In this document: one piece after another, positions 1 to 61,085 of the stretch
How positions within the stretch are numbered: the first letter of the stretch is position 1
How the letters are laid out: each line of letters starts with the position of its first letter
Assembly (NCBI GenBank): GCA_964506785.1
Contig: CAZDME010000001.1
Span: 1 to 61,085, forward strand
DNA from: an uncultured bacterium
Lineage (GTDB): Bacteria > CAZDME01 > JAYEMH01
Length of the DNA: 61,085 bases
Direction: 5' to 3'
Position numbers and translations under genes: made by a program
The notes under the pieces: generated by a model
What the model was told of the DNA's origin: nothing
What the model saw: only the letters and a program-made list of their open reading frames with translations
Database searches by the model: none

Positions 1-6
1 AATACC

Positions 7-95
7 TGTGGATTTGTGGATTCTTAAAAAACAGGCTAAAAAAACGAATATTATAGAAGGATAAGTTGTTAATAACAGTATAATAAATATCCACA
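7..95. promoter_or_regulatory. DnaA-box-like 9-mers downstream of dnaA
   Basis: TGTGGATTT (7-15) and TGTGGATTC (15-23) are 7/9 to TGTGGATAA. ATATCCACA (87-95) is 8/9 to TTATCCACA. Confidence 0.4.
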
Positions 96-114
96 AAACA
101 AACAACTAAAAAAA

Positions 115-1455
115 CTATTCATTATTAATTTTATTTTTTAATAAATCAACTAATTTTTGTAGATTTAAATCACTCTTTAATAAATGGTCAATTACGTTTA
201 CGGCATGTAACACTGTGGTATGGTCCCGTCCGCCGAAATACTCCCCTATTTCCGGGAGAGAACACTCGGTCAGCTGGCGGGTAAGAAACATAGCGACCTG
301 GCGGGGGAAAACCACTGTTTTTGTCCTCTTTTTTATTTTCATATCAGCAACGCTTAAATCAAAATACTCGCTAACTTTTCTCTGAATCAAATCGATAGAA
401 ATGTGTTTTTCCCCCTGGCTGTGAGAAAAAAGGTCTTTTAGTGTTTCTTCGGCCAGTTCAGTCGTTATCGGAGCCCCCACTAAACTGGCGTAAGCCACCA
501 GCCTGATTAAAGCGCCTTCCAATTCCCGGACATTAAAGCGAATTTTAGCTGCCAGAAAATTTGTTACCGCTTCGGGGATCGGCAGTGTTTCCTTTTCCGC
601 CTTCTTTCTCAAAATGGCAATTCGCGTTTCTAAATCAGGGGGTTGAATATCGGTAACCAAACCCCACTCAAAGCGCGAAATTAAGCGCTCTTCTAAATTA
701 GGAATTTCTTTTGGCGGAGAATCAGACGAAATAACAATTTGTTTATGTGCGTCGTAAAGGGTGTTAAAAGTGTGGAAAAATTCCTCCTGGGTGCTTTCTT
801 TACCAGATAGAAATTGAATATCATCCAATAGAAGAAGGTCAACGTTGCGGTATTTATTTCTAAACCTCAATGTAGTCTGGTTTTGAATAGAGTCGATCAA
901 CTGATTGGTAAATTTTTCGCAAGAGCCATAGAAAACACATAAATTCGGATTGGTTTTTTGAGCTAAATGGCCCACGGCTTGTAAAAGATGGGTTTTCCCC
1001 AGGCCAACGCCGCCATAGATAAAAAGAGGATTGTAGGCTTTACCCGGAGATTGTCCCACAGCTAAAGAGGCGGCATGGGCGAACCGGCTGCCGGGGCCAA
1101 CTACAAAATTTTCAAATTGGTATTTAGGATTCAGGTGGGTGTCTTCCCGGCTTAAAGAATTGGACCGGAGGGTATAGACCGGTTCTTTGTTCACAGAAGG
1201 CTCTTGGTTCGATTTTTTGATCGAAACCGAAACATGGCTTGTGGATAAACCACTTACCACGGAACAAACCTGCTCTAAATAGTGTTCCCTCACCCACTCC
1301 TCAATAAAAGAATTGGGGGCTTCCAAGACCAATTGAGAGTTATCGAGACTCAACGGCCTGAGGGGTTTAACCCATGTTTCAAAACTTTGCCGGGGGATAA
1401 TTTTTTCTAATTCAGACAAGGCTTGAGGCCACAGGGTATCGAGGGCGGAAGACAC
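115..1455 (-). CDS. dnaA: chromosomal replication initiator DnaA
   Basis: 446 aa. AAA+ Walker [12 protein letters not shown], Walker [11 protein letters not shown]-terminal DnaA-box-binding region ([11 protein letters not shown]). DnaA boxes on both sides. Confidence 0.97.
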
Positions 1456-1805
1456 AGGAAAACTCCTAACTATTTAAAACTAAGGGATTATATAGAAAAC
1501 CATCAGTTTGACCACAACAAATCCACAAATTATCTACAGATAACCTAAGGGTTTGAAATACTTAAAGTTGGAGAGGAAAAATGCTAAAACCTTCTCACCC
1601 TTAACCGAAGCGAAACACTAACCTTGGGGGGACGAAGAAATTACGGATATCTACAACCTCAATAAAATCAAGGAGTTATAAAAAACAAACCTGTCTATTT
1701 TCACTGTCCTCGAGAAAAAGTCCGTCTGCTCTGTTGAAACAAGGGTAAAGGGCTAAATTGTTTTATCCGGAGACTTCCCCACCTTGTCCAAAAAATACCC
1801 ACAGT

Positions 1806-1814
1806 TTATCCACA
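1806..1814 (+). promoter_or_regulatory. perfect DnaA box TTATCCACA
   Basis: Exact match to the consensus 9-mer, read directly. Confidence 0.8.
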
Positions 1815-1960
1815 TCCCCAAAAACCACCATAATTGGATACAGGTAAGAAAATTTTAACAAAAAAAATTTTTTTGTCAACTTTTTTTTGAAGTCTTTTAA
1901 ACAAAGAAGACTTCTAAAACTTTCGGTACGCCAAACAAGTGCGCGGGTAGACAGCCAAAA

Positions 1961-1976
1961 TGTTTCACGGGAAACA
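1961..1976. promoter_or_regulatory. parS-like site (15/16)
   Basis: TGTTTCACGGGAAACA, one mismatch to the palindrome TGTTTCACGTGAAACA found three times downstream. Confidence 0.65.
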
Positions 1977-1980
1977 GTCT

Positions 1981-2053
1981 GGCTCATAGCTGTTAGCTCT
2001 TGGTCGATAGTCAAAAAAACTCCATTCCTTTAACCATGAGCCATGAGCCAAAC
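1981..2053. repeat. family-A heptamer element (GCTCATA units, then reverse units)
   Basis: ggctcata gctgtta gctcttg gtcgata, then a spacer, then aaccatg agccatg agccaaa. Shares the 17-mer AACCATGAGCCATGAGC with 30838-30854. Confidence 0.8.
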
Positions 2054-2063
2054 AGGAAAGCCC

Positions 2064-2092
2064 TTGACAACCACCTCTAATTAACTTATAAT
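2064..2092 (+). promoter_or_regulatory. consensus sigma70-type promoter for rpmH operon
   Basis: TTGACA (2064-2069), 17-nt spacer, TATAAT (2087-2092). Confidence 0.8.
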
Positions 2093-2138
2093 CTCATAAT
2101 CTGATAATCCGAATAACCCAGTAACGGGAGAAAGCGCT

Positions 2139-2273
2139 TTGAAAAGGACTTTTCAACCATCAAAAATTAGCCGAAAGAGAACACATGGATTCCGCCGCCG
2201 CAAACAGACGAAGGGGGGGCGCAAGGTTTTAAATCGCCGACGGAAAAAAGGAAGAAAGCGCCTGGCGGCCTGA
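2139..2273 (+). CDS. rpmH: 50S ribosomal protein L34
   Basis: 45-codon ORF below the track cutoff. Hand translation [47 protein letters not shown] start, GGGAG at 2126-2130. Conserved rpmH-rnpA-yidD-yidC order. Confidence 0.85.
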
Positions 2274-2376
2274 TTTCCGAAAAAGAGCTGCCGTAAAAAG
2301 AGTAAAGGGCGGCTAAAAATTACACAGAGAGGTTAAAGGACGGAATCCTTAAGATATCATCGGGTGTAGATTTACG

Positions 2377-2781
2377 GTGAGTGAATTCAGACATACCTTT
2401 CCCAGGGAAGAAAAAATCCGAAAGAAAAAAGACAGGGACGCGCTTTTTAAAAAAGGGAAAGTTTGTTCCGGGTCTATCTTACAGCTTTTTTTTCTTCCCC
2501 GCGGCGATAATTTACGCAAGGCAGGCTTTGCTTTTAGCCGGGGGGTAACCCCGGCGACAAAACGCAATCGTCTGCGGCGGCTTCTTAGCGAAGCTTACCG
2601 GTTAAACAAGGAGAAGGTGGGTTTGGGGTATAATCTGCTTCTCAAGGTAAAAAAGACGGTTTCTGAGACATCAATGGCCCGTTTTGAAACGGAGTTTCTA
2701 ACCTTGGCCCGGAAAGCCGGGTTGCTCCGGAGCGCTAGGTTTGAGCCTGGTCAAAGACGGGAAAAAGAAAAGGCGGGGTAA
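2377..2781 (+). CDS. rnpA: ribonuclease P protein component
   Basis: 134 aa, basic, with RNR motif (ATKRNRLRRLLSEAYR). Sits between rpmH and yidD. Confidence 0.85.
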   Translation: MSEFRHTFPREEKIRKKKDRDALFKKGKVCSGSILQLFFLPRGDNLRKAGFAFSRGVTPATKRNRLRRLLSEAYRLNKEKVGLGYNLLLKVKKTVSETSMARFETEFLTLARKAGLLRSARFEPGQRREKEKAG

Positions 2782-2790
2782 ACCGCAGAT

Positions 2791-2806
2791 TGTTTCACGT
2801 GAAACA
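2791..2806. promoter_or_regulatory. parS site (perfect 16-bp palindrome)
   Basis: TGTTTCACGTGAAACA, matching the ParB-binding consensus TGTTNCACGTGAAACA. Confidence 0.85.
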
Positions 2807-2808
2807 GT

Positions 2809-2883
2809 GTAGCCGATAGCTCATCGGTCATGGCTCATAGCTAAAATTGGCTATTGGCTCGTAGCTTATGGTTGATAGCTAAT
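2809..2883. repeat. family-A heptamer array
   Basis: gtagccgata gctcatc ggtcatg gctcata gctaaaa ttggcta ttggctc gtagctt atggttg atagcta. Confidence 0.8.
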
Positions 2884-2894
2884 TAAGAAAAAAG

Positions 2895-3107
2895 ATGATA
2901 CAAGGGGTAGTACTGCTTATATTGCGCGTGTATAAAAAGGGGATATCCCCCTATCTGCCCCATCGCTGCCGTTTTTACCCTTCGTGTTCAGAGTATACCC
3001 GTCAAGCGATTAGTCGATATGGCTTATTACAGGGGATTTGGCTCGGAGGGTGGCGTCTTTTGCGCTGCGGGCCTTGGCATCCGGGTGGCTATGATCCGGT
3101 TAAATAG
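2895..3107 (+). CDS. yidD: membrane protein insertion efficiency factor YidD
   Basis: 70 aa. Signature ISPYLPHRCRFYPSCSEYTRQAISRYG. Confidence 0.9.
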   Translation: MIQGVVLLILRVYKKGISPYLPHRCRFYPSCSEYTRQAISRYGLLQGIWLGGWRLLRCGPWHPGGYDPVK

Positions 3108-3124
3108 CGCATCAAGAAGAGCCC

Positions 3125-3215
3125 GTAGATGATGGCTTCCATTAGCTGTTGGCTCAGAGTTCATCGCTCATGGCTAAAAGAAAACACCTTTTTTGCCATT
3201 AGCTAAGAGCCAGAA
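3125..3215. repeat. family-A heptamer array abutting parS
   Basis: gtagatg atggctt ccattag ctgttgg ctcagag ttcatcg ctcatgg ctaaaag, then gccatta gctaaga gccagaa immediately before parS. Confidence 0.75.
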
Positions 3216-3231
3216 TGTTTCACGTGAAACA
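3216..3231. promoter_or_regulatory. parS site (perfect)
   Basis: TGTTTCACGTGAAACA. Confidence 0.85.
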
Positions 3232-3329
3232 ATTTGGCGGCGGCACCTAGAATCCCATAAAAAAGTGGGTGACAAAAGGGCAAAAAAGCCCAAAAAAGCG
3301 AAAAGGACTGAAGAAAACAGGGGTAAATT

Positions 3330-4991
3330 ATGGAAAAAAGACTGCTATTAGCTATTGTTTTGTCGATTCTGGTTTTGGCTTCATTTCAGTATTATGCGGC
3401 AAAAATAGCCCCTCAGTCTGAACCGGGGCAGATAGAAACAAGAGAAAACAAAGCGGGCTTATCCCCTCAAATGACCACCGGGCCAACCGGCCATCCGGAC
3501 AAGCAGCTAACCGGGGGTGTTTCAGGGGAAACAATGCTTCCAGGGCAGGAAGCCTCTTTTCCGGTCATAGAAGCGAGGGAGTCTAAGGTAGAAACGAGTC
3601 TTTTTAAAGCGGCCATTAGTCTCAACGGGGCCGGAGTCGCCGGCTGGCAGCTCAAGGAATATAAAAATAAGGATGGCCAGCTGATCAATTTGTCCTGCCC
3701 CGAGAGGTTGGCCTCCAACCTTCCTCTATATATCCGTTGGGGATCGGTCTCTCCTTTAATCTTCCAGGGGAAGGAGTTGCTAAAATTGGGTTTTGAGCAG
3801 CCTCAAGGAGAGCTGTTTCTGCAAGCCCAGGCTGACCCCTGGAGGCTGGATAAGAAAATGGCCTTTTCCGACCAGGATTACCTCTTTTGGTTAGAACTTA
3901 GCTGGCAGAATCTTTCCTCAGAGACAAGAAAGCTGCCGGACTATTATCTGGTTTGTACCCCTGGTTTTGGGTTACAAGATAAAGAAAACCGGCAGTATGC
4001 TGAAGCCAAAGCCGGTTTTGTCCTTGGGGATACGCTGAAAGCGAAAAAATGGAAGATACACTCTTTAACCAGGAAGTTAATCAGAAGAAACGCCGAAACC
4101 GGTTCAATTACCCGTCTGGATAATGAGCTTCCCGGGATAGTCCGCTGGTTGGCCTATCGGGTCAAATATTTTACCATAATCATCAAGCCAGAGGAAGAGG
4201 CAAAAGGAATCCTTTTTTCCGGATTAGGCGAGGATGAAGCCCTCTGCCAGCTAAAAATGCCGGGAGAAGAAGTTCGCCCCGGAGAAACTTTTAATCAACG
4301 TTTTGCCGTTTATCTGGGGCCGGTAGATTATGATCAGCTTAAAAGAGCAAATCTGGGTTTAGAGGCAATTTTTGAGAGCGGCGGATTGGCTCCTTTGCGA
4401 AGATTGGTCATGGCTGTTCTTAAATTTTTCTATAAAATGGTAGGGAACTGGGGGGTGGCTATCATCCTTTTGACCATAGTTGCCAAGATTATTCTTCTTC
4501 CCCTGACACAAAAAAGCTTCCGGTCGATGGGGGAGATGCAGAAACTTCAGCCGCAGATAAACAGCCTGCGACAGGTCTATAAAGATAACCCGCAAAAACT
4601 GCAAAAAGAGATTATGGAGCTTTACCGCAGCCACAAGGTTAACCCCATGGGCGGCTGTTTTCCCATGCTTTTGCAAATGCCGGTTTTTATTGCTTTATTT
4701 ACCGCTTTAAGGAGCGCCATTGAGCTGCGACATGCCCCTTTTATCTTCTGGATAAAGGATCTCTCGGCCAAAGACCCCTTGTATGTTCTTCCTATTCTTA
4801 TGGGAGGGGTAATGGTTGCCCAGCAGAAAATGAGCCCGCAAGCCGATCCCCAGCAGGCTAAAATGGCCATGATTATGCCTATATTTTTCACCTTTCTTTT
4901 TATGAATTTTCCCAGCGGCCTGGTTTTATACTGGCTGGTCAATAGCTTTCTTTCTGTGGGGGAGCAGTGGTGGATAAAGAAAAAGAATTAA
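3330..4991 (+). CDS. yidC: membrane protein insertase YidC
   Basis: 553 aa. N-terminal TM helix, large periplasmic domain, C-terminal insertase core (GCFPMLLQMPVFIALF, PSGLVLYWLVNS). Confidence 0.93.
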   Translation: MEKRLLLAIVLSILVLASFQYYAAKIAPQSEPGQIETRENKAGLSPQMTTGPTGHPDKQLTGGVSGETMLPGQEASFPVIEARESKVETSLFKAAISLNGAGVAGWQLKEYKNKDGQLINLSCPERLASNLPLYIRWGSVSPLIFQGKELLKLGFEQPQGELFLQAQADPWRLDKKMAFSDQDYLFWLELSWQNLSSETRKLPDYYLVCTPGFGLQDKENRQYAEAKAGFVLGDTLKAKKWKIHSLTRKLIRRNAETGSITRLDNELPGIVRWLAYRVKYFTIIIKPEEEAKGILFSGLGEDEALCQLKMPGEEVRPGETFNQRFAVYLGPVDYDQLKRANLGLEAIFESGGLAPLRRLVMAVLKFFYKMVGNWGVAIILLTIVAKIILLPLTQKSFRSMGEMQKLQPQINSLRQVYKDNPQKLQKEIMELYRSHKVNPMGGCFPMLLQMPVFIALFTALRSAIELRHAPFIFWIKDLSAKDPLYVLPILMGGVMVAQQKMSPQADPQQAKMAMIMPIFFTFLFMNFPSGLVLYWLVNSFLSVGEQWWIKKKN

Positions 4992-4994
4992 ATT

Positions 4995-5057
4995 GACTCG
5001 TTGATTGTGGCTGATGGCTCATAGCTGATTGCTTCCGCCAAAAGAGCTATGAGCCAA
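4995..5057. repeat. family-A heptamer array abutting parS
   Basis: gactcgt tgattgt ggctgat ggctcat agctgat tgcttcc gccaaaa gagctat gagccaa. Confidence 0.75.
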
Positions 5058-5059
5058 AT

Positions 5060-5075
5060 TGTTTCACGTGAAACA
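5060..5075. promoter_or_regulatory. parS site (perfect)
   Basis: TGTTTCACGTGAAACA. Confidence 0.85.
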
Positions 5076-5077
5076 AT

Positions 5078-6487
5078 TTGGGAATGAGGGGTAAAGTGAG
5101 AAACTCCTATAGCGATACCATAGCTGCCATTGCCACGCCTTTAGGAGAGGGGGGTATTGGCATTGTCCGTTTGAGCGGCTCTCAGGCGGTATCTATTGCC
5201 GCCCGGATTTTCCGCTCGAGCCCCCGGCGAAATATTAATGAGTTACCCAGCCATAGCCTTCACTATGGGCAGGTGGTTTCCCGGACAAAGCCCATAGATG
5301 AAGGATTGCTGGCCATTATGAGGGCCCCCAATTCATATACCCGGGAAGATGTAGTTGAAATCCAGGCCCATGGCGGACCCATTCCTTTAGAGAAAATTCT
5401 CCGTTTGGTTATTGAGGAAGGTGCCCGGCCGGCTGAACCGGGAGAATTTACCCGGCGGGCTTTTCTTAACGGCCGGATGGACTTAGTCCAGGCTGAGGCG
5501 GTGGCCGATTTAATTCGGGCCCGGACAGAAGGCGCCTATGAAATTGCCCTGGGACAGCTTTCCGGCCGTTTTTCCGCGAAGGTAAAGGATTTACGGCAGC
5601 GGTTGATAAAGTGTTTAACCATAATCGAGGCAAGTATTGATTTCCCCGAGGAAAGCGGGTTGGGCCCGGGGAAATCGTTTCAGAAAACCCTTCGTCTTCT
5701 CGGTGACGAACTGCTTAAGCTGGAAGAAGGGGCGGAAAAAGGAAGAATCATCCGGGAAGGGATTAGGGCGGTTATTATCGGCCGGCCGAATGTGGGCAAA
5801 TCAAGTTTAATGAATGCCCTCTTAAAAGAAAAAAGGGTTATTGTTACCCATATACCAGGAACCACCCGCGATGTCGTTGAAGAAATAGTCAATATCGAGG
5901 GTATCCCTTTAAGGATTGCGGATACGGCCGGCTTGCGAAAAACCAGGAAGCTGATTGAAATTCAGGGTGTTGCCCAAAGCCGTTCTTATCTGGACAAGGC
6001 GGATTTAGTTATTATCGTTCTGGACGGGCACCAGAAACTGAAGAAAGAAGATTTGGATATTATAAAATTAGTCAAAGAGAAAGGGAAAAAAGCCATTGCG
6101 GCCGTCAATAAGAGCGATTTGCCGATTCGATTGGAAATGCCCCGGTTAAAGCGACATTTTCCCGCCGGGATGACTGTCCGGATTTCAGCCAAATGTCTTG
6201 CGGGGATTTCGAATTTCAACCGGAAAATCGCCCCCGCCCTGGGAATAAAAAAACCCGGGAACGGAAGCGAAAATATCTTAGCCAGCCGCTTAAGGCACCA
6301 GATTAGCTTGGGAAATGCCCGGAGTAATGTCCATAATGCCCTTCTGGCCTGGCAAAACGGACTATCTGCTGAGTTTATTGCCTTTGACCTTTGGCAGTCG
6401 GTTGAAGCCTTAGATGAAATCTTGGGGCTGAATTATAAAGAAGATTTATTGGATAAAATATTCCGAGAATTTTGCATCGGAAAATAA
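5078..6487 (+). CDS. mnmE: tRNA modification GTPase MnmE
   Basis: 469 aa. G-domain motifs GRPNVGKSSLMNAL, DTAGLR and NKSDL, and the C-terminal CIGK. Start uncertain (TTG 5078, ATG 5084 or GTG 5096). Confidence 0.92.
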   Translation: MGMRGKVRNSYSDTIAAIATPLGEGGIGIVRLSGSQAVSIAARIFRSSPRRNINELPSHSLHYGQVVSRTKPIDEGLLAIMRAPNSYTREDVVEIQAHGGPIPLEKILRLVIEEGARPAEPGEFTRRAFLNGRMDLVQAEAVADLIRARTEGAYEIALGQLSGRFSAKVKDLRQRLIKCLTIIEASIDFPEESGLGPGKSFQKTLRLLGDELLKLEEGAEKGRIIREGIRAVIIGRPNVGKSSLMNALLKEKRVIVTHIPGTTRDVVEEIVNIEGIPLRIADTAGLRKTRKLIEIQGVAQSRSYLDKADLVIIVLDGHQKLKKEDLDIIKLVKEKGKKAIAAVNKSDLPIRLEMPRLKRHFPAGMTVRISAKCLAGISNFNRKIAPALGIKKPGNGSENILASRLRHQISLGNARSNVHNALLAWQNGLSAEFIAFDLWQSVEALDEILGLNYKEDLLDKIFREFCIGK

Positions 6488-6490
6488 GCA

Positions 6491-6660
6491 AATTTAGACA
6501 TTTTTGAACAAGTCTGGACAATTTTGGATGCCTGAAATTGAGAAATATTTCTTGGAAGAAAGGTTTTTTCGACCCGAAGAAACTCGGGCGAGAGCAACGC
6601 TTAAAACGACAAAAATGGACATATTTTGGCATTTTTGTACATATTTGGACAATTACTGGC
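6491..6660 (+). repeat. 10-nt-phased TGGACA-like repeats (family D, two clusters)
   Basis: tttagacatt tttgaacaag tctggacaat tttggatgcc (6491-6530). aaatggacat attttggcat ttttgtacat atttggacaa ttactggcat (about 6613-6662). Confidence 0.7.
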
Positions 6661-6707
6661 ATGGTTTCCTGAGAATCTTTCTGTTCTTTGCATTTGCTGA
6701 AGTTGCC

Positions 6708-6757
6708 TGTGGATAACCTGGAGACATCTGTGGATAACTTAATACATTTGTGGACTG
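6708..6757 (-). promoter_or_regulatory. DnaA-box trio
   Basis: TGTGGATAA at 6708-6716 and 6729-6737 (both 9/9 as the reverse complement of TTATCCACA). TGTGGACTG at 6749-6757 (7/9). Box starts are spaced 21 and 20 nt apart. Confidence 0.75.
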
Positions 6758-6780
6758 GGGTAGGCAAGTCTCAACTTTTC

Positions 6781-6830
6781 TGGACAAATTTGGACACTTC
6801 TGGACAAATTTGGACACTTTTGAAGACATA
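6781..6830 (+). repeat. tandem 2 x 20-bp (4 x 10-bp) TGGACA repeat
   Basis: tggacaaatt tggacacttc tggacaaatt tggacacttt, followed by a degenerate fifth unit tgaagacata. Lies immediately upstream of parA. Confidence 0.85.
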
Positions 6831-6847
6831 AAAGGGAGTTTTTTGTT

Positions 6848-7612
6848 GTGTCAAAAGTTTTTGCGGTAGCCAATCAAAAAGGGGGCGTTGGCAAAACCAC
6901 CACCGTTTTAGGCTTGGCGGCTTGTTTTGCTTTTGCCGGGAAAAAGGTTTTGGTGGTTGATTTTGACCCTCAGGGTCAGGCGACTTCTGGCCTGGGGCTG
7001 GAAAAGGATAAAATTTCCCGGACAGTTTATTCCTGTCTTTTTGAAATAACGCGGCCTTTGGCCCTGGCGCAGGAGACAAAGGTAAAAAACCTCAAAATTA
7101 TCCCTTCTAATATTGAGCTGGCCGGGGCTGAGGTGGAGTTGGTTGAAGTGCCGCAGAGGGAGGAACGCCTGCGGCGTTTAATCGAAAAAATCCGCCAGCG
7201 CTTTGACTTTGTTTTAATTGACTGCCCGCCATCTCTGGGGATATTGACGGTCAATGCTCTGGTGGCCGCCGATAGTGTTATTATTCCCGTCCAGTGCGAA
7301 TATTATGCCTTGGAAGGATTGAGCCAATTGGTAAACTCCATCAACCTGATCCAGGCCGGGCTTAATCCGCATCTATCAATCGAGGGAGTCGTTTTAACCA
7401 TGCATGATGTGCGCATTAACCTTTCCGCACAGGTAATAGATGAAGTTAGAAACTTTTTTCAGGAGAAGGTTTTTAAAGCGGTTGTTCCGCGCAATGTCCG
7501 CCTCGCCGAAGCACCCAGTTTTGGCCAGCCAATTATTCAATATGACCTCCGCTCAGCCGGGGCCGAAGCTTACCTGCGCCTGGCCAAGGAAATTTTAAAA
7601 AGATACAGATAA
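6848..7612 (+). CDS. parA: ParA/Soj chromosome partitioning ATPase
   Basis: 254 aa. GTG start, deviant Walker A KGGVGKTT, followed by parB. Confidence 0.93.
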   Translation: MSKVFAVANQKGGVGKTTTVLGLAACFAFAGKKVLVVDFDPQGQATSGLGLEKDKISRTVYSCLFEITRPLALAQETKVKNLKIIPSNIELAGAEVELVEVPQREERLRRLIEKIRQRFDFVLIDCPPSLGILTVNALVAADSVIIPVQCEYYALEGLSQLVNSINLIQAGLNPHLSIEGVVLTMHDVRINLSAQVIDEVRNFFQEKVFKAVVPRNVRLAEAPSFGQPIIQYDLRSAGAEAYLRLAKEILKRYR

Positions 7613-7665
7613 AAATTTACAGTATACAGATAACAATTAATGATTTAAGTTAACAGTTTACAGTT
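7603..7665 (+). repeat. family-C heptamer array (ACAG-type)
   Basis: atacaga taaaaat ttacagt atacaga taacaat taatgat ttaagtt aacagtt tacagtt. It starts inside the last codons of parA and contains the parA stop codon. Confidence 0.75.
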
Positions 7666-7684
7666 CGTGTTTAACCATAAACTG

Positions 7685-7792
7685 AAATAACGAGCGAACG
7701 ATATAACGGGAAACACGATAACGAGATAACGGACAACGGAATAACGTGATAACGAGCGATGAGATAACGTGATAACGGGGGACGTGATAACG
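7685..7792 (+). repeat. family-B array (nGATAACG units, 7-8-nt period), largest copy
   Basis: At least 13 consecutive units ending in ACG: gaaataacg agcgaacg atataacg ggaaacacg ataacg agataacg gacaacg gaataacg tgataacg ... tgataacg ggggacg tgataacg. Confidence 0.9.
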
Positions 7793-7810
7793 AAGTCGAG
7801 GAGGAAAAAC

Positions 7811-8653
7811 ATGGCTAGACAGGTTTTAGGACGGGGATTAAGTGCGCTTATCTCCCGAGAAAGCGCCGAAAAAAGGGAGGAGGTTCGCCAATTAAATATT
7901 AAAGATGTGGTTGCCAGTCAGTTTCAACCGCGCCAGGATTTTGACTCCAGACAACTTAATGAGTTGGTGACTTCCATTAAAGAAAAAGGGGTAATTCAGC
8001 CGATTCTAGTCCGTCCTCTGGGTGACAAATATGAATTAGTGGCCGGGGAACGGCGATGGCGGGCTACCAAAGAACTGGGCTGGAAAAAAATTCCGGCTAT
8101 GTTGAAAAATGTTTCCGATACCGAGGCCTTGGAGTTAACCTTAATTGAAAATCTGCAAAGGCAGGATTTAAATCCTATTGAGGAAGCCAAGGCCTATGAA
8201 CGTTTGCTCAAGGACTTTAAGCTCACCCAGGAAAAATTAGCCAGGCAAATTGGTAAAGAGCGGGTTTCTGTGGCTAACACCTTGAGACTCCTTAAATTGC
8301 CCCAGGCGATTAAAGAGGAGATTTCCCGGGGACGCCTTTCGGCGGGTCAGGCTCGGCCCTTGCTGTCTTTAAAGAATTCAGCTAAGCAAGAGGAGCTTGG
8401 AAAAAAAATTATAAAAAAGGGGTTGTCGGCCAGAGAAGTAGAACAAGTCGTTCAAAAAATGCTTTCTTCGGTGCGTTTTCAGCCGCGGCGGTTTAAAAGG
8501 AACACCCAGCTCCTGGAAATTGAGGAGAAATTGCGTCATATCTTTGGCACCCAGGTACGCCTTAGACAAAAGGGAAATAAAGGAAAGATTGAAATAGAAT
8601 TCTATTCTGCCGAGGATTTGGATAGGATTCTGGAAGTAATCAGACCGAAGTAG
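7811..8653 (+). CDS. parB: ParB/Spo0J partition protein
   Basis: ORF 7769-8653 trimmed to ATG 7811 (AGGAGG at 7799-7804). N-terminus MARQVLGRGLSALI, ParB box GERRWRA, HTH region. Confidence 0.92.
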   Translation: MARQVLGRGLSALISRESAEKREEVRQLNIKDVVASQFQPRQDFDSRQLNELVTSIKEKGVIQPILVRPLGDKYELVAGERRWRATKELGWKKIPAMLKNVSDTEALELTLIENLQRQDLNPIEEAKAYERLLKDFKLTQEKLARQIGKERVSVANTLRLLKLPQAIKEEISRGRLSAGQARPLLSLKNSAKQEELGKKIIKKGLSAREVEQVVQKMLSSVRFQPRRFKRNTQLLEIEEKLRHIFGTQVRLRQKGNKGKIEIEFYSAEDLDRILEVIRPK

Positions 8654-8661
8654 AAAATAGG

Positions 8662-9615
8662 ATGAATTTATTAACGGTGCCCGCGAGTAGTTTAAAAAAA
8701 GAACATCCGGTAAAAATACCAATTCCTGATTGGCTGGTGAAAGAGGTTAGCTCCAAGCGTAATTTGGGTAGTCTGCCCAAAATTTTAAAGGAGGCTGGTC
8801 TTCGTACTGTTTGCCAGGCGGCCCGCTGTCCCAATATCGGCGAATGTTTTTCCCGGGGGACGGCCACCTTTTTAATTCTGGGCGATATTTGCCGCCGCCA
8901 ATGTCGTTTTTGTAGCATAAAAAAAAGGCCTTCCGGGTATTTACCCGTAGATAAGGATGAACCGGCACGGATCGCTCAAACAGTTCAGCAGCTCGGGCTT
9001 GGATATGTGGTGGTTACCTCAGTCAGCCGTGATGACCTGCCTGACGGAGGAGCCGAACATTTTGCCCGGACAATCAGAAAGATAAAAAGCCGCACCCCGG
9101 GGATAACGGTAGAGGTTTTAATCCCTGATTTTTCTGGCCATCTCGAGGCATTAAAAACGGTGGTTAAAGAAAGGCCCGAGGTAATTAATCATAATTTAGA
9201 GACGGTCGAATCTCTTTATCCGAAGGTTCGCCCGCAGGCGGATTATAAGCGCTCACTGGAGTTACTTAGAAGGATAAAGGGTCTGGATGCCCGGATTGTT
9301 ACCAAGTCAGGTTTAATCCTGGGGTTAGGAGAAGAAAAAGAAGAAATCCAAAAAGCCCTTAATGATTTACAGCAGGCTCAGGCGGATATTTTAACCTTAG
9401 GTCAGTATTTACAGCCGACGGTCAGGGAACTGGCTGTAGAGAAATATCTTACCCGGCAGGAATTTGCTTTTTGGCAGAAAGCAGCCGAGGCATTGGGTTT
9501 TCTTTTTGTCGCTTCGGGAAACCTGGTTCGCAGCTCATACAGGGCAGAAGAAGCCTATAAAAGAGCGTTATCCCGTTCGTCGTTATCTCGTTTTCAGGGT
9601 AACGATATAACGTGA
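8662..9615 (+). CDS. lipA: lipoyl synthase
   Basis: 317 aa. Cys clusters CQAARCPNIGEC and radical-SAM CRRQCRFC. The last ~15 codons are encoded by a family-B array. Confidence 0.93.
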   Translation: MNLLTVPASSLKKEHPVKIPIPDWLVKEVSSKRNLGSLPKILKEAGLRTVCQAARCPNIGECFSRGTATFLILGDICRRQCRFCSIKKRPSGYLPVDKDEPARIAQTVQQLGLGYVVVTSVSRDDLPDGGAEHFARTIRKIKSRTPGITVEVLIPDFSGHLEALKTVVKERPEVINHNLETVESLYPKVRPQADYKRSLELLRRIKGLDARIVTKSGLILGLGEEKEEIQKALNDLQQAQADILTLGQYLQPTVRELAVEKYLTRQEFAFWQKAAEALGFLFVASGNLVRSSYRAEEAYKRALSRSSLSRFQGNDIT

Positions 9616-9620
9616 TAACG
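9566..9620. repeat. family-B inverted arrays (CGTTATC units, then GATAACG units)
   Basis: cgttatc ccgttcgt cgttatct cgtttt, then cagg, then gtaacg atataacg tgataacg. Overlaps the 3' end and stop codon of lipA. Confidence 0.8.
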
Positions 9621-9637
9621 GCATTTAAATTTTACAG

Positions 9638-9656
9638 TGGAAATTTTTGTTTTCCA
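9638..9656. repeat. small A/T-rich hairpin between family-B arrays
   Basis: tggaaa-tttttgt-tttcca. Confidence 0.4.
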
Positions 9657-9661
9657 TTTTT

Positions 9662-9690
9662 GACGAGATAACGGGATAACGAAAAAAACG
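9662..9690 (+). repeat. family-B array upstream of def
   Basis: gacg agataacg ggataacg aaaaaaacg. It ends 8 nt before the def ATG. Confidence 0.8.
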
Positions 9691-9698
9691 GAGAAAGA

Positions 9699-10199
9699 AT
9701 GAAAGGATTACGAATCTACAAATATGGAGAGCCGATATTACGCAAAAAATGTGCCCAAATAAAAGAAGTTACTGATGAAGTAGGAGAAACTCTTGCGGCG
9801 ATGAGCCGAACGATGTATGAATCCCAGGGGGTAGGATTAGCCGCGCCCCAGATTGGGCTGGGGAAACGCTTGATTGTTGTTGATATTGGCGATGGCCTCT
9901 GGGAATTGATGAATCCCAGAATTGTCTCCCGGCGGGGAGAAACTATTTCCCTGGAGGGATGTCTGAGTCTGCCAGGGATTACCGTAAATGTCAAACGTGC
10001 CAAGGAGGTTACTGTAGAGGCTTTAGAGAAAAAAGGGGAGAAGATAATGCTCGAAGCCAAAGGCCTATTTGCTTTCGCCCTGCAGCACGAAATTGACCAT
10101 CTGGACGGTGTTTTGATTATTGACTATCTTGAGAAAAAAGAGAAAAAGGCAGTTGAGGAAAAGTTAAAAAAGTGGTTAAAAGAAACACCAAAAATGTAG
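9699..10199 (+). CDS. def: peptide deformylase
   Basis: 166 aa. Motifs GVGLAAPQIG, EGCLS and QHEIDHL. Confidence 0.95.
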   Translation: MKGLRIYKYGEPILRKKCAQIKEVTDEVGETLAAMSRTMYESQGVGLAAPQIGLGKRLIVVDIGDGLWELMNPRIVSRRGETISLEGCLSLPGITVNVKRAKEVTVEALEKKGEKIMLEAKGLFAFALQHEIDHLDGVLIIDYLEKKEKKAVEEKLKKWLKETPKM

Positions 10200-10996
10200 G
10201 ACACAGAGAAAAACGGAGCCGGGTAAATATAATCCTCTTTGGGCCGGTTTCTTCCCGGCGCCTGGGGAAATCCTTAGGCATTAATCTTATCCCGCCCAAA
10301 ACCTGCTCTTTGGATTGTATCTATTGCCAGCTTGGCAGCACCCCCAAAACCTCGGTAAAGCGTTATTCTTATCTTTCCGCGAACGAAGTCGAGACAAACC
10401 TAAAAAGATTTTTGGCCAAAGGAGGACGGGCCGATTATCTTACTCTTTCCGGGGGGGGGGAACCCACTCTTAACGCTCAGATTGGAAAGATTATCAGGCG
10501 GATTAAAACAATAAGCAGACTGCCGGTAGCCGTACTTACCAACGCCACCCTTTTTACTTCCCCTAAGGTGCGGCGAGAATTGCTGGCGGCGGATTTAGTT
10601 TTGCCTTCTCTGGATGCCGCCCGCCAAGCAACCTTTAAAAAAATTAATCGCCCCCATCGCAGATTAAAGATTAAAAATATCATCCAGGGCTTGCAACTCT
10701 TTCGCCGTCAATTTAAGGGGAAATTGTGGCTGGAAATTATGTTGGTAAGAAATATAAACGACTCAAAAAAAGAGCTTGAAGCCTTAAACAAAGCCGTATT
10801 GGCCATTAAACCGGATAAGATTCAGTTAAATACCGTGGTCAGGGAGCCGGCGGAAAAATTTGCCCATCCACTGACCGTCAGCCAACTCCAGAAAACAAAG
10901 AAATTTTTTGGCGACCGCTGTGAAATAATCAGCGGGCGCAAAGATAAAAGGAAAAGAATGCTTAAAGCCCTCAAGCCAAATTATCACACTTCGTAA
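10172..10996 (+). CDS. radical SAM protein (function unknown)
   Basis: 274 aa. CSLDCIYC (CxxxCxxC) cluster. Overlaps def by 28 nt. Its last codons and TAA stop lie inside the REP hairpin. Confidence 0.8.
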   Translation: MVKRNTKNVGHREKRSRVNIILFGPVSSRRLGKSLGINLIPPKTCSLDCIYCQLGSTPKTSVKRYSYLSANEVETNLKRFLAKGGRADYLTLSGGGEPTLNAQIGKIIRRIKTISRLPVAVLTNATLFTSPKVRRELLAADLVLPSLDAARQATFKKINRPHRRLKIKNIIQGLQLFRRQFKGKLWLEIMLVRNINDSKKELEALNKAVLAIKPDKIQLNTVVREPAEKFAHPLTVSQLQKTKKFFGDRCEIISGRKDKRKRMLKALKPNYHTS

Positions 10997-11007
10997 GTGT
11001 GATAATT
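10979..11007. repeat. REP hairpin (RAYT-flanking, loop CGT)
   Basis: aattatcacactt-cgt-aagtgtgataatt, a 13-bp perfect stem. Confidence 0.9.
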
Positions 11008-11030
11008 TTCCAAAAAAAAGGCAACTAAAA

Positions 11031-11723
11031 ATGAAGAGCAAGGATATTAAAAAATTCGGCAGCACATTAGTTACGGGAGAAATTTACCATATTTTTAGTA
11101 AAAGCATCGCTGGTTTTAGAATATTTAAGCGGAAAGCGGAATTTAAAAGGATAAAAGAGATGCTTCAATATTATGTTTTTGAAAAACCTTCCATAAGATT
11201 TTCTTATTTTCTCCGGGCGCCTCAGAAAGAAAAAGAGAAATTCGTAGAAGCCGTTTCTAAAAATAATATTCAGAATAAAGGAAAAATTGTTAACATAGTT
11301 GCCTACTGTATTATGCCTACCCATATTCACTTAGTTCTGCAGCCTCTCAAGGAAAGGGGGATTTCCATATTTATGAAAAATCTTCTTGATAGCTACACGC
11401 GTTATTTTAATGTCAAATATAAAAGAAAAGGGCCTCTTTGGGAAGGAAGATTTAAAAGAGTTTGGGTCGGGTCAGAAAATCAACTCCTTCATCTTACCAG
11501 ATATATTCATTTAAACCCGGTTACTGCGGGGTTAGTTAAAAGGCCAGAGGAATGGTTTGCATCCTCCTTTAACGAATATATAGAAGGTGATAGAAAGGAT
11601 AAGCTTTGTAGATATGATGCACTTTTAAAGATTTCTCCAGAGTCCTATAAAAAATTTGTAAAAGAAAGAATTTTTTATCAGAAACAACTTGCAAAAATTA
11701 AGGAATTGACCTTTGATGTATAA
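11031..11723 (+). CDS. REP-associated tyrosine transposase (IS200/IS605 Y1 family, RAYT-like)
   Basis: 230 aa. HUH motif in CIMPTHIHLVLQP and catalytic-Tyr motif LTRYIHLNPV. Flanked by REP hairpins. Confidence 0.85.
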   Translation: MKSKDIKKFGSTLVTGEIYHIFSKSIAGFRIFKRKAEFKRIKEMLQYYVFEKPSIRFSYFLRAPQKEKEKFVEAVSKNNIQNKGKIVNIVAYCIMPTHIHLVLQPLKERGISIFMKNLLDSYTRYFNVKYKRKGPLWEGRFKRVWVGSENQLLHLTRYIHLNPVTAGLVKRPEEWFASSFNEYIEGDRKDKLCRYDALLKISPESYKKFVKERIFYQKQLAKIKELTFDV

Positions 11724-11728
11724 CCATT

Positions 11729-11753
11729 TTATCACACTTCGTAAGTGTGATAA
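11729..11753. repeat. REP hairpin (RAYT-flanking, loop CGT)
   Basis: ttatcacactt-cgt-aagtgtgataa, an 11-bp perfect stem. Confidence 0.9.
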
Positions 11754-11779
11754 GTTGGGAGGATTGAAACGGGAAAATT

Positions 11780-12310
11780 ATGATGAGGAATCTAGCAAGA
11801 AGCATATCAGCCGTTTTAGTGAGTGTGCTCCTTTTAATCCCGGGTGAGGCTCGGCCTATGGGAATGAAAACGCCTCAAAAAGCTCAGGGGCAGGTCGGAA
11901 CCAAGATTCCCAAAGTTATTTTTACCCGTCTTGACGGAAAATTTTTTACTTCGGCTAAACTTAAGGGGAAAGTGGCCATACTCGATTTCTGGGCCACCTG
12001 GTATCCTCCCTGCCGTTCAGCTATTCCTGCCTTGATTGAACTTTACGAGATTTATGGCGGCAAAGAATTCGAAATTGTCAGCATCGCTTTGGATAAAGAT
12101 ATCAAGGAATTGAAAAGATTTGTGAAAGAAATAGAAATAAGCTATCCGATTGTTACGGGCAATAAAGGCATTGAACGGGCTTTCGGCGGCATTGAGGCGA
12201 TTCCAACAACTCTTTTAGTCGATAAAAAGGGGACGATTCGTTTTCGCTTCGTTGGCTATACGCCAAAAGAGGTTTTTGAAGAAAAAATCAAACTTCTTCT
12301 TGGGGAGTGA
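11780..12310 (+). CDS. TlpA/ResA-like thioredoxin-fold protein, secreted
   Basis: 176 aa with a signal peptide. Thioredoxin-fold region ILDFWATWYPPCRSAIP; the active site reads WYPPC, with a single Cys. Confidence 0.75.
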   Translation: MMRNLARSISAVLVSVLLLIPGEARPMGMKTPQKAQGQVGTKIPKVIFTRLDGKFFTSAKLKGKVAILDFWATWYPPCRSAIPALIELYEIYGGKEFEIVSIALDKDIKELKRFVKEIEISYPIVTGNKGIERAFGGIEAIPTTLLVDKKGTIRFRFVGYTPKEVFEEKIKLLLGE

Positions 12311-12428
12311 GGCCCCGCACCTTCTAGACGAAATTGTTGTTTAGGCCGAACTCCGGAGCAAAATTTATTACGGGCGCATAAAAGCCCACGCTTCATAAAC
12401 CGGCTGAGGCAAGGAGGAAGGCGCGGGA

Positions 12429-14735
12429 TTGATTTTAAGTCTTGCTTTTATCCTGACCGGGTTCACCTCTACGGTGACCCAGGCCATGCTGGTCCGCGAA
12501 TTAGTTGCTGTTTTTCTAGGCAACGAATTATCCTTAGGAATTATATTTTCCAGCTGGCTCTTCTGGGTAGCCGCCGGTAGCTTCTTTCTCGGCCGCTTAG
12601 TCGACCGGATAAAAAATAAACTCCGTTCTTATATTTCCTTCCAGATTCTCCTTTCTTTGATTTTGATTCCCATCCTCTTGGGGATAAAAGGCATCAGGCC
12701 CTTCTGGCATATTCCACCGGGAGAACTCATTGGATTTTTCCCTTTTGTCATCTCTGTTTTTCTGGTTTTGGCGCCGGTCGGTCTCATTCTTGGGTTTCAG
12801 TTTGCCCTGGCCTGCCGTCTTTATGCCCAAAAGAAATCCCGGACTGCTCTTCAAGGGAAGATAAAGGAAGCGAGTCTCGATTTTCAAAATACACCCAAGA
12901 CGGCAGGTAAAGTCTACCGGCTTGATGCCTTAGGGGATATGTTCGGAGGAGTAACCTTTGCCTATCTTTTTGTCAACATTTTCCAGTCTTTTGAGACGGC
13001 AGCCAGTCTGGCTATTTTAAATTTGGCTTTAGCTATCACCCTGAGCCTCATAGTCTTAAAGAAAAAGATTTTATCTTTTTTGGGCTTTTCCCTCCTTCTC
13101 GTCTTCACTTATGGCTTGGGCTCTCCTTTGATGCATAACATAAATGGCTATGCTAATCGCCTGGAATGGAAAGGTATGAATTTTCAGGCGACAGATTTCT
13201 CTAAGTATAGTGACTATGCGGTAATTAAGGATGAATCAAGCTTTTATATTTACGGGGACGGTCAATTAAAATTTAGCCTCCCGGAGAAAGCGTTGCCGGA
13301 AGAAATTATTCACCTGAGCCTTTCGCAGATAGAAAATCCCGGGAGGATTCTTTTAATCGGCGGGGGAATAAGCGGGGCCATCAGGGAAGCCTTAAAATAC
13401 CCCGCCTTAAAAGAGATTTTCTATTTAGAAAAAGATTCCGTCTTTATCCGTTTAGCCGAAAGGTATATCGGCCCGAAGGATAGAAATGCCTTAACTGACG
13501 CGCGGACCAAAATCGTCTTTGGCGACGGGAGGCTGTTTATCAAGGATTATCAAGGGGAAAAGTTTGACGGTATTATTTTAAACGCCGGCAACCCGCTGAC
13601 TGCCGAAAGCAATCGTTTTTATACCTTAGAGTTTTTTAATGAAGTAAAAAGGATTCTTAACCCCAGGGGGATATTTTTTTTAGGTGTTGATTCCCACGAG
13701 AATTATTTGTCGCCGGAGATGAGAAAATTTAACGCTTGTATCTACCAGACGCTGAAAGAGGCCTTCCCTCATATTATACTTTTCCCCGGGGGGACTCTTT
13801 ATCTGGTTGCCTCTTCTTCACCAGATTTTTTAACCGATAATCCCCAGGTTTTATCCCGGAGATTAAAGAGACGTGGGATTTTTTCTCAATACATCAATGA
13901 AGGGATTCTTCCCCAGCGCTTGAGTCCGGAAAGGCTTTCTTATATCCAGGAAATTTTATTATCCGAGGAAAAAGGAAGACTCAATCGAGATTTTCATCCC
14001 ATTAGCTATTATTACAACCTCATTCTTTGGGGGAGCAGGATTTTCCCTGAAAACCGGGCTAATATTTTCTGGCGCCTTTCCCGGATAAAATTCAGCCGGC
14101 TGGCCCTTGGCCTTATTCTGGCCGGTTTCGTCTTAATGCTCTTCCGGCCTAAATCAGGAAAAGGGTTTATTCCCCTGGTGGTTTCTATTGGCGGCTTGGC
14201 CGGTATCTCTTTAGAGTTAATTTTGATTATTGGCTTTCAAATTATCTACGGCAACCTTTATTTTATGATTGGGGTAATTGTCGCTTCTTTTATGCTGGGG
14301 CTGGTAGCCGGCGCCGGTTTTATAACCCGGCGGCTGGATAAAATTAAAAAGAAGTATTTAACCCTGGGACGGATAGAGCTGGGTCTGGGGATTTATGCTT
14401 TATTTATTGCTTTGAGTCTTTTAATGCTGAATCTTTGGCCATCCCAGCCTCTTGTTATCAGCACCCGGATTATTTTTCCGCTCTTGACTGTTTTTTGCGG
14501 CATCTGGGTAGGGATGCTTTTCCCTTTAGCAAACGATATATATTTGGCCAAGCTTGAGGCGGTGGGCAGGACCGCCGGAAAACTTTATGCCTTTGATTTA
14601 ATGGGCGCTTGTCTCGGCTCTCTGGCCACGGCGGTTTTTCTTATTCCCCTTTTCGGCCTCATCCAGACGGCGTTTCTAATAGGCCTCATTTGCCTTTTAG
14701 GGTTTTTATTGGTGTCCATTTTAAACCATGTCTGA
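12429..14735 (+). CDS. polytopic membrane protein fused to a spermidine-synthase-like domain
   Basis: 768 aa. TTG start with AGGAGG at 12412-12417. Many TM helices at both ends and a central Rossmann-like domain (LLIGGGISGAIRE, FDGIILN). Confidence 0.8.
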   Translation: MILSLAFILTGFTSTVTQAMLVRELVAVFLGNELSLGIIFSSWLFWVAAGSFFLGRLVDRIKNKLRSYISFQILLSLILIPILLGIKGIRPFWHIPPGELIGFFPFVISVFLVLAPVGLILGFQFALACRLYAQKKSRTALQGKIKEASLDFQNTPKTAGKVYRLDALGDMFGGVTFAYLFVNIFQSFETAASLAILNLALAITLSLIVLKKKILSFLGFSLLLVFTYGLGSPLMHNINGYANRLEWKGMNFQATDFSKYSDYAVIKDESSFYIYGDGQLKFSLPEKALPEEIIHLSLSQIENPGRILLIGGGISGAIREALKYPALKEIFYLEKDSVFIRLAERYIGPKDRNALTDARTKIVFGDGRLFIKDYQGEKFDGIILNAGNPLTAESNRFYTLEFFNEVKRILNPRGIFFLGVDSHENYLSPEMRKFNACIYQTLKEAFPHIILFPGGTLYLVASSSPDFLTDNPQVLSRRLKRRGIFSQYINEGILPQRLSPERLSYIQEILLSEEKGRLNRDFHPISYYYNLILWGSRIFPENRANIFWRLSRIKFSRLALGLILAGFVLMLFRPKSGKGFIPLVVSIGGLAGISLELILIIGFQIIYGNLYFMIGVIVASFMLGLVAGAGFITRRLDKIKKKYLTLGRIELGLGIYALFIALSLLMLNLWPSQPLVISTRIIFPLLTVFCGIWVGMLFPLANDIYLAKLEAVGRTAGKLYAFDLMGACLGSLATAVFLIPLFGLIQTAFLIGLICLLGFLLVSILNHV

Positions 14736-14804
14736 TCAGGCTAAAGGATTTAACAAAAAGTCAAGGAAGATGGCTAAAAAAATAGGGATGATTCAAAAAA
14801 ATAT

Positions 14805-14833
14805 TTGCCAAACTATAGGCTATAGTGTATAAT
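14805..14833 (+). promoter_or_regulatory. sigma70-type promoter
   Basis: TTGCCA (14805-14810), 17-nt spacer, TATAAT (14828-14833). Confidence 0.65.
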
Positions 14834-14861
14834 GGGATAAACTTGAAAAAGGGGGAGATTT

Positions 14862-15875
14862 TTGCATTTTAAAAAGCGCATTTTTATTTATCTAATTTTA
14901 CTTGCTGGAATTTTTTCTCTTCAAGTTACTGGATTTTTTGCCCCGGTAAGAACCCAAAGGAGTTTATTTCGCCATTCGCCTAAGGCAACGGTATTGGAAG
15001 ATGAGGCCGCTGCCTCTGACGACTTATTCCTTGCCGCGGTCAAATCAGAAACCTGCCAGGCAGAAGTCAAAGCTGAAGAAGTTGAATCAGAACCCTTCAC
15101 CGGTAAAGGAGGTCCGCAAGAGCCTGAACTGGAATTAAGTTTCTCCCCCTATGAAGTCCAGCCCGGGGATAATCTCTGGGAAATTGCCAAGCGGGAAAAT
15201 CTTGATTTAGATACTTTAATCAGCGCCAATAAGCTTAAACGGGCAAATTTAATTAATGCCGGAGACATCCTCCATATCCCCAATCAAAAAGGCATATTCC
15301 ATAAAGTTAGGAAGGGTGAGACTCTTTCGGAAATTGCTAAGATTTATAAAGTAACCATAGAGGAAGTTTTAGAGATAAATGAGATAGAAGATCCCCAGGC
15401 TTTAACTATAAACGCGCAGTTATTTATTCCCGGAGCTAAACTTCTCCCTGAAGAGAGGGAATATATTTTAGGCTGGGGTTTTATCAGGCCCTGCCGGGGA
15501 TGGATTTCTTCCCGATATGGTTGGAGGCGGGATCCTTTTACCGGGCAACGGAGATTTCATCACGGTATAGATTTAGCCGCCCCGCGAGGAACGCCGGTTT
15601 ATGCGGCTCGGGACGGCCGGGTTATCCGTTCCGGCTGGACAGGAGGATACGGACGGATAATTATCATCAAACATAGCCGGGGCTATTCTACCCGTTATGG
15701 GCACAATTCAGTTAACCTGGTTAAAAATGGCCAATACGTGAGACAAGGCCAGCTTATTGCCCGGGTTGGCAACTCCGGGCGCTCTACTGGTTCTCACCTG
15801 CACTTTGAAGTTCGCCGTTGGGGCCGTCCACTTAATCCGCTTCCTCTAATCAGGAGTTATGCCCGCCGGAAATAA
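14862..15875 (+). CDS. LysM-domain M23 peptidase (active-site intact)
   Basis: 337 aa. Two LysM repeats. M23 motifs HHGIDLAAPRGTPV and GSHLHFEV. Confidence 0.9.
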   Translation: MHFKKRIFIYLILLAGIFSLQVTGFFAPVRTQRSLFRHSPKATVLEDEAAASDDLFLAAVKSETCQAEVKAEEVESEPFTGKGGPQEPELELSFSPYEVQPGDNLWEIAKRENLDLDTLISANKLKRANLINAGDILHIPNQKGIFHKVRKGETLSEIAKIYKVTIEEVLEINEIEDPQALTINAQLFIPGAKLLPEEREYILGWGFIRPCRGWISSRYGWRRDPFTGQRRFHHGIDLAAPRGTPVYAARDGRVIRSGWTGGYGRIIIIKHSRGYSTRYGHNSVNLVKNGQYVRQGQLIARVGNSGRSTGSHLHFEVRRWGRPLNPLPLIRSYARRK

Positions 15876-15927
15876 GCCAAAAATAAATAAGGTGACAGGT
15901 AATAATAGGTGATAGTTGGTAGCGTCT

Positions 15928-15948
15928 CCTAGAGCCTATAACCTAAAT
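15928..15948 (+). repeat. family-H heptamers (CCTAnnn x3)
   Basis: cctagag cctataa cctaaat. The 11-mer CCTATAACCTA recurs at 35261-35271. Confidence 0.55.
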
Positions 15949-15965
15949 TACGAAAGGAGGGATAA

Positions 15966-16496
15966 ATGCGTAAAAATTTTTGTTGGGGAGCGTCGTTAAT
16001 TCTAGTTTTAGCCATGTTAGCCAGTGGCTGCGCCGGAAAGAAACCTTTTTGGAAAAAGCAAAGAGCCGGAGGAAAATTAGGCGCCGGGCTTGAAGAGATA
16101 TCCGAAGAGGCGATCCCGCCGGAGCTTTCTGCCAAAGGGAAAGATTTTGTGGAGACAGAGTCTATTGGTGATGTTTTCTTTGAGTACGATGCCTACAATA
16201 TTCGAACCGATGCTAAAGAGGCGCTAAAGAAAAATGCCAGGTGGCTTAAACGTTACCCCGGGGTAGAGATTCAGATAGAGGGGCATTGTGACGAACGGGG
16301 AAGTAACGAATATAACCTGGCCCTGGGACAGCGCCGGGCGACCAGCGCGCGTAATTTTCTTGTTTCCCTCGGAGTGGAGCCGGAACGGATTTATACCATC
16401 AGCTATGGTGAAGAAAAGCCATTTAGTCTGGGGCATAACGAAGAAGCCTGGGCCCAGAATCGCCGGGGGCATTTCCTCATTAGAAGGATGAAATAA
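15966..16496 (+). CDS. pal: peptidoglycan-associated lipoprotein Pal (OmpA-like)
   Basis: 176 aa. Lipobox LASGC. OmpA_C motifs (EGHCDERGSNEYNLALGQRRA). Tol-Pal neighbourhood. Confidence 0.9.
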   Translation: MRKNFCWGASLILVLAMLASGCAGKKPFWKKQRAGGKLGAGLEEISEEAIPPELSAKGKDFVETESIGDVFFEYDAYNIRTDAKEALKKNARWLKRYPGVEIQIEGHCDERGSNEYNLALGQRRATSARNFLVSLGVEPERIYTISYGEEKPFSLGHNEEAWAQNRRGHFLIRRMK

Positions 16497-16502
16497 AAAA
16501 AT

Positions 16503-16543
16503 CGTTATTCATCTATCGTTATCTCGTGTATCTGTTCTTACGG
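16503..16543 (-). repeat. family-B array, reverse units (CGTTATC)
   Basis: cgttattcatctat cgttatct cgtgtatctgttcttacgg. Confidence 0.7.
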
Positions 16544-16573
16544 TGTGATACTTAGATAATGAAAGACTTGTCA

Positions 16574-16602
16574 TTTTATCACACTTACGAAGTGTGATAA
16601 AA
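16574..16602. repeat. REP hairpin (dispersed copy, loop ACG)
   Basis: ttttatcacactt-acg-aagtgtgataaaa, a 13-bp perfect stem. Confidence 0.9.
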
Positions 16603-16620
16603 TGTGTTTTGGCACATTTT

Positions 16621-16658
16621 AAACGTGATAACGAACAACGAAATAACGTGATAAAGCG
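16621..16658 (+). repeat. family-B array, forward units
   Basis: aaacg tgataacg aacaacg aaataacg tgataaagcg. It ends 4 nt before ATG 16663. Confidence 0.8.
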
Positions 16659-16662
16659 AAAA

Positions 16663-17340
16663 ATGCTAAAATATTTATTGCTTGGATTAGCCGTTTTTTT
16701 ATCTGGCTGTGTTACCACCATGGGGGGAGAAGAGGTGGCTCGCTTGCAGTATGGATTGGGCCGGTTGAACAAGCAGACAAACGAAGCCTTAGAAAAAATA
16801 GAAAAGAAGGAAGAGTTTTTAGAAAATAAGTTAGCCGTTTTAGAAGACGAAGTTAAAGAGTTAAAAAATGAAATAGATGTTAATCGGCAAGCCCTCATAA
16901 AGATTGAGCCGGGAGTAGTTAGTGCCCAGGGCTGGCTTTTGCCTCAGGAAAAAGAAAGTCAATTATTCCAGACCGCTTATAGCGACTATCTCAAAGGGCA
17001 ATATTCCCTGGCGGTTATGGGTCTTCAGGAATATTTGCGTTTAAATCCCCAAGGGTCTCGGGCAGCCGAGGCAGAGTATTGGTTGGCAGAGTCATTTTTT
17101 AGCCAGAAGGATTTTAAATCGGCCGTTGAAGAGTTTGACAAATTAATTAAAAACCATCCCAAAAGCCGCTGGGCAGCTCCGGGGCTGTACAAAAAAGCCC
17201 TGGCCCTGGCCAAAGACGGAAAAGACGCTGATGCCCTGGTGATTGCCGAAGAAATTATTACCAAGTTTCCAAAAAGTGACGAAAGCAGATTAGCCGAGGA
17301 ATTAAAGAAGGAATTAGAGCCACAGATTCCCAAACCCTAA
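16663..17340 (+). CDS. Tol-Pal system protein YbgF/CpoB-like (coiled coil + TPR)
   Basis: ORF 16594-17340 trimmed to ATG 16663, which gives the lipoprotein-type signal LLGLAVFLSGC. Coiled coil followed by TPR repeats. Confidence 0.75.
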   Translation: MLKYLLLGLAVFLSGCVTTMGGEEVARLQYGLGRLNKQTNEALEKIEKKEEFLENKLAVLEDEVKELKNEIDVNRQALIKIEPGVVSAQGWLLPQEKESQLFQTAYSDYLKGQYSLAVMGLQEYLRLNPQGSRAAEAEYWLAESFFSQKDFKSAVEEFDKLIKNHPKSRWAAPGLYKKALALAKDGKDADALVIAEEIITKFPKSDESRLAEELKKELEPQIPKP

Positions 17341-17493
17341 CTCCTTAGGGATTTACCGGTTAAAGGCAATCCAGGTTTTCCTTGAAATAACCGGGTGTCT
17401 TGTTTCGGGCGAGACCTGCCTGCCGGCAGACAGTGAATTCTAAGGGGCTCCGGATTTGGGATTTTTGATAAACAAGGGAAGTCTCTAAAAAAG

Positions 17494-18126
17494 ATGGGTA
17501 TTTTGTCTGAATTCACCCACTTAAGAAAAGCTTTGGTTACTTCCCTAGCGGTGCATTTTTTTTTAATCTGCATAGCCGCAAGTTTGCCTTTTTTCAAGCG
17601 TCGGATTATTTATAGCGCCCCTCTTTTTGTTGATATCGTAAAGACGCCGCCTACACCTGCTAAAAAGACGCAGAAAAAGAAAAGCGTAGTTTATAAAAAG
17701 CCAAAAAAGAAAGAAGCTAAGAAAAAAATTCAAAAAAAGCCCAAGACAATAGTAAAAAAAAAGGAAGAAACACCAGAGGCTTCTGAAGAAAAGGTAGTTA
17801 AACCGGTTCCCAAAGGGAAGGTTTCAGTCGATGCGGCTAAATTCCCTTTTACTTATTACCTCAGTATTATTCAAAGTAAAATTACTGAAAATTGGGTTCC
17901 CCCGGGAGAAGACACAGGGGAAAAAGAGGTCATGCTTTATTTCCGGATTCTAAAAAACGGGGAAATAACTTTTCCTAAAATAGAGAAAACCTCAGGAAGT
18001 AAAGTCTTTGATCAATCAGCCTTACGAGCAGTTGCCCTTGCTACCCCCCTGCCTCCTCTACCGCCGGAATTTGATGAAAATTTTCTTGGGGTTCACTTTG
18101 GTTTCCATTTTGAAGGGGAAGGATAA
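17494..18126 (+). CDS. TolA/TonB-family energy transducer
   Basis: 210 aa. N-terminal TM helix, Lys/Pro-rich linker, TonB_C-like C-terminus. Located upstream of tolB. Confidence 0.7.
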   Translation: MGILSEFTHLRKALVTSLAVHFFLICIAASLPFFKRRIIYSAPLFVDIVKTPPTPAKKTQKKKSVVYKKPKKKEAKKKIQKKPKTIVKKKEETPEASEEKVVKPVPKGKVSVDAAKFPFTYYLSIIQSKITENWVPPGEDTGEKEVMLYFRILKNGEITFPKIEKTSGSKVFDQSALRAVALATPLPPLPPEFDENFLGVHFGFHFEGEG

Positions 18127-18155
18127 TATCACTACCTCAGCGGGAAAAGGGGAAA

Positions 18156-19448
18156 ATGAAAAAATTAGTTCTGGCAAGTTTGATTTTGATAGCGCTTACT
18201 CTATCGTCTGACCTTTGGGCGGTGGACGTTTACTTGAATATTGCTAAAGGCGTGGGCAGAAAGGTAAGGATTGCCCTTTCGCCTTTTGTGGATAAAAAAG
18301 GAGACGACCCGGACGAGCTTGGCGAAGATATTTCTCAAGTTGTTGAGGATGACCTTAGGCAATCCGGATACTTTTATCTGGTTACCCCGCAGGATTCCAT
18401 TCACCCGGAGATGAACCTTGATGAAAGGTTTGAAAAATTCAAAACTGCCGGAGCGGAAGTTATGGCCGACGGCAAATTTAGTGTTAACGACGAGAAAATA
18501 GTTTTTGAAGGCCGCCTGTATGATTTGTCTGACAGCCGGCAGATTACCGGCCGGGCTTATCGGGGGGAAAAAACAGGTTTCCGTCAGATTGCCCACCGTT
18601 TTTCCGACGAAATTGTCTATCGTTTTACCGGCGTTAAAGGCATTGCCCATACCAAAATTGCCTTTGTTCATCGGGAAGGGGGAAATAAGGAGCTGTATCT
18701 GGTGGATTATGACGGGTATAACTTGGAAAAACTTACCTTTGACTATTCCTTGGGACTTTTTCCCGCCTGGTCTCCAGACGGGAACAGCCTGGTTTATACT
18801 ACTTATAAAAAAGGCAATCCCGATCTTTACCTAATCGATTTCCAAAGGAAAAAGGTGAGTGAATTATTGGGTTTTCAGGGATTGAATATGGGGGCAGAAT
18901 TTTCGCCGAATGGGAAAGAGATAGCTTTGGTTTTGAGTAAAGACGGTAACCCGGAAATTTATCTCTATTCGGTAAAGCAAAAAAAACTCAAACGTTTGAC
19001 TTACTACCGCGGGGTTGATTCCGGGCCGAGTTGGTCTCCTAACGGCCGGGAAATCGCTTTTTCGTCTGACCGTTCCGGCACCCCCCAGATTTACATAATG
19101 GATAAAGAAGGAGGTAATCTTCGCCGGGTGAGCTTTACGGGCGGATATAATACCTCGCCTGATTGGTCTCCCCGGGGAGACCAGATTGTTTATGCCGGAA
19201 TGAAAGGGAAAATGTTCGATATTTATACGCTTAATGTTCATAGCCGAAAGACGGAGAAACTCACCGATAGTTTGTTTACCGGCGGCACCAATGAAGAGCC
19301 CTGCTGGTCGCCTGACGGAAGATACATCGCCTATAGCGCCACTCGGGGAGGAAAAAGAGAAATTTTTGTTATGGAGGCCTCCGGAGCCAATAAGCGAAAA
19401 TTGGCTGGCCTTCCTGGGGACTGTTTTAGCCCAGCCTGGTCGCCGTAA
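18156..19448 (+). CDS. tolB: Tol-Pal system beta-propeller protein TolB
   Basis: 430 aa with a signal peptide. Repeated WSPDG/WSPNG/WSPRG propeller motifs. Confidence 0.92.
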   Translation: MKKLVLASLILIALTLSSDLWAVDVYLNIAKGVGRKVRIALSPFVDKKGDDPDELGEDISQVVEDDLRQSGYFYLVTPQDSIHPEMNLDERFEKFKTAGAEVMADGKFSVNDEKIVFEGRLYDLSDSRQITGRAYRGEKTGFRQIAHRFSDEIVYRFTGVKGIAHTKIAFVHREGGNKELYLVDYDGYNLEKLTFDYSLGLFPAWSPDGNSLVYTTYKKGNPDLYLIDFQRKKVSELLGFQGLNMGAEFSPNGKEIALVLSKDGNPEIYLYSVKQKKLKRLTYYRGVDSGPSWSPNGREIAFSSDRSGTPQIYIMDKEGGNLRRVSFTGGYNTSPDWSPRGDQIVYAGMKGKMFDIYTLNVHSRKTEKLTDSLFTGGTNEEPCWSPDGRYIAYSATRGGKREIFVMEASGANKRKLAGLPGDCFSPAWSP

Positions 19449-19450
19449 TA

Positions 19451-19492
19451 AAAACAGTTTACAGTTAACAGTGGACAGTGAACAGTCGGCAG
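19451..19492 (+). repeat. family-C heptamer array (six units ending in CAG)
   Basis: aaaacag tttacag ttaacag tggacag tgaacag tcggcag. Confidence 0.9.
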
Positions 19493-19644
19493 AAAAACAC
19501 TGCATAATTCAGAAGATGTGTTTGTGCTAGAAAAAAATTTACTTTTTCGTTTATGCAATTTTGCCTTAGCCTGCCCCTGTGTGTCGGTAGGCAGTCCACA
19601 GAGAAAGATAAATAAAATTGCAATTGTTCTAATCATTCCCCCAT

Positions 19645-19673
19645 TTTTATCACACTTACGAAGTGTGATAAAA
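19645..19673. repeat. REP hairpin (dispersed copy, loop ACG)
   Basis: ttttatcacactt-acg-aagtgtgataaaa. Confidence 0.9.
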
Positions 19674-19693
19674 GAGTGATATTTTTTGCTTTC

Positions 19694-19744
19694 AACGAGA
19701 TGCCGGGCAACGGGATAACGTGATAACGATATAACGAGATGACG
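19694..19744 (+). repeat. family-B array
   Basis: aacg agatgccgggcaacg ggataacg tgataacg atataacg agatgacg. Confidence 0.8.
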
Positions 19745-19869
19745 GTGAAGGTGATAATAGGCAAAAAACGCTTGCATTTCTATATAGCATATGATAACAT
19801 GCTGATAATATCGGTTCTGGGGTATAAATCCTTACTAACATAATATATTGTATCCAAGGGGAGGGGTGA

Positions 19870-20502
19870 ATGTTCCATAATATCGCCGAGACATTCAGAT
19901 TTATTGCCAAGGGCGGAGTTTTAATGATTCCCATTATTTTCTGTTCAGTGCTCGCCCTGGCTATCATTATTGAACGCCTTTATTCTCTTCATCAAGCTCA
20001 AATCAACACCCAGGAATTTATGGCCCGCATCAGAGAGGTTCTGAAGAGAAATAAGATAATGGAAGCGATCCAAATTTGTGAAGATACCCCCGGGCCGATT
20101 GCCCAGATTCTTAAAGCCGGCATTCTTAAATACGACAGGGGAAAAGATGAGATTAAAGAAGCTATTGATGATGCCGGGCGGCACGAAGTGCCCCGGTTAG
20201 AAAAATATATGAATGTGCTTTCAACTGTTACTAACGTGGCTCCGCTTTTAGGTTTTTTAGGAACAGTTTCAGGGATGATTCGGGCTTTCATGCAAATACA
20301 GGAAAAAGGCGGAGTAGTTAACCCCGGCGATTTAGCCAATGGTATATGGGAGGCTTTACTAACTACCGCCGCAGGTTTAGCGGTGGCTATCCCGGTCCTG
20401 GTAGTTTATAACTATTTGGTGAGCCGGGTTGACGGTTTTGTCTTAGAGATGGAGAGAAGTTCCACGGATTTAGTGGAGATACTTTCTGATAAACCCCATT
20501 AG
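19870..20502 (+). CDS. MotA/TolQ/ExbB proton-channel protein (TolQ by context)
   Basis: 210 aa, three TM helices, family motif LGFLGTVSGMI. Confidence 0.88.
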   Translation: MFHNIAETFRFIAKGGVLMIPIIFCSVLALAIIIERLYSLHQAQINTQEFMARIREVLKRNKIMEAIQICEDTPGPIAQILKAGILKYDRGKDEIKEAIDDAGRHEVPRLEKYMNVLSTVTNVAPLLGFLGTVSGMIRAFMQIQEKGGVVNPGDLANGIWEALLTTAAGLAVAIPVLVVYNYLVSRVDGFVLEMERSSTDLVEILSDKPH

Positions 20503-20546
20503 AGAATTTATTTCTAACGGGGGGGTTCTCTAACGGGGTAAAAACT

Positions 20547-20951
20547 ATGAGATTCCGAAGACGAGCTAGGCTTTTAGGAGGGTTAACTAATACTACACCG
20601 CTGGTAGATGTTGTTTTTAACCTTTTACTTTTTTTTATGCTTTCCTCATCTTTTATCGTCCATTCGGGGATTAAGATTAAGCTGCCAGAGGCCTCGATAA
20701 AAGAAACCGAACGGGAGGCAAAATTAAATGTTACCATCACCCGCGACAATCGTATTTTTCTCAATGAACGGAGAGTGAATTTAAAAACGCTTCCCCAGAC
20801 GATGAAAGGTTTTATCACTACGGGAAAAGAAGAAATTCTTTTTATCAAGGCAGACGCTAATGTCCGCCACGGGTTAGTGGTTGAAGTGATGGATATTGCT
20901 AAAAGAGCCGGGGTTGAACGTTTAGCCATCGCGACTGAACCGAAAAGGTAA
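20547..20951 (+). CDS. ExbD/TolR biopolymer transport protein
   Basis: 134 aa. N-terminal TM helix (TPLVDVVFNLLLFFM), ExbD fold. Confidence 0.88.
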   Translation: MRFRRRARLLGGLTNTTPLVDVVFNLLLFFMLSSSFIVHSGIKIKLPEASIKETEREAKLNVTITRDNRIFLNERRVNLKTLPQTMKGFITTGKEEILFIKADANVRHGLVVEVMDIAKRAGVERLAIATEPKR

Positions 20952-20956
20952 AAGCA

Positions 20957-21556
20957 ATGTTTAAAAGGAAGCCGTCATTAAAAGGTGCTTTAATTGGTTC
21001 CTTTATCGCGCATTCTGCCGTCCTTATCTTGTTTTCCATCGCTACGGTCAAAGAATTTTATCCTCAGCCCAGATATCTTGAGGTTTCCTTAGGGGCTCCC
21101 AGGGGAATGAGATATGTGCATTCAACTTCTTTCCGCCCCATAGAGAGAGCTGCCTACCATCCAAAGGCCCGCATTCCCGCAAACTTTTTTTACCGGGTTA
21201 GGAAGGCTTCTTTAGAAATTGCCCTAACCCATCCCCAAGGAAACCCCGGAGTCTTGAAACCAGCCCGCCAGATAGACTCACCCCCCAGCTTATTTCTCGG
21301 CTCCTCTCGAGAGGCAGAGGATTGGACGGGGAATCAAGATATCTTGAAAATTTTACGTGTTGTCTCTCCCGAGTCTCAGTATTTGATGCAAAAGATTGCC
21401 ATTGAAAGAGAAGTGAAATTAAGGGTTCATCTTAGCCCTGACGGACGGGTGAGCTGGGTAGAAATGAATACATCTTCCGGGAATGCTTTACTGGACGGGT
21501 GGATAAAAAAGGAGATAGCCCGTTGGCAATTTATACCCTTATACCATCATGATTAA
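20957..21556 (+). CDS. TonB C-terminal-domain-like membrane protein
   Basis: 199 aa. N-terminal TM helix. The C-terminus resembles TonB_C (VKLRVHLSPDGRVSWVEMNTSSGNALLD). Confidence 0.5.
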   Translation: MFKRKPSLKGALIGSFIAHSAVLILFSIATVKEFYPQPRYLEVSLGAPRGMRYVHSTSFRPIERAAYHPKARIPANFFYRVRKASLEIALTHPQGNPGVLKPARQIDSPPSLFLGSSREAEDWTGNQDILKILRVVSPESQYLMQKIAIEREVKLRVHLSPDGRVSWVEMNTSSGNALLDGWIKKEIARWQFIPLYHHD

Positions 21557-21797
21557 ACTGCCGTTTTCAGTTGCCGTGGCCTTATATATTTTTCTTATCC
21601 TGGGAGTAATATTTAGTGTCTGGATATACAGCGAGGTGAGAAGAAAACTGCGAGCCTCGTCTTTTAAAAAAATATTATGGGAATGTCCAATCTGCACTAA
21701 GGTTTATTGGGTAGATTCAAGCAGGCAAATGTCACAATGTCCTCATTGCCAAAGTTTTAATAAAAAGAGCGATAAAGCGAACTTCAATCTCTCCTGA
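21549..21797 (+). CDS. small membrane-anchored zinc-ribbon protein
   Basis: 82 aa. One TM helix, then CPIC...CPHC. Overlaps the upstream ORF by 8 nt. Confidence 0.5.
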   Translation: MIKLPFSVAVALYIFLILGVIFSVWIYSEVRRKLRASSFKKILWECPICTKVYWVDSSRQMSQCPHCQSFNKKSDKANFNLS

Positions 21798-21847
21798 AGA
21801 CGTCAAGCTCTCCTTCTATGCCCCCGGGCAGTTAAGATTCTAACAAG

Positions 21848-22597
21848 ATGAAGAAGAAAAAAAATCAAACCACCTCCTTTTCGCTCTCTCGCAAGAGGCT
21901 GCGTGATCTTTCGTCTACCTCAGTCAATAAGCAAGAAGGCAGAGGAGTTACAGAAGTTCTTCTTAAGCTCCGAGAGGAAAAGAAAAAAAGCGAACAATAC
22001 CTTCAAACATTGCATCAACTTCTTTTAAGTATCGCCAGAGCCTTTGCCGCCGCCGTTGAAACTAAAGACCCTTATAGCAAAGGCCATAGCCAAAAGGTGA
22101 CCCAATATACCCTGGCGATTGCCAGGGAACTGCCGGCTTCTTTAAGAGAGAAATTTAGCGGCAACGCCCTGAGAGAGCTTCAATTGGCGGCTTTTCTACA
22201 TGATATCGGCAAAATTGCTATCAGAAATGATATTCTGGATAAAAATGGTCCTTTGAATGAAGATGAATGGAAAGAGATAAAAAAACATCCCCGCCTTGGC
22301 GCCGAGATTTTAGAGCCGATTAAAGAACTAAAGGAGGTAGCGCGCCATATTAAGCATCATCATGAACGGGTTGATGGAAAAGGCTATCCGGATGGACTTA
22401 AAGGAGAGGAAATTCCTTTAGCCTCTCGGATTATAGCCGTGGCAGATGCTTTTGAGGCAATGACGGCGGCGCGGCCTTACCGTGACAAAATGCCTCGCCG
22501 AAAAGCCATAGAGGAATTGAGGCGCTGTAGCGGACGGCAGTTTGATAAGCGTATTATCGAAGCTTTTACGCGCGCCTATAAAAAGAAAAAAGTTTAG
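21848..22597 (+). CDS. HD-GYP domain protein (putative c-di-GMP phosphodiesterase)
   Basis: 249 aa. Motifs FLHDIGK and HHERVDGKGYPDGL. Confidence 0.85.
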   Translation: MKKKKNQTTSFSLSRKRLRDLSSTSVNKQEGRGVTEVLLKLREEKKKSEQYLQTLHQLLLSIARAFAAAVETKDPYSKGHSQKVTQYTLAIARELPASLREKFSGNALRELQLAAFLHDIGKIAIRNDILDKNGPLNEDEWKEIKKHPRLGAEILEPIKELKEVARHIKHHHERVDGKGYPDGLKGEEIPLASRIIAVADAFEAMTAARPYRDKMPRRKAIEELRRCSGRQFDKRIIEAFTRAYKKKKV

Positions 22598-22655
22598 AAC
22601 TGACAGCGAAAAAACATAGTTTAAAAATTGAAACTTAATATGCGGGAGGAAAATA

Positions 22656-23684
22656 ATGAATGTTGGCGTGTTGACTGGCGGTGGTGATTGCCCTGGATTA
22701 AATGCGGTTATTAGGGCGGTGATTCGAAAAGGCCTTCAATTTAATTTCAAAACCGTTGGTTTTCGCCGCGGTTGGGCCGGAGTAATGGAGGGGGATTTTA
22801 TGCCCTTGACTTTAAATGATTCCTCCGGCATTTTAGCCCGCGGGGGAACTATTTTAGGCACTTCCCGGACCAATCCGTTTAAGGAAGAAGGCGGAGCGGA
22901 GAAAATCGGGGAATCCATAAAAAAATTTAATATCGGCGCTTTAATTGCCATCGGCGGTGACGATACCTTAGGAGTGGCCAATAAATTGTATAAAGAAAAG
23001 GGATTAAAGGTCATCGGCGTGCCTAAAACCATCGATAACGATTTATCGGCAACCGATTACACCTTTGGCTTTGATACGGCCGTAACTATTGCCACCGAAG
23101 CTGTTGACCGGTTGCATAGCACGGCTGAGTCTCACCAGCGGGTAATGATCGTTGAAGTAATGGGCAGGCATGCCGGCTGGATCGCCCTTTTCAGCGGGTT
23201 AGCCGGCGGGGCTGATTGTATTCTCATCCCAGAGAAACCTTTTGATGTTGACGAGGTGTGCCGGATAATCGCCAAAAGATATGCCCGGGGGAAAACTTTT
23301 AGTATTATTGTTGTCGCCGAGGGCTCTAAACCCAGGGGCATCCCAGAAATTACCAAGGATGACAGTATTGATGCTTTCGGACATATTCGGCTGGGAGGGA
23401 TCGGTAACTGGTTAAGCAAAGAAATTGAAAAAAAGACGCATTATGAAACCCGTGTCTCAATCTTAGGCCATACCCAAAGAGGAGGCTCACCTACGGCGTA
23501 TGACCGGATTTTGGCCACCCGTTTCGGAATTAAAGCGATGGAGTTGATTAAGGAAGGAAAATTCGGCCAGATGGCTAGCCTCCAGGGGAATGAAATAAAA
23601 AATGTAGCTTTGAGTGAAGCGGTAGCCAGTCCCAAGCTGGTCGATGATAAATGGTACCGTTTAGCCGAGGTATTTTTCGGGTAA
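22656..23684 (+). CDS. pfk: 6-phosphofructokinase, PPi-dependent signature
   Basis: 342 aa. Motifs GGGDCPGLNA, GGDDT, PKTIDND and MGRHAGW. Confidence 0.92.
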   Translation: MNVGVLTGGGDCPGLNAVIRAVIRKGLQFNFKTVGFRRGWAGVMEGDFMPLTLNDSSGILARGGTILGTSRTNPFKEEGGAEKIGESIKKFNIGALIAIGGDDTLGVANKLYKEKGLKVIGVPKTIDNDLSATDYTFGFDTAVTIATEAVDRLHSTAESHQRVMIVEVMGRHAGWIALFSGLAGGADCILIPEKPFDVDEVCRIIAKRYARGKTFSIIVVAEGSKPRGIPEITKDDSIDAFGHIRLGGIGNWLSKEIEKKTHYETRVSILGHTQRGGSPTAYDRILATRFGIKAMELIKEGKFGQMASLQGNEIKNVALSEAVASPKLVDDKWYRLAEVFFG

Positions 23685-23702
23685 AAGTTGATTCATCAAG
23701 GC

Positions 23703-23830
23703 AGACGGGAAAAGGGAAACGGTAGAAGGGAGACGGGAGATGAAAAAGAAGGGAGAAGAGAGATGGTAAACGGGAAAAGAAGGGAAACGGTAGAAGGGAG
23801 ACGGAAAATGGAAGATGAGAAAAAAAAGGA
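23703..23830 (+). repeat. family-F purine-rich heptamer array with a 23-nt direct repeat
   Basis: GGGAAACGGTAGAAGGGAGACGG occurs at 23714-23736 and 23782-23804. The whole leader reads as heptamers (acgggaa aagggaa acggtag aagggag acgggag ...). Confidence 0.8.
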
Positions 23831-23834
23831 AATT

Positions 23835-24704
23835 ATGTATGGGATGAAAGGTTTAGTATCGGCAGCGCTAATTGTATCTATTGGCCTCTTGGCTGGCTGC
23901 GGCCGGAAAGCAAAAGAAGTTGCAGCAGTAGTTAATGGAAAGAAAATTTTAGTTTCTGAATTTAAAGATAAACTTAGCCGGATGCCCGCTTATTTTCAGC
24001 AAAACGACATTCAGCGACGGAAATTTCTGGAAAGTCTCATTGACCGGGAAATTCTTCTGGCGGAAGCCAGGAGGAAAGGCTTGGCTAAAAACAAAGCAGT
24101 CAAGGATCGGCTGAATATTGCTTTAGACCAGATTTTAATCGAAGAATTGGTTAAAACGGCTGTTCCTGAAATAACAGTTAATGATGAAACGCTGCAAAGA
24201 TATTACGAGACTAATAAAGGTACCTTTATCGAGCCGGAAAAAGTTCGGGTAAGTCAAATTTTAATCCGTTCGGCTAAAGAGGGGGCGGATATTTTAAAGC
24301 AATTAAAAGAAGGGAAGGATTTTGAGGCTCTTGCCCGGACAAAGTCTATTAGCCCCGATGCCAGCCGAGGCGGAGATATTGGATTTTTCGGCCGCGGGGA
24401 GATGCTACCGGAATTTGAGAAAGCTGCGTTTAGTTTACAAAAAGGGGAAATTAGCAGTATCATTAAATCTCCCTTTGGCTACCATATCTTGAAAGTAACC
24501 GACAAGAAAGAAAAAGGGCAGAAAAGTTTTTCTGAAGCAAAGGAAGAGATTAAAGCAATTTTAAGGCAGAAACAGCAAAGAGAAGATTTGGATGCCTGGT
24601 TTAAAGAATTGAAAAAAAAGGCAAAGATTAAAATAAACGAGGAGTTTTTGGCCCCAAAGCCTGAAGATGAGAGTAAAGATACAGCCGGAGAGCAAAAGCA
24701 GTAA
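23835..24704 (+). CDS. parvulin-type peptidyl-prolyl isomerase lipoprotein (PpiC/PrsA-like)
   Basis: ORF 23688-24704 trimmed to ATG 23835, which gives the signal SIGLLAGC. Parvulin domain (GGDIGFFGRGEMLPEFE, FGYHILKV). Confidence 0.8.
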   Translation: MYGMKGLVSAALIVSIGLLAGCGRKAKEVAAVVNGKKILVSEFKDKLSRMPAYFQQNDIQRRKFLESLIDREILLAEARRKGLAKNKAVKDRLNIALDQILIEELVKTAVPEITVNDETLQRYYETNKGTFIEPEKVRVSQILIRSAKEGADILKQLKEGKDFEALARTKSISPDASRGGDIGFFGRGEMLPEFEKAAFSLQKGEISSIIKSPFGYHILKVTDKKEKGQKSFSEAKEEIKAILRQKQQREDLDAWFKELKKKAKIKINEEFLAPKPEDESKDTAGEQKQ

Positions 24705-24705
24705 A

Positions 24706-25713
24706 ATGGAACCTATTCAAAGAAATAACGGGTTTAATTTCCCGCGGCAATCGGCAGGATTTTTTAAAAGTTTTTTCGTTTTACTTCTGTGCATACAATT
24801 TTTCTTTTCTCCCGATTTAAAAGGAGAAGTTATAGACCGGGTGCTTGCCGTAGTTAACGGGGAGATAATTACCGAAAGCGAGCTTGAAGCGGCCCTCATT
24901 CCTCTTGAACTTCAGTATGAGCAAACAGTAAAATCAAAGAGGGAACTCAGGCAGAAGTTAAAAGAGGCAAAAAAGCTAACTTTAGAGCAGTTGATTGAAA
25001 ACAAAATATTGCTTCAAAAGGCTCAAGAAGAAAAGATTCAAATAGCCAAAGAGGAAAAGGATAAGTTAATCGAAGATATTAAAAGGAGCTTCGCCACACC
25101 AGAGAAATTTAAAGAATGGCTCAAGGCCCAGCAATTAACCGAACGGACCTTAAAAGAACGGCTCATTGAACGGGAAGTTATCCGCAAATTGATTAATAAG
25201 GAACTGCGGCCAGGCATTCAGATTAGTCCCGAAGAGGTAAAAAAGTTTTATGAAGATAATAAAGAGAAATTCAAAGATGATGCCCAGGTTAACCTGGGTT
25301 ATATTCTGATTAAAGGGCCGCCTGAGAGAGAAGAAAGTGAGGCAGAAATTTTAATCAGCCAGGTCTGGGCGAAACTTTCCGAAGGAATGGATTTTAATCT
25401 TCTGGTTAAGGAATATTCAGACGGGCCCAAGAAGTTTAACGGTGGAGAATGGGGATTTGTTAATATTCAAACCTTGCCCCCTGAACTGCGTGAACTTGTT
25501 GAAAAATTAGAAGTGGGAGAAATAAGCGAAATTATCCGCACCCCCTCAGGATTTAATGTTTTGAGGCTCACCGGGAAAAAGGACGCAAGACAGCAGGAGC
25601 TTTCTGAAGTAGAAGATTTAATCGAAGAGCAGATTTTCCGCAGCAAATTAGAAATAAAATACCAGCCCTGGCTGGATGAACTTAAAGAAGAGGCCTATAT
25701 CGAACGGAAATAA
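24706..25713 (+). CDS. SurA-like chaperone / parvulin PPIase
   Basis: Trimmed to ATG 24706, one nt after the upstream stop. SurA_N-like region plus a parvulin domain (GGEWGFVN, SGFNVLRL). Confidence 0.78.
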   Translation: MEPIQRNNGFNFPRQSAGFFKSFFVLLLCIQFFFSPDLKGEVIDRVLAVVNGEIITESELEAALIPLELQYEQTVKSKRELRQKLKEAKKLTLEQLIENKILLQKAQEEKIQIAKEEKDKLIEDIKRSFATPEKFKEWLKAQQLTERTLKERLIEREVIRKLINKELRPGIQISPEEVKKFYEDNKEKFKDDAQVNLGYILIKGPPEREESEAEILISQVWAKLSEGMDFNLLVKEYSDGPKKFNGGEWGFVNIQTLPPELRELVEKLEVGEISEIIRTPSGFNVLRLTGKKDARQQELSEVEDLIEEQIFRSKLEIKYQPWLDELKEEAYIERK

Positions 25714-25717
25714 TTAG

Positions 25718-27181
25718 ATGGAATTAAACGAACTAACGGCTCATCAGCTCCGGGATAAAATCAAGAAGAAAGAAATTCAAGCGGCCGATATATTAGAAAG
25801 TGTTTTTCGAAGAATCAACCAGGTAGAAAAAAAAATTGCTGCCTTTATTTCGTTAGATAAAGAAAAAGCGGAAAAGGCTATTTTTTCTTTAGAAGAAGGA
25901 AAAAACATTAAAGGAGTTTCTTATCTTTACGCTATCCCCATGGCGGTTAAAGATAATATCTGCGTTAAAGATGGGAGGACAAGCTGTGCTTCGCGCATTT
26001 TATCTTCCTTCACCTCCCCTTATTCAGCGACAATAGTTGAACGATTGGAAGACTCCGGCGCAATTATCTTTGGGAAAACTAATCTTGACGAATTTGCCAT
26101 GGGGTCTTCTACAGAAACTTCCTGTTTCGGCCCCAGCCGCAATCCCTGGGATATTGAGGTTATTCCGGGCGGGTCAAGCGGCGGCAGCGCAGCTGCTGTG
26201 GCTGCCGATGAAACGATTGCCGCGATTGGTTCAGATACCGGCGGCTCTATCCGCCAGCCAGCGGCTTGCTGTGGTGTGGTCGGGATGAAACCCAGTTATG
26301 GTTTAGTTTCTCGATATGGACTGGTTGCCTTTGCCTCCTCCCTGGATCAAATCGGCCCGATAACTAAGGATGTTTATGACGCCGCTTTGCTTTTAAATGT
26401 CCTGGCTGGCTCGGATGGGCGCGATTCTACTTCCATCCCCAATTTACCCAATAGAGATTATACCCGGGCTCTCCTGACCGGGGTAAAAGGCATGAAAATC
26501 GGCCTGCCTAAAGAATATTTTTTGCCCGGTTTGAGCAGTGAGGTGGAAAAGGCAGTAAGGGAGGCGGTCGGTTTATTAGAAAAATCAGGGGCGGAAATTA
26601 AAGAAATTTCTCTTCCTCATACCGAATATTGTCTGCCGGTTTATTATATCATCGCTACCGCTGAAGCCAGTGCCAACCTGGCGCGTTATGACGGCGTCAG
26701 GTACGGATATAGAAAAGAAGGGAAGATGAATTTGACAGCGATGTATGAAAAGACTCGCGGTGAAGGCTTTGGCGAGGAGGTAAAGCGGAGGATTATGCTG
26801 GGAACTTATGCCCTTTCGGCCGGATATTATGAAGCTTATTATCTCAAGGCACAGAAAGTAAGGGCCCTGATAAAAAACGATTTTGATGAGGCCTTTAAAA
26901 AAGTAGAAGCGATTATTACCCCGACGATACCCACCCCGGCCTTTAAAATCGGAGAAAAAACCGATGATCCCCTGCAAATGTATCTTTCTGATATTTTTAC
27001 TATTTCGGTTAATTTAGCCGGGCTTCCGGCTATTTCTATTCCCTGCGGCTTCAGCCAAGCCGGCCTTCCCATTGGCCTGCAGATTATCGGGCCTTATTTG
27101 GGGGAGGAGAAAGTTTTAAAACTGGCTTATGCCTATGAGAAAGAGACCGATTGGCATCAACGGAAACCCAGGCTTTCGTGA
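25718..27181 (+). CDS. gatA: Asp/Glu-tRNA amidotransferase subunit A
   Basis: 487 aa. Amidase signature GGSSGGSAAAVAA. Confidence 0.95.
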   Translation: MELNELTAHQLRDKIKKKEIQAADILESVFRRINQVEKKIAAFISLDKEKAEKAIFSLEEGKNIKGVSYLYAIPMAVKDNICVKDGRTSCASRILSSFTSPYSATIVERLEDSGAIIFGKTNLDEFAMGSSTETSCFGPSRNPWDIEVIPGGSSGGSAAAVAADETIAAIGSDTGGSIRQPAACCGVVGMKPSYGLVSRYGLVAFASSLDQIGPITKDVYDAALLLNVLAGSDGRDSTSIPNLPNRDYTRALLTGVKGMKIGLPKEYFLPGLSSEVEKAVREAVGLLEKSGAEIKEISLPHTEYCLPVYYIIATAEASANLARYDGVRYGYRKEGKMNLTAMYEKTRGEGFGEEVKRRIMLGTYALSAGYYEAYYLKAQKVRALIKNDFDEAFKKVEAIITPTIPTPAFKIGEKTDDPLQMYLSDIFTISVNLAGLPAISIPCGFSQAGLPIGLQIIGPYLGEEKVLKLAYAYEKETDWHQRKPRLS

Positions 27182-27221
27182 AAAAGGAATAAGTTAATAA
27201 TGAGCAACGAAACCCCCGCCA

Positions 27222-27250
27222 TTTTATCACACTTACGAAGTGTGATAAAA
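27222..27250. repeat. REP hairpin (dispersed copy, loop ACG)
   Basis: ttttatcacactt-acg-aagtgtgataaaa, with flanks cccgcca and gtgtggtgttttctgctttaaacg. Confidence 0.9.
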
Positions 27251-27270
27251 GTGTGGTGTTTTCTGCTTTA

Positions 27271-27329
27271 AACGAGACAATGTGATAACGGGACAACGAG
27301 ATAACGAGCAACGGGATAACGGGATGACG
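27271..27329 (+). repeat. family-B array containing the gatB start codon
   Basis: aacg agacaatg tgataacg ggacaacg agataacg agcaacg ggataacg ggATGacg. Confidence 0.85.
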
Positions 27330-28802
27330 AATTATCAAGTAGTTATTGGTTTAGAGGTTCATCTTCAGTTAAAAACGGAATCAAAAATTTTCTGCGGCTG
27401 CTCGGCTGAATATAACCTTGAACCTAATATTCAGGGTTGCCCAGTTTGTGCGGGTTTGCCCGGGGTGCTCCCGGTTTTAAACGAAAAAGCCAAACGCTTT
27501 ACTTTAATGGCGGCACTGGCCTTAAATTGTAAAATAAATCCCTTTTCCAGTTTTTCCCGCAAGCAATATTTTTATCCGGATTTGCCTAAGAATTACCAGA
27601 TTTCCCAGTACGATTTACCCGTGGCCGAAAATGGAAGCCTGGAAGTTGAAATAGGAGGGAAAATAAAGAAAATCGGGATTACCAGGGTTCATTTAGAAGA
27701 GGATGCCGGAAAACTTTTGCACTATATCGGCTCGCGGGCCTTGGAGCACAGCCTGGTTGATTTAAACCGTTCCGGACTGCCTCTTTTGGAAATTGTCAGC
27801 GAGCCGGATATGTATTCCTCGGAGGAGGCCTTTAGCTATCTGCAAGAGTTAAAGTCACTCATCCAGTATATCGGGGTAAGCGATTGTAATATGGAAGAAG
27901 GCAGCCTTCGCTGCGATGCCAATATTTCCATAAGAAAGGACAAAACCCATGTCTTGGGGGTAAAAACAGAACTTAAAAACATGAATTCTTTTCGGGCGGT
28001 AAAAAAAGCCCTGGATTATGAGGTAAAAAGGCAAAAAGAAGTTTTATCTCAAAGGAAAAAAATTGTCCAGGAAACCAGGCTCTGGGATGAAAAAGAAGGA
28101 ATTACTCATCCAATGCGGCGCAAGGAAGAAGCTCACGATTACCGTTATTTCCCCGAGCCGGACTTATTGCCCCTCTTGACAGATAAGGCGGAAATAGAAG
28201 AAATAAAAAAGACCCTTCCGGAGCTGCCGGCCCAACGAAGAAAGCGCTTCCAGGGCCAATATAGTTTATCGGCTTACGATGTTTCTGTTATTACCTCTGA
28301 GAAAGAATTGTCGGATTTTTATGAAGATGTCGTTAAGGAATATGCCAAGAAAGAAAAATTAAAACCAGAGATTCACAAAAAAATAGCCAACTGGATTATG
28401 GGGGATTTTAAAGCCCGGCTTAAAGACCAAAAGATTAGTGTCCTTGAATTACCAGTTAGCGCCCGTCATTTATCTGATTTAGTTAAATTGATTGAAGACG
28501 GGAAAATTAACCTCCGGCAGGCTAAAGAGGTTTTAAAAGAAATGATGGAAGAAAAATCTAAAGAAACGCCTTTACCCTCTGTTATCATCGGACAGAAAGG
28601 GGTGGGGCAAATTAGCGACCAAGGTGCCATAAAAGAGATTATCCGAGAAGTGATTGATGAAAATAAAAAAGCAGCTGAACGCTTGCGGCAGGGGGAGGAA
28701 AAAGTTTTAGGATATCTCATCGGGCAGGTAATGAAGAAAACTCAAGGGAAGGCGAACCCCAGCTTAATTAATAAAATTTTGAAAGAAGAACTTGCTTCGT
28801 AA
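27324..28802 (+). CDS. gatB: Asp/Glu-tRNA amidotransferase subunit B
   Basis: ORF 27282-28802 trimmed to ATG 27324 (MTNYQVVIGLEVHLQL, a typical GatB N-terminus). Confidence 0.95.
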   Translation: MTNYQVVIGLEVHLQLKTESKIFCGCSAEYNLEPNIQGCPVCAGLPGVLPVLNEKAKRFTLMAALALNCKINPFSSFSRKQYFYPDLPKNYQISQYDLPVAENGSLEVEIGGKIKKIGITRVHLEEDAGKLLHYIGSRALEHSLVDLNRSGLPLLEIVSEPDMYSSEEAFSYLQELKSLIQYIGVSDCNMEEGSLRCDANISIRKDKTHVLGVKTELKNMNSFRAVKKALDYEVKRQKEVLSQRKKIVQETRLWDEKEGITHPMRRKEEAHDYRYFPEPDLLPLLTDKAEIEEIKKTLPELPAQRRKRFQGQYSLSAYDVSVITSEKELSDFYEDVVKEYAKKEKLKPEIHKKIANWIMGDFKARLKDQKISVLELPVSARHLSDLVKLIEDGKINLRQAKEVLKEMMEEKSKETPLPSVIIGQKGVGQISDQGAIKEIIREVIDENKKAAERLRQGEEKVLGYLIGQVMKKTQGKANPSLINKILKEELAS

Positions 28803-28818
28803 TTTTTACCCGCCAGCG

Positions 28819-28853
28819 GTGGGCTTGTCCGCCAATGGCGGGACTGCCCACCC
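28819..28853 (+). terminator. GC-rich imperfect hairpin after gatB (no T-run)
   Basis: ggtgggcttgtccgcc-aat-ggcgggactgcccacc. Confidence 0.3.
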
Positions 28854-28904
28854 GGCATGAATCGAAAAAAGGAGATAAGCGGATAGCAAAATCAGGAGAA
28901 AATA

Positions 28905-29756
28905 ATGGCCATAACAGAAAAGAAACTCAAGGAATTAGAGAAAAAATGCAATCAGATTCGCTGTGAAGTCTTGAAGATGCTTAACCGTGCTCGTTCCGGG
29001 CACATTGGCGGTTCACTTTCCTGTATTGAATTGATTGTTGCTCTTTATTACCACCTCATGCGCCATCATCCCAAGGATCCCGATTGGCCCGGACGGGACC
29101 GTTTTCATCTTTCCAAGGGGCATGCGGCTCCCACCTGGTATGCGGTGCTGGCCGATTTAGGTTATTTTTCTAAAGAAGAACTAAAAAGCCTGCGGTCTCT
29201 GGGCAGTATCTTACAGGGACATCCGGATATGACGCGTACTCCCGGGGTAGAAATGACCAGTGGTTCTTTGGGACAGGGATTATCAGTCGCCATGGGTATG
29301 GCTTTAGCCGCCAAATTAGACCGGAAGGATTCCCGGATCTATGTATTATTAGGTGACGGAGAAATACAGGAGGGCCAAATCTGGGAAGCGGCTATGAGTG
29401 CCGGACATTATAAACTGGATAATCTTTCCGCTTTCGTTGATTATAACAAACTGCAGATAGACGGTAAACTTGCCGAGATTATTGATATCGAACCTTTAAA
29501 GGACAAGTGGCGTTCTTTTAATTGGGAGGTTTTCGAAATAGATGGGCATGACATAAGGGCGATTGTTTCGGCCTGCGAGAAGGCCAAGAAGGTGAAAGGC
29601 CGGCCAACAATGATTATTGCCCATACGGTAAAGGGCAAAGGAATCAGCTTTATGGAAGATGTGGTCGATTATCATGGAGTTGTCCCGACGGATGAAGAAT
29701 GTGCCTGCGCTCTTGAAGAGTTGAAAGATAAAAAAGATAAAAAGGATAAAGATTAA
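28905..29756 (+). CDS. transketolase, N-terminal (TPP-binding) subunit
   Basis: 283 aa. Motifs GHIGGSLS and GDGEIQEGQIWEA. Confidence 0.93.
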   Translation: MAITEKKLKELEKKCNQIRCEVLKMLNRARSGHIGGSLSCIELIVALYYHLMRHHPKDPDWPGRDRFHLSKGHAAPTWYAVLADLGYFSKEELKSLRSLGSILQGHPDMTRTPGVEMTSGSLGQGLSVAMGMALAAKLDRKDSRIYVLLGDGEIQEGQIWEAAMSAGHYKLDNLSAFVDYNKLQIDGKLAEIIDIEPLKDKWRSFNWEVFEIDGHDIRAIVSACEKAKKVKGRPTMIIAHTVKGKGISFMEDVVDYHGVVPTDEECACALEELKDKKDKKDKD

Positions 29757-29810
29757 ATTAGGGAGTGGATGCGGGATATTTCTTAAAAAGGTAAAAATAA
29801 AGAGGAAAGG

Positions 29811-30788
29811 ATGAATAAAAAAATGGAATTTATCTCCTGCCGCGATATTTATGCATCGACGCTTATTGATTTAGGAAAGACCAATAAAGATATTGTTGTT
29901 CTTGATGCCGATTTGGCTAAATCTACCCGCACCTTAAAATTTGGGAAAGTTTTTCCTGATCGGTTTTTTGACTTAGGTGTGGCTGAACAAAATATGATGG
30001 GGGTAGCGGCTGGTTTAGCGGCTTCCGGCAAAACAGCCTTCGCCAGCTCTTTTGCTATGTTTGCCTCGGGCCGGGCCTGGGAGCAAATTCGCAATACCAT
30101 AGCTTATTCTAACCTTAATGTAAAAATTTTTGTTACCCACGGAGGCATATCCGTTGGCGGCGATGGTTCCAGCCACCAATCCTTAGAAGATATCGCCTTA
30201 ATGCGGGTTTTGCCGCAAATGAGGGTACTTGTTCCTTTAGACGGTTATGAAACGGAAAAAGCCGTCCGTCTGGCCGCCAAATCTCCCGGACCTTTCTATA
30301 TCAGGGTCAGCCGGGAGAAGGTGCCGCAATTGACCAAAAAAGGGGATAAGTTCATTTTGGGGAAAAGCAGTTTACTTCATCCTGGAGGAGATGTGACCAT
30401 TATTGCCTATGGGTTAATGGCCTTCGAGGGTTTAAAGGCAGAGAAAATTTTAGCCCAGGAAGGTATTAGTGTCCGCCTCATTAATATGTCAACTATAAAA
30501 CCCATTGATGAGGAGGCAATTCTCCAGGCCGCCGAAGAGACCGGATTAATTGTTACCGCCGAGGAGCATTCAATAATTGGCGGTTTGGGAAGCGCGGTGG
30601 CTGAGTTTCTATCAGAAAAAAATCCCACCCCGGTCATTCGTATCGGCACCCGGGATAGATTTGGCCAGTCCGGCGCGCCGCGGGATCTTTTTGCCGAATA
30701 TCATTTACTGGCCAAGGATATCGTTGCCGCCGTAAAAAAAGGATTGAAAATCAAAACTTCCGCCAAAAAGAGCGGCGTAGAGGCTTAG
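29811..30788 (+). CDS. transketolase, C-terminal (pyrimidine-binding) subunit
   Basis: 325 aa. FDLGVAEQNMMGVAAGLA. Follows the N-terminal subunit. Confidence 0.93.
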   Translation: MNKKMEFISCRDIYASTLIDLGKTNKDIVVLDADLAKSTRTLKFGKVFPDRFFDLGVAEQNMMGVAAGLAASGKTAFASSFAMFASGRAWEQIRNTIAYSNLNVKIFVTHGGISVGGDGSSHQSLEDIALMRVLPQMRVLVPLDGYETEKAVRLAAKSPGPFYIRVSREKVPQLTKKGDKFILGKSSLLHPGGDVTIIAYGLMAFEGLKAEKILAQEGISVRLINMSTIKPIDEEAILQAAEETGLIVTAEEHSIIGGLGSAVAEFLSEKNPTPVIRIGTRDRFGQSGAPRDLFAEYHLLAKDIVAAVKKGLKIKTSAKKSGVEA

Positions 30789-30865
30789 CTGATTGCTCAT
30801 AGCTCTTAGTGGATAACTAACTAATCTTTTTTCGTCTAACCATGAGCCATGAGCAAAGAGCAAAC
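30789..30865. repeat. family-A heptamer element, homologous to 1981-2053
   Basis: ctgattgctcatagctcttagtgg, then a spacer, then taaccatgagccatgagcaaagagcaaac. Confidence 0.8.
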
Positions 30866-30885
30866 AGCCAGGGGGAGTTAGGAGA

Positions 30886-30920
30886 CAAACTGTAAACTGT
30901 CCACTGTACACTGTTAACTG
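30886..30920 (-). repeat. family-C heptamer array, inverted orientation (units ending in CTG)
   Basis: caaactg taaactg tccactg tacactg ttaactg. This is the reverse complement of the CAG-type units at 19451-19492. Confidence 0.88.
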
Positions 30921-30932
30921 GAAACTTAACCC

Positions 30933-31457
30933 ATGTCCATCAAATACAGCCTAAGGCTTCTTAATATTATTACCGCGGTGGTTCTTTTAATTTTCTCTTC
31001 CTTTATGATTATTAAACTGAACAAAGCTGCCAATACCATAGAAACATTGGTTTTCCTAAAGGATGATTTAAGCAAGGAGGAGATTGAAGGGTTAAAAATG
31101 CGCCTCAAGGCCTTTAAAGGGATAAAAACAATAAAATTTTCTCATCCCGATGAAACTCTCAAAATGTGGACAAAAACCATAGAGAGAAAAAAACTTTTAG
31201 AAATTATTGATACAAACCCATTTCCGCCTCTTTTCCGAATCCAACTAAAAAAAGGAAAAAGCCTGAGAAGCCTTTACCGGATGAGGACCACCCTCGAACA
31301 AATTTCCGGGATCAAGAAAGTTGAGTATGGCGGAAGGCGGACGGAAGAGGTAATCAAGCGGACCCAGAGATATCTTTTTGCCTTTATTGTTGCCTTTTTT
31401 GCCGCTTTAATAAATATTTTAGACCATGTTTTTATCACCTATTATACGCGGAAGTAG
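30933..31457 (+). CDS. FtsX-like protein reduced to TM1-extracellular domain-TM2
   Basis: 174 aa. TM helix, an FtsX-ECD-like region (VFLKDDLSKEEIEGLKMRL...NPFPP...GIKKVEY), a second TM helix, then a stop. TM3 and TM4 are absent. Confidence 0.55.
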   Translation: MSIKYSLRLLNIITAVVLLIFSSFMIIKLNKAANTIETLVFLKDDLSKEEIEGLKMRLKAFKGIKTIKFSHPDETLKMWTKTIERKKLLEIIDTNPFPPLFRIQLKKGKSLRSLYRMRTTLEQISGIKKVEYGGRRTEEVIKRTQRYLFAFIVAFFAALINILDHVFITYYTRK

Positions 31458-31488
31458 AAAAAAACGGGCACTCTCCGTTTTTCATAAA

Positions 31489-32661
31489 ATGAAAAGCTGC
31501 TTGTTCTATTGTCTAATTATATTTGCAGGTTTGTTTTTTGATTTCCCTTTTCTTTATGCCGCCGATAAGGTCCGAGACCCCGGGGGGCAGGTCTCGCACA
31601 AAGACATTATTGAAAAGAAAAAGAATCTAGGCACCCTGCAAAAGAAGATGGAGGAATATGAAAGGAAAAAAAGACGGGCGCAGGGGAAAGAAAAGGTGGT
31701 AACAAGGGACTTAAAAAAAATTAGCGCTGACCTTAAAGCCCGCCAGAAAGAAATATCTATCTATGCTTGGAATTTAGGGAAAAATAAGAGAGAAGAGGAA
31801 TTATTACTGGCTTCTTTCCAAAAAATAGCTGATAAAAAACGGCAATTGACCGAACAGTTAATTAAGGAGGTAAAAATTAGATTCAAAGAAAGCCTCATCC
31901 CCCAGTTTATTGCCTTCCCCTCTGATTTAGGAAGTTTAACCATTCAAGATGAGCTTGATTATCTATTTGACTCCTCTATCGTTTCTTTCGGCCAAAACCT
32001 GAACCAAAAACTGAGTAACAAAGAAGAAGAAAAAGAAAAGCTGGAAAGATACCGCGATATAGAACTTACCTATAAAAAAATTGCCGAGGAAAAGGAGGAA
32101 AAAGCTAAAAGCCTTCATAAGAAAAAGAAAAAGCTTTTAACCCGCTACCAGAAGGAAAAAAAGGAACACGATAGGAAGATTAAGGAATTCAAGGAGCAGA
32201 TGTTTTCCTTGGAACAAATGATTAAAGCTCTTGAGAAGACGCAGCGGCTGACTCGGGGTTTTCGCGGCGGTTATTTCCGGAAAAGTAAAGGGAAACTATT
32301 TATGCCGGTAGATGGCCAGATTCTTAAGGTCCGTTATGGGAAAAGCACCAATATCTATAAAGGGATAATGATAAAAGCCCCCCGGGGAAAAGGAGTAGTT
32401 TGTGTGGCCGATGGGAAGGTGATGTATGGAGATTGGTTCCGGGGGTTTGGCAATATTCTCATCATTGATCATGGCGGCGGCTATTCAACCCTGTATGCCC
32501 ATCTGGAGGAGACGATGGTTGAGAAAGACGATCTGGTAAAGGAAGGACAGGTTATCGCTGCGGTAGGCGATACCGGTTCGTTAACGACTGAACCCAGGCT
32601 TTATTTTGAAATCCGCCGCTATGGCGAGTCTTTGAATCCTTTGGAATGGCTTAAAAAATAA
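31489..32661 (+). CDS. EnvC-like coiled-coil protein with a degenerate LytM (M23) domain
   Basis: Trimmed to ATG 31489 (signal-like MKSCLFYCLIIFAGLFF). Long coiled coil. The M23 fold lacks the catalytic residues (KGIMIKAP in place of HxGID, RLYFEI in place of HLHFE). Confidence 0.8.
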   Translation: MKSCLFYCLIIFAGLFFDFPFLYAADKVRDPGGQVSHKDIIEKKKNLGTLQKKMEEYERKKRRAQGKEKVVTRDLKKISADLKARQKEISIYAWNLGKNKREEELLLASFQKIADKKRQLTEQLIKEVKIRFKESLIPQFIAFPSDLGSLTIQDELDYLFDSSIVSFGQNLNQKLSNKEEEKEKLERYRDIELTYKKIAEEKEEKAKSLHKKKKKLLTRYQKEKKEHDRKIKEFKEQMFSLEQMIKALEKTQRLTRGFRGGYFRKSKGKLFMPVDGQILKVRYGKSTNIYKGIMIKAPRGKGVVCVADGKVMYGDWFRGFGNILIIDHGGGYSTLYAHLEETMVEKDDLVKEGQVIAAVGDTGSLTTEPRLYFEIRRYGESLNPLEWLKK

Positions 32662-32665
32662 ATAC

Positions 32666-32708
32666 CGTTATCCCGTTGTTCGTTATTTCGTCAACGAGAT
32701 AACGGGAT
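32666..32708. repeat. family-B inverted arrays
   Basis: cgttatc ccgttgtt cgttattt cgtc, then aacg agataacg ggata. Confidence 0.8.
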
Positions 32709-32774
32709 ATTTCAATGCCGTTTCAATGCGGGTTTGAAATTTGAGTTTGGGATTATTAGCTTGGAATTTGTCTT
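32709..32774 (+). repeat. 11-nt duplication plus TTTGnnn heptamers
   Basis: tttcaatgccg tttcaatgcgg, then tttgaaa tttgagt ttgggat tattagc ttggaat ttgtctt. Confidence 0.6.
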
Positions 32775-32809
32775 ACGAGAAAACGAGATAACGGGATAAC
32801 GCAATAACG
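32775..32809 (+). repeat. family-B array upstream of ctpA
   Basis: acg agaaaacg agataacg ggataacg caataacg. Confidence 0.85.
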
Positions 32810-32831
32810 GTTTTTAAGGGGAGGAGATGAA

Positions 32832-34088
32832 ATGGCAAAGAGAATAATTTTATGGGGGATGGTTTGTCTCATTGTTGGATTTATTGCTTATCTGCCAATT
32901 CAGGCGGCAGAGGGGAATCTTTATGAGAATCTTAAGATTTTTACTGACGCCATGAGTCTGGTCCAAATGGAATATGTCAAAGATGTCAATGCCAAGGATT
33001 TAATTTATGGCGCCCTTAAAGGGATGCTATCTTCCTTGGACTCTCACAGCCAGTTTCTTGACCCGGAAACATACAAAGAAACGCAGGTAGAAACCAAGGG
33101 AAAATTCGGCGGGCTGGGCATAGTCATCAGTATAAAGGACAGCCATCTGACCGTCATTTCTCCTTTAGAGGGCACTCCGGCTTACCGTTCGGGTATTAAA
33201 GCTAACGATGTGATTGTCAAAATAAACGGAGAAACCACCAAAGACATTACTTTGACTGACGCCGTCAAGAAATTACGCGGACCGAAAGGAACGCAGGTGA
33301 CCATTACCATTATGAGGGAGGGAGAACCAAAGCTTTTAGATGTTACCATTACCCGCGATATTATTAAGATTGAAAGTGTTAAAAATGTCGAGGTTTTAGA
33401 GAATAAAATCGGCTACATCCGTCTGGTTGAATTTCAGGAAAAAACCGGCAGAGATTTGGAAAAGGCTTTACTCAAGCTGAGTGATGAGGGCATCCAGGCT
33501 TTGATTTTAGATGTTCGTAATAATCCCGGCGGTCTCCTGAACGAGGCGGCTGAGGTTTCCGATAAATTTTTACCCAAAGGAAGGATGATTGTTTATACTC
33601 AAGGGCGGGATAAAGAGGATGTAATCAAATACCTGTCGCGGAAGGACCCGGTCTACCCCGGACTTCCCATGGTTATATTGGTTAACGGGGGTAGTGCCAG
33701 CGCTTCAGAAATTGTTGCTGCAGCCATTCAGGAATGGAACTGCGGCGTAATTCTGGGGACAGAAACTTTTGGAAAGGGCTCGGTGCAGAGTATTCTGCCT
33801 TTAAGAGACGGTTCGGCTCTTCGATTGACCACGGCTAAATATTTTACCCCAAAAGGTATTTCTATCCAGGATACCAAAGTACAGCCTGATATTGTGGTAG
33901 AAATTTCTGAAGAGGATGAACTGAGTTTGATGCGTCAGTCAGAGATGAGCAAGGAAGACAGGGAGAAACTTAAAGAAGAAAAAAAATTGGTGGATGACAT
34001 CCAGCTCGAGAGAGCCAAAGATTTACTAAAGGCAATGGAAGTCTACCAGCAGAAATTAAAAGGTGAAGAAGCCCTAAGTTTGCCGTAA
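32832..34088 (+). CDS. ctpA: carboxy-terminal processing protease (S41)
   Basis: 418 aa. PDZ domain. Motifs GGSASASEI and TFGKGSVQ. Confidence 0.92.
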   Translation: MAKRIILWGMVCLIVGFIAYLPIQAAEGNLYENLKIFTDAMSLVQMEYVKDVNAKDLIYGALKGMLSSLDSHSQFLDPETYKETQVETKGKFGGLGIVISIKDSHLTVISPLEGTPAYRSGIKANDVIVKINGETTKDITLTDAVKKLRGPKGTQVTITIMREGEPKLLDVTITRDIIKIESVKNVEVLENKIGYIRLVEFQEKTGRDLEKALLKLSDEGIQALILDVRNNPGGLLNEAAEVSDKFLPKGRMIVYTQGRDKEDVIKYLSRKDPVYPGLPMVILVNGGSASASEIVAAAIQEWNCGVILGTETFGKGSVQSILPLRDGSALRLTTAKYFTPKGISIQDTKVQPDIVVEISEEDELSLMRQSEMSKEDREKLKEEKKLVDDIQLERAKDLLKAMEVYQQKLKGEEALSLP

Positions 34089-34121
34089 AAATAACATAGC
34101 CCGGATGAAAGGAAAGTTTTT

Positions 34122-35225
34122 TTGAAAAAAATTCAAATATTTTTATTAATCCTTTTAGTTATCGGATTTTTCCTCCTCCTTGATTACTGGAAGATAAAAA
34201 AAGGAGAGGTTTCCTATCTCAAACGGTGGCTGCCTTCCTATGACTATACTTTTCAGTCCCATCAAATTGATATGGCTATTGAATCGACTTTAGCCGATTT
34301 AGGGATGACCAGCAAGGATATTATAAAAAGCTACCGGGAGGAGAAAAAAAGTGGCAGAAAAAAGTGGATTTATGTTTATAAAGAATTGAAAGTTCCTCTG
34401 GAAGCCGATTTAAGTGATTATGCCGGATTAATCACAGATCAGGTAAAGAAATCTGGCGGGAAGATGTTCTCGCGGCAGATGCCTAAAGGAGAAAAAAATT
34501 ATCTAAAGTTAATTTTTGGCCTTAAAGATATTCCCACGGCTATCTTAATTCTCAAAGCCCAGCCTCGGGCTAAAGTTGCTATTATTATTGACGATGTTGG
34601 CTATGGCGGGTTTTTAACCGAGAAACTTTTGAATCTGCCTTTCCCGGTGGCCTTATCTATTCTTCCCCATCTGAATCATTCAACAGATATTGCCAGAGAA
34701 GCCCACCGCTTGGGTTATGAGGTAATGCTTCATCTGCCCATGGAATCAATAAGGCCGGAAGAAAATCGGGGAGAAGGCATTATTTATGTGGATATGAGTA
34801 AAAAAACAATCAGCCGTTTAATTGAAAAATCGTTAGATAGCGTCCCTTATGCCGTGGGCGTTAACAACCATATGGGCTCGCGCGTTTGCCAGAATCCAGA
34901 AGTAGTTGAGGTAATTCTTACCCGGTTAAAGAAGCACAATTTATATTTTATTGACAGTTTGGTAATCGCCAGTTCAAAGGCCTATCAAATTGCCCAAAAG
35001 ATGGCTATCCCTTCACATTACCGCCGCGTTTTTTTGGATAACCAGAATGACCCGGATTATATCAGAGGCCAGCTTGAAGAATTAAAAGACAAGGCCATTA
35101 GCGAAGGGGAAGCAATCGGTATTGGGCACTGCCGGAGAAATACTTTAGATGTTTTAACTGAAGCTGTCCCGGAAATAGAAAAAGAAGGTATTGAATTTGT
35201 TTTTGCCTCGGAGCTAGTGAAGTAA
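34122..35225 (+). CDS. divergent polysaccharide deacetylase family protein (YibQ-like)
   Basis: 367 aa. N-terminal TM helix. Motifs IIIDDVGY and NNHMGS. Confidence 0.72.
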   Translation: MKKIQIFLLILLVIGFFLLLDYWKIKKGEVSYLKRWLPSYDYTFQSHQIDMAIESTLADLGMTSKDIIKSYREEKKSGRKKWIYVYKELKVPLEADLSDYAGLITDQVKKSGGKMFSRQMPKGEKNYLKLIFGLKDIPTAILILKAQPRAKVAIIIDDVGYGGFLTEKLLNLPFPVALSILPHLNHSTDIAREAHRLGYEVMLHLPMESIRPEENRGEGIIYVDMSKKTISRLIEKSLDSVPYAVGVNNHMGSRVCQNPEVVEVILTRLKKHNLYFIDSLVIASSKAYQIAQKMAIPSHYRRVFLDNQNDPDYIRGQLEELKDKAISEGEAIGIGHCRRNTLDVLTEAVPEIEKEGIEFVFASELVK

Positions 35226-35281
35226 AGCTGATAACTAGCGGGTAAGAGCTGCTAAAAAGACCTATAACCTATGGCCTATTG
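35226..35281 (+). repeat. family-A/H heptamers upstream of tsaD
   Basis: gctgata actagcg ggtaaga gctgcta aaaagac, then cctataa cctatgg cctattg. Confidence 0.6.
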
Positions 35282-35291
35282 GTAAATAGTT

Positions 35292-36296
35292 ATGCTGATT
35301 TGCGGGATTGAGACTTCTTGTGATGAGACGGCTGTTTCCATTGTTGAAGACGGGAAGAAAATAATTGAGAACCGCATTTTTTCTCAAGAGGCTATTCATC
35401 GGCCTTTTGGCGGGGTGGTTCCAGAGGTGGCTTGCCGCACCCATCTAGAAAAAATATTCCTGCTTCTGGATGAATTATTTAACAGAAACGGCTTGACTTA
35501 CAAAGATATTGATGCCTGGGCAGTAACTTATGGCCCGGGATTAGTAGGTGCTTTGCTTATTGGCATTGCTACTGCCAAATCCTTAAGCTGTCTAACCGAA
35601 AAGCCTCTTTTAGCGGTCAATCATATTGAGGGGCATCTCTATGCTAATATTCTGGAGCACCAGGAAATTGCTTTCCCCTGGGTGGGGTTGGTTGTTTCCG
35701 GGGGGCACACCAGTCTTTATTTTGCTACCCGGCTGGGTAAATACAAACTGCTGGGAGAAACGGTTGATGATGCTGCCGGCGAAGCCTTTGATAAAGTGGC
35801 CAAACTTCTTTCTTTAGGTTATCCGGGCGGGCCGGCGGTTGAAGAAGCGGCTAAAGGCGGCGACAGAAGAAAAATTAAATTTCCCCGTCCGTCCGGGCCA
35901 AAAAGGAGAAAAGATTCTTTTGATTTTAGTTTTAGCGGTCTGAAGACCGCCGTGCTTTATTATCTTCGTGATCATCCCGAAGCCGCCACTCAGAAGGCTG
36001 ATGTTGCTGCCGGTTTTCAGGAAGCGGTGATAGAGGTTTTAGTTGGGAAAACAGCTGAGGCGGCGAGAATGTTCGGGGTAAAGACGATTCTTGTCTCAGG
36101 CGGAGTAGCCAGCAATAACCGACTCCGTCAGGAATTCAGGCAGTTTGGGGAAAACGAGGGAATGAATATTTTTTTCCCCTCGCCTCTTTTGTGCACCGAT
36201 AATGCCGCGATGATTGCCGGTTTAGGATTTTCTAAATTACAAAAGGGAGAGAAAGCTTCTTTAGATTTAGGGCCGGTACCGGGATTGAAACTGTGA
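35292..36296 (+). CDS. tsaD: tRNA N6-adenosine threonylcarbamoyltransferase TsaD
   Basis: 334 aa. GIETSCDETA and NHIEGH. Confidence 0.95.
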   Translation: MLICGIETSCDETAVSIVEDGKKIIENRIFSQEAIHRPFGGVVPEVACRTHLEKIFLLLDELFNRNGLTYKDIDAWAVTYGPGLVGALLIGIATAKSLSCLTEKPLLAVNHIEGHLYANILEHQEIAFPWVGLVVSGGHTSLYFATRLGKYKLLGETVDDAAGEAFDKVAKLLSLGYPGGPAVEEAAKGGDRRKIKFPRPSGPKRRKDSFDFSFSGLKTAVLYYLRDHPEAATQKADVAAGFQEAVIEVLVGKTAEAARMFGVKTILVSGGVASNNRLRQEFRQFGENEGMNIFFPSPLLCTDNAAMIAGLGFSKLQKGEKASLDLGPVPGLKL

Positions 36297-36306
36297 ATGG
36301 TGGAAT

Positions 36307-36347
36307 CGAAATAACGTGATAACGAGCAACGATATAACGAGATAACG
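36307..36347 (+). repeat. family-B array
   Basis: cgaaataacg tgataacg agcaacg atataacg agataacg, preceded by gtgaatg gtggaat (family E). Confidence 0.88.
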
Positions 36348-36379
36348 ATTAAGGAGATAGCGAGTTTGAGGAAAAAACC

Positions 36380-37048
36380 ATGATTTCCTTTTCAGAAGTG
36401 CTTGTTCGTTTAATCTTAGCCAGCCTTTTAAGCGGACTGGTGGGTTTCGAAAGAGAATCTCATGGACGGGCAGCCGGGTTAAGAACCCATATTTTAGTCG
36501 GGGTGGGCGCTACTCTTTTTATGCTGGTTTCTCTTTATGTCGCCCAGGTCTATGGAGAAAACGGCTCGGCAGATCCAGGGCGTATTGCCGCTCAGGTTGT
36601 GACCGGGATAGGATTTCTCGGCGCCGGAACCATCCTCCGCTTTGGTGTTTCTATCCGCGGCTTAACCACTGCGGCCAGCATTTGGGGGGTGGCGGCAGTC
36701 GGCTTGGCGGTTGGCTGTGGCTTTTATCCGGCGGCACTGGGTGCTACCGTTATTTTCTTAATTGCCCTTTACTTTTTATCTAAACTAGGGGCGGTGATAC
36801 CGGCTCAGTCCTATTTTAAGATTTTAACAGTTAAAGGGATAGATACCGAGCGGCATCTTGACAGAATCCACAATATTTTAAACCAGGGGAAAATCGGTAT
36901 AGAAAGGTTGGAATGGGGGAAAGATTTTCTAAATAAAGAAGTAATAAACCTTCAATTGTTTTTAAGATTTCCGCATAAAGGTTTGGAAACCCATTTAATT
37001 AAGGAAATAGGAAAATTAGAGGGAATTCAGGAAGCCGGATTGGAATGA
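36380..37048 (+). CDS. MgtC/SapB family membrane protein
   Basis: 222 aa. MgtC N-terminal TM domain (GLRTHILVGVGATLF) plus a C-terminal ACT-like domain. Confidence 0.85.
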   Translation: MISFSEVLVRLILASLLSGLVGFERESHGRAAGLRTHILVGVGATLFMLVSLYVAQVYGENGSADPGRIAAQVVTGIGFLGAGTILRFGVSIRGLTTAASIWGVAAVGLAVGCGFYPAALGATVIFLIALYFLSKLGAVIPAQSYFKILTVKGIDTERHLDRIHNILNQGKIGIERLEWGKDFLNKEVINLQLFLRFPHKGLETHLIKEIGKLEGIQEAGLE

Positions 37049-37107
37049 TGCCGGTGAATAGTGCATGGTGAAAACGAGATAACGAAATAACGAGGAACGA
37101 GATAATG
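37049..37107 (+). repeat. family-E (GTGAATn) units followed by a family-B array
   Basis: tgccggtgaatagtgcatggtg, then gaaaacg agataacg aaataacg aggaacg agataatg. Confidence 0.85.
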
Positions 37108-37120
37108 GGGAAAGTGAGTT

Positions 37121-38755
37121 ATGAATAAAGATTTGATTTTTTATGTAATCGGCGGTTTGGGATTGTTTATCTACGGTATTCACCTGATGGGCATCGGTTT
37201 GCAAAAGGCGGCGGCGAATCGGATGCGAAGAATCTTAGGATCTTTAACCAGAAATGCCTTCACCGGAGTCTTGGTGGGCACGGGAATAACGGCCATCATT
37301 CAAAGCAGCAGCGCCACCACTGTCATGTTAGTTGGTTTTGTTAATGCCGGCCTGATGACTTTGAAACAATCCCTGGGCGTAATTTTAGGAGCAAATATTG
37401 GGACCACTATTACCGCCCAGCTTATTGCCTTCAAACTAACCGACTATGCCCTGCCGCTCATTGGGCTGGGCATGTTGACTATGCTTTTTGCCAAAAAGAA
37501 AACCCACAAGTCTTTTGGAGAATTTATGTTGGGTTTTGGTATTTTATTTTTGGGCTTAAAATTTCTGACCCAAAGCGTCAAACCCTTAGGGTCTCTCCCC
37601 CAGGTAAGAGAAGTCTTTATTTCATTCAGCACCAATCCCTTTTTGGGCATATTGGCCGGGGCAATTGTTACCGCTCTGGTTCAAAGCAGCAGTGTTACCA
37701 CTGGTATTGTTTTAGCTTTAGCCGTGGGTGGCTTGATTGATTTAAACGGGGCAATTTATGTTATCTTAGGCTGTAACATCGGTACCTGCATTACCGCTTT
37801 GATTGCCAGTATCGGGACAAGCATCTCGGCTCGTCGGACAGCTTTAGCTCACGTGATTTTTAACGTTGTAGGGATACTGATATTTCTACCGTTTTTATCC
37901 CAATTCAGCCGTCTCATCAGCCTGACTTCGACTAATGTCATGCGCCAATGCGCTAATGCTCATACGGTTTTCAATGTGGGTATAACCTTAATATTTCTTC
38001 CTCTGGTTGGTCTTTTTGCCCGGATTATCCCCCGTCTTATTCCGGGGAGAGAAGTGGAAATCGAATTTGGGCCTAAGTATCTGGAGAGGCATCTTTTGAA
38101 TACTCCATCTCTGGCTTTGCGGGTAGCTACAGAAGAAATCGTCCGCACCTTGAAAATGACCCGCTTAATGGTTAACCAAAGCATGCAGGGGTTTTTTCAT
38201 GACGACGCCCGGGCTTTAGTTAAGGTAGAAAGAGGCGAAGAGGCCGTTGATAATCTGCAGGAAGCAGTGACGGATTATTTAATGGAGTTGATGCAAAGAG
38301 AGCTGAACGAAGAAGAGTCGCGAAAAATTCCGGCTTTGCTTCACAACATAAATGATGTGGAACGTATCGGCGACCACGCGGAAAATTTAGCCGAACTGGC
38401 CGAGAGAAAAATTGAGTGTAAACTCCCCTTTTCTTCAGAGGCAATTAAGGAATTGCATGGGATTCATCATGAATTGGAGAAGATGACCGAAGCAACAATC
38501 CAGGCCTTAGAGCGGAATGATTTAAAAAAAGCCGAAGAGGTTTTGGAAAATGAAGAGCTTATTAACCGCCTCCGCGATAAATTAAAAGAAAATCATATCA
38601 GCCGCCTGGAAGAAAATAAATGTTTGGTTTTGTCAGGGATTGTTTTTTTGGACACTATCAGTAATTTTGAAAAAATTGCTGACCATCTGACCAATATTGT
38701 TCAGGCGGTTGCCGACGCTTTACAATGGGAAAGAAAAAAAACAGAAATGCGATAA
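37121..38755 (+). CDS. Na/Pi cotransporter family protein with PhoU-like domain
   Basis: 544 aa. Duplicated QSSSATT / QSSSVTT motifs and C-terminal PhoU-like repeats. The TAA stop lies inside a gcgaTAAcg unit. Confidence 0.9.
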   Translation: MNKDLIFYVIGGLGLFIYGIHLMGIGLQKAAANRMRRILGSLTRNAFTGVLVGTGITAIIQSSSATTVMLVGFVNAGLMTLKQSLGVILGANIGTTITAQLIAFKLTDYALPLIGLGMLTMLFAKKKTHKSFGEFMLGFGILFLGLKFLTQSVKPLGSLPQVREVFISFSTNPFLGILAGAIVTALVQSSSVTTGIVLALAVGGLIDLNGAIYVILGCNIGTCITALIASIGTSISARRTALAHVIFNVVGILIFLPFLSQFSRLISLTSTNVMRQCANAHTVFNVGITLIFLPLVGLFARIIPRLIPGREVEIEFGPKYLERHLLNTPSLALRVATEEIVRTLKMTRLMVNQSMQGFFHDDARALVKVERGEEAVDNLQEAVTDYLMELMQRELNEEESRKIPALLHNINDVERIGDHAENLAELAERKIECKLPFSSEAIKELHGIHHELEKMTEATIQALERNDLKKAEEVLENEELINRLRDKLKENHISRLEENKCLVLSGIVFLDTISNFEKIADHLTNIVQAVADALQWERKKTEMR

Positions 38756-38770
38756 CGAAAATTTCCGCCA

Positions 38771-38797
38771 TTTTTCACACTTACGAAGTGTGATAAA
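38771..38797. repeat. REP hairpin (dispersed copy, slightly degenerate, loop ACG)
   Basis: tttttcacactt-acg-aagtgtgataaa. The left arm lacks one A. Confidence 0.8.
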
Positions 38798-38818
38798 GGT
38801 GTGATAAAATCTGCTTTT

Positions 38819-38877
38819 AACGGGACAACAAGTAACGAAATGACATGATAACGAGATAACGGGATGGCGTGATAACG
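38819..38877 (+). repeat. family-B array upstream of fhs
   Basis: aacg ggacaacaagtaacg aaatgacatgataacg agataacg ggatggcg tgataacg. Confidence 0.85.
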
Positions 38878-38883
38878 GGAAGT

Positions 38884-40500
38884 ATGAAGCCAATATCGGA
38901 GATTGCCAAAAACTGGGGAGTAAAGGAAGAAGAGCTTAAATGCTTCGGCCCTTATATGGCCAAGGTTTCCCTGAATCTTTTGAAGCGTTTAAAGAATAGC
39001 CCTGAGGGAAATTTAATTATTATCTCGGCGATGACTCCAACCAATCAGGGAGAAGGGAAAACTACCACTACTATTGGTTTGGCCCAGGCCTTGAATCGGT
39101 TAGGCAAAAAAGCTATTCCAACCCTGCGAGAGCCGTCACTCGGCCCTTTTATGGGCCTAAAAGGAGGGGCAACCGGCGGCGGCGCCGCTGAGGTGCTGCC
39201 TAAGGATGAGATAAATCTGCATTTTACCGGAGATATTCACGCCGTCGGGGCCGCCCACAATTTGTTGGCTGCCCTGGTTGATAATTCAATTTATCGGGGA
39301 AACAATTTAAAATTAAACCCGGAGCGCCTTTTTTGGCCCCGGGTGATTGATACCAGTGACCGGGGTCTCCGAGAAATTTTATTAAGTTCAAGCGGCAAAA
39401 TCGCCCAGAATCCTTATAAAACCTCTTTTGAAATCACCGCCGCTTCCGAAATTATGGCGGTTTTATGTTTATCTGAAAATTTCTCCGAATTAAAAAGAAA
39501 AATAGGAGAGATTATCGTTGGACTGGATTTTTCTGAAAAGCCCGTCAGGGTAAAAGACCTGGGGGCAGAAGGAGCGCTATCCCTTCTTTTAAAAGATGCC
39601 CTGATGCCTAATTTGGTTCAGACCAGTGAGTTTGGTCCGGCCTTTATCCACGGCGGCCCATTTGCTAATATTGCCCATGGCTGTAACAGTATCCTGGCGA
39701 TAAAGATGGCTTTGAAATTAGCCGATTTTGTCGTTACCGAGACTGGGTTTGCCGTCGATTTGGGTGCGGAAAAGTTTATCCATCTGGTTTCATCCCCCTT
39801 TAATCTTTCTCCCCGGGCTTTAGTCATTGTCGCCAGTCTCCGCGCCTTGAAAATGCATGGCGGAGAAAAGGCTGGTTTTAAATTAGGGTTGGACAATTTA
39901 TCCAAGCAGATAGAAAATGGAGAAAAACTGGGGTTTCGGGTGGTTGTTGCCCTAAACAGGTTTAAAGAGGATTTGCCTCAAGAAATCAAATATGTAGAAG
40001 ATTTTTTTGCTAAGAAGCAAATCTCTTTAGCTGTTTCTGAGGTCTGGCAAAAAGGAGGAAGAGGCGGCGAGGATTTGGCAAAAAAGATTTTAGAGGTAGT
40101 TAACCGCTCTGGGGGAAATAAAACCTTCAAGGGTTTATATACCCATAACAATTCTTTTAAAGAAAAGGTAGAGGCGATTGCTGTTGAAATTTACGGGGCA
40201 AGTGGGGTAGGTTATTCTGAGGAGGCAGAAAAAGATATCGCTTTTCTTAAGAAAAATAAATTGGACCAGATGCCGGTTTGTCTGGCCAAGACACACAAGT
40301 CGCTTTCTGATAATCCTAATCTTTTAGGCAGGCCCAAGGGTTTTAAAATTAAAGTTGAAAAAATTAAGCCGGCTGCCGGAGCGGGTTTTTTAGTTGTATA
40401 TTGCGGTAAAATTCTTACTTTGCCGGGGCTCCCCCTTTATCCCCGGGCGATGCGAATGGATTTGGGGGATGATGGAGAAATCAAAGAGAAAAATGGTTGA
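38884..40500 (+). CDS. fhs: formate--tetrahydrofolate ligase
   Basis: ORF 38869-40500 trimmed to ATG 38884. P-loop PTNQGEGKTTTTIGL. Confidence 0.95.
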   Translation: MKPISEIAKNWGVKEEELKCFGPYMAKVSLNLLKRLKNSPEGNLIIISAMTPTNQGEGKTTTTIGLAQALNRLGKKAIPTLREPSLGPFMGLKGGATGGGAAEVLPKDEINLHFTGDIHAVGAAHNLLAALVDNSIYRGNNLKLNPERLFWPRVIDTSDRGLREILLSSSGKIAQNPYKTSFEITAASEIMAVLCLSENFSELKRKIGEIIVGLDFSEKPVRVKDLGAEGALSLLLKDALMPNLVQTSEFGPAFIHGGPFANIAHGCNSILAIKMALKLADFVVTETGFAVDLGAEKFIHLVSSPFNLSPRALVIVASLRALKMHGGEKAGFKLGLDNLSKQIENGEKLGFRVVVALNRFKEDLPQEIKYVEDFFAKKQISLAVSEVWQKGGRGGEDLAKKILEVVNRSGGNKTFKGLYTHNNSFKEKVEAIAVEIYGASGVGYSEEAEKDIAFLKKNKLDQMPVCLAKTHKSLSDNPNLLGRPKGFKIKVEKIKPAAGAGFLVVYCGKILTLPGLPLYPRAMRMDLGDDGEIKEKNG

Positions 40501-42190
40501 AAACCCGAAAATTCTAGTGAAAATAGCAGAAAAAATTGGTTTCCTCAGTAAAAAGAAATTAAATGAAGCCATGGAGGAACAGAAGCGTACAGGGGAAAGA
40601 CTCCCGGCTGTTTTAGTTAGGCTCGGATATCTGGCTAAGGAAGAATTAGGCATTGCCCTGGCCAATCAATTCAATATGGAAACGGTCAAATTATCTGAAA
40701 AAGAGATTTCCATCGAGCTTTTAAAAAGTTTTGACGCCGAATTAGTTAAAAGACACCGCTTTATTCCTTTAGAGAAAGAAAAAGGTAAATTAATTGTCGC
40801 CATTGATAATCCTTTAAATCTTTTTGCCTTTTCTTATTTAGAAAACCAGCTTAAGTGTAAAATGAATGCTTTTTTAATTACCCCCAAGGAGCTTGATCAG
40901 GCCCTGGAGAAATTTTTTGGTTTCGAAGAACCCCGGATTACTTCTCTTTATAAAAAATTACGAGACGAGGATTTACATATTGAAGGGTTTGGCGATGAAT
41001 TAGAAGAGACGCCGGCTGATGACGCCCCGATTATTAAATTGGTTCATGTATTAATCCTGGAGGGTTTTCGCAGCCGGGCCAGCGATATTCATCTTGAGCC
41101 TTTGGAGAACCGGTTTCGCATTCGCTACCGCATTGACGGAGTACTTCACGATGCGCCCGGACCACCCAAAAGATTGGAAGCGGCCATTATCTCCCGGGTA
41201 AAAATTATGGCCAGGATGGATATTGCCGAGAAACGCCTGCCACAGGACGGCCGCATTAAGATTAAGCTTGCCGGAAAAGACCTGGATTTAAGGGTTTCGA
41301 CCCTGCCCGGGCTTTATGGAGAAAGTGTCGTTTTGCGAATTTTAGACCGAAGCAGTTTATTAAAAGATATGGCTGATTTGGGATTCAGTCTGCGTGACCA
41401 GAAAGAATTCGAGAAATTATTAGGTATTACTAACGGAATAATTCTGGTGACTGGGCCGACGGGCAGCGGCAAAACCACGACACTTTACTCAGCGTTAAGC
41501 CGTTTGAACCAGGCTGACCGTAAAATTGTTACCGTCGAAGATCCGATAGAATACCAAATTTCCGGTATCAACCAGGTAGAGGTAAAGCCCTATATCGGCC
41601 TGACCTTTGCCCAGAGCCTGCGTTCAATTTTAAGGCAGGCGCCGGATATCCTGATGATTGGTGAAATTCGGGATTTGGAAACAGCCGAAATTGCTATTCG
41701 CTCCGCCCTCACCGGACATTTGGTCCTCAGCACCTTGCATACCAATGATGCCTGCAGTGCCGTCACCCGGTTGATTGATATGGGAGTAAAGCCCTTTTTA
41801 GTTGCTTCTTCTTTGCGGGCGGTTTTATCGCAGCGATTAGTCAGGAAAATTTGTTCTTACTGCAAAGAAGCCTATCAACCCAGTTTGAATGAGTTAACTG
41901 AAGTTGGCTTGAAAGAAGGCGATATTCCTGAGGTGACTTTTTATCGCGGTAAGGGATGTCCAAAATGCAATCAAACCGGTTTCCGGGAGAGAATTGCTAT
42001 TTTTGAACTGTTGCTTATGAGCGAACAGTTAAGAAAGATAATTTATGGCAAGCCTTCGAGCACCCAGATAAAAGACATTGCCCAGAAAGAAGGAATGTTT
42101 ACCCTGCGGGAGGACGGCTGGGCAAAGGTTTTTGCCGGGATAACTACTTTAACTGAAGTTTCCCGGGTAACCATAGGCGATGATGATTAA
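40469..42190 (+). CDS. GspE/PilB-family secretion ATPase (paralog 1)
   Basis: MshEN/T2SSE_N-like N-domain, Walker A GPTGSGKTTT, tetracysteine CSYC...CPKC. Start chosen at ATG 40469; 40472 or 40493 are also possible. Confidence 0.88.
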   Translation: MMEKSKRKMVENPKILVKIAEKIGFLSKKKLNEAMEEQKRTGERLPAVLVRLGYLAKEELGIALANQFNMETVKLSEKEISIELLKSFDAELVKRHRFIPLEKEKGKLIVAIDNPLNLFAFSYLENQLKCKMNAFLITPKELDQALEKFFGFEEPRITSLYKKLRDEDLHIEGFGDELEETPADDAPIIKLVHVLILEGFRSRASDIHLEPLENRFRIRYRIDGVLHDAPGPPKRLEAAIISRVKIMARMDIAEKRLPQDGRIKIKLAGKDLDLRVSTLPGLYGESVVLRILDRSSLLKDMADLGFSLRDQKEFEKLLGITNGIILVTGPTGSGKTTTLYSALSRLNQADRKIVTVEDPIEYQISGINQVEVKPYIGLTFAQSLRSILRQAPDILMIGEIRDLETAEIAIRSALTGHLVLSTLHTNDACSAVTRLIDMGVKPFLVASSLRAVLSQRLVRKICSYCKEAYQPSLNELTEVGLKEGDIPEVTFYRGKGCPKCNQTGFRERIAIFELLLMSEQLRKIIYGKPSSTQIKDIAQKEGMFTLREDGWAKVFAGITTLTEVSRVTIGDDD

Positions 42191-42200
42191 AATAGAGCTT

Positions 42201-42267
42201 GGATTCGTGAATGGTAAATCGTGAATAGTGCAAACGAGATAACGTGATAACGGGAAACGGGATAACG
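42201..42267 (+). repeat. family-E heptamers followed by a family-B array
   Basis: ggattcgtga atggtaaatc gtgaatagtg, then caaacg agataacg tgataacg ggaaacg ggataacg. It ends 4 nt before ATG 42272. Confidence 0.88.
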
Positions 42268-42271
42268 AAAA

Positions 42272-44041
42272 ATGGTGGATAGAAAAACGGGAAGAAAACA
42301 CCTGAGGCATTATAAAAGCTTGGGAGAGCTGCTGGTAGAGATGCAGATTGTCAATGAAAAGCAGCTGGAAGAGTTGATGCTTGAGCAGAGAAGAACCGGA
42401 GAATTGCTCGGGCGGATTGTCGTCCGCCAGGGATTAGCCAGCGAAAAGGAAATTATGGATGCTTTGGCGGCGCAAACCGATATGCCGGTGGTAACTTTAA
42501 GCCGTTTGAAAATTAACCCAAAGATTATTAATAAAATCTCTCCCAGTTTAGCCAGGATTTATAAAGTTGTGCCCATTAGAGAGGAAGGCAAAGTTTTGCT
42601 TGTTGCTCTTTCTGACCCTTTTAATACCCAGGTTCTTGATGATTTGCGTTTTATTCTGAATAGTGAAGTGAGGGGAGCTATCGCCAGTGATAAAGATATT
42701 GACCAGGCCTTGCAGAAATATTACGGAAAGGAAACAGAAAGCCTGGAGGTATTGCTGCAAAAAATGGAGTCTACTCCCTTGATGCAAAAGGAATTAGAAA
42801 AGGTGAGTGAACCCGATATTGCCAGTCTTCAGGAATTAGCCCGGGAAGCCCCAATTGTTAAACTGGTAAATCTGGTTTTGATTCAAGCGGTTAAGGACCG
42901 GGCCAGTGATATCCACTTTGAACCCTATGAAGACATCTTTAGAATCCGCTATCGTTTGGACGGTCTTCTTTATGAAATGACTCCTCCGCCGGCTCGCCTC
43001 GGTTTAGGTATTATCTCCCGTCTTAAAGTAATGGCTGATTTGGATATTGCCGAGCGAAGACTTCCTCAAGACGGCCGCATGGAGATAAATGTTGAAGGCA
43101 AGCGCATTGATATCCGAGTATCAACCCTGCCTACCGCTTTTGGTGAAAGTGTGGTTTTGCGGATTCTCGACCGCAGTCTGGTGATGCTTTCTTTAAACGA
43201 AATTGGGCTTTTACCTGATAGCTTAGCGGTTATAGAGGGGCAGATTAAACGTCCCCAGGGAATGGTTTTAGTGACCGGGCCGACTGGCTGCGGAAAAACC
43301 ACTACCCTGTATTCAATTTTAAAAAGAGTAAATGAGCCGGGTTATAAAATTATTACTACTGAGGATCCAGTTGAATATACTATTACCGGTGTCATTCAGG
43401 TTCCGATTAAACCGCAGATTAAACTGAATTTTTCCACTTGCCTAAGGCATATTTTACGCCAGGATCCCGATATCATCATGGTTGGTGAAATTCGTGACCA
43501 GGCCACAGCAGAGATTGCCATTCATGCCGCTCTTACCGGACATTTGGTTCTCAGTACCCTGCATACCAACGATGCTCCAGAAACGATTACCCGTCTTATC
43601 GATATGGGAGTGGAACCTTTTTTAGTTACCTCGACCCTGCAGATAATTATTGCCCAGCGCCTGGTAAGAATTTTATGCCCTGAGTGTAAGGAAAGTTATC
43701 AAGCCAGCCCGAAAGATTTAGTTGCTCTGGATATTAACCTGGATGAGGTCACTTCTAAAAACTTTGAACTGGATGAAGAGGGGAAATTAATTTTATATCG
43801 TCCCAAAGGCTGTCCTTTATGCCGCCAGATTGGATATCGCGGACGAACGGGGATATTTGAAATATTGACCCTTAATGATGAAATCCGGGAGTTGATTGTT
43901 AACCGGGCTTCAGCCGAGGAAATTCGAAAAATTGCCAGTCAGGCCGGGATGAGGAATTTAAAACTTGATGGTTTGCAAAAAGCATTGCAGGGAATAACCA
44001 GTTTAGAAGAGGTCCTCAGGGAAACGCAAACCTTTATATAG
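42272..44041 (+). CDS. GspE/PilB-family secretion ATPase (paralog 2)
   Basis: 589 aa. T2SSE_N domain, Walker A GPTGCGKTTT, tetracysteine CPEC...CPLC. Confidence 0.9.
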   Translation: MVDRKTGRKHLRHYKSLGELLVEMQIVNEKQLEELMLEQRRTGELLGRIVVRQGLASEKEIMDALAAQTDMPVVTLSRLKINPKIINKISPSLARIYKVVPIREEGKVLLVALSDPFNTQVLDDLRFILNSEVRGAIASDKDIDQALQKYYGKETESLEVLLQKMESTPLMQKELEKVSEPDIASLQELAREAPIVKLVNLVLIQAVKDRASDIHFEPYEDIFRIRYRLDGLLYEMTPPPARLGLGIISRLKVMADLDIAERRLPQDGRMEINVEGKRIDIRVSTLPTAFGESVVLRILDRSLVMLSLNEIGLLPDSLAVIEGQIKRPQGMVLVTGPTGCGKTTTLYSILKRVNEPGYKIITTEDPVEYTITGVIQVPIKPQIKLNFSTCLRHILRQDPDIIMVGEIRDQATAEIAIHAALTGHLVLSTLHTNDAPETITRLIDMGVEPFLVTSTLQIIIAQRLVRILCPECKESYQASPKDLVALDINLDEVTSKNFELDEEGKLILYRPKGCPLCRQIGYRGRTGIFEILTLNDEIRELIVNRASAEEIRKIASQAGMRNLKLDGLQKALQGITSLEEVLRETQTFI

Positions 44042-44131
44042 CTCATAGCTGATAGCTCATCGTTCATAGAAAACCCATGAGCTAAGAGCCAGGGGCTATA
44101 AACTAGAAGAGCAAGTCAGGAGAGAGAAGCC
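44041..44131 (+). repeat. family-A heptamer tiling of the whole intergenic gap
   Basis: gctcata gctgata gctcatc gttcata gaaaacc catgagc taagagc caggggc tataaac tagaaga gcaagtc aggagag agaagcc, then ggg and ATG 44135. Confidence 0.85.
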
Positions 44132-44134
44132 GGG

Positions 44135-45367
44135 ATGCCTACTTATAACTACGAAGCGATAAATGAAAAGGGTGGAGAAGTTAAGGGTAAGGTTGAGGCA
44201 GAAAGTCATTTAATTGCCCTGAGCCGTATCCGCAATTTGGGTTATTTCCCTACCCGGGTTGTTAAAGAGAAAGAAAAAAGCAGAAAGTTTTTTAAATTTT
44301 TTTTTCAACTCAACTCAAAATCATTTTTTCAACGGACAAAACGCCAGCATCTGGTTTCTTTTACCAGGCAGCTGGCGACCTTAATCGGAGCCGGGATGCC
44401 GATTCTCAAAAGTTTACAAACACTGGCTGAACAGCCGGGTTTAGGCAACTTTAAAGAAATTATTAATCGCGTCGCTGATGGCGTCGAGCGCGGCCACCCC
44501 CTTTCCGAAGGGTTAGTCCGTTACCCGGGCTTTTTTTCCCGGCTTTATGTAAATATGATTCGGGCCGGAGAAAGCGGAGGGATTTTGGAGAAAATTTTAA
44601 GAAGGCTCGCTGATTTGCTGGAGAATCAGATGAAGCTTCGTGCCCGGGTGAAAAATGCCTTGATTTATCCTTCTTTCATTATTATTGTGGCTGTGGGGAT
44701 CGTAGCCGTTTTATTGACTTTTGTCGTTCCCATTTTCGTCAGTCTTTTTGAGGATTTAGGCGGAGCGCTCCCGCTGCCTACCCGAATTCTTATGGCGGTA
44801 AGCGAGGTGGTCAAACACCAGTGGTATTTTATTATTTTGGCAGTTATCGCTCTGGTATTTCTATTTAAACTGGCAACTCGAACCCCCCGGGGCAGATTCT
44901 TCTTTGATCATTTAAAACTGCGGCTGCCACTTTTTGGCAATCTTTATCGGAGTATCTCCATCACCCGGTTTTCCCGTACTCTTGGCACCTTAATTGCCAG
45001 CGGTGTGCCCATCTTGCAGGCATTAAATATCGTCCGGGAGACGGCTGGCAATGAAGTTATCAGCCAGGCTTTAGCTAATGTCCATGACAGCATCCGCGAA
45101 GGAGAAAATATTACTCAACCGCTTAGAGAATCCGGTGTTTTCCCCGCCTTGGTGGTGAATATGGTCAGAGTAGGAGAAGAATCGGGGACATTGGATGAGA
45201 TGCTTTACCGTATTGCCGATAATTTTGATGAAGAAGTAGATCGCACCGTCGGTAGTCTCACCGCGTTACTGGAGCCATTTTTAATTGTTTTTATGGGCCT
45301 GGTGGTTGGCTTTATCGTTATTTCCATGATTATGCCTTTATTTTCGCTAATTAAGCTGGTAAGTTAA
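44135..45367 (+). CDS. GspF/PilC-family platform protein
   Basis: 410 aa with a duplicated T2SSF domain (RQLATLIGAGMPIL / RTLGTLIASGVPIL). Confidence 0.9.
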   Translation: MPTYNYEAINEKGGEVKGKVEAESHLIALSRIRNLGYFPTRVVKEKEKSRKFFKFFFQLNSKSFFQRTKRQHLVSFTRQLATLIGAGMPILKSLQTLAEQPGLGNFKEIINRVADGVERGHPLSEGLVRYPGFFSRLYVNMIRAGESGGILEKILRRLADLLENQMKLRARVKNALIYPSFIIIVAVGIVAVLLTFVVPIFVSLFEDLGGALPLPTRILMAVSEVVKHQWYFIILAVIALVFLFKLATRTPRGRFFFDHLKLRLPLFGNLYRSISITRFSRTLGTLIASGVPILQALNIVRETAGNEVISQALANVHDSIREGENITQPLRESGVFPALVVNMVRVGEESGTLDEMLYRIADNFDEEVDRTVGSLTALLEPFLIVFMGLVVGFIVISMIMPLFSLIKLVS

Positions 45368-45371
45368 AAAC

Positions 45372-45409
45372 CGTTATTTCGTTATCTCGTTGCTCGTTAT
45401 ATCGTTGCC
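45372..45409 (-). repeat. family-B array, reverse units
   Basis: cgttattt cgttatct cgttgct cgttatat cgttgcc. Confidence 0.88.
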
Positions 45410-45441
45410 CGCTCTCTCGCTGAAAGCAGAAAACCTCATAC

Positions 45442-45470
45442 TTTTATCACACTTACGAAGTGTGATAAAA
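45442..45470. repeat. REP hairpin (dispersed copy; flanks inverted, loop still ACG on the + strand)
   Basis: ttttatcacactt-acg-aagtgtgataaaa. The flanks gaaagcagaaaacctcatac and aggcggaggg are the reverse complement of the flanks at the other copies. Confidence 0.9.
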
Positions 45471-45508
45471 AGGCGGAGGGTTCGTTATATTGGGGAAGGA
45501 AACACATC

Positions 45509-48100
45509 ATGCAATTCGATAAATTTACCCTAAAGTCACAAGAAGCTTTGGCCTTGGCCGAAAAATTGGCCGGGCGTTTTAAACATCAGGAAGTTGATGT
45601 TGAACACCTCTTTTTAGCCCTGCTCGATGAGGCTGAAGGGATTGTTAAGCCGGTTTTAGAGAAATTGGGCGCTAATACAGAAAAGATCCGTCGTCAAGTT
45701 GAAGATGAATTGAAGCGCCGTGGAGAAATCCTGGGGTCGGCTAACCAGATGTACATAGCTTCCCGCTTAAGAGAATTACTTAATCAGGCCGGGAGTCAAG
45801 CGGAGAATCTAAAAGATGAATACCTGAGCACCGAACATCTGCTTTTGGCTATAAGTGAAGATAAAGGTAAAGCCGGAGAAATTCTGCGCCAAGCCGGGGG
45901 AAGCAGGGAAAATATTTTGAAGGCGGTTAAATCTATCCGCGGCCATCAGCAGGTAACGGATCAGAAGCCGGAAGATAAATATCAGGCTCTTTTAAAATAT
46001 GGCCGGGATTTAACCACGTTGGCCCGGCGGGGCAAGCTTGATCCGGTGATTGGCCGCGATGAGGAAATACGCCGGGTGATTCAGGTTCTTTCCCGGCGGA
46101 CAAAAAATAACCCTGTTCTAATCGGTGAGGCCGGTGTGGGCAAAACAGCCATTGCCGAAGGATTGGCCCAGCGGATTGGCCGGGGCGATATACCGGAGTC
46201 GTTGAAGGATAAAAAGATTGTTGCTTTAGACCTGGGTGCTTTGGTGGCCGGGGCTAAATTTCGAGGAGAGTTTGAGGACCGCCTGAAAGCGGTTATCCGG
46301 GAAATTGAAAAGAGCGCCGGGGAAATCATTCTTTTTATTGACGAGTTACATACCTTAGTCGGCGCCGGAGCGGCCGAAGGGGCTATGGATGCCTCTAATA
46401 TGTTGAAGCCAGCTTTGGCCAGAGGAGAACTGCGCTGTATCGGGGCGACTACCTTGGATGAATACCGCAAACATATTGAAAAGGATGCCGCTTTGGAGAG
46501 GCGTTTCCAGCCGATTACCATTACCGAGCCCAGTATCGAGGATACCATTGCTATCCTGCGCGGCTTAAAAGAAAAATATGAGGTTCATCACGGGGTAAGA
46601 ATTCAGGATTCAGCCATAATTGCTGCCGTCAAACTTTCCCAGCGGTATATTACCGACCGCTTTCTGCCGGACAAAGCCATTGATTTAATTGATGAGGCGG
46701 CCTCACGTCTGCGCATTGCCATTGATAGTCTGCCGACGGTTATTGATAAGGTCGAACGGGAAATAACCAGGCTGGGGATTGAAAGAGAAGCTTTAAAAAA
46801 GGAGAAGGATAAGGCCAGCCAGGAGAGGCGGAAATATATCGAGAAGAATCTGGGTAATCTAAAGGAAACAAGCCGGACGATGCGGGCTCAGTGGCAGAAT
46901 GAAAAAGAAACCATCAAGCTTATCCAAGACTACAAAGAAAAGATTGAAGAAAATAAACTTGAAGAAACTAAGGCCGAACGGCGAGGAGATTTAGGTAAAG
47001 CCGCGGAAATCCGTTATGGGATTATCCCGGGATTAGAAAAAAAATTGGCTGAAGCTTTCAAGAAAATTAAAGAGAAGGATACGGCGAGCCGGATGTTAAA
47101 AGAGGAAGTTGACCAGGACGATATTGCCGAAATTGTCGGCAAATGGACAGGCATCCCGGTGACCCGCCTCATGGAGACGGAAAAAGAAAAGCTTGCGCAT
47201 ATGGAAGAAAATTTAAAAAAAAGAGTGGTGGGGCAGGATGAAGCCATTCAGTCTGTTTCCGACGCTGTTAGGCGTTCCCGGGCTGGGTTGCAGGATCCAC
47301 ATCGTCCCCTGGGCTCATTTATCTTCATGGGACCAACCGGAGTAGGAAAAACAGAATTAGCCCGATCTCTGGCCGAATTCCTTTTTGACGATGAGGCCGC
47401 TTTGGTGAGAATAGATATGTCTGAATATATGGAGCGCCATACCGTTGCCCGCCTAATTGGTGCCCCTCCCGGCTACATTGGCTACGAAGAAGGAGGTCAG
47501 TTAACTGAGGTTATCCGCCGGCGTCCTTATTCGGTAGTTCTATTCGATGAAATCGAAAAGGCCCATGAAGACGTAATGAATGTCATGCTGCAGATTTTAG
47601 ACGACGGCCGTTTGACCGACGGACAGGGCCGGGTAGTAAATTTCAAGAATACGGTTATTATTATGACTTCTAATGTGGGAAGTTCCTGGTTATCGAAGGC
47701 CCAGGGAAAAGACGCGGCCATAAATAAAAGAGAACTGCACCGCCGGGTGCTGGAATCCCTGCGGGCCCGTTTCCGCCCGGAATTCCTTAATCGGATTGAT
47801 GAAATTATAATTTTTAACCGCCTGGATATAGAGGGCCTTAAAAAAATCGTTGATATTCAAATGGCCCATTTAGAAAAACGGATGGCTGAGAAAAATATCG
47901 GACTCAAATTAAGCGATAAAGCCAAAAAGAAATTAGCCAAGGAGGGTTTTGACCCTGTCTACGGAGCGCGGCCTTTGCGCCGGTTGATTGAAAAGAGAAT
48001 TCAAACCCCTCTGGCGAAAGAAATTTTATCCGGAAAGATTAAAGAAGGCGACAAAATTAAAGTTGAGCTTGAAGGAGAAAATTTTATTTTTACAGCCTAA
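45509..48100 (+). CDS. clpB: ATP-dependent chaperone ClpB
   Basis: 863 aa. Two AAA+ modules ([18 protein letters not shown]) with a middle coiled-coil domain. Confidence 0.97.
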
Positions 48101-48111
48101 GCCGATTTCTA

Positions 48112-48140
48112 TTGACATACTGACAGGGTGTTAGTATAAT
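48112..48140 (+). promoter_or_regulatory. consensus sigma70-type promoter
   Basis: TTGACA (48112-48117), 17-nt spacer, TATAAT (48135-48140). Confidence 0.8.
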
Positions 48141-48177
48141 ACTCGAAGAATCGGAAAATTTAAGGAGGTGATTTAGG

Positions 48178-48480
48178 ATGAGACGTTTATCGTTTATTGT
48201 TTTTGTGCTTATGATGATAGGGATTACTGGCTGCACCATGACTCAGAAGGGTGCGGGTATGGGAACAGCCCTTGGCGCCGGTACCGGAGCAATTATCGGA
48301 CATCAATCAGGGCATGCCGCCGGAGGCGCTTTAATTGGTGGCGCGGTAGGCGGTTTAGGTGGCGCCTTAATTGGGGAATCTCAGGCGACAAAGTTCTGTC
48401 CTGTTTGCGGTGAAAGTTTCCCGGCTGACGTCAAGTACTGTCCTAAATGCGGAGCCGAACTTCAATATAAACAGAAATAA
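48178..48480 (+). CDS. glycine-zipper lipoprotein with C-terminal zinc ribbon
   Basis: 100 aa. Lipobox ITGC, Gly-zipper GAGMGTALGAGTGAIIG...GGAVGGLGGALIG, then CPVCG...CPKCG. Confidence 0.7.
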   Translation: MRRLSFIVFVLMMIGITGCTMTQKGAGMGTALGAGTGAIIGHQSGHAAGGALIGGAVGGLGGALIGESQATKFCPVCGESFPADVKYCPKCGAELQYKQK

Positions 48481-48506
48481 AACGTAAAAAGGAAGGGGGG
48501 ATGTGA

Positions 48507-49079
48507 ATGTCGTATCGATTATCTTTCTGGAAAGCGGTAGTAGTAGCTGCCGTAGTTATGGCTTTTGTCGGCACCAGCCATATTGTTTGGGCAGGGCCAA
48601 AGGGACAAGGTAACAAAGGTTATATGTATATCCGCCACGGGGAAGCCACTGTAAAAGCCCAAAAGAGATTGCGGGAAAAAGCGGCCATAAAGAAAGCTCG
48701 GCAGACAAGAGTAAGGAAACCGAAACCGCCAAAGATGAAATGGGTAAATATCCATTTTGAAACTGGCAAAGCAGATATAACTTCTCCGAATACATTTAAG
48801 CTTAACCGAGCGGCGCGTCTTTTGAAAATTAACGGGCAGAAAAAGGTTCTCATTATCGGTTCAGCCGACAGAAGAGGTTCTGACGAAAGTAATTATGCTC
48901 TCGGTTTAAAACGAGCGAATGCCGCCCAAAAGTATCTCATCAATCTGGGAATTGATGCCGGTAGACTCCAGGTAAAAAGTATTGGTAAAAAAGGAGCCTC
49001 GAAGGATCCCGGATTAGAAGCCCTGGCTCGAGATCGTTGTGCCAGATTCCAGATAATATTAGCCGGAAGAAAGAAGTAA
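48507..49079 (+). CDS. OmpA-family peptidoglycan-binding protein
   Basis: 190 aa with a signal peptide. OmpA_C motifs (GSADRRGSDESNYALGLKRANA). Confidence 0.8.
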   Translation: MSYRLSFWKAVVVAAVVMAFVGTSHIVWAGPKGQGNKGYMYIRHGEATVKAQKRLREKAAIKKARQTRVRKPKPPKMKWVNIHFETGKADITSPNTFKLNRAARLLKINGQKKVLIIGSADRRGSDESNYALGLKRANAAQKYLINLGIDAGRLQVKSIGKKGASKDPGLEALARDRCARFQIILAGRKK

Positions 49080-49205
49080 CCCCGTAGAGAAGATAAACAA
49101 GGAAGCGAATTCTATCAGATATTTTCGGCTTTTTAAGGGAGGGGATGCCTTTTTCTAACGGGAAGAATATGTGGAGTGACGTTTTCTTATAAATAAGCTA
49201 ACAGC

Positions 49206-49239
49206 GAGGGTGTTCCTAAAATGGAGCACCCTCTTTTTT
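49206..49239 (+). terminator. Rho-independent terminator
   Basis: gagggtgttcc-taaaat-ggagcaccctc followed by TTTTTT. Confidence 0.75.
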
Positions 49240-49315
49240 CCGTGTTTGCCAAAGTTTGGCCCCAGGTAGGTTTATTTTCTAAAATTTACGCCGCGCACTA
49301 TAAATTTTTTGAATT

Positions 49316-50323
49316 ATGGTTACCCAAAACAAAATCAAAATTGCCATTACTCTGGTTGTATTAGTCATTCTTGTTGGTACCGCTGGTTTTGTTCTTATTG
49401 AAGGCTGGCAGCCCTTAGATGCTCTTTATATGACCACCATTACTCTTTCTACGGTAGGTTTTAAAGAGGTTAACCAGCTCGGCCCGGCTGGCCGCATTTT
49501 TACTATTTTTCTTATCTTTTCAGGTTTGGGTGTTTTTGTTTTTGGTTTAACCGTGGTTAGTTCATTTATTCTCGAAGGTCATTTAGGCGGATTGGTAAGG
49601 AGGCACAGGATGGAGAGGAAAATTAAAGATATAAATAATCATTTTATTATCTGCGGGATGGGCGAGACAGGCAAGCACGTTTTGGAAGAATTTAAAAAGG
49701 CGCATGTTCCTTTTGTGGTTATCGAAAAAGACAGAGCGCAAATTGAGAAACTTGAAAGTTATCCTGAGGCGATATGTATCGAAGGGGACGCAACCGAGGA
49801 CGAAGTTTTATCAAAAGCCGGTATTGAACGCGCCCAGGGGCTAGTTACTGCCCTTCCTCTGGATACCGATAATTTATTTGTTGTCCTTTCTGCCCGCCAT
49901 ATCAACCCGAACCTGCGTATTGTTGCCCGGGGCACCGACGAAGCCACTCTTTATAAAATGAAAAAAGCCGGAGCTAATAATGTTATCTCCCCCAATACCA
50001 TCGGCGGCTTGCGCATGGCTTCAATCATGCTCCGCCCGACTGTGGTTGCTTTTCTTGACGTAATGTCAAGGGGAGAAAGCGATGTATCCCTGCGGCTGGA
50101 GGAGGTTAAGTTGCCGGCGGGGTCACACCTGGATAAGAAAAGTCTGAATGAGGCAAAAATCCCCCAGGAGACAGGACTAATGATTATTGCCATCAAAAAG
50201 AAGGGGGAACATTCCTTTATTTACAATCCTACTTCAAACACCACTCTTTCCGTCGGTGACACTTTAATTGTTTTAGGAAATCTAGAGCAGGTTGAAAAGA
50301 TTCACCACTATATCGAAAGCTGA
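49316..50323 (+). CDS. two-TM K+-channel-like protein with RCK/TrkA domains
   Basis: 335 aa. Pore region TTITLSTVGFKE. RCK Rossmann motif IICGMGETG plus a TrkA_C domain. Confidence 0.85.
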   Translation: MVTQNKIKIAITLVVLVILVGTAGFVLIEGWQPLDALYMTTITLSTVGFKEVNQLGPAGRIFTIFLIFSGLGVFVFGLTVVSSFILEGHLGGLVRRHRMERKIKDINNHFIICGMGETGKHVLEEFKKAHVPFVVIEKDRAQIEKLESYPEAICIEGDATEDEVLSKAGIERAQGLVTALPLDTDNLFVVLSARHINPNLRIVARGTDEATLYKMKKAGANNVISPNTIGGLRMASIMLRPTVVAFLDVMSRGESDVSLRLEEVKLPAGSHLDKKSLNEAKIPQETGLMIIAIKKKGEHSFIYNPTSNTTLSVGDTLIVLGNLEQVEKIHHYIES

Positions 50324-50366
50324 TAAAGAGGGCCCAAAAAACTTGTGGGCGGGGTTAATTTTTTTC

Positions 50367-50395
50367 TTGCCTAAATTCCCGTCGCATGATAAAAT
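50367..50395 (+). promoter_or_regulatory. sigma70-type promoter with extended -10
   Basis: TTGCCT, 17-nt spacer (ending TGa), TAAAAT. Confidence 0.65.
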
Positions 50396-50425
50396 CGAAA
50401 GTGGAGAAAAAGGAGGTGAGGAAGG

Positions 50426-50575
50426 ATGGCCGAGAAGGTACTGAAGTGCGGAATTAAGAAGAAAGCCGGATATCTCTATTTTATAGATAAAAAAGGTGAT
50501 ATCTCCCGGGCAAAGATGGCTCGAGGCGGACAGAAGAAGAAAAAGAAAGCGAAAAAGAAAAAAAAGAAAAGATAG
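50426..50575 (+). CDS. small lysine-rich protein (49 aa)
   Basis: Below the track cutoff. MAEKVLKCGIKKKAGYLYFIDKKGDISRAKMARGGQKKKKKAKKKKKKR. AGGAGG at 50411-50416. Has its own promoter and terminator. Confidence 0.55.
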   Translation: MAEKVLKCGIKKKAGYLYFIDKKGDISRAKMARGGQKKKKKAKKKKKKR

Positions 50576-50605
50576 ATTTATTATTTCCAGATATGTAAAT
50601 GATAG

Positions 50606-50643
50606 AAATCCCCTACGGTGATTTTGCCGCAGGGGATTTTTTT
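50606..50643 (+). terminator. Rho-independent terminator
   Basis: aaatcccct, 16-nt loop, aggggattt, running into a T-tract. Confidence 0.75.
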
Positions 50644-50652
50644 ATGATTTTT

Positions 50653-50681
50653 TTGACTTTCCGCTTTCTATATGCTATATT
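50653..50681 (+). promoter_or_regulatory. sigma70-type promoter with extended -10 (orphan)
   Basis: TTGACT, 17-nt spacer (ending TGc), TATATT. The 21-nt block 50670-50690 is 19/21 identical to 57218-57238. Confidence 0.6.
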
Positions 50682-50687
50682 TTCTAT

Positions 50688-50809
50688 GGTATTTATATAC
50701 GGCTGGATAAAGGCAAATCCGCCGCAAGGCGGAGACGCAAAGCTACAGATTCTTGCTAAAGGCAAGGAAGTCTGAGTTACCTAGGATATAGGCGATTCAG
50801 CTTTTTTTT
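50688..50809 (+). ncRNA. candidate ~120-nt small RNA (unknown family)
   Basis: Lies between the promoter at 50653-50681 and the stem 50772-50800 plus T8 (50802-50809). Contains a GNRA-capped hairpin ccgcc-gcaa-ggcgg (50719-50732). No convincing ORF. Confidence 0.3.
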
Positions 50810-51099
50810 AATGAGCCCGTGACTTGTGGAGCGATCGCAAACATAAGTTACTGGACGAATTAATCCCCAGCGCTTAGATTTCGAAGAAATCTGCAGGGGG
50901 ATAAATAGACAATTCGATTTGCTTGCCCCCATGAGCTCAGAGTCATAATTCCCCCGGTTTGATTTTTCCCTCCCCTGTTTTTTAAAACTCCTGATAAGAG
51001 AAAATTCTTGCTCTTTACTTTGGGATTTGATAAGATAAGCCACCTGCCAAGGCCCTGATGGCGCTTGATTTGGGAGTGGCTTGACCCGGGAGTAAGATT

Positions 51100-52383
51100 A
51101 TGGCTGATATTATATCCTTTCGCGGGATTTATTTCAAACCCCAAAAAGAAAATAAACTTAAAAATGTTACCTGCCCCCCGTATGACGTGATATCCCCTAA
51201 AAGGCAGGAATATTTTTACCGTCTCCATCCACATAATGTCATTCGGCTCATTTTAGGCAGAAAGAAATCAAGCGACACCAAGGCCATCAATCGTCATAGC
51301 CGGGCGGCTAAATATTTCAAGGACTGGTTAAATACGGGGATTTTGGAAAAAGAAAAAAGTCCCTGTATTTATATTTATCGGCAGAAATACTCTTTTCAAA
51401 ATAAAAGATACTCCCCGGTAGGGTTTATTGCCTTAAGCCGTCTTGAGTCCTGGCGGGAAAAAAAGATTTTGCCTCACGAGGTGATTTTTAGTAAATATAA
51501 AAATGACCGCCTCCAGCTCCTTCGGGCGAGCAAGGCCAACTTTGAATCCATTTTAGCCCTCTATCCCCATTCGGCCCGAATTGAAAAAATCCTCAGGAAG
51601 GGGATAGTTTCCCGCCCTTTTTTAAAGATTATTGATGAAGAAAAGGTGGAACACGCCATTTATCCTCTATCTAGCCTTAAGGAAATCTCGGTGATAAAAA
51701 AGGAGATGAAGAAAAGACCTTTATTTATTGCCGACGGCCATCATCGTTATCAAGCCGCCTTGAATTTCTCCCGGGAGGTAAACCGCTCTAAATCGCCCCC
51801 TAAATATAAAAAGGCCGATTATCTCATGGTTACCTTTATGGATATGGAAAGAAGCAAGCTGACTATTTTCCCCACTCATCGGATAGTTTCTAAACTCCCC
51901 CGTTTTTCGTCGAAAAGATTCTTGGATAGTTTGCGGCCGTATTTCCAGGTCGAAAAGGTTTCCTCGAAGATTTTTTACCAGCAGTTAAAGAAAGAAGCCG
52001 GGGGACAAACTGCCTTTGGCCTTTTTCTGGGGGGGGATAATTATTTTCTTATTAAACTAAAAACCCGTTTGGATTTAAAACGATTGATTAAAGAGAAAAA
52101 ATCAACGGCCTGGAAAAAACTCGATGTGGCCATTTTGCATAAGTTAATCTTCGATAAGGTGTTGAAGGGGCGGGCAAATAATTACCTTTCTTATACCCGC
52201 AGCGCCAAAGAAGCCGAGAGAAAGGTAAAAACCGGGCAGGCAAAAATGGCTTTTTTCCTTAATCCGACAAAAATCGAAGATATTCAATCTATTGCCTCTC
52301 GCGGGGAACGAATGCCGCCCAAATCCACTTATTTTTACCCCAAGCTTCGTTCCGGCTTGATAATGAGAGAAATCGACGGCTAA
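51100..52383 (+). CDS. DUF1015 family protein
   Basis: 427 aa. N-terminus MADIISFRGIYFKP...PPYDVIS and ADGHHRY, typical of DUF1015/COG4198. Confidence 0.85.
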   Translation: MADIISFRGIYFKPQKENKLKNVTCPPYDVISPKRQEYFYRLHPHNVIRLILGRKKSSDTKAINRHSRAAKYFKDWLNTGILEKEKSPCIYIYRQKYSFQNKRYSPVGFIALSRLESWREKKILPHEVIFSKYKNDRLQLLRASKANFESILALYPHSARIEKILRKGIVSRPFLKIIDEEKVEHAIYPLSSLKEISVIKKEMKKRPLFIADGHHRYQAALNFSREVNRSKSPPKYKKADYLMVTFMDMERSKLTIFPTHRIVSKLPRFSSKRFLDSLRPYFQVEKVSSKIFYQQLKKEAGGQTAFGLFLGGDNYFLIKLKTRLDLKRLIKEKKSTAWKKLDVAILHKLIFDKVLKGRANNYLSYTRSAKEAERKVKTGQAKMAFFLNPTKIEDIQSIASRGERMPPKSTYFYPKLRSGLIMREIDG

Positions 52384-52397
52384 AAAGGAGTCCAAGC

Positions 52398-54932
52398 ATG
52401 CATAGAAAAATATTGATGATACTTTTAATTTTCATCCTGTCCAATTTTGTCCCTTGCGGAAGTTCCTTCTCGGAGGAAATTAGCCGCCATCAGGCAAAAC
52501 AAATAGAAAGATATTACCGGAAGGGGCAGTCTTTTTACCAGAGAGGTGAATACAAAAGAGCCGAGGGGTTTTTCCGAAAAATTTTGAAGCTCTATCCGGA
52601 AGATCAAGTTGCCAGGGAGTATCTTAAGGAAATAAATACAACTATCAAGCAGAGAAAAAAGGCCAAGGAGGAAAAAAAGGCTGAGTTGTTACGAAGAAGA
52701 AGGCAGGGAAAAGAAGAGAAAAAAGAGAATAAGGATTTAAAGCATTATCGAAAAAGGCAAAAGAAAAAAGAGGGTGAAACAAAAACTGAACTGCAGAAAA
52801 GGGAATGGAAAGAAGAGAGGGAAAGGAAAAAGGAAGAAGCCCGGAGAAGAAATCAGGAGGAGAGGATTGCCCGGAAGATAAAGCAGGAGATAAAAAAGCT
52901 GGAGAAGGAAAAAAGGGCGAGAATAAAGGAGATAGAAAAGGAGAGGGCGAAGAAAGAAAGAGAAATGATCCGCCAGGAGAAGAAACTCCTTCGGGAAAAG
53001 AAACGTTTTGAAAAGAGAGAGGTATCTTTTAAGCAGAAGGAAAGAGAAGAGATTAATCTGGCTCAGATAAAGGGGAAAAAGGAGCGGGAAGAGAAAAAAG
53101 CGGAAAAAAACCGCAAAATAGAGGCTAAAAAGGCGGAGAAAAAGAGAAAAATTGAAGAAAAAAGGCTATCCAGGGAACAGAAGATAGAGGCAAGAAGAAA
53201 GGCTAAAGCAGAAAAAAAGGCTCAGGCTAAGGTTGAGGCTGAGGAGAAAAGAAAGGTTCGGCTGGAAGCTAAAGCAAAGAGAAAGGCAGAAATAGAGGCA
53301 AGAAGAAAGGCTAAGGCTAAGGCAAAGAGGAAAAGAGCTGAAGAGAAGAAAGCGGCTAAGTTGGCCAGGGAACAAGAGCTAGAGGCGAAGAAACAGGCCA
53401 AGATTGAAGCAAGAAGAAAGGTTCAGGCCGAGGTTGAGGCTGAGAGGCAGGCCGAGCTAGAGGCAAAGGAAAAAAGAAAAACAGAAAGAGAAGCAGAAAG
53501 AAAGGCCAAGACTGAGGCTAAGGCTGAAGCAAAGAGGAAAAGGCGTGAAGAAAAAGAAACTGCCAGATTATCCAGAGAAAAAGAAAGGAAAGAAAAGAAA
53601 GAAGCTGAACGTTTGGCCTCTGAGGAAGCCTTAGCGGCTAAGAAACTGGCGCGGGAAGAAGCCAGACAAAAAAGGCTTGAGCGTATCCAGCGGCGTAAAG
53701 AAGAAAGAGAAGCTCAGATAAAAAAGGAAAAAGAGGAAAAAGAAAAAGCCCGGGAAGCCAAAAAAGCGGAAAAAAAGGGGGAAATAGAAGCCAAAAAGGC
53801 TGAAAAAAAGAGAAAAATTGAAGAAAAAAGGTTAGCCAGAGAGAAAAGAAAGGCTGAAAGGGAAGCAGAAAGAAAGGCCAAGACTGAGGCTAAGGCTGAG
53901 GCAAAGAGGAAAAGAGCTGAAGAGAAGAAAGCGGTTAAGTTGACCAGAGAAAGGGAGATAGAGGCGAAGAAAAAGGCTGATGCAGACAAAAAAGCTCAGG
54001 CTAAGGCTGAGGCTGAGGAAAAAAGAAAGACTCGGCTAAAAGCTAGGGCAAAAAGAAAAGCCGAAAGAGCAATAAAGAAAAAGGTTATTGCGACTAAGGC
54101 GGAGGAGGAAAGACAAGAGCTTGAAGAAAAAGAGACCGTAAGACAGGCAGAAATAAAGGAACAAGCTGAAACTTTAACGGTTGAAACTTTAGCGGAAGAG
54201 AAGGACTTACAAAAAGAACAAGTAATCCGGGAGGAAGCCAGGCAGAGAAGGATTGAGGGTATAATTAGCCAGGTAAAAGAACAAAAAGAAAAAGAGATAA
54301 AAAAGCAGTCTCAAGAAGCCAAGAGAGCGGAAAAAGAGAGAAAAAAAGAGGCCAAAAGGCTGGCTAAAGAGAAAAGGGAAACAGAAAGAAAGGCTAAGGC
54401 TGAGGCAAAGAAAAAGAAGCTTGAAGAAAAAGAAGCAGCCAAGATAGCCAGAAAACAGGAAATAGAGGCAAGAAGAAAGGCTAAACTTGAGGCCAGGGCA
54501 GAAAAAAAAGCTCAGGCTAAGGTTGAGGCTGAGGAGAAGAAAAAGCCTGAGGCTAAAGTTGAGGAAGCATCTGATAAAAAGGTCATAGATCCCGGCAGAA
54601 AAAGCCGGGAAGAAATCTGGGAAGATATTTATCGCCAGGCCAGGAAAAAGGAACTCTTGGAGATGAAAAAAAGAGAAACATTTATCAAGCGCCTGGAGGG
54701 GAAAAAGGAGGCCCAGAGAGAAAAGCGGGCTTTAAATAAGAAGAAAGCCGCCAGCTATTTTCAGAAAGGTTTAGAATACTACCAGGCCGGAAAAACTTTA
54801 CAGGCGGTTGAACTCTGGGAGAAGGCTTTAAAGTTGGATTCTGAGGATAAAAAGATAAAAAGAAGACTAAAGAAAGCCAGGCGGGAACTTAAAAAGAGGT
54901 CCCTCCAAAAAGAAGAGACCTCAGATGAATAA
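52398..54932 (+). CDS. secreted TPR protein with a ~650-aa K/E/A/R-rich helical spacer
   Basis: 844 aa. Signal peptide, a TPR-like unit at each end, and a highly charged central region with long internal repeats. Confidence 0.8.
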   Translation: MHRKILMILLIFILSNFVPCGSSFSEEISRHQAKQIERYYRKGQSFYQRGEYKRAEGFFRKILKLYPEDQVAREYLKEINTTIKQRKKAKEEKKAELLRRRRQGKEEKKENKDLKHYRKRQKKKEGETKTELQKREWKEERERKKEEARRRNQEERIARKIKQEIKKLEKEKRARIKEIEKERAKKEREMIRQEKKLLREKKRFEKREVSFKQKEREEINLAQIKGKKEREEKKAEKNRKIEAKKAEKKRKIEEKRLSREQKIEARRKAKAEKKAQAKVEAEEKRKVRLEAKAKRKAEIEARRKAKAKAKRKRAEEKKAAKLAREQELEAKKQAKIEARRKVQAEVEAERQAELEAKEKRKTEREAERKAKTEAKAEAKRKRREEKETARLSREKERKEKKEAERLASEEALAAKKLAREEARQKRLERIQRRKEEREAQIKKEKEEKEKAREAKKAEKKGEIEAKKAEKKRKIEEKRLAREKRKAEREAERKAKTEAKAEAKRKRAEEKKAVKLTREREIEAKKKADADKKAQAKAEAEEKRKTRLKARAKRKAERAIKKKVIATKAEEERQELEEKETVRQAEIKEQAETLTVETLAEEKDLQKEQVIREEARQRRIEGIISQVKEQKEKEIKKQSQEAKRAEKERKKEAKRLAKEKRETERKAKAEAKKKKLEEKEAAKIARKQEIEARRKAKLEARAEKKAQAKVEAEEKKKPEAKVEEASDKKVIDPGRKSREEIWEDIYRQARKKELLEMKKRETFIKRLEGKKEAQREKRALNKKKAASYFQKGLEYYQAGKTLQAVELWEKALKLDSEDKKIKRRLKKARRELKKRSLQKEETSDE
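53095..53945 (+). repeat. long internal DNA duplications in the K/E/A-rich gene
   Basis: About 53095-53180 resembles about 53760-53845 (KKAEK..IEAKKAEKKRKIEEKRL). About 53490-53555 resembles about 53862-53945 (EAERKAKTEAKAEAKRKR.EEK). A third partial copy lies at about 53320-53372. Confidence 0.8.
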
Positions 54933-54956
54933 AAGAAAGGGAGCATTCTTTCGCCT

Positions 54957-55211
54957 TCAAGGCTTCCGAGTCGGCCGCCTTTTTATCATTTGGAGAATGA
55001 GGGGATAAAAGGCGAAGAGAACTGCTCCCAAACAAATCGAAATTATCATTAAGAAACTTTTACTGACAAGAAATTGGAAGAAAAGAATCTGAAAAGTTAT
55101 CTTACCTTTATTCTGGAAAAGAACAATAATGGTTAAAAAGATAAGGAGAACGAGAAAAATTATTTTAAAATCTAACCGGCTCAGCCAGGAAGGCTGCTCA
55201 ATCCCTTTCAT
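54957..55211 (-). CDS. small two-TM membrane protein (LapA/DUF1049-like)
   Basis: 84 aa with two hydrophobic helices and a basic tail. Apart from dnaA, the only minus-strand ORF I accept. Confidence 0.45.
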   Translation of the reverse strand: MKGIEQPSWLSRLDFKIIFLVLLIFLTIIVLFQNKGKITFQILFFQFLVSKSFLMIISICLGAVLFAFYPLILQMIKRRPTRKP

Positions 55212-55326
55212 GAGTAGGAAGTAATGTATCAGATTTGAATTTAGATGTCAACAAAAATTTTTAAATTTTTTAATATTTATCCCGGCGATCATGCTCGAAA
55301 AAATTTCCCCTTTAGTCAGATTCCCC

Positions 55327-55354
55327 TTGACAAAATTTTTGGGTTTGCTAAAAT
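55327..55354 (+). promoter_or_regulatory. sigma70-type promoter for iscR-cysK
   Basis: TTGACA, 16-nt spacer (ending TGc), TAAAAT. Confidence 0.65.
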
Positions 55355-55407
55355 ATAATTGTTGAGTAATTTGATAAACTTAGTCAACTTTAGGGGAAAT
55401 TTAGACA

Positions 55408-55854
55408 ATGCGAATTTCGGCTAAAGGGAGATACGGCTTAAGGGCTCTTTTTGACTTAGCATTGAACTATGGGCAGGGTCCCATTCTTATCAAAGATATT
55501 GCCAGGCGGCAGATTATCCCTGAGGCCTATCTGGAACAAATATTTTTATCTCTGAAAAAAGCTGGCCTGGTAAAAAGCCTCCGGGGTGCCTACGGCGGAT
55601 ATCTTCTCGCCCGGGAACCTCAAGGGATAAATATAAAAGAGATAATGGATATTTTGGAAGGAGCTGATCCGGTAGTCCCCTGTTTAGAAAATGCCCAGGT
55701 TTGTTCGTTGTTTAAGGATTGTCTGCTCAAAGATTTCTGGGAGGAACTCGGCCAGGCTCAAAACAGCCTGATGGGCAGAATTACCTTAGCTGACTTGGTC
55801 AGGAAAAAGACCTTACGGCGGCAAGAACTGGCACCCCCCGTTTATAACATTTAA
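55408..55854 (+). CDS. Rrf2-family transcriptional regulator (IscR/CymR-like)
   Basis: 148 aa. N-terminus [18 protein letters not shown] and a winged HTH. Confidence 0.9.
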
Positions 55855-55898
55855 ACCATAAACCTCCCTCGCACAGGTGGAGACATAAGAAAGGACTA

Positions 55899-56831
55899 AT
55901 GGTTAAAGGGATTGCTCAGGACATAACCAAACTAATCGGCCAGACTTCCCTGGTCAGGCTTAACCGATTAACTCAGGGTCTCTCGGCTTTTATTCTTTGT
56001 AAGCTTGAATTCTTTAATCCCGGCGGCAGTATTAAAGACCGGATAGGCCTTTTTATGATTGAAGCGGCCGAAAAAAAGGGATTGATTAATAAAGAAACTA
56101 TTATAATCGAACCGACCAGCGGCAATACCGGCATTGCCTTGGCCCTGGTTTGTGCCTCAAGAGGGTATCATTTAATCCTGACTATGCCGGAGAATATGAG
56201 TAAGGAGCGTCAGAAACTCCTGAAATTTCTTGGCGCAGAGTTAATTTTGACTCCGGCTGATAAAGGGATGGCCGGGGCTATAGAAAAAGCCAGGAAGCTT
56301 TTAGAAAAATATCCCCGGGTTTTTATGCCCGACCAATTCAGCAATCCGGCTAATCCGGAAATTCAGCGTTTAACCACGGGCGAAGAAATCTGGCAGGATA
56401 CTGAAGGCCAGGTAGATATTCTTGTCTCCGGGGTGGGCACCGGCGGGACAATTACCGGGGTCGCCGAACTGCTTAAAGAGCGTAAGCCCGAGGTTGAGAT
56501 TGTGGCCGTTGAGCCTGATAAATCCGCTGTTCTTTCCGGCGGCAGAGCGGGTTCGCATCAGATTCAAGGGATAGGGGCCGGATTTATCCCCAAGGTCTTG
56601 AGGCGCGATTTGATTGATGAAGTTATGCCGGTTAGCGAAGAAAAGGCTTTCACTATCGCCCGGCGCTTAGCTAAAGAGGAAGGGATTCTATCAGGTATTT
56701 CCTCCGGGGCGGCCCTCTGGGTGGCCATGGAAGTAGCCGGACGGGCGAAGAATAAAAATAAGATGATTGTGGTCATTCTGCCGGATAGCGCCGAGCGGTA
56801 TCTCAGCACTAATTTATTTGACGAAACTTAA
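55899..56831 (+). CDS. cysK: cysteine synthase A (O-acetylserine sulfhydrylase)
   Basis: 310 aa. PLP-binding motifs NPGGSIKDR and GTGGTITG. Confidence 0.94.
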
Positions 56832-56850
56832 AAACAGGAAAGGAGGCAAC

Positions 56851-57174
56851 ATGTCAACAACATGGGATCGGGTAAAAGAAGGATTGGATAAGGCCCTGGA
56901 GATTACCCGCAAATCAGCCAAGATTATTACCATTAAAGCCGGGGAAACCGCCAAGATTACCAAACTGAGCGTGGAATCGATGACCCTGGAGCACCAGATG
57001 TCCAAGAAATTTGCTGAGTTAGGCAATACGACCTATCAACTGATTAAAACTAAGAAAGAGGAAAATCTTTCCGAACAGCTCAAAGTAAAGAAGATAGTTG
57101 AAGATATAAAGAAGCTGGAAAGCCAGCTTAACAAAACCCACAAAGCCCTGGAAGCTGAAAAGAAGAAGAAATAG
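56851..57174 (+). CDS. small coiled-coil protein, unknown function
   Basis: ORF 56767-57174 trimmed to ATG 56851 (AGGAGG at 56841-56846). 107 aa, helical and charged. Confidence 0.55.
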   Translation: MSTTWDRVKEGLDKALEITRKSAKIITIKAGETAKITKLSVESMTLEHQMSKKFAELGNTTYQLIKTKKEENLSEQLKVKKIVEDIKKLESQLNKTHKALEAEKKKK

Positions 57175-57199
57175 TAGTACTAGAAACTTTGATTCAAAT

Positions 57200-57229
57200 T
57201 TGCTTTTTTAAGTCTCCATATGCTATACT
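57200..57229 (+). promoter_or_regulatory. sigma70-type promoter with extended -10 upstream of the RHS gene
   Basis: TTGCTT, 18-nt spacer (ending TGc), TATACT. Shares a conserved block with 50670-50690. Confidence 0.55.
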
Positions 57230-57262
57230 TTCCATGGTTTTTTTCAAAAAAGGAAAGGTTTT

Positions 57263-60200
57263 ATGGGGAAACTTTCCAGAATTTTTAAGGTTTTTATTGG
57301 TTGTTTAATTCTTTTTGTTAGTTTGCTTGTCATTATTGTTTCTCCCTCCGCCACGGCCAATGATTATGCCGATAAATATCCTGCCAATTTCCGTCTTTCC
57401 GAAGATATCTCCCGTCTTTCTAATTGGATAAAGCCTCGCTATTATTACCAAATGAGCCTGCGTTGGAGCGGTATCCCGGGGGCCACAGGTTATGAAATAG
57501 AGATGTATAGTAGCCATTGGCTTTCCAGAGATGCCTATGGCAACTATTCTGGATTAGGCCCTGGTTTTCGGACGACTAGAAAGACAGGAACTGCTGTATC
57601 TTTTGAGACCTTTTTAACCGGGGAAAAAGATAGAGAATATGATATCGAAGAACTGCGCCAGGAAGCGTGGTGGCGGAAAATTGTCCGGGCGACGACCTCT
57701 CAGAGAATCAGTGTCCGCGGCCGAACCCTCTTTGGCTGGAATCCTTATTCCGGAGGTCCGGGGAAACCCTTTAGCAATTGGTCTTCCTACGGTTATACTG
57801 AGTATGAAGAAGAAGAGGAAAAAGGAAATCACGGCCAGCCCAAAGATGAAAAAGCCAGTGCCGGAGGCGACCCTATCAACCTGACCAACGGCAATCTTTT
57901 CTCTACCACCCCGGAGTTTTCGATTTCTACCCGGGGCTTGCCTTTGGAGGTTTCCCGGACTTATAACAGCCGTTCTACTTATAACGGGCCGCTGGGTTAT
58001 GGCTGGACCCACAGCTTTAATTTAACTTTAGAAGAAGACCCATATAACCCAGAGAACGGAGCCTGGTATTATCTTTTCTTGCGACGGGGAGACGGACGCG
58101 CTCTTTATTTTCAGCGTTTAATGGACGGCAGTTTTATCGGACCGCGTGGTGATTTTTCTACCTTAGTCGAAGAAACTGATGGAAGCTACCTTCTTCAGGA
58201 AAAACATGGCGTTCTTTCTCAGTTTAATGCCGAAGGAAAGATTGTTTCCATGTCCGACCGCCAGGGTAATGAAACAACCTTTACCTATGATGTTGAGGGA
58301 AGGCTTATTGAAGTTATCGGCCCGGCCGGAAGGGTAATTTCCCTTAGCTATAATGTAAACAGCAAAATCAGTCAAATTATTGACCCCGCCGGGCGCACCT
58401 ATAGCTATGCCTATGATGGCGAAGATAATTTAGTCCAGGCAACCGATCCCCTGGGTCAGATTACCACCTATAATTATGATGAAAATCATAACCTTACCTT
58501 TATTACCTATCCGGACGGCACCCATACCTATTTTTCTTATGACGATAACGACCGGGCTACGGCCACCTGGAATGACGGCGATAACCAGAAAGTCAACCTG
58601 GTTTATGATACGGAAAATAGAGCCACCCAGATAACCGACGCTCTAGGCAGAACCACCACCTATATCTATAATTACGACCATCAGATTACGGCAATTATTG
58701 ACCCTGAGGGAAGCGAAACTAAATATGTTTATGACGGAGCTAATCTCACCTGTACTTCTATAACCAATGCCTTGGGAAGAATTTTACAGTTCAGCTATGA
58801 TGAAAAAGGCAATCTCCTTAGTTCGGTGGATGCCTTAGGCAATACCACCACCTATACTTACGAACCGAATTATAATTTCTGTACCGGTATTATTGACCCT
58901 CTGGGCCAGACGACAAATTTTATTTATGAGGCCGCCGGAAATCTTATTGAAACAGTCGATGCCTTAGGTAATAGCTCACATTTTTCTTATGATACCTATG
59001 GAGAGCTTATCTCTTTTACTAATCCTAAAGGGTCAAGTACCCAGTACGGCTATGATACCTATGGAAATTTGCTTCAGGTTACTGATGCTTTAGGTAATAT
59101 TCAGGAGATGAGTTATGATATCCTGGGCAATTGTCTTTCCATAAAAGACCGCCGGGCAAATATTACCCAATATAATTATGATTTGCTCAATCGTCTCACT
59201 CAGCACATCTTACCCGATGGTAATACCATAAATTACACCTATGACCCGGTAGGAAATTGCACCTCGGTTACTAATCAGTTGGGCGAGACCTATACTTATC
59301 AGTATGATGCCGTTGACCGTTTGACTGGCCTTACCGATTCTTTAGGAAATATAACTGTCTTTGGCTACGATTTGGTTGGGAACCGCACGGTGATTACCGA
59401 TGCTCAAGGAAAGATAACTAACTTTAGCTATGATAGTCTCAACCGTTTGATTAAAGAGACTTCTCCTTTGGGAAACGAAACCAGCTACCTTTATGATGTT
59501 TTAGGGAATGTAATTTTACTCACTCAGGCTGGCGGCCAAGAAATAAATTATCAATATGATGAAAATAATCGTCTCATTCAAATTACCTACCCTGACGGGG
59601 AAACCATTTATTATCTTTATAATGCTACTGGGCAGTGCATAGAGATTACCTCTAGTGGCGGCGAGATAGATACCTTTTCCTATGATGCCCTGGGGAGATT
59701 GCTTCAGCTTGACCGGGGTAATGGCGGTGATTCAATTAGTTATGCCTATGATAGCTTAGGTAGTCGCCTGGCGATGATTGACCAGAATAACGGACAGACA
59801 CTTTATCAGTATGATGTCCTCGGCCGTTTGGTTGAGCTTTCTAACCCAGAGGGTGAGATAACTCAATATATTTATGATGCCGAAGGAAATGTAATTGAGT
59901 TATCCCGGGCGAATGGCAGCCGGACGATTTACACCTATGATAATTTAAATCAATTAGTTAAATTAGAAAATCTATCTTCAAGCGACCAGCTTCTTTCAAG
60001 CTTCCAATATGAATATGATGCCGCCGGCAGAAAAATAAAAGAGATTGATTCAGACGGCGCTACCATTGCCTATACCTATGATTCCTCCGGAAGGTTGATT
60101 GAAGAGAGAAAATACGAAATTGTTGATGAGGAAGAAAGAGAAATTTATGCCCGCATTTATACCCTGGATGCTTTAGGAAATGTGCTTGAGGAAACTTCTC

Positions 60201-61085
60201 ATCAAGGTGAGCTAAAGGAAGAAGAGGGCGGATGGACTTGGTTAAAAGGAAATAATAGCGCCTTTACTTTTGCCTCCCTTGTTTTTAAGAAAAATTATCT
60301 ACTTCTTGCTTCTAACAGTTTAAATTTTAGCTGGCGAAATAAAAAAAGGCCTCTACTTAGAATTATTGAAAATTATAGAGAGAAAGTAAGAAGGCTTTGT
60401 AGAAAAATAAAGGAAATTTCTAAAAGGCCCAACCAGAGGCATTGTAAGATAAAAAAAGCCAGAAGAGCCTGGAAGAAATATCGCCATTATTGTTGGGAAA
60501 AACGTTGGTGGCGTCGGTTTTGGAAAGGTAAGAAAAAAGATATCTGGGAAATTACTAAGACCAAAACAAGCTATATTTACGACGCCGAAAATCGTCTTCT
60601 TTCATACGAGGAGATAAGCTTGGATACTGATGAACTTCTTTCTACCGGGCAATATAATTATGATGCCAATGGCAACCGATTTGAGAAAATAAAAGAAATT
60701 TACGGTCAGGGAGATTCGGGAAGCGAAAAAGCCATTGAGACTTGGGTCTATCAGTATGATTATGAAAATAGGCTAAAAAACGTTCTGAAAAATGGAGAGG
60801 CAGTGGCTAACTATTTTTATGATGCTTTGGGCAAACGGATTCAAGCAGAAGAAGGGGGAGAAATAAACAAATTTTATTATGACGGACTATTAGCCATTTT
60901 AGAGCGAGACAGCGACGGGGAGGTAGTATCTTTCTACACCCGCGGCCTGGATTTAGGCGGCGGAATCGGCGGCATAATCAGCACCAAAAATTTGCACCTC
61001 GTAGGTGCAAGTTTTTTTCATTATGATGGACGGGGAAATGTGATAGAATTAAGCGATGAAGCCGGTGTCTCCCAGGCAAGCTATA
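57263..61085 (+). CDS. RHS/YD-repeat protein, 3'-truncated by the window edge
   Basis: Open frame from ATG 57263 to the window end with no stop by hand translation (not in the track because it never terminates). Signal peptide, DPINLTNGNLF...GLPLEVSRTYNS plug motif, dozens of YD repeats, and the start of the RHS core (GGGIGGII...FFHYDGRGNV). Confidence 0.9.
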   Translation, partial: MGKLSRIFKVFIGCLILFVSLLVIIVSPSATANDYADKYPANFRLSEDISRLSNWIKPRYYYQMSLRWSGIPGATGYEIEMYSSHWLSRDAYGNYSGLGPGFRTTRKTGTAVSFETFLTGEKDREYDIEELRQEAWWRKIVRATTSQRISVRGRTLFGWNPYSGGPGKPFSNWSSYGYTEYEEEEEKGNHGQPKDEKASAGGDPINLTNGNLFSTTPEFSISTRGLPLEVSRTYNSRSTYNGPLGYGWTHSFNLTLEEDPYNPENGAWYYLFLRRGDGRALYFQRLMDGSFIGPRGDFSTLVEETDGSYLLQEKHGVLSQFNAEGKIVSMSDRQGNETTFTYDVEGRLIEVIGPAGRVISLSYNVNSKISQIIDPAGRTYSYAYDGEDNLVQATDPLGQITTYNYDENHNLTFITYPDGTHTYFSYDDNDRATATWNDGDNQKVNLVYDTENRATQITDALGRTTTYIYNYDHQITAIIDPEGSETKYVYDGANLTCTSITNALGRILQFSYDEKGNLLSSVDALGNTTTYTYEPNYNFCTGIIDPLGQTTNFIYEAAGNLIETVDALGNSSHFSYDTYGELISFTNPKGSSTQYGYDTYGNLLQVTDALGNIQEMSYDILGNCLSIKDRRANITQYNYDLLNRLTQHILPDGNTINYTYDPVGNCTSVTNQLGETYTYQYDAVDRLTGLTDSLGNITVFGYDLVGNRTVITDAQGKITNFSYDSLNRLIKETSPLGNETSYLYDVLGNVILLTQAGGQEINYQYDENNRLIQITYPDGETIYYLYNATGQCIEITSSGGEIDTFSYDALGRLLQLDRGNGGDSISYAYDSLGSRLAMIDQNNGQTLYQYDVLGRLVELSNPEGEITQYIYDAEGNVIELSRANGSRTIYTYDNLNQLVKLENLSSSDQLLSSFQYEYDAAGRKIKEIDSDGATIAYTYDSSGRLIEERKYEIVDEEEREIYARIYTLDALGNVLEETSHQGELKEEEGGWTWLKGNNSAFTFASLVFKKNYLLLASNSLNFSWRNKKRPLLRIIENYREKVRRLCRKIKEISKRPNQRHCKIKKARRAWKKYRHYCWEKRWWRRFWKGKKKDIWEITKTKTSYIYDAENRLLSYEEISLDTDELLSTGQYNYDANGNRFEKIKEIYGQGDSGSEKAIETWVYQYDYENRLKNVLKNGEAVANYFYDALGKRIQAEEGGEINKFYYDGLLAILERDSDGEVVSFYTRGLDLGGGIGGIISTKNLHLVGASFFHYDGRGNVIELSDEAGVSQASY
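60992..61018 (+). other. terminator-like hairpin inside the RHS ORF
   Basis: ttgcacct-cgt-aggtgcaa (8-bp perfect stem) followed by gTTTTTTT and preceded by AAAAAt. Confidence 0.4.

Follow-up and report, generated by a model that had tools for sequence, protein, structure and literature searches.

Gene organization at the locus

The window analyzed here is a stretch of 61,085 nucleotides of DNA from an uncultured bacterium. It contains a gene for a 230-aa Y1 HUH protein that lies between two copies of the same hairpin, downstream of a radical SAM gene and upstream of a gene for a TlpA/ResA-like thioredoxin-fold protein, and five further copies of the hairpin are dispersed through the rest of the window (Table 1). 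By tblastn, the Y1 HUH gene is present in only one copy within these 61 kb, in agreement with the single copy named in the original prediction. The left hairpin overlaps the radical SAM gene, whose reading frame ends AAT TAT CAC ACT TCG TAA. As had been proposed, the hairpin contains the four final codons of this gene, Tyr-His-Thr-Ser, together with its TAA stop (positions 10982-10996). The right hairpin begins 1-6 nt past the stop codon of the Y1 HUH gene.

Table 1. Coordinates of the genes and hairpins discussed in the text
Feature	Position	Strand	Pattern start	Loop on +	Remarks
Radical SAM gene	10172..10996	+			274 aa; 3′ end inside left hairpin
Left flanking hairpin	10978..11008		10981	CGT (10992-10994)	14-bp perfect stem, AAATTATCACACTT / AAGTGTGATAATTT
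Y1 HUH protein gene, RAYT type	11031..11723	+			230 aa; ORF and motifs read from the sequence
Right flanking hairpin	11724..11758		11729	CGT	Core 11729-11753 equals left copy
TlpA/ResA-like thioredoxin-fold gene	11780..12310	+			Downstream neighbor
Dispersed hairpin	16572..16604		16576	ACG	15-bp stem; intergenic; inverted GATAACGN-type 8-mer arrays on flanks
Dispersed hairpin	19645..19673		19647	ACG	Intergenic; in ~100-nt composite repeat
Dispersed hairpin	27222..27250		27224	ACG	Intergenic; composite repeat as at 19645..19673
Dispersed hairpin	38772..38796		38772	ACG	1 mismatch; intergenic; composite repeat as at 19645..19673
Dispersed hairpin	45442..45470		45444	ACG	Intergenic

The 230-aa protein is a Y1 HUH transposase-type protein

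Both motifs that the original prediction had named can be read directly from the reading frame: the HuH motif THIHLVL, with His98-Ile-His100 (residues 98-100, nt 11322-11330), and the motif RYIHLNPV, whose catalytic-type Tyr158 is encoded by nt 11502-11504. The protein also contains a WE motif (LWEGRF), YIHLNP, and an SS tail motif (W..SSF). An HMM search, which had been suggested as a check, matched it to Pfam Y1_Tnp (PF01797; E 3.8e-9, 37.2 bits against a cut-off of 23 bits). In NCBIfam, its sole match was REP_Tyr_transpos, the REP-associated tyrosine transposase model NF047646 (E 4e-17), and none of the IS200 models was matched. The NF047646 score of 62.5 bits is below the curated RAYT cut-off of 80, so the match falls short of an equivalog assignment.

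By sequence and by fold alike, the best solved structure is E. coli TnpA_REP (4ER8). When an AF2 model of the protein (pLDDT 82, pTM 0.81) was searched with Foldseek, the top matches were 4ER8, IS608 TnpA, and ISDra2 TnpA, with a probability of 1.00. Alignment of 28 homologs showed that His98, His100, Tyr158, Asn162, and Trp137 are invariant, as is P-T-H-x-H across the family, and that Pro163 is present in at least 90% of these sequences. The tyrosine motif is of the class-2 form, Y-x3-NP, and not the Y-x3-Q of IS200 transposases (PMC6006769). The protein therefore has the fold and the catalytic motifs of a Y1 HUH transposase-type protein.

Hairpin copies within and beyond the window

The pattern TTATCACACTT-NNN-AAGTGTGATAA occurs seven times in the window, against 0.00 occurrences expected from 100 shuffles, and the shorter core CACACTTNNNAAGTGTG occurs at the same seven sites (0.04 expected). 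With both loops included, the pattern reads TATCACACTT[ACG/CGT]AAGTGTGATA. The two flanking copies are identical 25-mers, and the other five are all intergenic, which bears out both the predicted bracketing of the gene by one hairpin and the predicted presence of five dispersed copies. The stem had been recognized but described as too short: true stems of 11-15 bp were found at 10978-11008, 11724-11758, 16572-16604, 27222-27250, and 45442-45470. As single-stranded DNA, these five stems have folding energies between -10 and -14 kcal/mol and z-scores between -6 and -11 (-11.7 kcal/mol and z -11.2 for the left hairpin). Outer CCA/TGG pairs lengthen the stem of the right hairpin, and in strain variants this hairpin contains a tandem duplication of 16 nt.

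As the stem is a perfect palindrome, the loop is the sole mark of polarity. Both flanking copies carry the same loop on the + strand and are direct, as had been noted from the outset, while the polarity is reversed in each of the five dispersed copies. ACG lies on the G-rich strand in 5/5 dispersed copies and CGT in 2/2 flanking copies, a regularity that at n = 5 is not significant alone, and other loci have too few copies for the generality of such a strand rule to be judged. The hairpin has neither an unpaired 5′ GT[AG]G foot nor any conserved tetranucleotide that is left unpaired: pairing runs through the foot (CCATTTTATC.../...GATAAAATGG), and GTAA/GTAG is present only where the loop meets the 3′ arm. 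All seven copies in the window are singlets, with no REPIN-type inverted pairs among them, and doublets adjoin some homologs (L054, L068, L077, and L052).

The composite repeat at 19645-19673 has the order hairpin, TTTTCTGCTTT spacer, 8-mer array. The copy at 45442-45470 has its flanks, but not its loop, in the reverse orientation to the other composite copies, and at 38772-38796 the 3′ arm of the hairpin is duplicated in tandem (GTGTGATAAAG x1.9). The copy at 27222-27250 shares 84-88% identity over 85-127 nt with copies on other metagenome contigs. The hairpin was expected to recur elsewhere in the genome, and further contigs from this population do carry it: a metagenome scan found four distinct copies on other contigs of sister samples (three stretches were returned, two of which cover one region). 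All five dispersed copies in the window lie beside 8-mer arrays, the unit of which resembles the hairpin arm GTGTGATAA, so part of the hairpin dispersal could be due to another process. Arrays without hairpins are present at six sites.

A promoter role for the hairpins was also considered and was rejected, as promoter-like matches in a consensus scan were at background level. Rfam contained no known RNA matching the locus. The hairpin arm TTATCACAC was likewise rejected as a DnaA box; canonical TGTGGATAA boxes lie elsewhere in the window, at 6707-6754.

The cassette in related species

In two related species (L004 and L086), the gene order def, radical SAM, Y1 HUH gene, and speE-like gene is found at this very site, and here too the Y1 HUH gene lies between two hairpins. 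The protein is 67% identical to the ortholog at this site, and the neighboring proteins are 61-76% identical. Because the ortholog occupies the same chromosomal site and has diverged as much as its housekeeping neighbors, we conclude that the gene is inherited vertically. A third related species, L088, keeps the synteny and lacks both the gene and the hairpins, leaving an exact empty site. Between L004 and L086 on the one hand and L088 on the other, the hairpin-gene-hairpin cassette is thus present or absent as one block with precise borders. The original prediction had placed the insertion between the radical SAM gene and tlpA, which holds for the radical SAM side. On the other side, a spermidine-synthase-like gene comes next in the relatives; the tlpA-like gene is not at this position in any of the three species, and is an extra of the present lineage outside the conserved context of the cassette.

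The suggested comparison of the radical SAM C terminus with a hairpin-free ortholog revealed a different tail. The orthologs in L004 and L086 end ..KNHTA* within the equivalent hairpin, and that of L088 ends ..LQKLRRG*, with its stop codon 13 nt from the next gene. The hairpin accounts for only the last 4-5 codons of the gene. We also considered whether the cassette had truncated the radical SAM gene, and rejected this explanation, as the cassette-free L088 and the whole clade are also without the ~45-aa C-terminal domain of distant homologs.

A family-wide association between gene and hairpin

The protein has more than 3000 homologs at ~55% identity. These include 614 clusters at 50% identity (E <= 1e-30), which, judging by the labels of the homologs, belong mostly to Omnitrophota and neighboring candidate phyla. 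Hairpins at related loci were located with a purpose-made hairpin scanner (a short-distance repeat search missed those of L004). A perfect hairpin shared by both sides was found at 37 of 77 homologous loci (48%), compared to 6 of 849 control ORFs (0.7%). The distance from the gene is ~0-30 nt for the upstream hairpin and 1-40 nt for the downstream one. The flanking loops are direct in 23 of the 37 loci, inverted in 12, and ambiguous in 2.

Paired cells make up 84.8% of the total across 64 flanking hairpins, compared to 37-48% when the partner columns are slid. Double changes occur in 13 of 14 stem pairs, and the top C-A-C is near-invariant; the stem top (CAC…GTG) is conserved, while the lower stem varies by compensatory substitutions. 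The hairpin also co-varies with the protein: arms have 9.2 of 10 bases in common when the proteins are at least 80% identical, and 3.9 of 10 when identity is below 60%. Paralogs from a single genome share 53-60% identity, and in the pairs for which hairpins could be detected at both genes, the hairpins are not the same (L027/L078 and L021/L058). Together, the excess over control ORFs and the tracking of protein relatedness by the hairpin indicate that the link between gene and hairpin is specific and is no coincidence of one locus, and they support the REPtron reading of the original prediction.

Most related loci have only the two flanking copies within ±10 kb, and proliferation of the hairpin is therefore not general to the family. 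Many local copies are found in some relatives (8 in L017, 9 in L051, 7 in L052, and 6 in L046). The family occurs in differing genomic contexts across species, with two copies in some genomes. Among 72,556 plasmids and 50,697 phages we found no close relatives, only distant core-domain matches.

Comparison with known systems

The E. coli REPtron (TnpA_REP / RayT, 4ER8; Quentin subclass 2.2, Bertels Group 2) has in common with the present locus the Y1 HUH fold, the Y-x3-NP and Trp-Glu/Gln motifs, and a single-copy gene between cognate palindromes that are also dispersed in intergenic DNA (here as counted in the window). The two proteins are only distantly alike, with ~21% identity and a profile E-value of 2e-7. 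At 230 aa, compared to 165 aa for E. coli TnpA_REP, the protein described here is extended by a ~35-aa insertion ahead of beta2 and by a longer helical tail. Its hairpin is perfect and tag-less, without the GTAG foot or the bulge of the E. coli REP, and its gene is flanked by single hairpins of one polarity, rather than by inverted REP pairs or BIMEs (PMC2817692, PMC6006769). Inverted flanking REPs belong to the original REPtron definition (Nunvar 2010, PMC2817692), and the systems studied use a GT[AG]G foot for guidance or recognition (PMC8266576). The predicted REPtron layout therefore stands as regards cognate hairpins on both sides of the gene, but not as regards inverted flanks, since both loops are CGT on the + strand, or a 5′ GT[AG]G foot. 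As in RAYT systems, the gene is bracketed by a cognate palindrome (the 25-mers at 10981 and 11729) and is single-copy without recent duplicates, a count that covers the window.

The closest described proteins are the TIRYT / TnpA_Y1 subclass 2.1 proteins (Bertels Group 1), with an hhalign E of 3e-25 and 38% identity over 148 columns; the comparators were Iodobacter WP_130108377 and P. aeruginosa WP_016252823. They share LWEGRFK, RYI(E/H)LNPV, the W..SS(Y/F) tail, and a length of ~230 aa with the present family, and these shared motifs match the published criteria for subclass 2.1, namely W[EQ], Y[IV]HLNP, an SS tail, and ~238 aa (PMC6006769, Table 1). The HuH motif of TIRYTs, in contrast, is NHVH / NH[YF]H, compared to PTHxH here, and TIRYTs are without the insertion at residues ~45-85 and have a longer C-terminal domain. 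TIRYT genes are bounded by terminal inverted repeats with GGGG[AT][CG]A[CG], which we confirmed at both comparators (plasmid-borne), whereas the genes of the present family are flanked by hairpins, and the flanks of this locus carry no repeat of the GGGG[AT][CG]A[CG] type. Subclass 2.1 has been reported to be without REPs (PMC6006769).

The protein, then, is not a canonical RAYT: its NCBIfam score is under the threshold, the described proteins nearest to it are TIRYT / subclass 2.1, its hairpin is without a GTAG foot, and its flanks are of one loop polarity. What remains of the predicted RAYT identity is that RAYT is the only NCBIfam match and that the tyrosine motif is Y-x3-NP; against it are the score of 62.5 rather than 80 bits and the nearer kinship to TIRYT / subclass 2.1.

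Flanking hairpins that are without a GT[AG]G foot and have copies elsewhere in the genome are also known from TnpA_Y1 subclass 2.6 and class 3, for which 'atypical secondary structures' have been described (PMC6006769). Their descriptions set both apart from the present family: subclass 2.6 has NH[LIV]H and YIH[QN]NP and is found in Bacteroidetes, and class 3 has Y-x4-Q. Members of IS200/IS605 (IS608, ISDra2) have the catalytic fold in common with the protein and also carry sub-terminal hairpins of one polarity at both gene ends. Features of their own are Y-x3-Q, many near-identical copies, often tnpB, and unlike left and right ends, none of which was seen here.

A proposed REPtron-like unit and its alternatives

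We consider it likely that the locus is a REPtron-like unit, in which a vertically inherited, single-copy RAYT-type (TnpA_REP) Y1 HUH ssDNA endonuclease/ligase is encoded between two cognate hairpins. The kind of system is already known, as a domesticated transposon system (REPtron), and the family, assigned to the uncultured phylum Omnitrophota by the labels of the homologs, is so far undescribed. If it behaves like the homologous systems of E. coli TnpA_REP and IS608 TnpA, the palindrome would form a hairpin wherever its DNA becomes single-stranded, the replication fork being one such place. By analogy with these enzymes, the protein would bind the hairpin mainly through the conserved stem top (CAC..GTG) and the CG-containing loop, and the HuH-bound metal and Tyr158 would serve to cut and rejoin the strand beside it. 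Over evolutionary time, the hairpin may have been copied by the protein into other intergenic sites, and in this genome it would move within the ~100-nt composite element beside 8-mer arrays. The gene itself would no longer be multiplying and would be held in place by the host.

Some features of the locus could also suggest an autonomous IS200/IS605-type insertion sequence, whose left and right ends would be the same-polarity hairpins and whose remnants or miniature derivatives would be the solo hairpins. The one-polarity hairpins on the gene strand resemble IS200/IS605 ends and lie close to the gene, the unit is either there in full or missing, with exact borders, and family contexts differ between species, with two copies in some genomes. 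We nevertheless regard this explanation as improbable. The motif is Y-x3-NP and not the Y-x3-Q of IS200 (PMC6006769), NCBIfam gave no IS200 match, the neighbors are radical SAM and TlpA-like genes rather than tnpB, and left and right ends are not distinct. The gene has one copy in 61 kb, and within-genome paralogs are diverged along with their detectable hairpins. Moreover, the unit has stayed fixed at one site while its neighbors diverged to ~65% protein identity, plasmids and phages are without close relatives, and flank polarity is mixed in the family (23 direct, 12 inverted). Membership among bona fide IS200 transposases, the outcome that would have spoken against the original prediction, is therefore not what we found: tnpB is missing, the two ends do not differ, paralogs are only 53-60% identical, and an ortholog occupies the same site.

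We regard it as equally improbable that the protein is a hairpin-binding factor domesticated for a task in the host, such as regulating itself or neighboring genes or acting near the replication origin. In that case the hairpins would have spread otherwise, for instance by slippage or template switching linked to the 8-mer arrays. Such a factor would fit the strong conservation of the protein across many lineages, the restriction of most relatives to two flanking copies, and the position of the cassette ~4 kb from a probable oriC. It would also fit the location of the five dispersed copies beside GATAACGN arrays, whose unit the arm GTGTGATAA resembles, and the uncoupling of loop polarity from flank orientation at 45444. 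However, the invariant catalytic His-x-His and Tyr would be needless for mere binding, L017, L051, L052, and L046 have many local copies of their own hairpins, and arrays also occur hairpin-free at six sites. That the hairpins are ordinary transcription terminators or mRNA-stabilizing stem-loops that lie at the gene by chance is highly implausible, for although they are intergenic, between co-directional genes, and would fold as RNA, the stem is AT-rich and has no T-run after it, a terminator scan did not call them, seven identical 25-mers are unexpected for independent terminators, and 37/77 versus 6/849 loci excludes chance.

Implications

To our knowledge, work on RAYT/REP systems has been confined almost entirely to Proteobacteria and Cyanobacteria, and all of their biochemistry rests on a GTAG guide beside the hairpin. 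With the present family, the REPtron layout now reaches into uncultured Omnitrophota-type genomes, and into a protein lineage related to TIRYT / subclass 2.1, which was thought to be REP-less. The overall view of RAYTs, as transposases that were domesticated and are passed on vertically, stays the same. We tentatively raise the further possibility that the family is an undescribed large RAYT subclass, sister to the REP-less TIRYT / subclass 2.1 and yet a true REPtron, in which a fully symmetric, tag-less hairpin would be recognized by its CAC..GTG top and CG loop and not by a GTAG guide. If so, REP association in class-2 Y1 proteins would be older or more widespread than the current classification allows, and the choice of cleavage site would have to work without the known guide tetranucleotide. 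A guide-less substrate that is symmetric save for three loop bases is well suited to asking how Y1 enzymes choose strand and cut site. Similarly, the three related species, with two occupied sites and one empty, form a natural before/after series for how the cassette shapes the end of a neighboring gene.

The cassette and its hairpins

The original prediction described a 230-aa open reading frame (ORF) with HUH and Tyr motifs, bracketed by a hairpin that recurs at five dispersed sites, with the two flanking copies sharing loop polarity and the left one supplying the last codons and TAA stop of the radical SAM gene; all of these points were borne out (see table). Read straight from the sequence, the protein contains P-T-H98-I-H100-L-V-L and R-Y158-I-H-L-N-P-V. 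A pattern search for TTATCACACTT-NNN-AAGTGTGATAA recovered 7 copies in 61 kb, compared with 0.00 expected from shuffles, and all five dispersed copies are intergenic. The hairpin is as described except in length: the 11 bp given earlier for the stem is too short, as true stems span 11-15 bp. Folded as single-stranded DNA, the hairpins have energies of -10 to -14 kcal/mol (z-scores -6 to -11). Given its 3' end, the radical SAM gene has its last four codons and stop inside the left hairpin.

Strain variants from other samples (L002/L003) carry a 16-nt tandem duplication, ATCACACTTCGTAAGT, within the right flanking hairpin, and another contig (L091) has two tandem hairpins with loops cgc and cgt.

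Features of the cassette, the window and related loci
Feature	Position	Strand or loop	Remarks
Y1 HUH gene	11031..11723	+	230 aa
Gene-flanking hairpins	10981, 11729	CGT on +	bracket the Y1 HUH ORF
Dispersed hairpins	16576, 19647, 27224, 38772, 45444	ACG on +	38772 with one mismatch
Radical SAM gene	10172..10996		3' end ...AAT TAT CAC ACT TCG TAA
TlpA/ResA-like protein	11780-12310		W-Y-P-P-C
Probable replication origin	6489-6847		between mnmE-like gene and parA
8-nt tandem arrays (GATAACGN)	7687-7793, 9663-9682, 16622-16654, 19709-19744, 27271-27330, 32775-32809, 36307-36364, 37073-37093, 38818-38877, 42233-42267, 45372-45419		45372-45419 reverse
7-nt tandem arrays	2034-2050, 2816-2842, 19453-19486, 30795-30926, 44038-44069		ATAGCTC, CCATGAG, AACAGTN; in spacers
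Second palindrome family	1955-1994, 2786-2824, 3198-3238, 5042-5081		core TGTTTCACGTGAAACA
Second hairpin type	60985-61012		AAAAATTTGCACCT-CGT-AGGTGCAAGTTTTT
c-di-GMP-I riboswitch	50702-50784	+	Rfam RF01051, 59.8 bits
L004/L086 left hairpin			CACACC-gcgta-GGTGTG, short
L004/L086 right hairpin			CCCATAATCACACTT-cgt-AGGTGTGATTATGGG
L002/L003 duplication	2699-2740		= window 11729-11753
L091 tandem hairpins	4010-4055

The protein and its family

Every sequence and structure comparison placed the protein in the Y1 HUH family. It matches Y1_Tnp in Pfam (3.8e-9), and its best solved structure by sequence is 4ER8, a complex of E. coli TnpA_REP with a REP hairpin, with ISDra2 TnpA behind. An AlphaFold model based on an alignment of 28 homologs (pLDDT 82, pTM 0.81) likewise returned 4ER8 as the top Foldseek match, followed by the IS608 and ISDra2 transposases. 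In the HMM search proposed for recognizing a REP-associated tyrosine transposase (RAYT), the RAYT model was the sole NCBIfam match (E 4e-17), with no match to the NCBIfam IS200 models, but its 62.5 bits fall under the 80-bit cut-off.

The family has more than 3000 homologs, most of them from bins that carry the label Candidatus Omnitrophota, and full-length identities are typically 50-57%. At 50% identity and E <= 1e-30 the family makes up 614 clusters. Our literature search found no paper linking Omnitrophota to RAYTs. The 28-sequence alignment has 40 invariant columns, including both His, the Tyr, Asn162, Trp137 and the second tail Ser, while Pro163 and the first tail Ser are near-invariant.

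Association of gene and hairpin

Most homologs lie between two copies of a hairpin of their own. We scanned the homolog flanks at 80 loci from species-representative genomes, and 37 of the 77 testable homologs passed a strict flank test (perfect stem of at least 7 bp, identical core on both sides), versus 6 of 849 other ORFs of the same loci. Between species, the hairpins vary in the lower stem and share the top ..CAC[CT][CT]-loop-[AG][AG]GTG.., with loops such as cgt/acg, ccg/cgg, cag/ctg and gcgta/tacgc. Among 64 aligned flanking hairpins, whose inner seven pairs were selected as paired and outer seven were not, 84.8% of cells pair, compared with 37-48% when partner columns are slid. The top C-A-C is almost invariant in this set, and 13 of 14 pairs have changed on both sides.

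Hairpin sequence also tracks protein relatedness: 9.2 of 10 arm bases are shared when proteins are at least 80% identical, and 3.9 of 10 when identity is below 60%. In two-paralog genomes the paralogs are just 53-60% identical, and their hairpins differ where detectable in both (L027/L078, L021/L058). RAYTs and their REPs show the same pattern in published work (PMC2817692, PMC6006769). Most relatives have just two flanking copies within +/-10 kb; about a dozen related loci have 4-9 local copies.

Some RAYT homologs, among them P0004, P0015, P0048 and P0074, end in ..HTA*, ..YHTA* or ..NHTS*, as does that at 4835-5542 of L086. These ORFs run into the downstream hairpin in the frame used by the window's radical SAM gene, and the hairpin's built-in TAA/TAG sits at the junction of loop and 3' arm.

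Inheritance and the empty site

In two related species (L004, L086), a cassette whose protein is 67% identical to the window's occupies the same site, in the order mnmE-parA-parB-lipA-def-radical SAM-[hairpin-gene-hairpin]-spermidine-synthase-like. Neighbouring proteins are 61-76% identical between cassette lineages, and the Y1 protein falls in the same range, indicating vertical inheritance of the cassette together with its surroundings. Gene order is also the same in a third species (L088), which lacks both the gene and the hairpins. Comparison with this hairpin-less ortholog, as the original prediction had proposed, showed that the L088 radical SAM protein ends in ..LQKLRRG*, with the next gene 13 nt on, whereas those of L004 and L086 end in ..KNHTA* within the left hairpin. 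The cassette was thus gained or lost as a single unit with precise borders; as the distances among the three lineages are similar, L088 represents either the ancestral state or a deletion. The described position between radical SAM and tlpA is accurate for the window, where the cassette adjoins both, but none of the three relatives has tlpA at this position, which makes it an extra gene of the window's lineage.

In a comparison with homologs P0125-P0240, a C-terminal domain of ~45 aa (..RRPVTL.D....LG...) is missing from the window's radical SAM protein and the three orthologs closest to it (261-288 aa) and is present in ~315-aa homologs from Aminicenantes and others. The hairpin is ruled out as the cause, since L088 shows the same loss. 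The TlpA/ResA-like protein departs from the family norm W-C-x-x-C and so has a single active-site cysteine. Within the probable replication origin, ~4 kb from the cassette, a pair of perfect DnaA boxes (TGTGGATAA) lies in a 20-nt repeat, accompanied by numerous repeats of the TTTGGACA type. Similar repeats occur at the equivalent site in L088.

Placement and departures from canonical REPtrons

By motif comparison with a published table (Quentin et al. 2018, PMC6006769) and profile comparison, the family most resembles subclass 2.1 (Bertels Group 1), sharing W-E (LWEGRF), YIHLNP and the SS tail, and 230 aa fits. It differs in having PTHxH rather than NHVH, a shorter tail and an additional helical insertion of ~35 aa that precedes beta2. 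Among tblastn matches, two plasmid-encoded "transposases" carry 2.1 motifs and are flanked by inverted repeats with GGGGTCAG and GGGGACAG, the published TIRYT signature (PMC6006769). The family profile matched one of these proteins at E 3e-25 (38% identity over 148 columns) and E. coli RAYT at only 2e-7. Subclass 2.1 reportedly lacks REP association (PMC6006769), and the flanks of Group 1 are described as only weakly repeated (PMC5581495); the family therefore joins a 2.1-like protein to a REPtron-like layout.

Canonical REPs have an unpaired GT[AG]G foot, a tetranucleotide needed for recognition or cut-site choice in studied systems (PMC8266576), whereas here it is absent and pairing continues through the foot (CCATTTTATC.../...GATAAAATGG). 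With a perfectly palindromic stem, only the three loop bases mark polarity. RAYTs are defined by inverted flanking REPs (PMC2817692), while the window's flanks share one loop polarity; family-wide, 23 pairs are direct and 12 inverted. REPIN-type doublets adjoin some homologs, but the window's hairpins are single.

Proposed mechanism and alternatives

The family-wide flank test, the tracking of protein by hairpin and vertical inheritance support the interpretation of the system as a known kind, a REPtron. What is new is the specific family, with a symmetric hairpin that has no tag and an affinity to the TIRYT lineage, which is reported to lack REPs. Homology suggests the following as the most likely mechanism: the palindrome would fold once the DNA is single-stranded, and the protein would bind the folded hairpin, probably via its conserved top and loop, and cut and rejoin nearby DNA with an HuH-bound metal and Tyr158.

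An autonomous IS200-like element is unlikely, given the NP-type Tyr motif, lack of tnpB, identical cassette ends, single copy in the window, old paralogs and synteny kept over deep divergence. We consider it improbable that the protein is purely a regulatory hairpin-binder and that another process spread the hairpins, as this would leave the invariant catalytic residues unexplained. Terminators are excluded by the family-wide association with the gene and by hairpins that have no terminator features.

Dispersed copies and other repeats

The dispersed hairpins sit in a composite element of ~100 nt, ..CCCCGCC-hairpin-GTGTGATGTTTTCTGCTTTTAACG-(NGATAACG)n, and window 27206-27331 has counterparts, at 84-88% identity over 85-127 nt, on contigs of sister metagenome samples. 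All five share their spacer with an GATAACGN array, neither gene-flanking copy does, and six spacers have arrays without a hairpin. The flanks of copy 45444 are inverted relative to the others, with the ACG loop still on the + strand. As GC skew is positive over the whole window and nearly all genes are on +, the uniform polarity of this small sample (n=5) could reflect replication or transcription.

The GATAACGN arrays occupy about a dozen spacers, usually in sense orientation, up to the next gene's ribosome-binding site or start codon; their unit resembles the hairpin 3' arm (GTGTGATAA), and 29 of 47 ATAACG hexamers fall in the non-coding 15% of the window. The L004 spacer orthologous to that of hairpin 16576 holds a hairpin-less (CAGTTRA)n array (6039-6073). 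The second palindrome family has four copies within 3 kb near the window start, the longest a 37-nt GAGCTATGAGCCAAATTGTTTCACGTGAAACAATTTGG, and its outer arms resemble the ATAGCTC/CCATGAG arrays. The second hairpin type (1 match, 0.01 expected) lies in frame (..STKNLHLVGASFF..) within an RHS/YD-repeat ORF that is cut off by the end of the window. It fits the top consensus of the whole family, CACCT-cgt-AGGTG, and may serve as the repeat of another RAYT paralog encoded elsewhere in the genome.

What the first reader, a model, noticed from the sequence alone, without database searches (positions are those of the whole stretch)
16501..16660. Composite palindromic element: REP hairpin, conserved flanks and inverted arrays of GATAACG-type units (five dispersed copies)
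Five intergenic loci carry the same hairpin TTTTATCACACTT-ACG-AAGTGTGATAAAA: 16574-16602, 19645-19673, 27222-27250, 38771-38797 and 45442-45470. The stem is a 13-bp perfect palindrome, except that the 38771 copy has lost one base. The flanks are conserved too. Upstream is CC(C)CGCCA, and downstream is GTGTGnT..TTTCTGCTTTnAACG, which runs straight into a tandem array of 7-8-nt units ending in (A)ACG (consensus nGATAACG). At 16503-16658, and in mirror form at 45372-45470, an array of the reverse-complement unit CGTTATC sits on the other side. The whole ~160-nt element is therefore a large imperfect inverted repeat around the hairpin, resembling a MITE or BIME. The unit GTGATAACG shares GTGATAA with the hairpin arm AAGTGTGATAA, which suggests the arrays are iterated copies of a hairpin half-site. 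I do not recall a described REP/BIME class with this hairpin-plus-octamer-array layout, but I cannot search databases.
Basis: seen in the sequence. Interest (0 to 1): 0.85.

Follow-up and report, generated by a model that had tools for sequence, protein, structure and literature searches.

The report
REP hairpins docked on octamer arrays
The repeated hairpin is the cognate palindrome (REP) of a single-copy tyrosine transposase encoded in the same window. It spreads as a unit of about 75 bases that sits at the upstream edge of separate, more numerous 8-base tandem repeats in front of genes, so this is a known kind of selfish DNA in an unusual arrangement in an uncultured bacterium.

Summary
The 13-3-13 hairpin occurs at all five stated sites (0 expected by chance). 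Two more copies flank the gene at 11031-11723. That gene encodes an HUH/Y1 transposase whose best structural match is E. coli TnpA-REP bound to a REP hairpin. Relatives of this gene in four other lineages (59-67% identity in Omnitrophota-like relatives, 35% in a CPR bacterium) are flanked by the same kind of hairpin, with compensatory stem changes. One relative sits at the same chromosomal position. This is therefore a REP/RAYT system.

The dispersed unit is about 75 nt: [ATAACG]AAAnCCCCGCCA, hairpin, nnGGnTnTTTTCTGCTTTnAACG. The (nGATAACG)n arrays are a separate class. There are 15 blocks in 11 of 32 intergenic spacers, and only five touch a hairpin. Forward arrays end 0-28 nt before start codons. 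Reverse arrays begin 4-8 nt after stop codons. Strains differ by one 8-nt unit. Related genomes carry other 7-nt arrays without hairpins.

Every dispersed hairpin still abuts an array (P about 0.002). Five of seven copies have AACG-type direct repeats (TAACG in three) at both borders, which suggests targeted insertion. The "large inverted repeat" and "iterated half-site" ideas are not supported. I rate it a new variant of a known kind, of moderate interest.

The parts
11031..11723 (+). RAYT-like HUH/Y1 tyrosine transposase gene (230 aa), one copy in the window
   Evidence: Pfam Y1_Tnp, E 3.8e-9. NCBIfam REP_Tyr_transpos scores 62.5 bits, below the cut-off of 80. PDB 4ER8 TnpA-REP by sequence, E 7.5e-4, with the HUH motif (HIHLV) and the Tyr motif (RYIHLNPV) aligned. 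AlphaFold model pLDDT 83; top Foldseek hit is 4ER8, E 9.9e-7. Only one tblastn hit in the window.
10981..11006 (.). REP hairpin 24 nt upstream of the RAYT start, overlapping the last 16 nt of ORF 10172-10996 (loop CGT on + strand)
   Evidence: DNA fold -11.7 kcal/mol, z -8.7.
11727..11755 (.). REP hairpin 3 nt after the RAYT stop codon (loop CGT on + strand)
   Evidence: DNA fold z -5.4. Some strains carry a 16-nt duplication inside it.
16554..16628 (+). Dispersed REP unit with divergent flanks (hairpin 16574-16602), in the pal-ybgF spacer
   Evidence: nhmmer E 4.4e-16.
19625..19699 (+). Dispersed REP unit (hairpin 19645-19673), in the tolB-tolQ spacer
   Evidence: nhmmer E 6e-19.
27202..27276 (+). 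Dispersed REP unit (hairpin 27222-27250), in the gatA-gatB spacer
   Evidence: nhmmer E 1.3e-23.
38750..38824 (+). Dispersed REP unit (hairpin 38770-38798, one base deleted). Its left ATAACG unit contains the stop codon of the Na/Pi transporter gene
   Evidence: nhmmer E 3.3e-19.
45416..45490 (-). Dispersed REP unit in inverted orientation (hairpin 45442-45470), upstream of clpB
   Evidence: nhmmer E 1e-19 on the - strand.
16626..16654 (+). (nGATAACG)n array abutting the REP unit; ends 8 nt before the start codon
19705..19744 (+). Array abutting the REP unit
27271..27329 (+). Array abutting the REP unit; its last unit GGATGACG holds the gatB ATG (27324)
38818..38877 (+). Degenerate array abutting the REP unit; ends 15 nt before the FTHFS start
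   Evidence: TRF period 8, 7.6 copies.
45372..45419 (-). Reverse-oriented array abutting the inverted REP unit; begins 4 nt after the stop codon
7687..7793 (+). Array with no hairpin (about 12 units), upstream of parB
9566..9620 (.). Inverted pair of arrays forming a hairpin over the end of ORF 8662-9615; no REP
   Evidence: DNA fold z -3.0.
9663..9682 (+). Short array with no hairpin, 16 nt before the def start
16505..16527 (-). Reverse units 8 nt after the pal stop. They pair locally with degenerate forward units at about 16548-16562
32666..32706 (.). Inverted pair of arrays forming a hairpin 4 nt after a stop codon; no REP
   Evidence: (z -4.7).
32778..32809 (+). Array with no hairpin, 22 nt before a start codon
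36309..36364 (+). Array with no hairpin, 15 nt before a start codon
37069..37092 (+). Array with no hairpin. Strains L020 and L021 carry one extra 8-nt unit here. The related genome L016 has a REP hairpin in this same mgtC-Na/Pi spacer
42233..42267 (+). Array with no hairpin, 4 nt before a start codon

Best explanation
The hairpin is the cognate REP of the single-copy RAYT-type Y1 (HUH) transposase encoded at 11031-11723.

**Shown**
- The gene is bracketed by two copies of the hairpin.
- Homologous genes in other lineages are bracketed by hairpins of the same design, whose stems covary.
- The gene is inherited at a fixed chromosomal position.
- The dispersed copies share about 75 nt: one ATAACG unit, AAAnCCCCGCCA, the 13-3-13 hairpin, then a T-rich linker ending in (T/A)AACG.

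**Inferred**
- The RAYT binds the folded hairpin in single-stranded DNA and copies or moves the 75-nt unit, as described for E. coli TnpA-REP and the IS200/IS605 transposases.
- Insertion is directed to (T)AACG. The (nGATAACG)n arrays offer many such sites, so units accumulate at arrays.

**The arrays are a separate class.** They are slippage-prone short tandem repeats that occupy start-codon-proximal leaders in forward orientation and stop-codon-proximal positions in reverse orientation. They most likely act, if at all, at the RNA level: as unstructured leaders with stops in all frames, or as 3' hairpins when paired with an inverted array.

**Likely local effect.** Once inserted between co-directional genes, the REP stem-loop with its T-rich tail probably acts as an RNA 3'-end stabiliser or attenuator, as enterobacterial REPs do.
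For: **RAYT identity**
- Sequence and family matches.
- Structure: pLDDT 83, and the best PDB match is 4ER8, 'REP associated tyrosine transposase bound to a REP hairpin', E 9.9e-7, ahead of ISDra2 and IS608 TnpA.

**Hairpins at both ends of the gene**
-.

**Same design around homologues**
- L014: 67% identity, same neighbours (radical SAM upstream, spermine synthase downstream).
- L015: 59% identity. L010/L001: 35% identity, a CPR bacterium. L019 (homologue P0008, 57% identity): stem CCCACCT-ACG-AGGTGGG.
- Across 15 hairpins, 90% of cells are paired and 7 of 13 pairs change on both sides. The covariation score is 0.367 against 0.151, and 0 of 500 shuffles reach it.

**One repeated unit**
- The linker occurs only next to hairpins.
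- nhmmer finds five full units and two bare hairpins, and nothing else, in the window.
- The same unit occurs in L009 and L011.

**Arrays are independent**
- Array blocks lie in 11 of 32 spacers; six of those spacers have no hairpin.
- Syntenic relatives L016 and L017 have other 7-nt arrays, and GATACG arrays, without hairpins.
- Strains differ by a one-unit indel at 37077.

**Association is real**
- All five dispersed hairpins lie in array-bearing spacers, P = 0.0023. The join is always flush at (A/T)AACG.
- AACG-type direct repeats (TAACG in three, AACG in one, a degenerate ACG/GCG in one) flank 5 of 7 units.
- In the mgtC-Na/Pi spacer the window has an array only, while L016 has a REP hairpin plus one or two units.
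Against: - Only seven or eight composite copies are available, and no genome-wide census was possible. The species is absent from the genome collection, and the metagenome scan returned few contigs.
- No presence/absence polymorphism of a REP unit was seen among strains of 99.4-99.97% identity. Recent mobility is therefore not shown.
- If units landed at random AACG sites inside arrays, several units should often lie to their left. Exactly one (5 of 7) or none (2 of 7) is seen. This fits 'the left unit belongs to the element' or 'arrays grow from the element' as well as it fits targeting.
- The protein scores below NCBIfam's RAYT cut-off.
- The two gene-flanking hairpins have the same loop orientation, not the inverted orientation that defines classical RAYT loci.
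- The REP lacks the GTAG/CGTC tag of the described REP superfamilies.
- Any RNA-level role is untested.
Confidence: 0.7

Rival explanations
1. The arrays are produced by the element. Repeated RAYT nicking at the element's terminal TAACG, followed by slippage or template switching, reiterates 8-nt units outward from the REP. Arrays without hairpins are sites where the REP core was later excised.
For: - Arrays always lie on the linker side and start flush with the linker's AACG, with only one unit on the other side.
- In the 10.8-kb locus L011, GATAACG arrays occur only next to the two REP units, while other spacers carry different repeats.
- Two strains of 99.8% identity lose synteny inside an array after the third unit, and the left-flank unit shows a cluster of changes.
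- Hairpin-free arrays often begin with AAACG-AGATAACG, like the REP-linked ones.
Against: - Six of the 11 array-bearing spacers in the window have no hairpin and no trace of the linker.
- Relatives carry analogous 7-nt arrays of unrelated units (CAGTAAT, GAATAGT, GATACG) where no REP is nearby. Array formation is therefore a general trait of the lineage.
- The one-unit indel at 37077 lies in a hairpin-free array, which fits plain slippage.
Confidence: 0.12
2. The composite is mainly a selected cis-regulatory RNA module rather than selfish DNA. The stem-loop with the U-rich tail UUUUCUGCUUUU ends or protects the upstream transcript, and the unstructured purine-rich array, with stop codons in all frames, serves as the leader for the downstream gene. 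The transposase link is historical only.
For: - Orientation bias: 4 of 5 units in the window, both units in the L009/L011 locus and the L016 copy read hairpin, then array, then start codon.
- Forward arrays end -6 to 28 nt from start codons in 9 of 11 cases. Reverse arrays begin 4-8 nt after stop codons.
- Two hairpins are flagged as terminator-like.
- The array is predicted to be unpaired.
- Analogous heptamer repeats next to start codons were proposed as post-transcriptional sites in Beggiatoaceae (PMC4679880).
Against: - Terminator-like sites in the scanned region are at chance level: 6 found against 5.0 expected.
- The T-rich tract begins 8-12 nt after the stem, and the stem is A/T-rich.
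- One unit lies inside the gatA-gatB operon spacer.
- Orthologous spacers in L014, L016 and L017 lack both parts, so the module is dispensable.
- No Rfam family matches.
- This reading does not explain the hairpins bracketing the transposase gene in five lineages.
Confidence: 0.25
3. It is a MITE of a classical (DDE) transposon, with terminal inverted repeats and a TAACG target-site duplication.
For: AACG-type direct repeats (TAACG in three) flank 5 of 7 units. The left flank is C-rich and the right flank is G/T-rich.
Against: - Flank complementarity is no better than with shuffled flanks, and RNAalifold keeps only the core stem, so there are no terminal inverted repeats.
- No DDE transposase with matching ends lies in the window.
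- The only transposase carrying these hairpins at its ends is a Y1 enzyme.
Confidence: 0.04
4. The palindrome is a double-stranded operator for a dimeric regulator, or a cluster of DnaA-box-like sites (TGTGATAA against TGTGGATAA), because the window lies next to oriC.
For: It is a perfect 13-3-13 palindrome, it resembles the DnaA box apart from one missing base, and the window starts at dnaA/oriC.
Against: - Across lineages the stems change in sequence but keep their pairing. That points to a folded single strand, not a fixed duplex site.
- The genes beside the copies have unrelated functions: pal/ybgF, tolQ, gatB, FTHFS, clpB.
- True DnaA boxes are present elsewhere in the window with the full 9-mer.
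Confidence: 0.03

Closest known systems
REP/RAYT systems (Nunvar 2010, PMC2817692; Bertels & Rainey 2011, PMC3116915; E. coli TnpA-REP structure 4ER8)
   Same: - A single-copy HUH/Y1 transposase gene is bracketed by short palindromes that also occur dispersed in intergenic DNA.
- Hairpin and protein co-vary between lineages.
- The gene is inherited at a fixed locus.
- The structural best match is TnpA-REP.
   Different: - The protein is 230 aa with extra N- and C-terminal helices, and scores below the NCBIfam RAYT cut-off.
- The stem is A/T-rich, 13 bp and perfectly symmetrical.
- There is no GTAG or CGTC tag.
- The gene-flanking copies share loop orientation instead of being inverted.
- Dispersed copies are singlets, not REPIN doublets or BIMEs.
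- Each dispersed copy carries a fixed T-rich linker and sits against an octamer array.
- The host is an uncultured Ratteibacteria/Omnitrophota-like bacterium.
[quoted passage not shown]
   Same: Some REP families are always found inside a particular repeated sequence. In Thermomicrobium roseum the target palindrome also occurs hundreds of times without a REP, just as the arrays here occur without hairpins.
   Different: Those targets are short palindromes. Here the partner is a direct tandem array of 8-nt units, and the REP sits at its upstream edge with AACG-type direct repeats on both sides.
Intergenic heptamer tandem repeats: TAACTGA repeats of Beggiatoaceae, Cyanobacteria and Bacteroidetes (MacGregor 2015, PMC4679880); cyanobacterial STRR sequences (from my own knowledge)
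   Same: Short direct tandem repeats of a few to a dozen units, confined to intergenic DNA. Most lie within a few nucleotides upstream of start codons, often without a clear Shine-Dalgarno sequence. Different unit sequences occur in related genomes.
   Different: - The unit is 8 nt (with 7-nt variants), (A/G/T)GATAACG.
- Reverse-oriented copies sit right after stop codons and pair with forward copies.
- The arrays are linked to a REP family.
- The phylum is different.
IS200/IS605 single-strand transposition (IS608, ISDra2; from my own knowledge of Ton-Hoang, Barabas, Dyda and Chandler's work)
   Same: A Y1 enzyme recognises a subterminal hairpin and inserts 3' of a fixed 4-5-nt target without duplicating it. 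The element's own end carries a short cleavage sequence. AACG|unit...AACG| fits that layout.
   Different: There is one symmetrical hairpin instead of distinct left and right ends. The proposed target and the element end share the same short AACG-type sequence. There is no passenger gene, and no biochemical data exist.

Membership tests
RAYT (REP-associated tyrosine transposase) | HUH motif and catalytic Tyr on an IS200/IS605-type fold, closer to TnpA-REP than to IS transposases | tested here: met
   HIHLV and RYIHLNPV align to 4ER8. Foldseek top hit is 4ER8, E 9.9e-7, TM (target) 0.66, ahead of ISDra2 and IS608. Pfam Y1_Tnp.
RAYT (REP-associated tyrosine transposase) | Passes the curated NCBIfam equivalog model NF047646 | tested here: not met
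   62.5 bits against a cut-off of 80. It is a distant subfamily.
RAYT (REP-associated tyrosine transposase) | The gene is flanked by two REPs that also occur dispersed in the genome | tested here: met
   Hairpins at 10981-11006 and 11727-11755, plus five dispersed copies.
RAYT (REP-associated tyrosine transposase) | The flanking REPs are in inverted orientation (Nunvar 2010) | tested here: inconclusive
   The stems are perfect palindromes, so only the loop gives orientation. Both loops read CGT on the + strand, which is direct orientation.
RAYT (REP-associated tyrosine transposase) | Single copy, vertically inherited, co-evolving with its REP | tested here: met
   One tblastn hit in the window. 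All contigs carrying the exact protein are syntenic. The 67% homologue sits between the same neighbours. Stems covary across the clade. Whole-genome copy number could not be tested.
REP superfamilies of Di Nocera 2013 | An unpaired GTAG or CGTC tag at one foot of the stem | tested here: not met
   The feet read CCGCCA and GTGTGG, with no GTAG or CGTC on either strand.
REPIN | Two REPs in inverted orientation at a fixed short distance, forming a longer hairpin | tested here: not met
   All window copies are singlets, and the nearest neighbours are more than 700 nt apart. Only L012 shows two adjacent hairpins, and they are in tandem.
BIME | Alternating REP orientations separated by defined linker motifs | tested here: not met
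   There is one REP per site.
MITE | Terminal inverted repeats and a target-site duplication | tested here: inconclusive
   AACG-type direct repeats flank 5 of 7 units, but flank complementarity equals that of shuffled flanks.
Intergenic short tandem repeats (STRR / TAACTGA type) - the arrays only | Direct tandem copies of a 7-nt unit, intergenic, mostly just upstream of start codons | tested here: met
   46 units: 39 of 8 nt and 7 of 7 nt. 11 arrays against 0.055 expected. 9 of 11 forward arrays end 28 nt or less from a start codon. The unit length differs from the described heptamers (8 against 7).
Rfam RNA families | A match to a curated covariance model | tested here: not met
   The only hit above gathering score in the window is an unrelated c-di-GMP-I riboswitch. 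An E-value scan of 27100-27400 gives only a chance mir-232 hit, E 0.2.
Intrinsic terminator | A G+C-rich stem immediately followed by a U-run | tested here: inconclusive
   Two of the five hairpins pass a loose scan, but total sites are at chance level, 6 against 5.0. The stem is A/T-rich and the T-tract is offset by 8-12 nt.

The most novel reading that the evidence does not exclude
This RAYT clade inserts its 75-nt REP unit 3' of the pentanucleotide TAACG in single-stranded DNA. The genome's (nGATAACG)n leader arrays then act as landing pads for it, or are even seeded and extended by it. The target rule of a RAYT, which has never been defined in vivo, could then be read directly from the genome. 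A selfish element would also be coupled to a genome-wide class of start-codon-proximal repeats that may tune translation in a candidate phylum.
Probability: 0.25. Interest if true: 0.65.

Novelty: new variant of a known kind. Interest (0 to 1): 0.45.

Why it matters
REP/RAYT systems have been worked out almost entirely in Proteobacteria. How RAYTs choose insertion sites remains unknown.

- **A large, mostly uncultured clade.** The protein search returned 3,197 relatives, many from Omnitrophota-like genomes and at least one from a CPR bacterium. Across this clade the top of the hairpin, C(T/C)T-NNN-A(A/G)G, is kept at protein identities of 35-67%.
- **A concrete prediction.** In this genome the dispersed unit has sharp borders, AACG-type direct repeats (TAACG at best) and a constant partner, the octamer array. 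Together these give a testable target rule.
- **A second repeat phenomenon.** The arrays show that start-codon-proximal short tandem repeats, so far described for Cyanobacteria, Beggiatoaceae and Bacteroidetes, also pervade this lineage and vary between strains.

The overall category, REPs spread by a domesticated transposase, is already known.

Tried and rejected
1. **Genome-wide census.** The hairpin scan of genome contigs found only two CPR contigs, so the species is not in that collection. The metagenome scan gave five stretches, and viral contigs gave none. No copy number can be given.
2. **Extended palindrome.** Single-copy folds suggested flank pairing. Shuffled flanks fold equally well, and RNAalifold keeps only the 13-bp stem. 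Rejected.
3. **Arrays as iterated half-sites of the hairpin.** Only 7 of 46 units give GTGATAA. Rejected as unsupported.
4. **Search for filled against empty sites among strains.** Seven strain contigs of 99.4-99.97% identity show no gain or loss of a REP unit. They show only a 16-nt duplication in one hairpin, a TAGA indel, a one-unit array indel and a 1-nt deletion inside a gene.
5. **Orthologous spacers in relatives L014, L016 and L017.** These are too distant (GatB 68%, RAYT 67%) to define precise junctions. They show only that hairpins and arrays turn over independently.
6. **Promoter reading of the hairpin.** TTATCA-16-TAAAAT with TG occurs, but at chance level, and the last T of the -10 element is not conserved among copies. 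Not pursued.
7. **Organism name.** The protein clusters carry no names. The nearest named relatives are Candidatus Ratteibacteria (GatB, 68%) and Candidatus Omnitrophota (RAYT, 59%).
8. **Literature.** I found no paper on REPs or tandem repeats in these phyla. Elhai 2008, on small dispersed repeats nested in heptamer arrays in Nostoc, could not be retrieved. From memory it may be a further close analogue.
Full report
**1. Observation**

The palindrome TTTTATCACACTT-ACG-AAGTGTGATAAAA is present exactly at 16574, 19645, 27222 and 45442. A copy with one base deleted lies at 38770. None is expected by chance.

One is at 10981-11006 and the other at 11727-11755. Both have a CGT loop on the + strand, and they bracket the ORF at 11031-11723.

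As single-stranded DNA, each tested hairpin context (both gene-flanking copies and the 16574 and 27222 copies) folds at -10 to -16 kcal/mol, with z-scores of -5 to -9.

Four of the five dispersed copies share about 20 nt on the left, (ATAACG)AAAnCCCCGCCA. They also share about 26 nt on the right, nnGGnTnTTTTCTGCTTTnAACG. The 16574 copy has diverged flanks. A profile of this 75-nt unit finds the five units and the two bare hairpins in the window, and nothing else. The linker TTTCTGCTTT is never found without a hairpin.

**2. The partner protein**

ORF 11031-11723 matches the following:

| Test | Result |
|---|---|
| Pfam Y1_Tnp | E 3.8e-9 |
| NCBIfam REP-associated tyrosine transposase | 62.5 bits, below the cut-off of 80 |
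| PDB 4ER8 (E. coli TnpA-REP) by sequence | E 7.5e-4; HUH (HIHLV) and Tyr (RYIHLNPV) motifs aligned |
| AlphaFold model from 37 homologues | pLDDT 83 |
| Foldseek best PDB match | 4ER8, 'REP associated tyrosine transposase bound to a REP hairpin', E 9.9e-7, ahead of ISDra2 and IS608 transposases |

The protein family is large. The search returned 3,197 hits, and many named ones come from Candidatus Omnitrophota.

The exact protein occurs only on syntenic contigs from several metagenomes. Its 67% homologue (L014) sits between the same radical-SAM and spermine-synthase genes. The gene is therefore single-copy as far as can be seen, and vertically inherited.

**3. Hairpin and protein go together across lineages**

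| Locus | Identity to window protein | Flanking hairpin |
|---|---|---|
| L014 | 67% | AATCACACTT-CGT-AGGTGTGATT directly after the stop codon |
| L015 (Omnitrophota) | 59% | Same hairpin on both sides |
| L010/L001 (CPR Blackburnbacteria) | 35% | TATCACACTT-CGG-AAGTGTGATA and a variant on both sides |
| L019 (homologue P0008) | 57% | CCCACCT-ACG-AGGTGGG, three copies |
| L018 (Tritonobacter, homologue P0043) | 55% | CCACCT-CGT-AGGTGG |

On an alignment of 15 such hairpins, 90% of cells pair, against 78% in shuffles. Seven of the 13 pairs show changes on both sides. The covariation score is 0.367 against 0.151, reached by 0 of 500 shuffles. Slid registers give 39-53% pairing.

Pairing, not sequence, is therefore conserved. 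That fits a folded single strand recognised by the transposase. It argues against a duplex operator or a DnaA-box reading.

**4. The arrays are a different thing**

Tandem Repeats Finder and a unit regex find (A/G/T)GATAACG arrays at 7687-7793, 9597-9620, 9663-9682, 16626-16654, 19705-19744, 27271-27329, 32778-32809, 36309-36364, 37069-37092, 38818-38877 and 42233-42267 on the + strand. Reverse units lie at 9566-9590, 16505-16527, 32666-32688 and 45372-45419.

- **Frequency.** There are 11 arrays of three or more units, against 0.055 in shuffles.
- **Spread.** They occupy 11 of the 32 spacers of 35 nt or more. Six of those spacers have no hairpin.
- **Position.** Forward arrays end -6 to 28 nt from the next start codon in 9 of 11 cases. 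The gatB ATG lies inside the last unit. Reverse arrays begin 4-8 nt after a stop codon. At 9566-9620 and 32666-32706 they pair with forward units into hairpins.
- **Unit make-up.** Of the units, 39 are 8 nt and 7 are 7 nt. Only 7 of 46 are TGATAACG.
- **Strain variation.** The multi-base indels lie in these repeats. They are one extra GATAACGG unit at 37077, TAGA at 16552, and a 16-nt duplication inside the 11727 hairpin. The only other indel is a 1-nt deletion inside a gene at 32035.
- **Relatives.** The syntenic loci L016 and L017 (GatB 68%; L017 is Candidatus Ratteibacteria) carry other 7-nt arrays in their spacers: CAGTAAT, GAATAGT and (A/G)GATACG. Their orthologous gatA-gatB spacers have no hairpin, and neither do the pal-ybgF and tolB-tolQ spacers of L014.

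Abundant short tandem repeats in spacers are thus a trait of the lineage. The closest described analogue is the class of start-codon-proximal TAACTGA heptamer repeats of Beggiatoaceae, Cyanobacteria and Bacteroidetes (PMC4679880).

**5. Why the two parts meet**

All five dispersed hairpins lie in array-bearing spacers, P = 0.0023. The two units of the related locus L009/L011 do the same. The single dispersed hairpin in L016 is followed by one or two GATACG units. It lies in the mgtC-Na/Pi spacer, where the window has an array and no hairpin.

The join is always flush...TTTnAACG|nGATAACG.... In five of seven units an ATAACG or CAACG unit lies immediately to the left. Removing AAA...hairpin...TTTTAACG from those sites would restore a seamless array.

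This layout resembles IS200/IS605 elements, which insert 3' of a fixed 4-5-nt target without duplicating it. That comparison rests on my knowledge of the IS608 and ISDra2 work. REP families that are always embedded in another repeat, with free copies of that repeat elsewhere, have also been reported (PMC3733652).

I therefore favour targeted insertion of a RAYT-mobilised 75-nt unit at (T)AACG, with the arrays serving as target-rich sites.

The weak point is that there is always exactly one unit, or none, on the left. That would also fit a left unit belonging to the element, or arrays growing out of the element's end. Two 99.8%-identical strains (L009 and L011) lose synteny inside an array. They also differ by a cluster of changes in the left unit. 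These borders are therefore unstable, but this does not decide between the models.

**6. Ideas not upheld**

- *Large inverted repeat.* Flank pairing is no better than with shuffled flanks, z from -1.0 to +0.25. The consensus fold keeps only the 13-bp stem. At 16497-16662 the reverse units pair locally rather than with the right array in the centroid structure.
- *BIME or REPIN.* The copies are singlets.
- *Known RNA family.* No Rfam family matches.
- *Terminator or promoter.* Pattern matches at the hairpin are at chance level.

**7. Likely function**

*Shown:* a REP/RAYT pair, a 75-nt repeated unit, independent slippage-prone arrays, and a non-random junction between the unit and the arrays.

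*Inferred:* single-strand, Y1-type mobilisation with a TAACG preference. Local effects of the inserted stem-loop would be those known for enterobacterial REPs, namely mRNA 3' protection or attenuation between co-directional genes. That comparison is from my own knowledge. The orientation bias (hairpin, then array, then start codon, in 4 of 5 window copies plus 3 of 3 in related loci) and the T-rich tail are compatible with this, but it is untested.

**8. Novelty and score**

The category is known. Several features are new:
- the host lineage;
- the untagged, A/T-rich, symmetrical REP;
- a large RAYT subfamily lying below the curated cut-off;
- the constant docking of the REP unit on octamer leader arrays with AACG-type (TAACG at best) borders.

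I rate it a new variant of a known kind, with interest 0.45. The most novel reading not excluded is that the arrays are the RAYT's landing pads or its products. I give that a probability of about 0.25.

Noticed in passing
window 2791-2806, 3216-3231, 5060-5075 (perfect); 1961-1976, 3518-3533 (1-2 mismatches): Palindrome TGTTTCACGTGAAACA, which equals the canonical parS consensus (from my own knowledge). The copies cluster near dnaA and upstream of parA/parB (6848-8653). Five matches against 0.01 expected.
   Followed up: partly
window 6488-6847: An oriC-like spacer between trmE and parA. It holds DnaA boxes TGTGGATAA at 6708 and 6729 inside a 20-21-nt repeat, and a perfect 20-nt tandem repeat TTCTGGACAAATTTGGACAC at 6778-6819. 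dnaA lies at 115-1455 on the - strand.
   Followed up: partly
window 50702-50784 (+): c-di-GMP-I riboswitch aptamer (Rfam RF01051, 59.8 bits) in the long spacer upstream of the ORF at 51100-52383.
   Followed up: no
window 2816-2842 and 44038-44069; 7644-7665, 19453-19486 and 30887-30926; 2034-2050 and 30840-30854; about 36297, 37055 and 42205: Other families of intergenic 7-nt tandem repeats: ATAGCTC, AAACTGT/AACAGTT, CCATGAG and GTGAATRGT. The last often lies just upstream of GATAACG arrays and also occurs in the Ratteibacteria locus L017.
   Followed up: partly
window 11729; 16552; 37077 (against L004-L008, L020, L021): The multi-base indels among strains of 99.4-99.97% identity fall in the repeats. 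They are a 16-nt duplication (TATCACACTTCGTAAG) inside the RAYT-flanking hairpin, a TAGA indel in degenerate array units, and one extra GATAACGG unit.
   Followed up: yes
L009 (reverse complement) 4795 / L011 10521; L009 (reverse complement) 1158-1164 / L011 6885-6891: Two contigs of 99.8% identity lose all similarity inside an array after its third unit. The ATAACG unit left of another REP is replaced by AAGGACT, four changes within 7 nt.
   Followed up: partly
window 16587-16589, 19658-19660, 27235-27237, 38783-38785, 45455-45457 against 10993-10995 and 11740-11742: The 3-nt loop reads ACG on the + (leading, coding) strand in all five dispersed copies, including the 45442 copy whose flanks are inverted. 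It reads CGT in both RAYT-flanking copies. This could be a loop flip or a strand-specific constraint. There are too few copies to test.
   Followed up: no
window 27324; 38756-38758; 9613-9615: Array units supply coding signals. The gatB ATG lies in the unit GGATGACG. The stop codons of the Na/Pi transporter gene and of ORF 8662-9615 lie inside ATAACG/TGATAACG units. Forward units carry stops in all three frames over three units.
   Followed up: partly
L018 10741-10772: In Candidatus Tritonobacter the RAYT-flanking hairpin is followed about 35 nt later by three tandem 9-10-nt units (GAAATTCGTG). This is another case of a short array next to a hairpin of this RAYT clade.
   Followed up: no
window 52398-54932: A long purine-rich ORF (844 aa) that is internally repetitive, with AT skew up to 0.5 and many short tandem repeats. 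It was not examined.
   Followed up: no

Follow-up and report, generated by a model that had tools for sequence, protein, structure and literature searches.

The stop codon of gspE2 (TAG, 44039-44041) falls inside the first of a series of seven-nucleotide units, which are followed in the gap before gspF by a short spacer and by units of complementary sequence. The preliminary description of this DNA took such elements as instances of a general pattern, in which degenerate heptamers of at least seven families tile the intergenic regions of the whole 61,085-nt stretch analysed (hereafter the window). This raises the questions of whether the periodicity is real, how many kinds of repeat it comprises and what process gave rise to them. 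The element in the gspE2|gspF gap has these parts:

44038..44069, + strand: forward arm, ATAGCTC ATAGCTG ATAGCTC ATCGTTC ATAG (TRF period 7, 4.6 copies, 80% matches)
44070..44075, + strand: A-rich spacer AAAACC, the hairpin loop
44076..44100, + strand: reverse-complement arm, CATGAGC TAAGAGC CAGGGGC TATA, which pairs with the forward arm
44101..44134, + strand: ordinary gspF leader outside the array, with an AGGAG Shine-Dalgarno at 44118-44122

The forward unit is ATAGCTN, in 4.6 units, and the complementary side consists of ~3 units in one phase. Folded as RNA, the 63-nt hairpin 44038-44100 has a minimum free energy of -23.6 kcal/mol (z -3.76; 1 of 400 shuffles was equally stable); as DNA its z is -3.12 (1 of 200). 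The entire gap, when folded, reaches merely z -1.6. The gap had been read as 13 in-phase heptamers extending to the start codon. It holds ~8-9 units, and the final 34 nt before the ATG showed no repeat structure in an in-phase listing.

Periodicity of the intergenic DNA

Autocorrelation was computed over 36 intergenic stretches totalling 6375 nt, with dinucleotide shuffles as controls. Intergenic self-matching exceeded the shuffles at lags 7 (z 5.9), 8 (z 5.6), 14 (z 3.6) and 15 (z 3.2), while the coding DNA of the window gave no comparable lag signal in this test. With family B and the origin region masked, only period 7 persisted, with z 6.2 at lag 7, 4.7 at lag 14 and 2.3 at lag 21, against 0.06 at lag 8, so that the significant heptamer signal on which the preliminary description hung is present. 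Its motifs also occur in every set of coordinates it gave, and TRF reported arrays at most of its family A, C, D and F sites, with period-7 arrays at 2816, 7644, 19453, 23703, 30887 and 44038. Units within the TRF arrays agree at 60-85% of positions.

A de novo test of 4-mers at lag 7 found again the cores of family A (GAGC, TCAT, TAGC), family C (CAGT, ACAG, ACTG) and family H (CCTA). The families grade into each other: A, E and H have a WYAG core in common and are not discrete.

The description of intergenic DNA as tiled overstates the case. With a strict cut-off of at least 15/21 matches at lag 7 or 8, the share of intergenic bases within arrays is 10.4%, compared with 0.2% for shuffles and 0.25% for coding bases; with a loose cut-off of 13/21, it is 23%, compared with 2% for shuffles. 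Of the 38 gaps of at least 40 nt, 17 bear arrays. The window contains ~30 short arrays with units of 7 nt (A, C, E, F, H) or 8 nt (B), and higher-order periods of 14, 15 and 23 nt occur within them. We conclude that the intergenic periodicity is real and confined to non-coding DNA.

Repeat families and their folding

The heptamer arrays of families A, C, E, F and H, besides the element above, are as follows:

1980..2053, + strand: family A inverted pair (GCTCATA... / ...CCATGAGCC), fold z -1.7, 3 nt from a parS-like site at 1961-1976
2810..2883, + strand: family A array pair, fold z -2.6, 3 nt from parS 2791-2806
3125..3215, + strand: family A inverted pair, fold z -2.9, its end adjoining parS 3216-3231
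5005..5057, + strand: family A hairpin (GGCTCATAGCT ... AGCTATGAGCC), fold z -3.7, its end adjoining parS 5060-5075
30789..30872, + strand: family A inverted pair immediately 3' of a stop codon, fold z -1.9
30884..30929, + strand: family C inverted (AAACTGT, 5.7 copies), its end 3 nt short of the ATG at 30933
19451..19492, + strand: family C direct array (AACAGTN, 4.9 copies), beginning 2 nt past a stop codon
7613..7665, + strand: family C units (TTTACAG, TATACAG ... TTAACAG, TTTACAG) in the parA|parB gap
23698..23830, + strand: family F, a direct run of ~19 purine-rich units (GGGARAN) within a lipoprotein gene's 5' leader
42202..42232, + strand: family E (CGTGAAT GGTAAAT CGTGAAT AGTGCAA), in a gap orthologous to ATAGTGA arrays of the relatives L086 and L088
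37053..37072, + strand: family E, three units (GTGAATA GTGCATG GTGAAAA)
15890..15950, + strand: family H with a degenerate partner arm (ATAGGTG ATAGTTG ... CCTAGAG CCTATAA CCTAAAT), no significant fold (z -1.1)
35261..35281, + strand: family H (CCTATAA CCTATGG CCTATTG), fold z +0.9, matching the reverse-arm type CTATGGA in the same gap of L088

The three-unit instances of families E and H are each weak taken singly. For the lipoprotein gene after family F, the true start is the ATG at 23844, and the TTG open reading frame from 23688 is spurious.

All six family A elements are more stable than their shuffles (z -1.7 to -3.8), and nine inverted pairs combined give a Stouffer z of -7.1. In whole-gap folds, E+B, B-only and H elements were no more stable than shuffles, so not every array is a hairpin. 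Across 37 hairpins, G.U pairs were no commoner on the sense strand (112) than on the antisense strand (116), and there was no strand asymmetry, the sense strand being the more stable in 16. These strand tests give no support to selection on the sense RNA.

Family A recurs six times with the same unit, and two copies have TAACCATGAGCCATGAGC in common. This would suit a reading of the array hairpins as non-autonomous mobile elements of the REPIN/MITE type, with arms and spacer inserted as a unit, perhaps through the action of a Y1 (IS200/RAYT-type) transposase on single-stranded hairpins. However, the family A copies have nothing but the 7-nt unit in common and differ in spacer, length and boundaries; their arms consist of short units in tandem and lack a conserved REP of 16-25 nt; and no transposase is encoded within the window. 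Together with the comparisons between genomes below, these observations make a mobile origin unlikely.

Family B had been counted among the heptamers and is mainly an octamer: its AACG core recurs 26 times at lag 8 and 5 times at lag 7, and we count 38 octamer and 9 heptamer units. Three placements illustrate its layout:

42233..42267, + strand: sense octamer array (AACGNGAT), ending 4 nt before the gspE2 ATG
45371..45419, - strand: antisense array (CGTTATCT) directly 3' of the gspF stop, with the same layout at 16503-16530 and 32664-32690
2076..2125, + strand: octamer array (TATAATCT CATAATCT GATAATCC GAATAACC CAGTAACG), its start lying within the -10 box of a consensus promoter that precedes rpmH

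Sense arrays precede start codons at ten places in the window (the other nine begin at 7687, 9663, 16618, 19703, 27271, 32771, 36307, 37073 and 38818), with 0-25 nt from array end to start codon, and taken alone they are unstructured (fold z about 0). Of the 38 GATAACG copies, 31 are in sense orientation, mostly shortly before start codons. Two of the eight positions hold nearly all differences between units, ATAACG+N+G being kept. The bias in strand and in placement before start codons needs selection or a strand-specific mutational bias. Most array leaders keep an SD-like GGAG; the 42191-42271 leader is without it.

Such fixed-spacing cores beside hypervariable positions, as in ATAACG+N+G here and WYAG+NNN in four genomes, and the ten unstructured runs ahead of start codons could be taken to indicate that the arrays are periodic platforms for a protein covering 7-8 nt of single-stranded RNA or DNA (cold-shock-domain, S1 and KH proteins would be candidates) and define a post-transcriptional regulon. 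We return to this reading with the relatives and with the TAACTGA repeats.

The window also has seven copies of a REP-like palindrome, whose hairpin is joined to family B arrays. Five REP-plus-B composites can be aligned through a conserved non-repeat linker, and one of them is reversed; their recurrence looks like dispersal, not birth in place, and counts in favour of the mobile reading. The REP hairpin loop is ACG or CGT irrespective of flank orientation, and such loop flips suggest template switching as the generating process. The association of repeats with palindromes, noted earlier, thus stands for REP and family B and for the four parS sites, each 1-6 nt from a family A array; the parS link is absent at the sole parS site seen in a relative (L091).

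Family D, described as a 10-mer, does form a 10-bp-phased TTTGGACA array with TGTGGATAA boxes, which is conserved in relatives. It is a DnaA-box-type origin cluster, a different kind of thing from the heptamer arrays. What was counted as seven families amounts to an octamer family, an origin-type 10-mer cluster and several variants within one superfamily of drifting heptamers.

More conventional signals were also considered. The array hairpins have no T-run after the stem and are absent from the terminator scan list, which includes the REP copies at 16572 and 19644 and a hairpin at 49206. Promoters in this lineage follow the sigma-70 consensus (48112), its terminators are of the classic hairpin-plus-U type (49206), and the gaps holding these canonical signals are without arrays. 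We therefore rejected terminators and promoters as explanations. Promoter and terminator scan counts were not clearly above those of shuffles (42 vs 30.8, 30 vs 27.7, 30 vs 24.4, 29 vs 22.1), and the scans were relied on for individual consensus sites only. At the gathering score, an Rfam search of the window returned one match, a c-di-GMP-I riboswitch at 50702-50784, and the arrays match no family. Their spacing is much too short for CRISPR, and iterons are applicable to family D only. Family B, being tandem and intergenic, is unlike KOPS- or Chi-like skewed octamers, and Rho utilisation sites found no support.

Related genomes and unrelated loci

The pattern is not confined to the window, as arrays were found in the contigs of six relatives (the window's own genome being sampled over 61 kb) and in unrelated loci. 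In the comparison with relatives, which the preliminary description had proposed, syntenic gaps carry arrays of other units, differing by 7-nt indels, and some are array-free. The gspE2|gspF gap has ATAGCTC/ATGAGCT units in the window, ATAGTGA/ACTAAAT-ACTAACG in L086 (z -5.4) and TCCATAG/CTATGGA in L088 (z -6.1), and the native arm pairs of L086 and L088 outdo cross-genome chimeras in stability. A WYAG core at 7-nt spacing is common to the window, L086, L087 and L088, and is kept at 75% GspF identity.

Between L086 and L088, whose GspF proteins are 90% identical, the arrays between gspF and the next gene align with gaps of 7, 7 and 6+1 nt. L087 and L088 are closer (95% GspF identity), and their syntenic gap measures 22 nt without an array in the first and 161 nt with one in the second. 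In L085, a 32-nt syntenic gap has no array, while ~nine near-perfect TTCGTGR units at 3720-3822 point to a recent expansion.

Whole-element presence and absence at 95% identity is what insertion would produce, and the relatives L088 and L093 encode Y1_Tnp proteins. The orthologous arrays, in contrast, are related by descent in 7-nt steps, which fits evolution in place over repeated insertion, and the L088 Y1_Tnp gene is flanked by another palindrome (GGGAGTTGACCCC), not by heptamer arrays. The flanks of the L093 gene (GTGTGCA GTGTGCA) resemble the REP stem, not the arrays. The same comparisons weigh against the protein-platform reading, since the corresponding gaps are array-free in close relatives and units differ both between genomes and between gaps of one genome.

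Four further assemblies, L081-L084, are of the same strain (99.99% identity) and serve as a test of stability only, not of divergence. These independent assemblies from different samples have 0 indels and at most 3 mismatches over 34135-55367 (21 kb). This bears on whether the arrays are phase-variable contingency loci in which unit number switches the downstream gene. Unit lengths of 7 and 8 nt are not multiples of 3, the arrays adjoin start codons, and unit number differs between species, all of which would fit. Yet the units are so degenerate that slippage is suppressed, the arrays of that 21-kb stretch are unchanged in length between the same-strain assemblies, and the flanked genes are housekeeping genes (tsaD, FTHFS, parB, clpB), so that we consider phase variation most improbable.

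A GspE search of genome contigs supplied 80 unrelated bacterial loci, the closest at 56% identity among the matches listed. Their 1.25 Mb contain 77 period-7 arrays, compared with 5-12 for periods 4, 5, 8, 10, 11 and 13, and period-7 arrays dominate in 11 of the 80. A unit ATTTACG seemed conserved across phyla in two loci, L009 (labelled Acidoferrum) and L023 (Verrucomicrobiae); their gspE DNA is ~80% identical, which makes them one lineage with a doubtful label. Prepilin leaders encoded by heptamers occur in both. A metagenome search with GATAACGNGATAACG gave mostly single chance matches, with six loci of at least two matches among the matches listed. In unrelated contigs of 54-57% GC, GATAACGN arrays likewise lie before start codons, as a widespread binding platform might; however, these came from an exact-pattern search of 241 million records and so demonstrate no recurrence beyond what sampling a common phenomenon by chance would give.

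Known repeats and the origin of the arrays

Several known systems resemble these arrays. The short tandemly repeated repetitive (STRR) heptamers of filamentous cyanobacteria are 7-bp repeats that can form hairpin loops between genes such as hupS-hupL and are of unknown function (PMC2670836). They are described as variable between close relatives yet "structured" (PMC2670836 and the title of Jackman & Mulligan 1995 cited there). The preliminary description aptly made this comparison and then set the present repeats apart by their diversity and inverted pairing; that distinction finds no support, as STRR too are hairpin-forming intergenic heptamers. The two also have in common several families per genome, a location in spacers between co-transcribed genes and array sequences that vary between relatives at the same position. 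They differ in that the host here belongs to a Ratteibacteria-like candidate phylum, not to the cyanobacteria, that the commonest family (B) is an octamer of period 8 and that the units are more degenerate. The STRR consensus units CCCCAGT, TTGGTCA and CAACAGT are not present as such, although AACAGTN of family C is near CAACAGT.

TAACTGA direct heptamers occur in marine Beggiatoaceae, cyanobacteria and Bacteroidetes (MacGregor 2015, PMC4679880), where S1, Csp and CsrA have been proposed as binders and a post-transcriptional regulon has been suggested (PMC4679880). Like them, the arrays here include short direct sense runs a few nucleotides from start codons, before housekeeping genes, with stop triplets in all frames; B, F and inverted C arrays hold this position and orientation, and the CAGTTAT and ACTGACA arrays of L085 resemble TAACTGA. 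Unlike them, the arrays here comprise many unit types and many inverted pairs, and most leaders with arrays retain a Shine-Dalgarno site. The shared architecture argues for a protein platform, but no candidate binder was identified here, and with the variation between genomes and gaps this reading appears unlikely.

Heptanucleotides are the commonest long simple-sequence repeats in the survey of Mrazek et al. (2007), for which polymerase slippage was proposed, as summarised in PMC4679880. The present arrays agree in favouring period 7 over other non-triplet periods and in their patchy distribution across lineages; the surveyed repeats are long and near-perfect, whereas here 3-9 imperfect units occur. 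REPINs, finally, consist of two REPs in inverted orientation with a spacer between them; they lie in extragenic space and form hairpins (PMC3116915), a definition that lends the mobile reading some of its appeal. The likeness lies in the inverted hairpin doublets, as in BIMEs, and in the true REP-like palindrome of this genome; the arms here are built of 7-nt units in tandem and lack a conserved long seed (16 nt or more), and no RAYT was seen linked to them in the window, in L088 or in L093.

Taken together, slippage probably gave rise to these arrays, which we read as simple-sequence repeats of the STRR type lying between the cistrons of a Ratteibacteria-like genome. The kind of sequence is already known from cyanobacteria; the lineage is new. 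A unit of 7-8 nt would be multiplied in place by slipped-strand mispairing; a few positions in the copies would subsequently change, and groups of 2-3 units would be amplified again, which would account for the higher-order periods. Many arrays have a forward part and a reverse-complement part on either side of a short A/T-rich spacer; between co-directional genes these would form an imperfect hairpin, its arm complementarity perhaps kept through intra-strand hairpin-templated copying and possibly by selection. Families B and F instead form direct, purine-rich, unstructured runs between the stop-proximal part and the next Shine-Dalgarno site. On the best reading, the arrays are not terminators, REPINs or phase-variable loci.

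The arrays appear to be inherited vertically, to change by whole-unit indels and sometimes to be lost. Their complete loss from some gaps means that they are dispensable and therefore at most modulatory; as intercistronic stem-loops or spacers they could influence how mRNA is processed, how stable it is or how translation is coupled. Neither the conserved WYAG core nor the two-position variation in B is expected from slippage and neutral decay alone, which hints at sequence-specific constraint. As a long shot, cores at strict 7-8-nt spacing might be neither debris of slippage nor mobile DNA but the mark of a widespread, so far unrecognised system: a protein occupying 7 nt would coat RNA or DNA in single-stranded form, open or close the array hairpins and so set expression within operons. 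Were this so, it would also explain the cyanobacterial STRRs, the TAACTGA repeats and the prepilin leaders of L009 and L023.

For annotation, the arrays yield spurious open reading frames and wrong starts, for example at 7769, 16594, 23688, 27282 and 38869, and we guess from the short contigs of the relatives that they may fragment short-read assemblies of these lineages. If the slippage explanation holds, the value of the finding is descriptive: STRR-like heptamer hairpins would be no cyanobacterial oddity, recurring in a candidate phylum and in about a seventh of the unrelated bacterial loci examined. The uneven conservation within units bears on the preference for 7 nt and on a possible reader of the arrays, and this lineage, with several related metagenome-assembled genomes, would offer a usable comparative system for both.

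Periodic arrays in the intergenic DNA

The window, which adjoins the replication origin, has a G+C content of 43.8% and carries nearly all of its genes on the + strand (dnaA, rpmH, yidC, mnmE, parA and parB; then FTHFS, two MshEN-type gspE, gspF and clpB). Four further public assemblies hold its strain at 99.99% identity, and the nearest named relative of its GspF is "Candidatus Ratteibacteria bacterium" (77% identity). We compared it with six contigs syntenic to it, all of them from related species (L085, L086, L087, L088, L091 and L093), whose GspF or MnmE is 64-78% identical to that of the window.

Intergenic DNA of the window matches itself at lags 7, 8, 14 and 15 (z 5.9, 5.6, 3.6 and 3.2); coding DNA shows no such self-match at these lags. 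In a de novo recurrence test, lag 7 is carried by CAGT, GAGC, ACAG, ACTG, CCTA and TCAT, and lag 8 by AACG, TAAC, ATAA and GATA. The GATAACG family (family B), taken in the preliminary description for a heptamer, is therefore mainly an octamer, with 38 octamer and 9 heptamer units and the consensus ATAACG-N-G. Once family B and the origin cluster are masked (4858 nt left), period 7 alone remains, with z of 6.2 at lag 7, 4.7 at lag 14, 2.3 at lag 21 and 0.06 at lag 8; the period-7 signal claimed earlier is thus clearly above shuffles. To call the intergenic DNA "tiled" is too strong: strict arrays cover 10.4% of its bases (0.2% in shuffles, 0.25% in coding DNA), loose arrays cover 23% (versus 2%), and 17 of the 38 gaps of at least 40 nt contain arrays; periods 5, 6, 11 and 12 stay at background level. 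Arrays are absent from the gaps that carry the consensus promoter at 48112, the classic terminator at 49206 and the c-di-GMP riboswitch at 50702.

This riboswitch is of the c-di-GMP-I class (50702-50784; 59.8 bits, E 3e-9) and has a promoter-like site upstream at 50653; the two gspE paralogs (40493-44041) bear MshEN, c-di-GMP-binding domains. An 844-residue ORF at 52398-54932, syntenic in L085 and without a Pfam match, is crowded with A/G-rich tandem repeats (periods 6, 9, 12, 33 and 36) and encodes a low-complexity, lysine- and glutamate-rich product. Another ORF (57212-61085; 1291 codons or more), which has a signal peptide, continues past the window end.

The families are not sharply separate. 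Lag-7 cores for families A (GCTCATA/TATGAGC), C (nnnACAG) and H (CCTAnnn) were found de novo, and A, E (GTGAATn) and H are tied together by one WYAG core, which recurs at every 7 nt in all gspE2-gspF-gap arrays compared. Family D, in the mnmE-parA gap (6488-6847), is something else: 10-bp-phased TTTGGACA-like units at both edges, together with three TGTGGATAA DnaA boxes, in a layout kept in L091 (3408-4024) and L093 (2522-2895). The gap probably represents oriC or a cluster of DnaA boxes, and its conservation in relatives contrasts with the heptamer arrays.

The gspE2-gspF gap and its counterparts

The array pair at 44038-44100 lies in the gspE2-gspF gap.

Layout of the gspE2-gspF gap
From 44038, inside the gspE2 TAG stop codon: forward arm, ATAGCTC ATAGCTG ATAGCTC ATCGTTC ATAG
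After the forward arm: spacer, AAAACC
After the spacer, in the same phase as the forward arm: reverse arm, CATGAGC TAAGAGC CAGGGGC TATA
Final 34 nt of the gap: ordinary gspF leader, with AGGAG at 44118-44122

With an ordinary leader at its end, the gap comes to about eight units rather than the thirteen in-phase heptamers first read there. The 63-nt element folds into a hairpin as RNA (z -3.76; 1 of 400 shuffles as stable), and its DNA fold gives z -3.12 (1 of 200 shuffles as stable); the entire gap folds less strikingly (z -1.6).

Gaps matching those of the window often carry arrays in relatives, with differing units. In the gspE2-gspF gap, the units are ATAGCTC/ATGAGCT in the window, ATAGTGA with ACTAAAT/ACTAACG in L086 (fold z -5.4) and TCCATAG with CTATGGA in L088 (fold z -6.1), and in all three genomes the second arm is roughly complementary to the genome's own first arm. 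The native arm pairs of L086 and L088 surpass cross-genome chimeras; the window arm pairs as well with the L088 arm as with its own partner. Downstream of gspF, the arrays of L086 and L088 (GspF 90% identical) are clearly orthologous, with gaps of 7, 7 and 6+1 nt. Between L087 and L088 (95% identical), 22 nt without an array stand against 161 nt with one, and L085 has 32 nt and no array at the gap compared. L089 (GspF 51% identity) shows no arrays. Orthologous arrays with 7-nt gaps, along with array-less close relatives, indicate that arrays are heritable, altered by whole units and dispensable. At L085 3720-3822, about nine near-perfect TTCGTGR units with a complementary arm after them look recent.

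Architectures and palindromic neighbours

The arrays take two forms. In the first, an inverted pair, an A/T-rich spacer separates a forward array from a downstream complementary one. Each of the six family A elements is more stable than shuffles (z -1.7 to -3.8), the B-/B+ pair at 32662 gives z -4.6, and the nine inverted pairs combined give a Stouffer z of -7.1. In the second, direct, purine-rich runs are without structure, the gaps that hold them giving z near 0 when folded whole. Sense-strand family B arrays (n=10) end 0-25 nt upstream of start codons, antisense ones (CGTTATC) were found only just 3' of stop codons, and family F (GGGAnAC) places about 19 GGGARAN units upstream of a lipoprotein gene. 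Because one frame of an array often lacks stop codons, mechanical ORF calls begin inside arrays (7769, 16594, 23688, 27282, 38869); start codons near arrays were assigned by eye, using signal peptides and JGI calls. The array hairpins match no Rfam family, and they were rejected as intrinsic terminators for want of a U-tract.

At 2066-2125, a consensus promoter (TTGACA-17-TATAAT) 5' of rpmH leads directly into an octamer array that shades from the -10 box to B-like units: TATAATCT CATAATCT GATAATCC GAATAACC CAGTAACG. Among the matches listed, GATAACGN octamer arrays occur in the unrelated metagenome contigs L096, L100 and L111, and also in L099, L106 and L161. The first three (54-57% G+C) have 4-7 units each; those of L100 and L111 sit just 5' of an ATG, and that of L096 is accompanied by a complementary CCGTT-type arm.

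The proposed association with palindromes is borne out within the window. Four parS sites (TGTTTCACGTGAAACA) fall within 3.2 kb, and each has the end of a family A array 1-6 nt away; a parS in L091, however, has no adjoining array. The REP, a perfect palindrome TTATCACACTT-NNN-AAGTGTGATAA, has seven copies against none expected by chance. In five of them a GC clamp (CCGCC/GGTGG) and a T-rich tail (TTTTCTGCTTT) lead into a family B array, one of the five being reversed, and these copies look like a terminator-plus-leader cassette. The 3-nt loop reads ACG or CGT irrespective of the way the flanks face (7 hairpins).

Palindromes and composite repeats
parS sites: 1961-1976, 2791-2806, 3216-3231, 5060-5075
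Weak parS site: 3518-3533
REP copies: 10984, 11732, 16579, 19650, 27227, 38775, 45447
Diverged REP copy: L085 2015-2084
CCCCGTTAGAGAA / TTCTCTAACGGGG repeat in relatives: L085 1104-1345; L091 3408-3520, 4940-5060; L088 15230-15300

The last, a second lineage-wide repeat, forms long composite hairpins in relatives; the window holds only short fragments (20511-20538, 49152-49163), in a number not above chance.

That the arrays are mobile elements gains some support from whole elements being present or absent between relatives, from the five REP-plus-B copies and from the Y1 (IS200/RAYT-type) transposases encoded by relatives (L088 14064-14726, L093 7069-7776), but the idea does not hold for the arrays proper, as they have no common ends or seeds. 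The L088 transposase gene is flanked by GGGAGTTGACCCC palindromes; that of L093 has GTGTGCA GTGTGCA upstream and GTGTGAT downstream, resembling the window REP stem.

Wider occurrence and origin of the arrays

Eighty unrelated GspE-neighbour loci (1.25 Mb) contain 77 period-7 arrays, versus 5-12 for each of periods 4, 5, 8, 10, 11 and 13. They are concentrated in 11 loci and absent from 59; the 11 are labelled Verrucomicrobiota, Methylomirabilota, Deltaproteobacteria, Phycisphaerae, Nitrospinota, Armatimonadota and Omnitrophota, MAG labels being unreliable. Many are inverted pairs whose unit changes from gap to gap. The pattern, present in relatives and in these loci, is therefore neither confined to the window nor special to this phylum.

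Two related, Verrucomicrobia-like loci of this set, L009 (5660-10730) and L023 (15150-18290), have inverted heptamer-array pairs inside pseudopilin genes, between the ATG, which often overlaps the upstream stop (ATGA), and the G|FTLIEL prepilin motif. Eight of nine are in frame and stop-free, giving leaders of 40-50 residues (e.g. MKCPFTIYDLRFTICRKSAVSRAFHHPSSITKHKFRGAFTLLELLVV); several are perfect 4.6-copy repeats, so that slippage by one unit would put the gene out of frame. The two loci are ~80% identical in DNA over gspE and 66-77% beyond it, and the label of L009, Candidatus Acidoferrum (Acidobacteriota), is probably wrong, its partner being labelled Verrucomicrobiae.

Hairpin-templated strand switching is known to give loop inversions like the ACG/CGT of the REP. 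Counted over 37 hairpins (window, relatives, other lineages), G.U pairs number 116 antisense versus 112 sense, and the sense strand is more stable in 16; these tests do not single out the sense RNA. Given the REP loop inversion, the 7-nt indels, the near-perfect L085 array and this lack of sense preference, we favour a process in which slipped-strand multiplication would generate the arrays of 7-8-nt units and intra-strand, hairpin-templated copying would add to it. Any function of the arrays would be secondary and modulatory. Contingency loci were rejected on the degenerate units and the absence of indels over 21 kb in four assemblies.

A purely neutral picture does not fit the uneven variation within units, which falls mostly on 2 of the 8 family B positions and 3 of the 7 positions of WYAG units, or the strong bias of family B to the sense strand before start codons. 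Both observations keep alive the possibility that the arrays serve as a protein-binding platform, as proposed for TAACTGA repeats (PMC4679880).

The arrays had been thought to look different from the STRR sequences of filamentous cyanobacteria, 7-bp repeats whose hairpins lie between co-transcribed genes (hupS-hupL, for example); STRR function is unknown but may concern the stability of transcripts or translational coupling (PMC2670836). Among long simple-sequence repeats of prokaryotes, heptanucleotides are the most frequent, with slippage of the polymerase as the proposed cause (Mrazek 2007, as summarised in PMC4679880). Within the 61 kb of this genome that the analysis covered, every tested defining feature of these repeats except taxon is common to the window arrays, which add an octamer family, and the supposed distinction was not upheld. 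The array feature is real and well supported; its interest is moderate, as a known type of repeat now found in a new, little-studied lineage.
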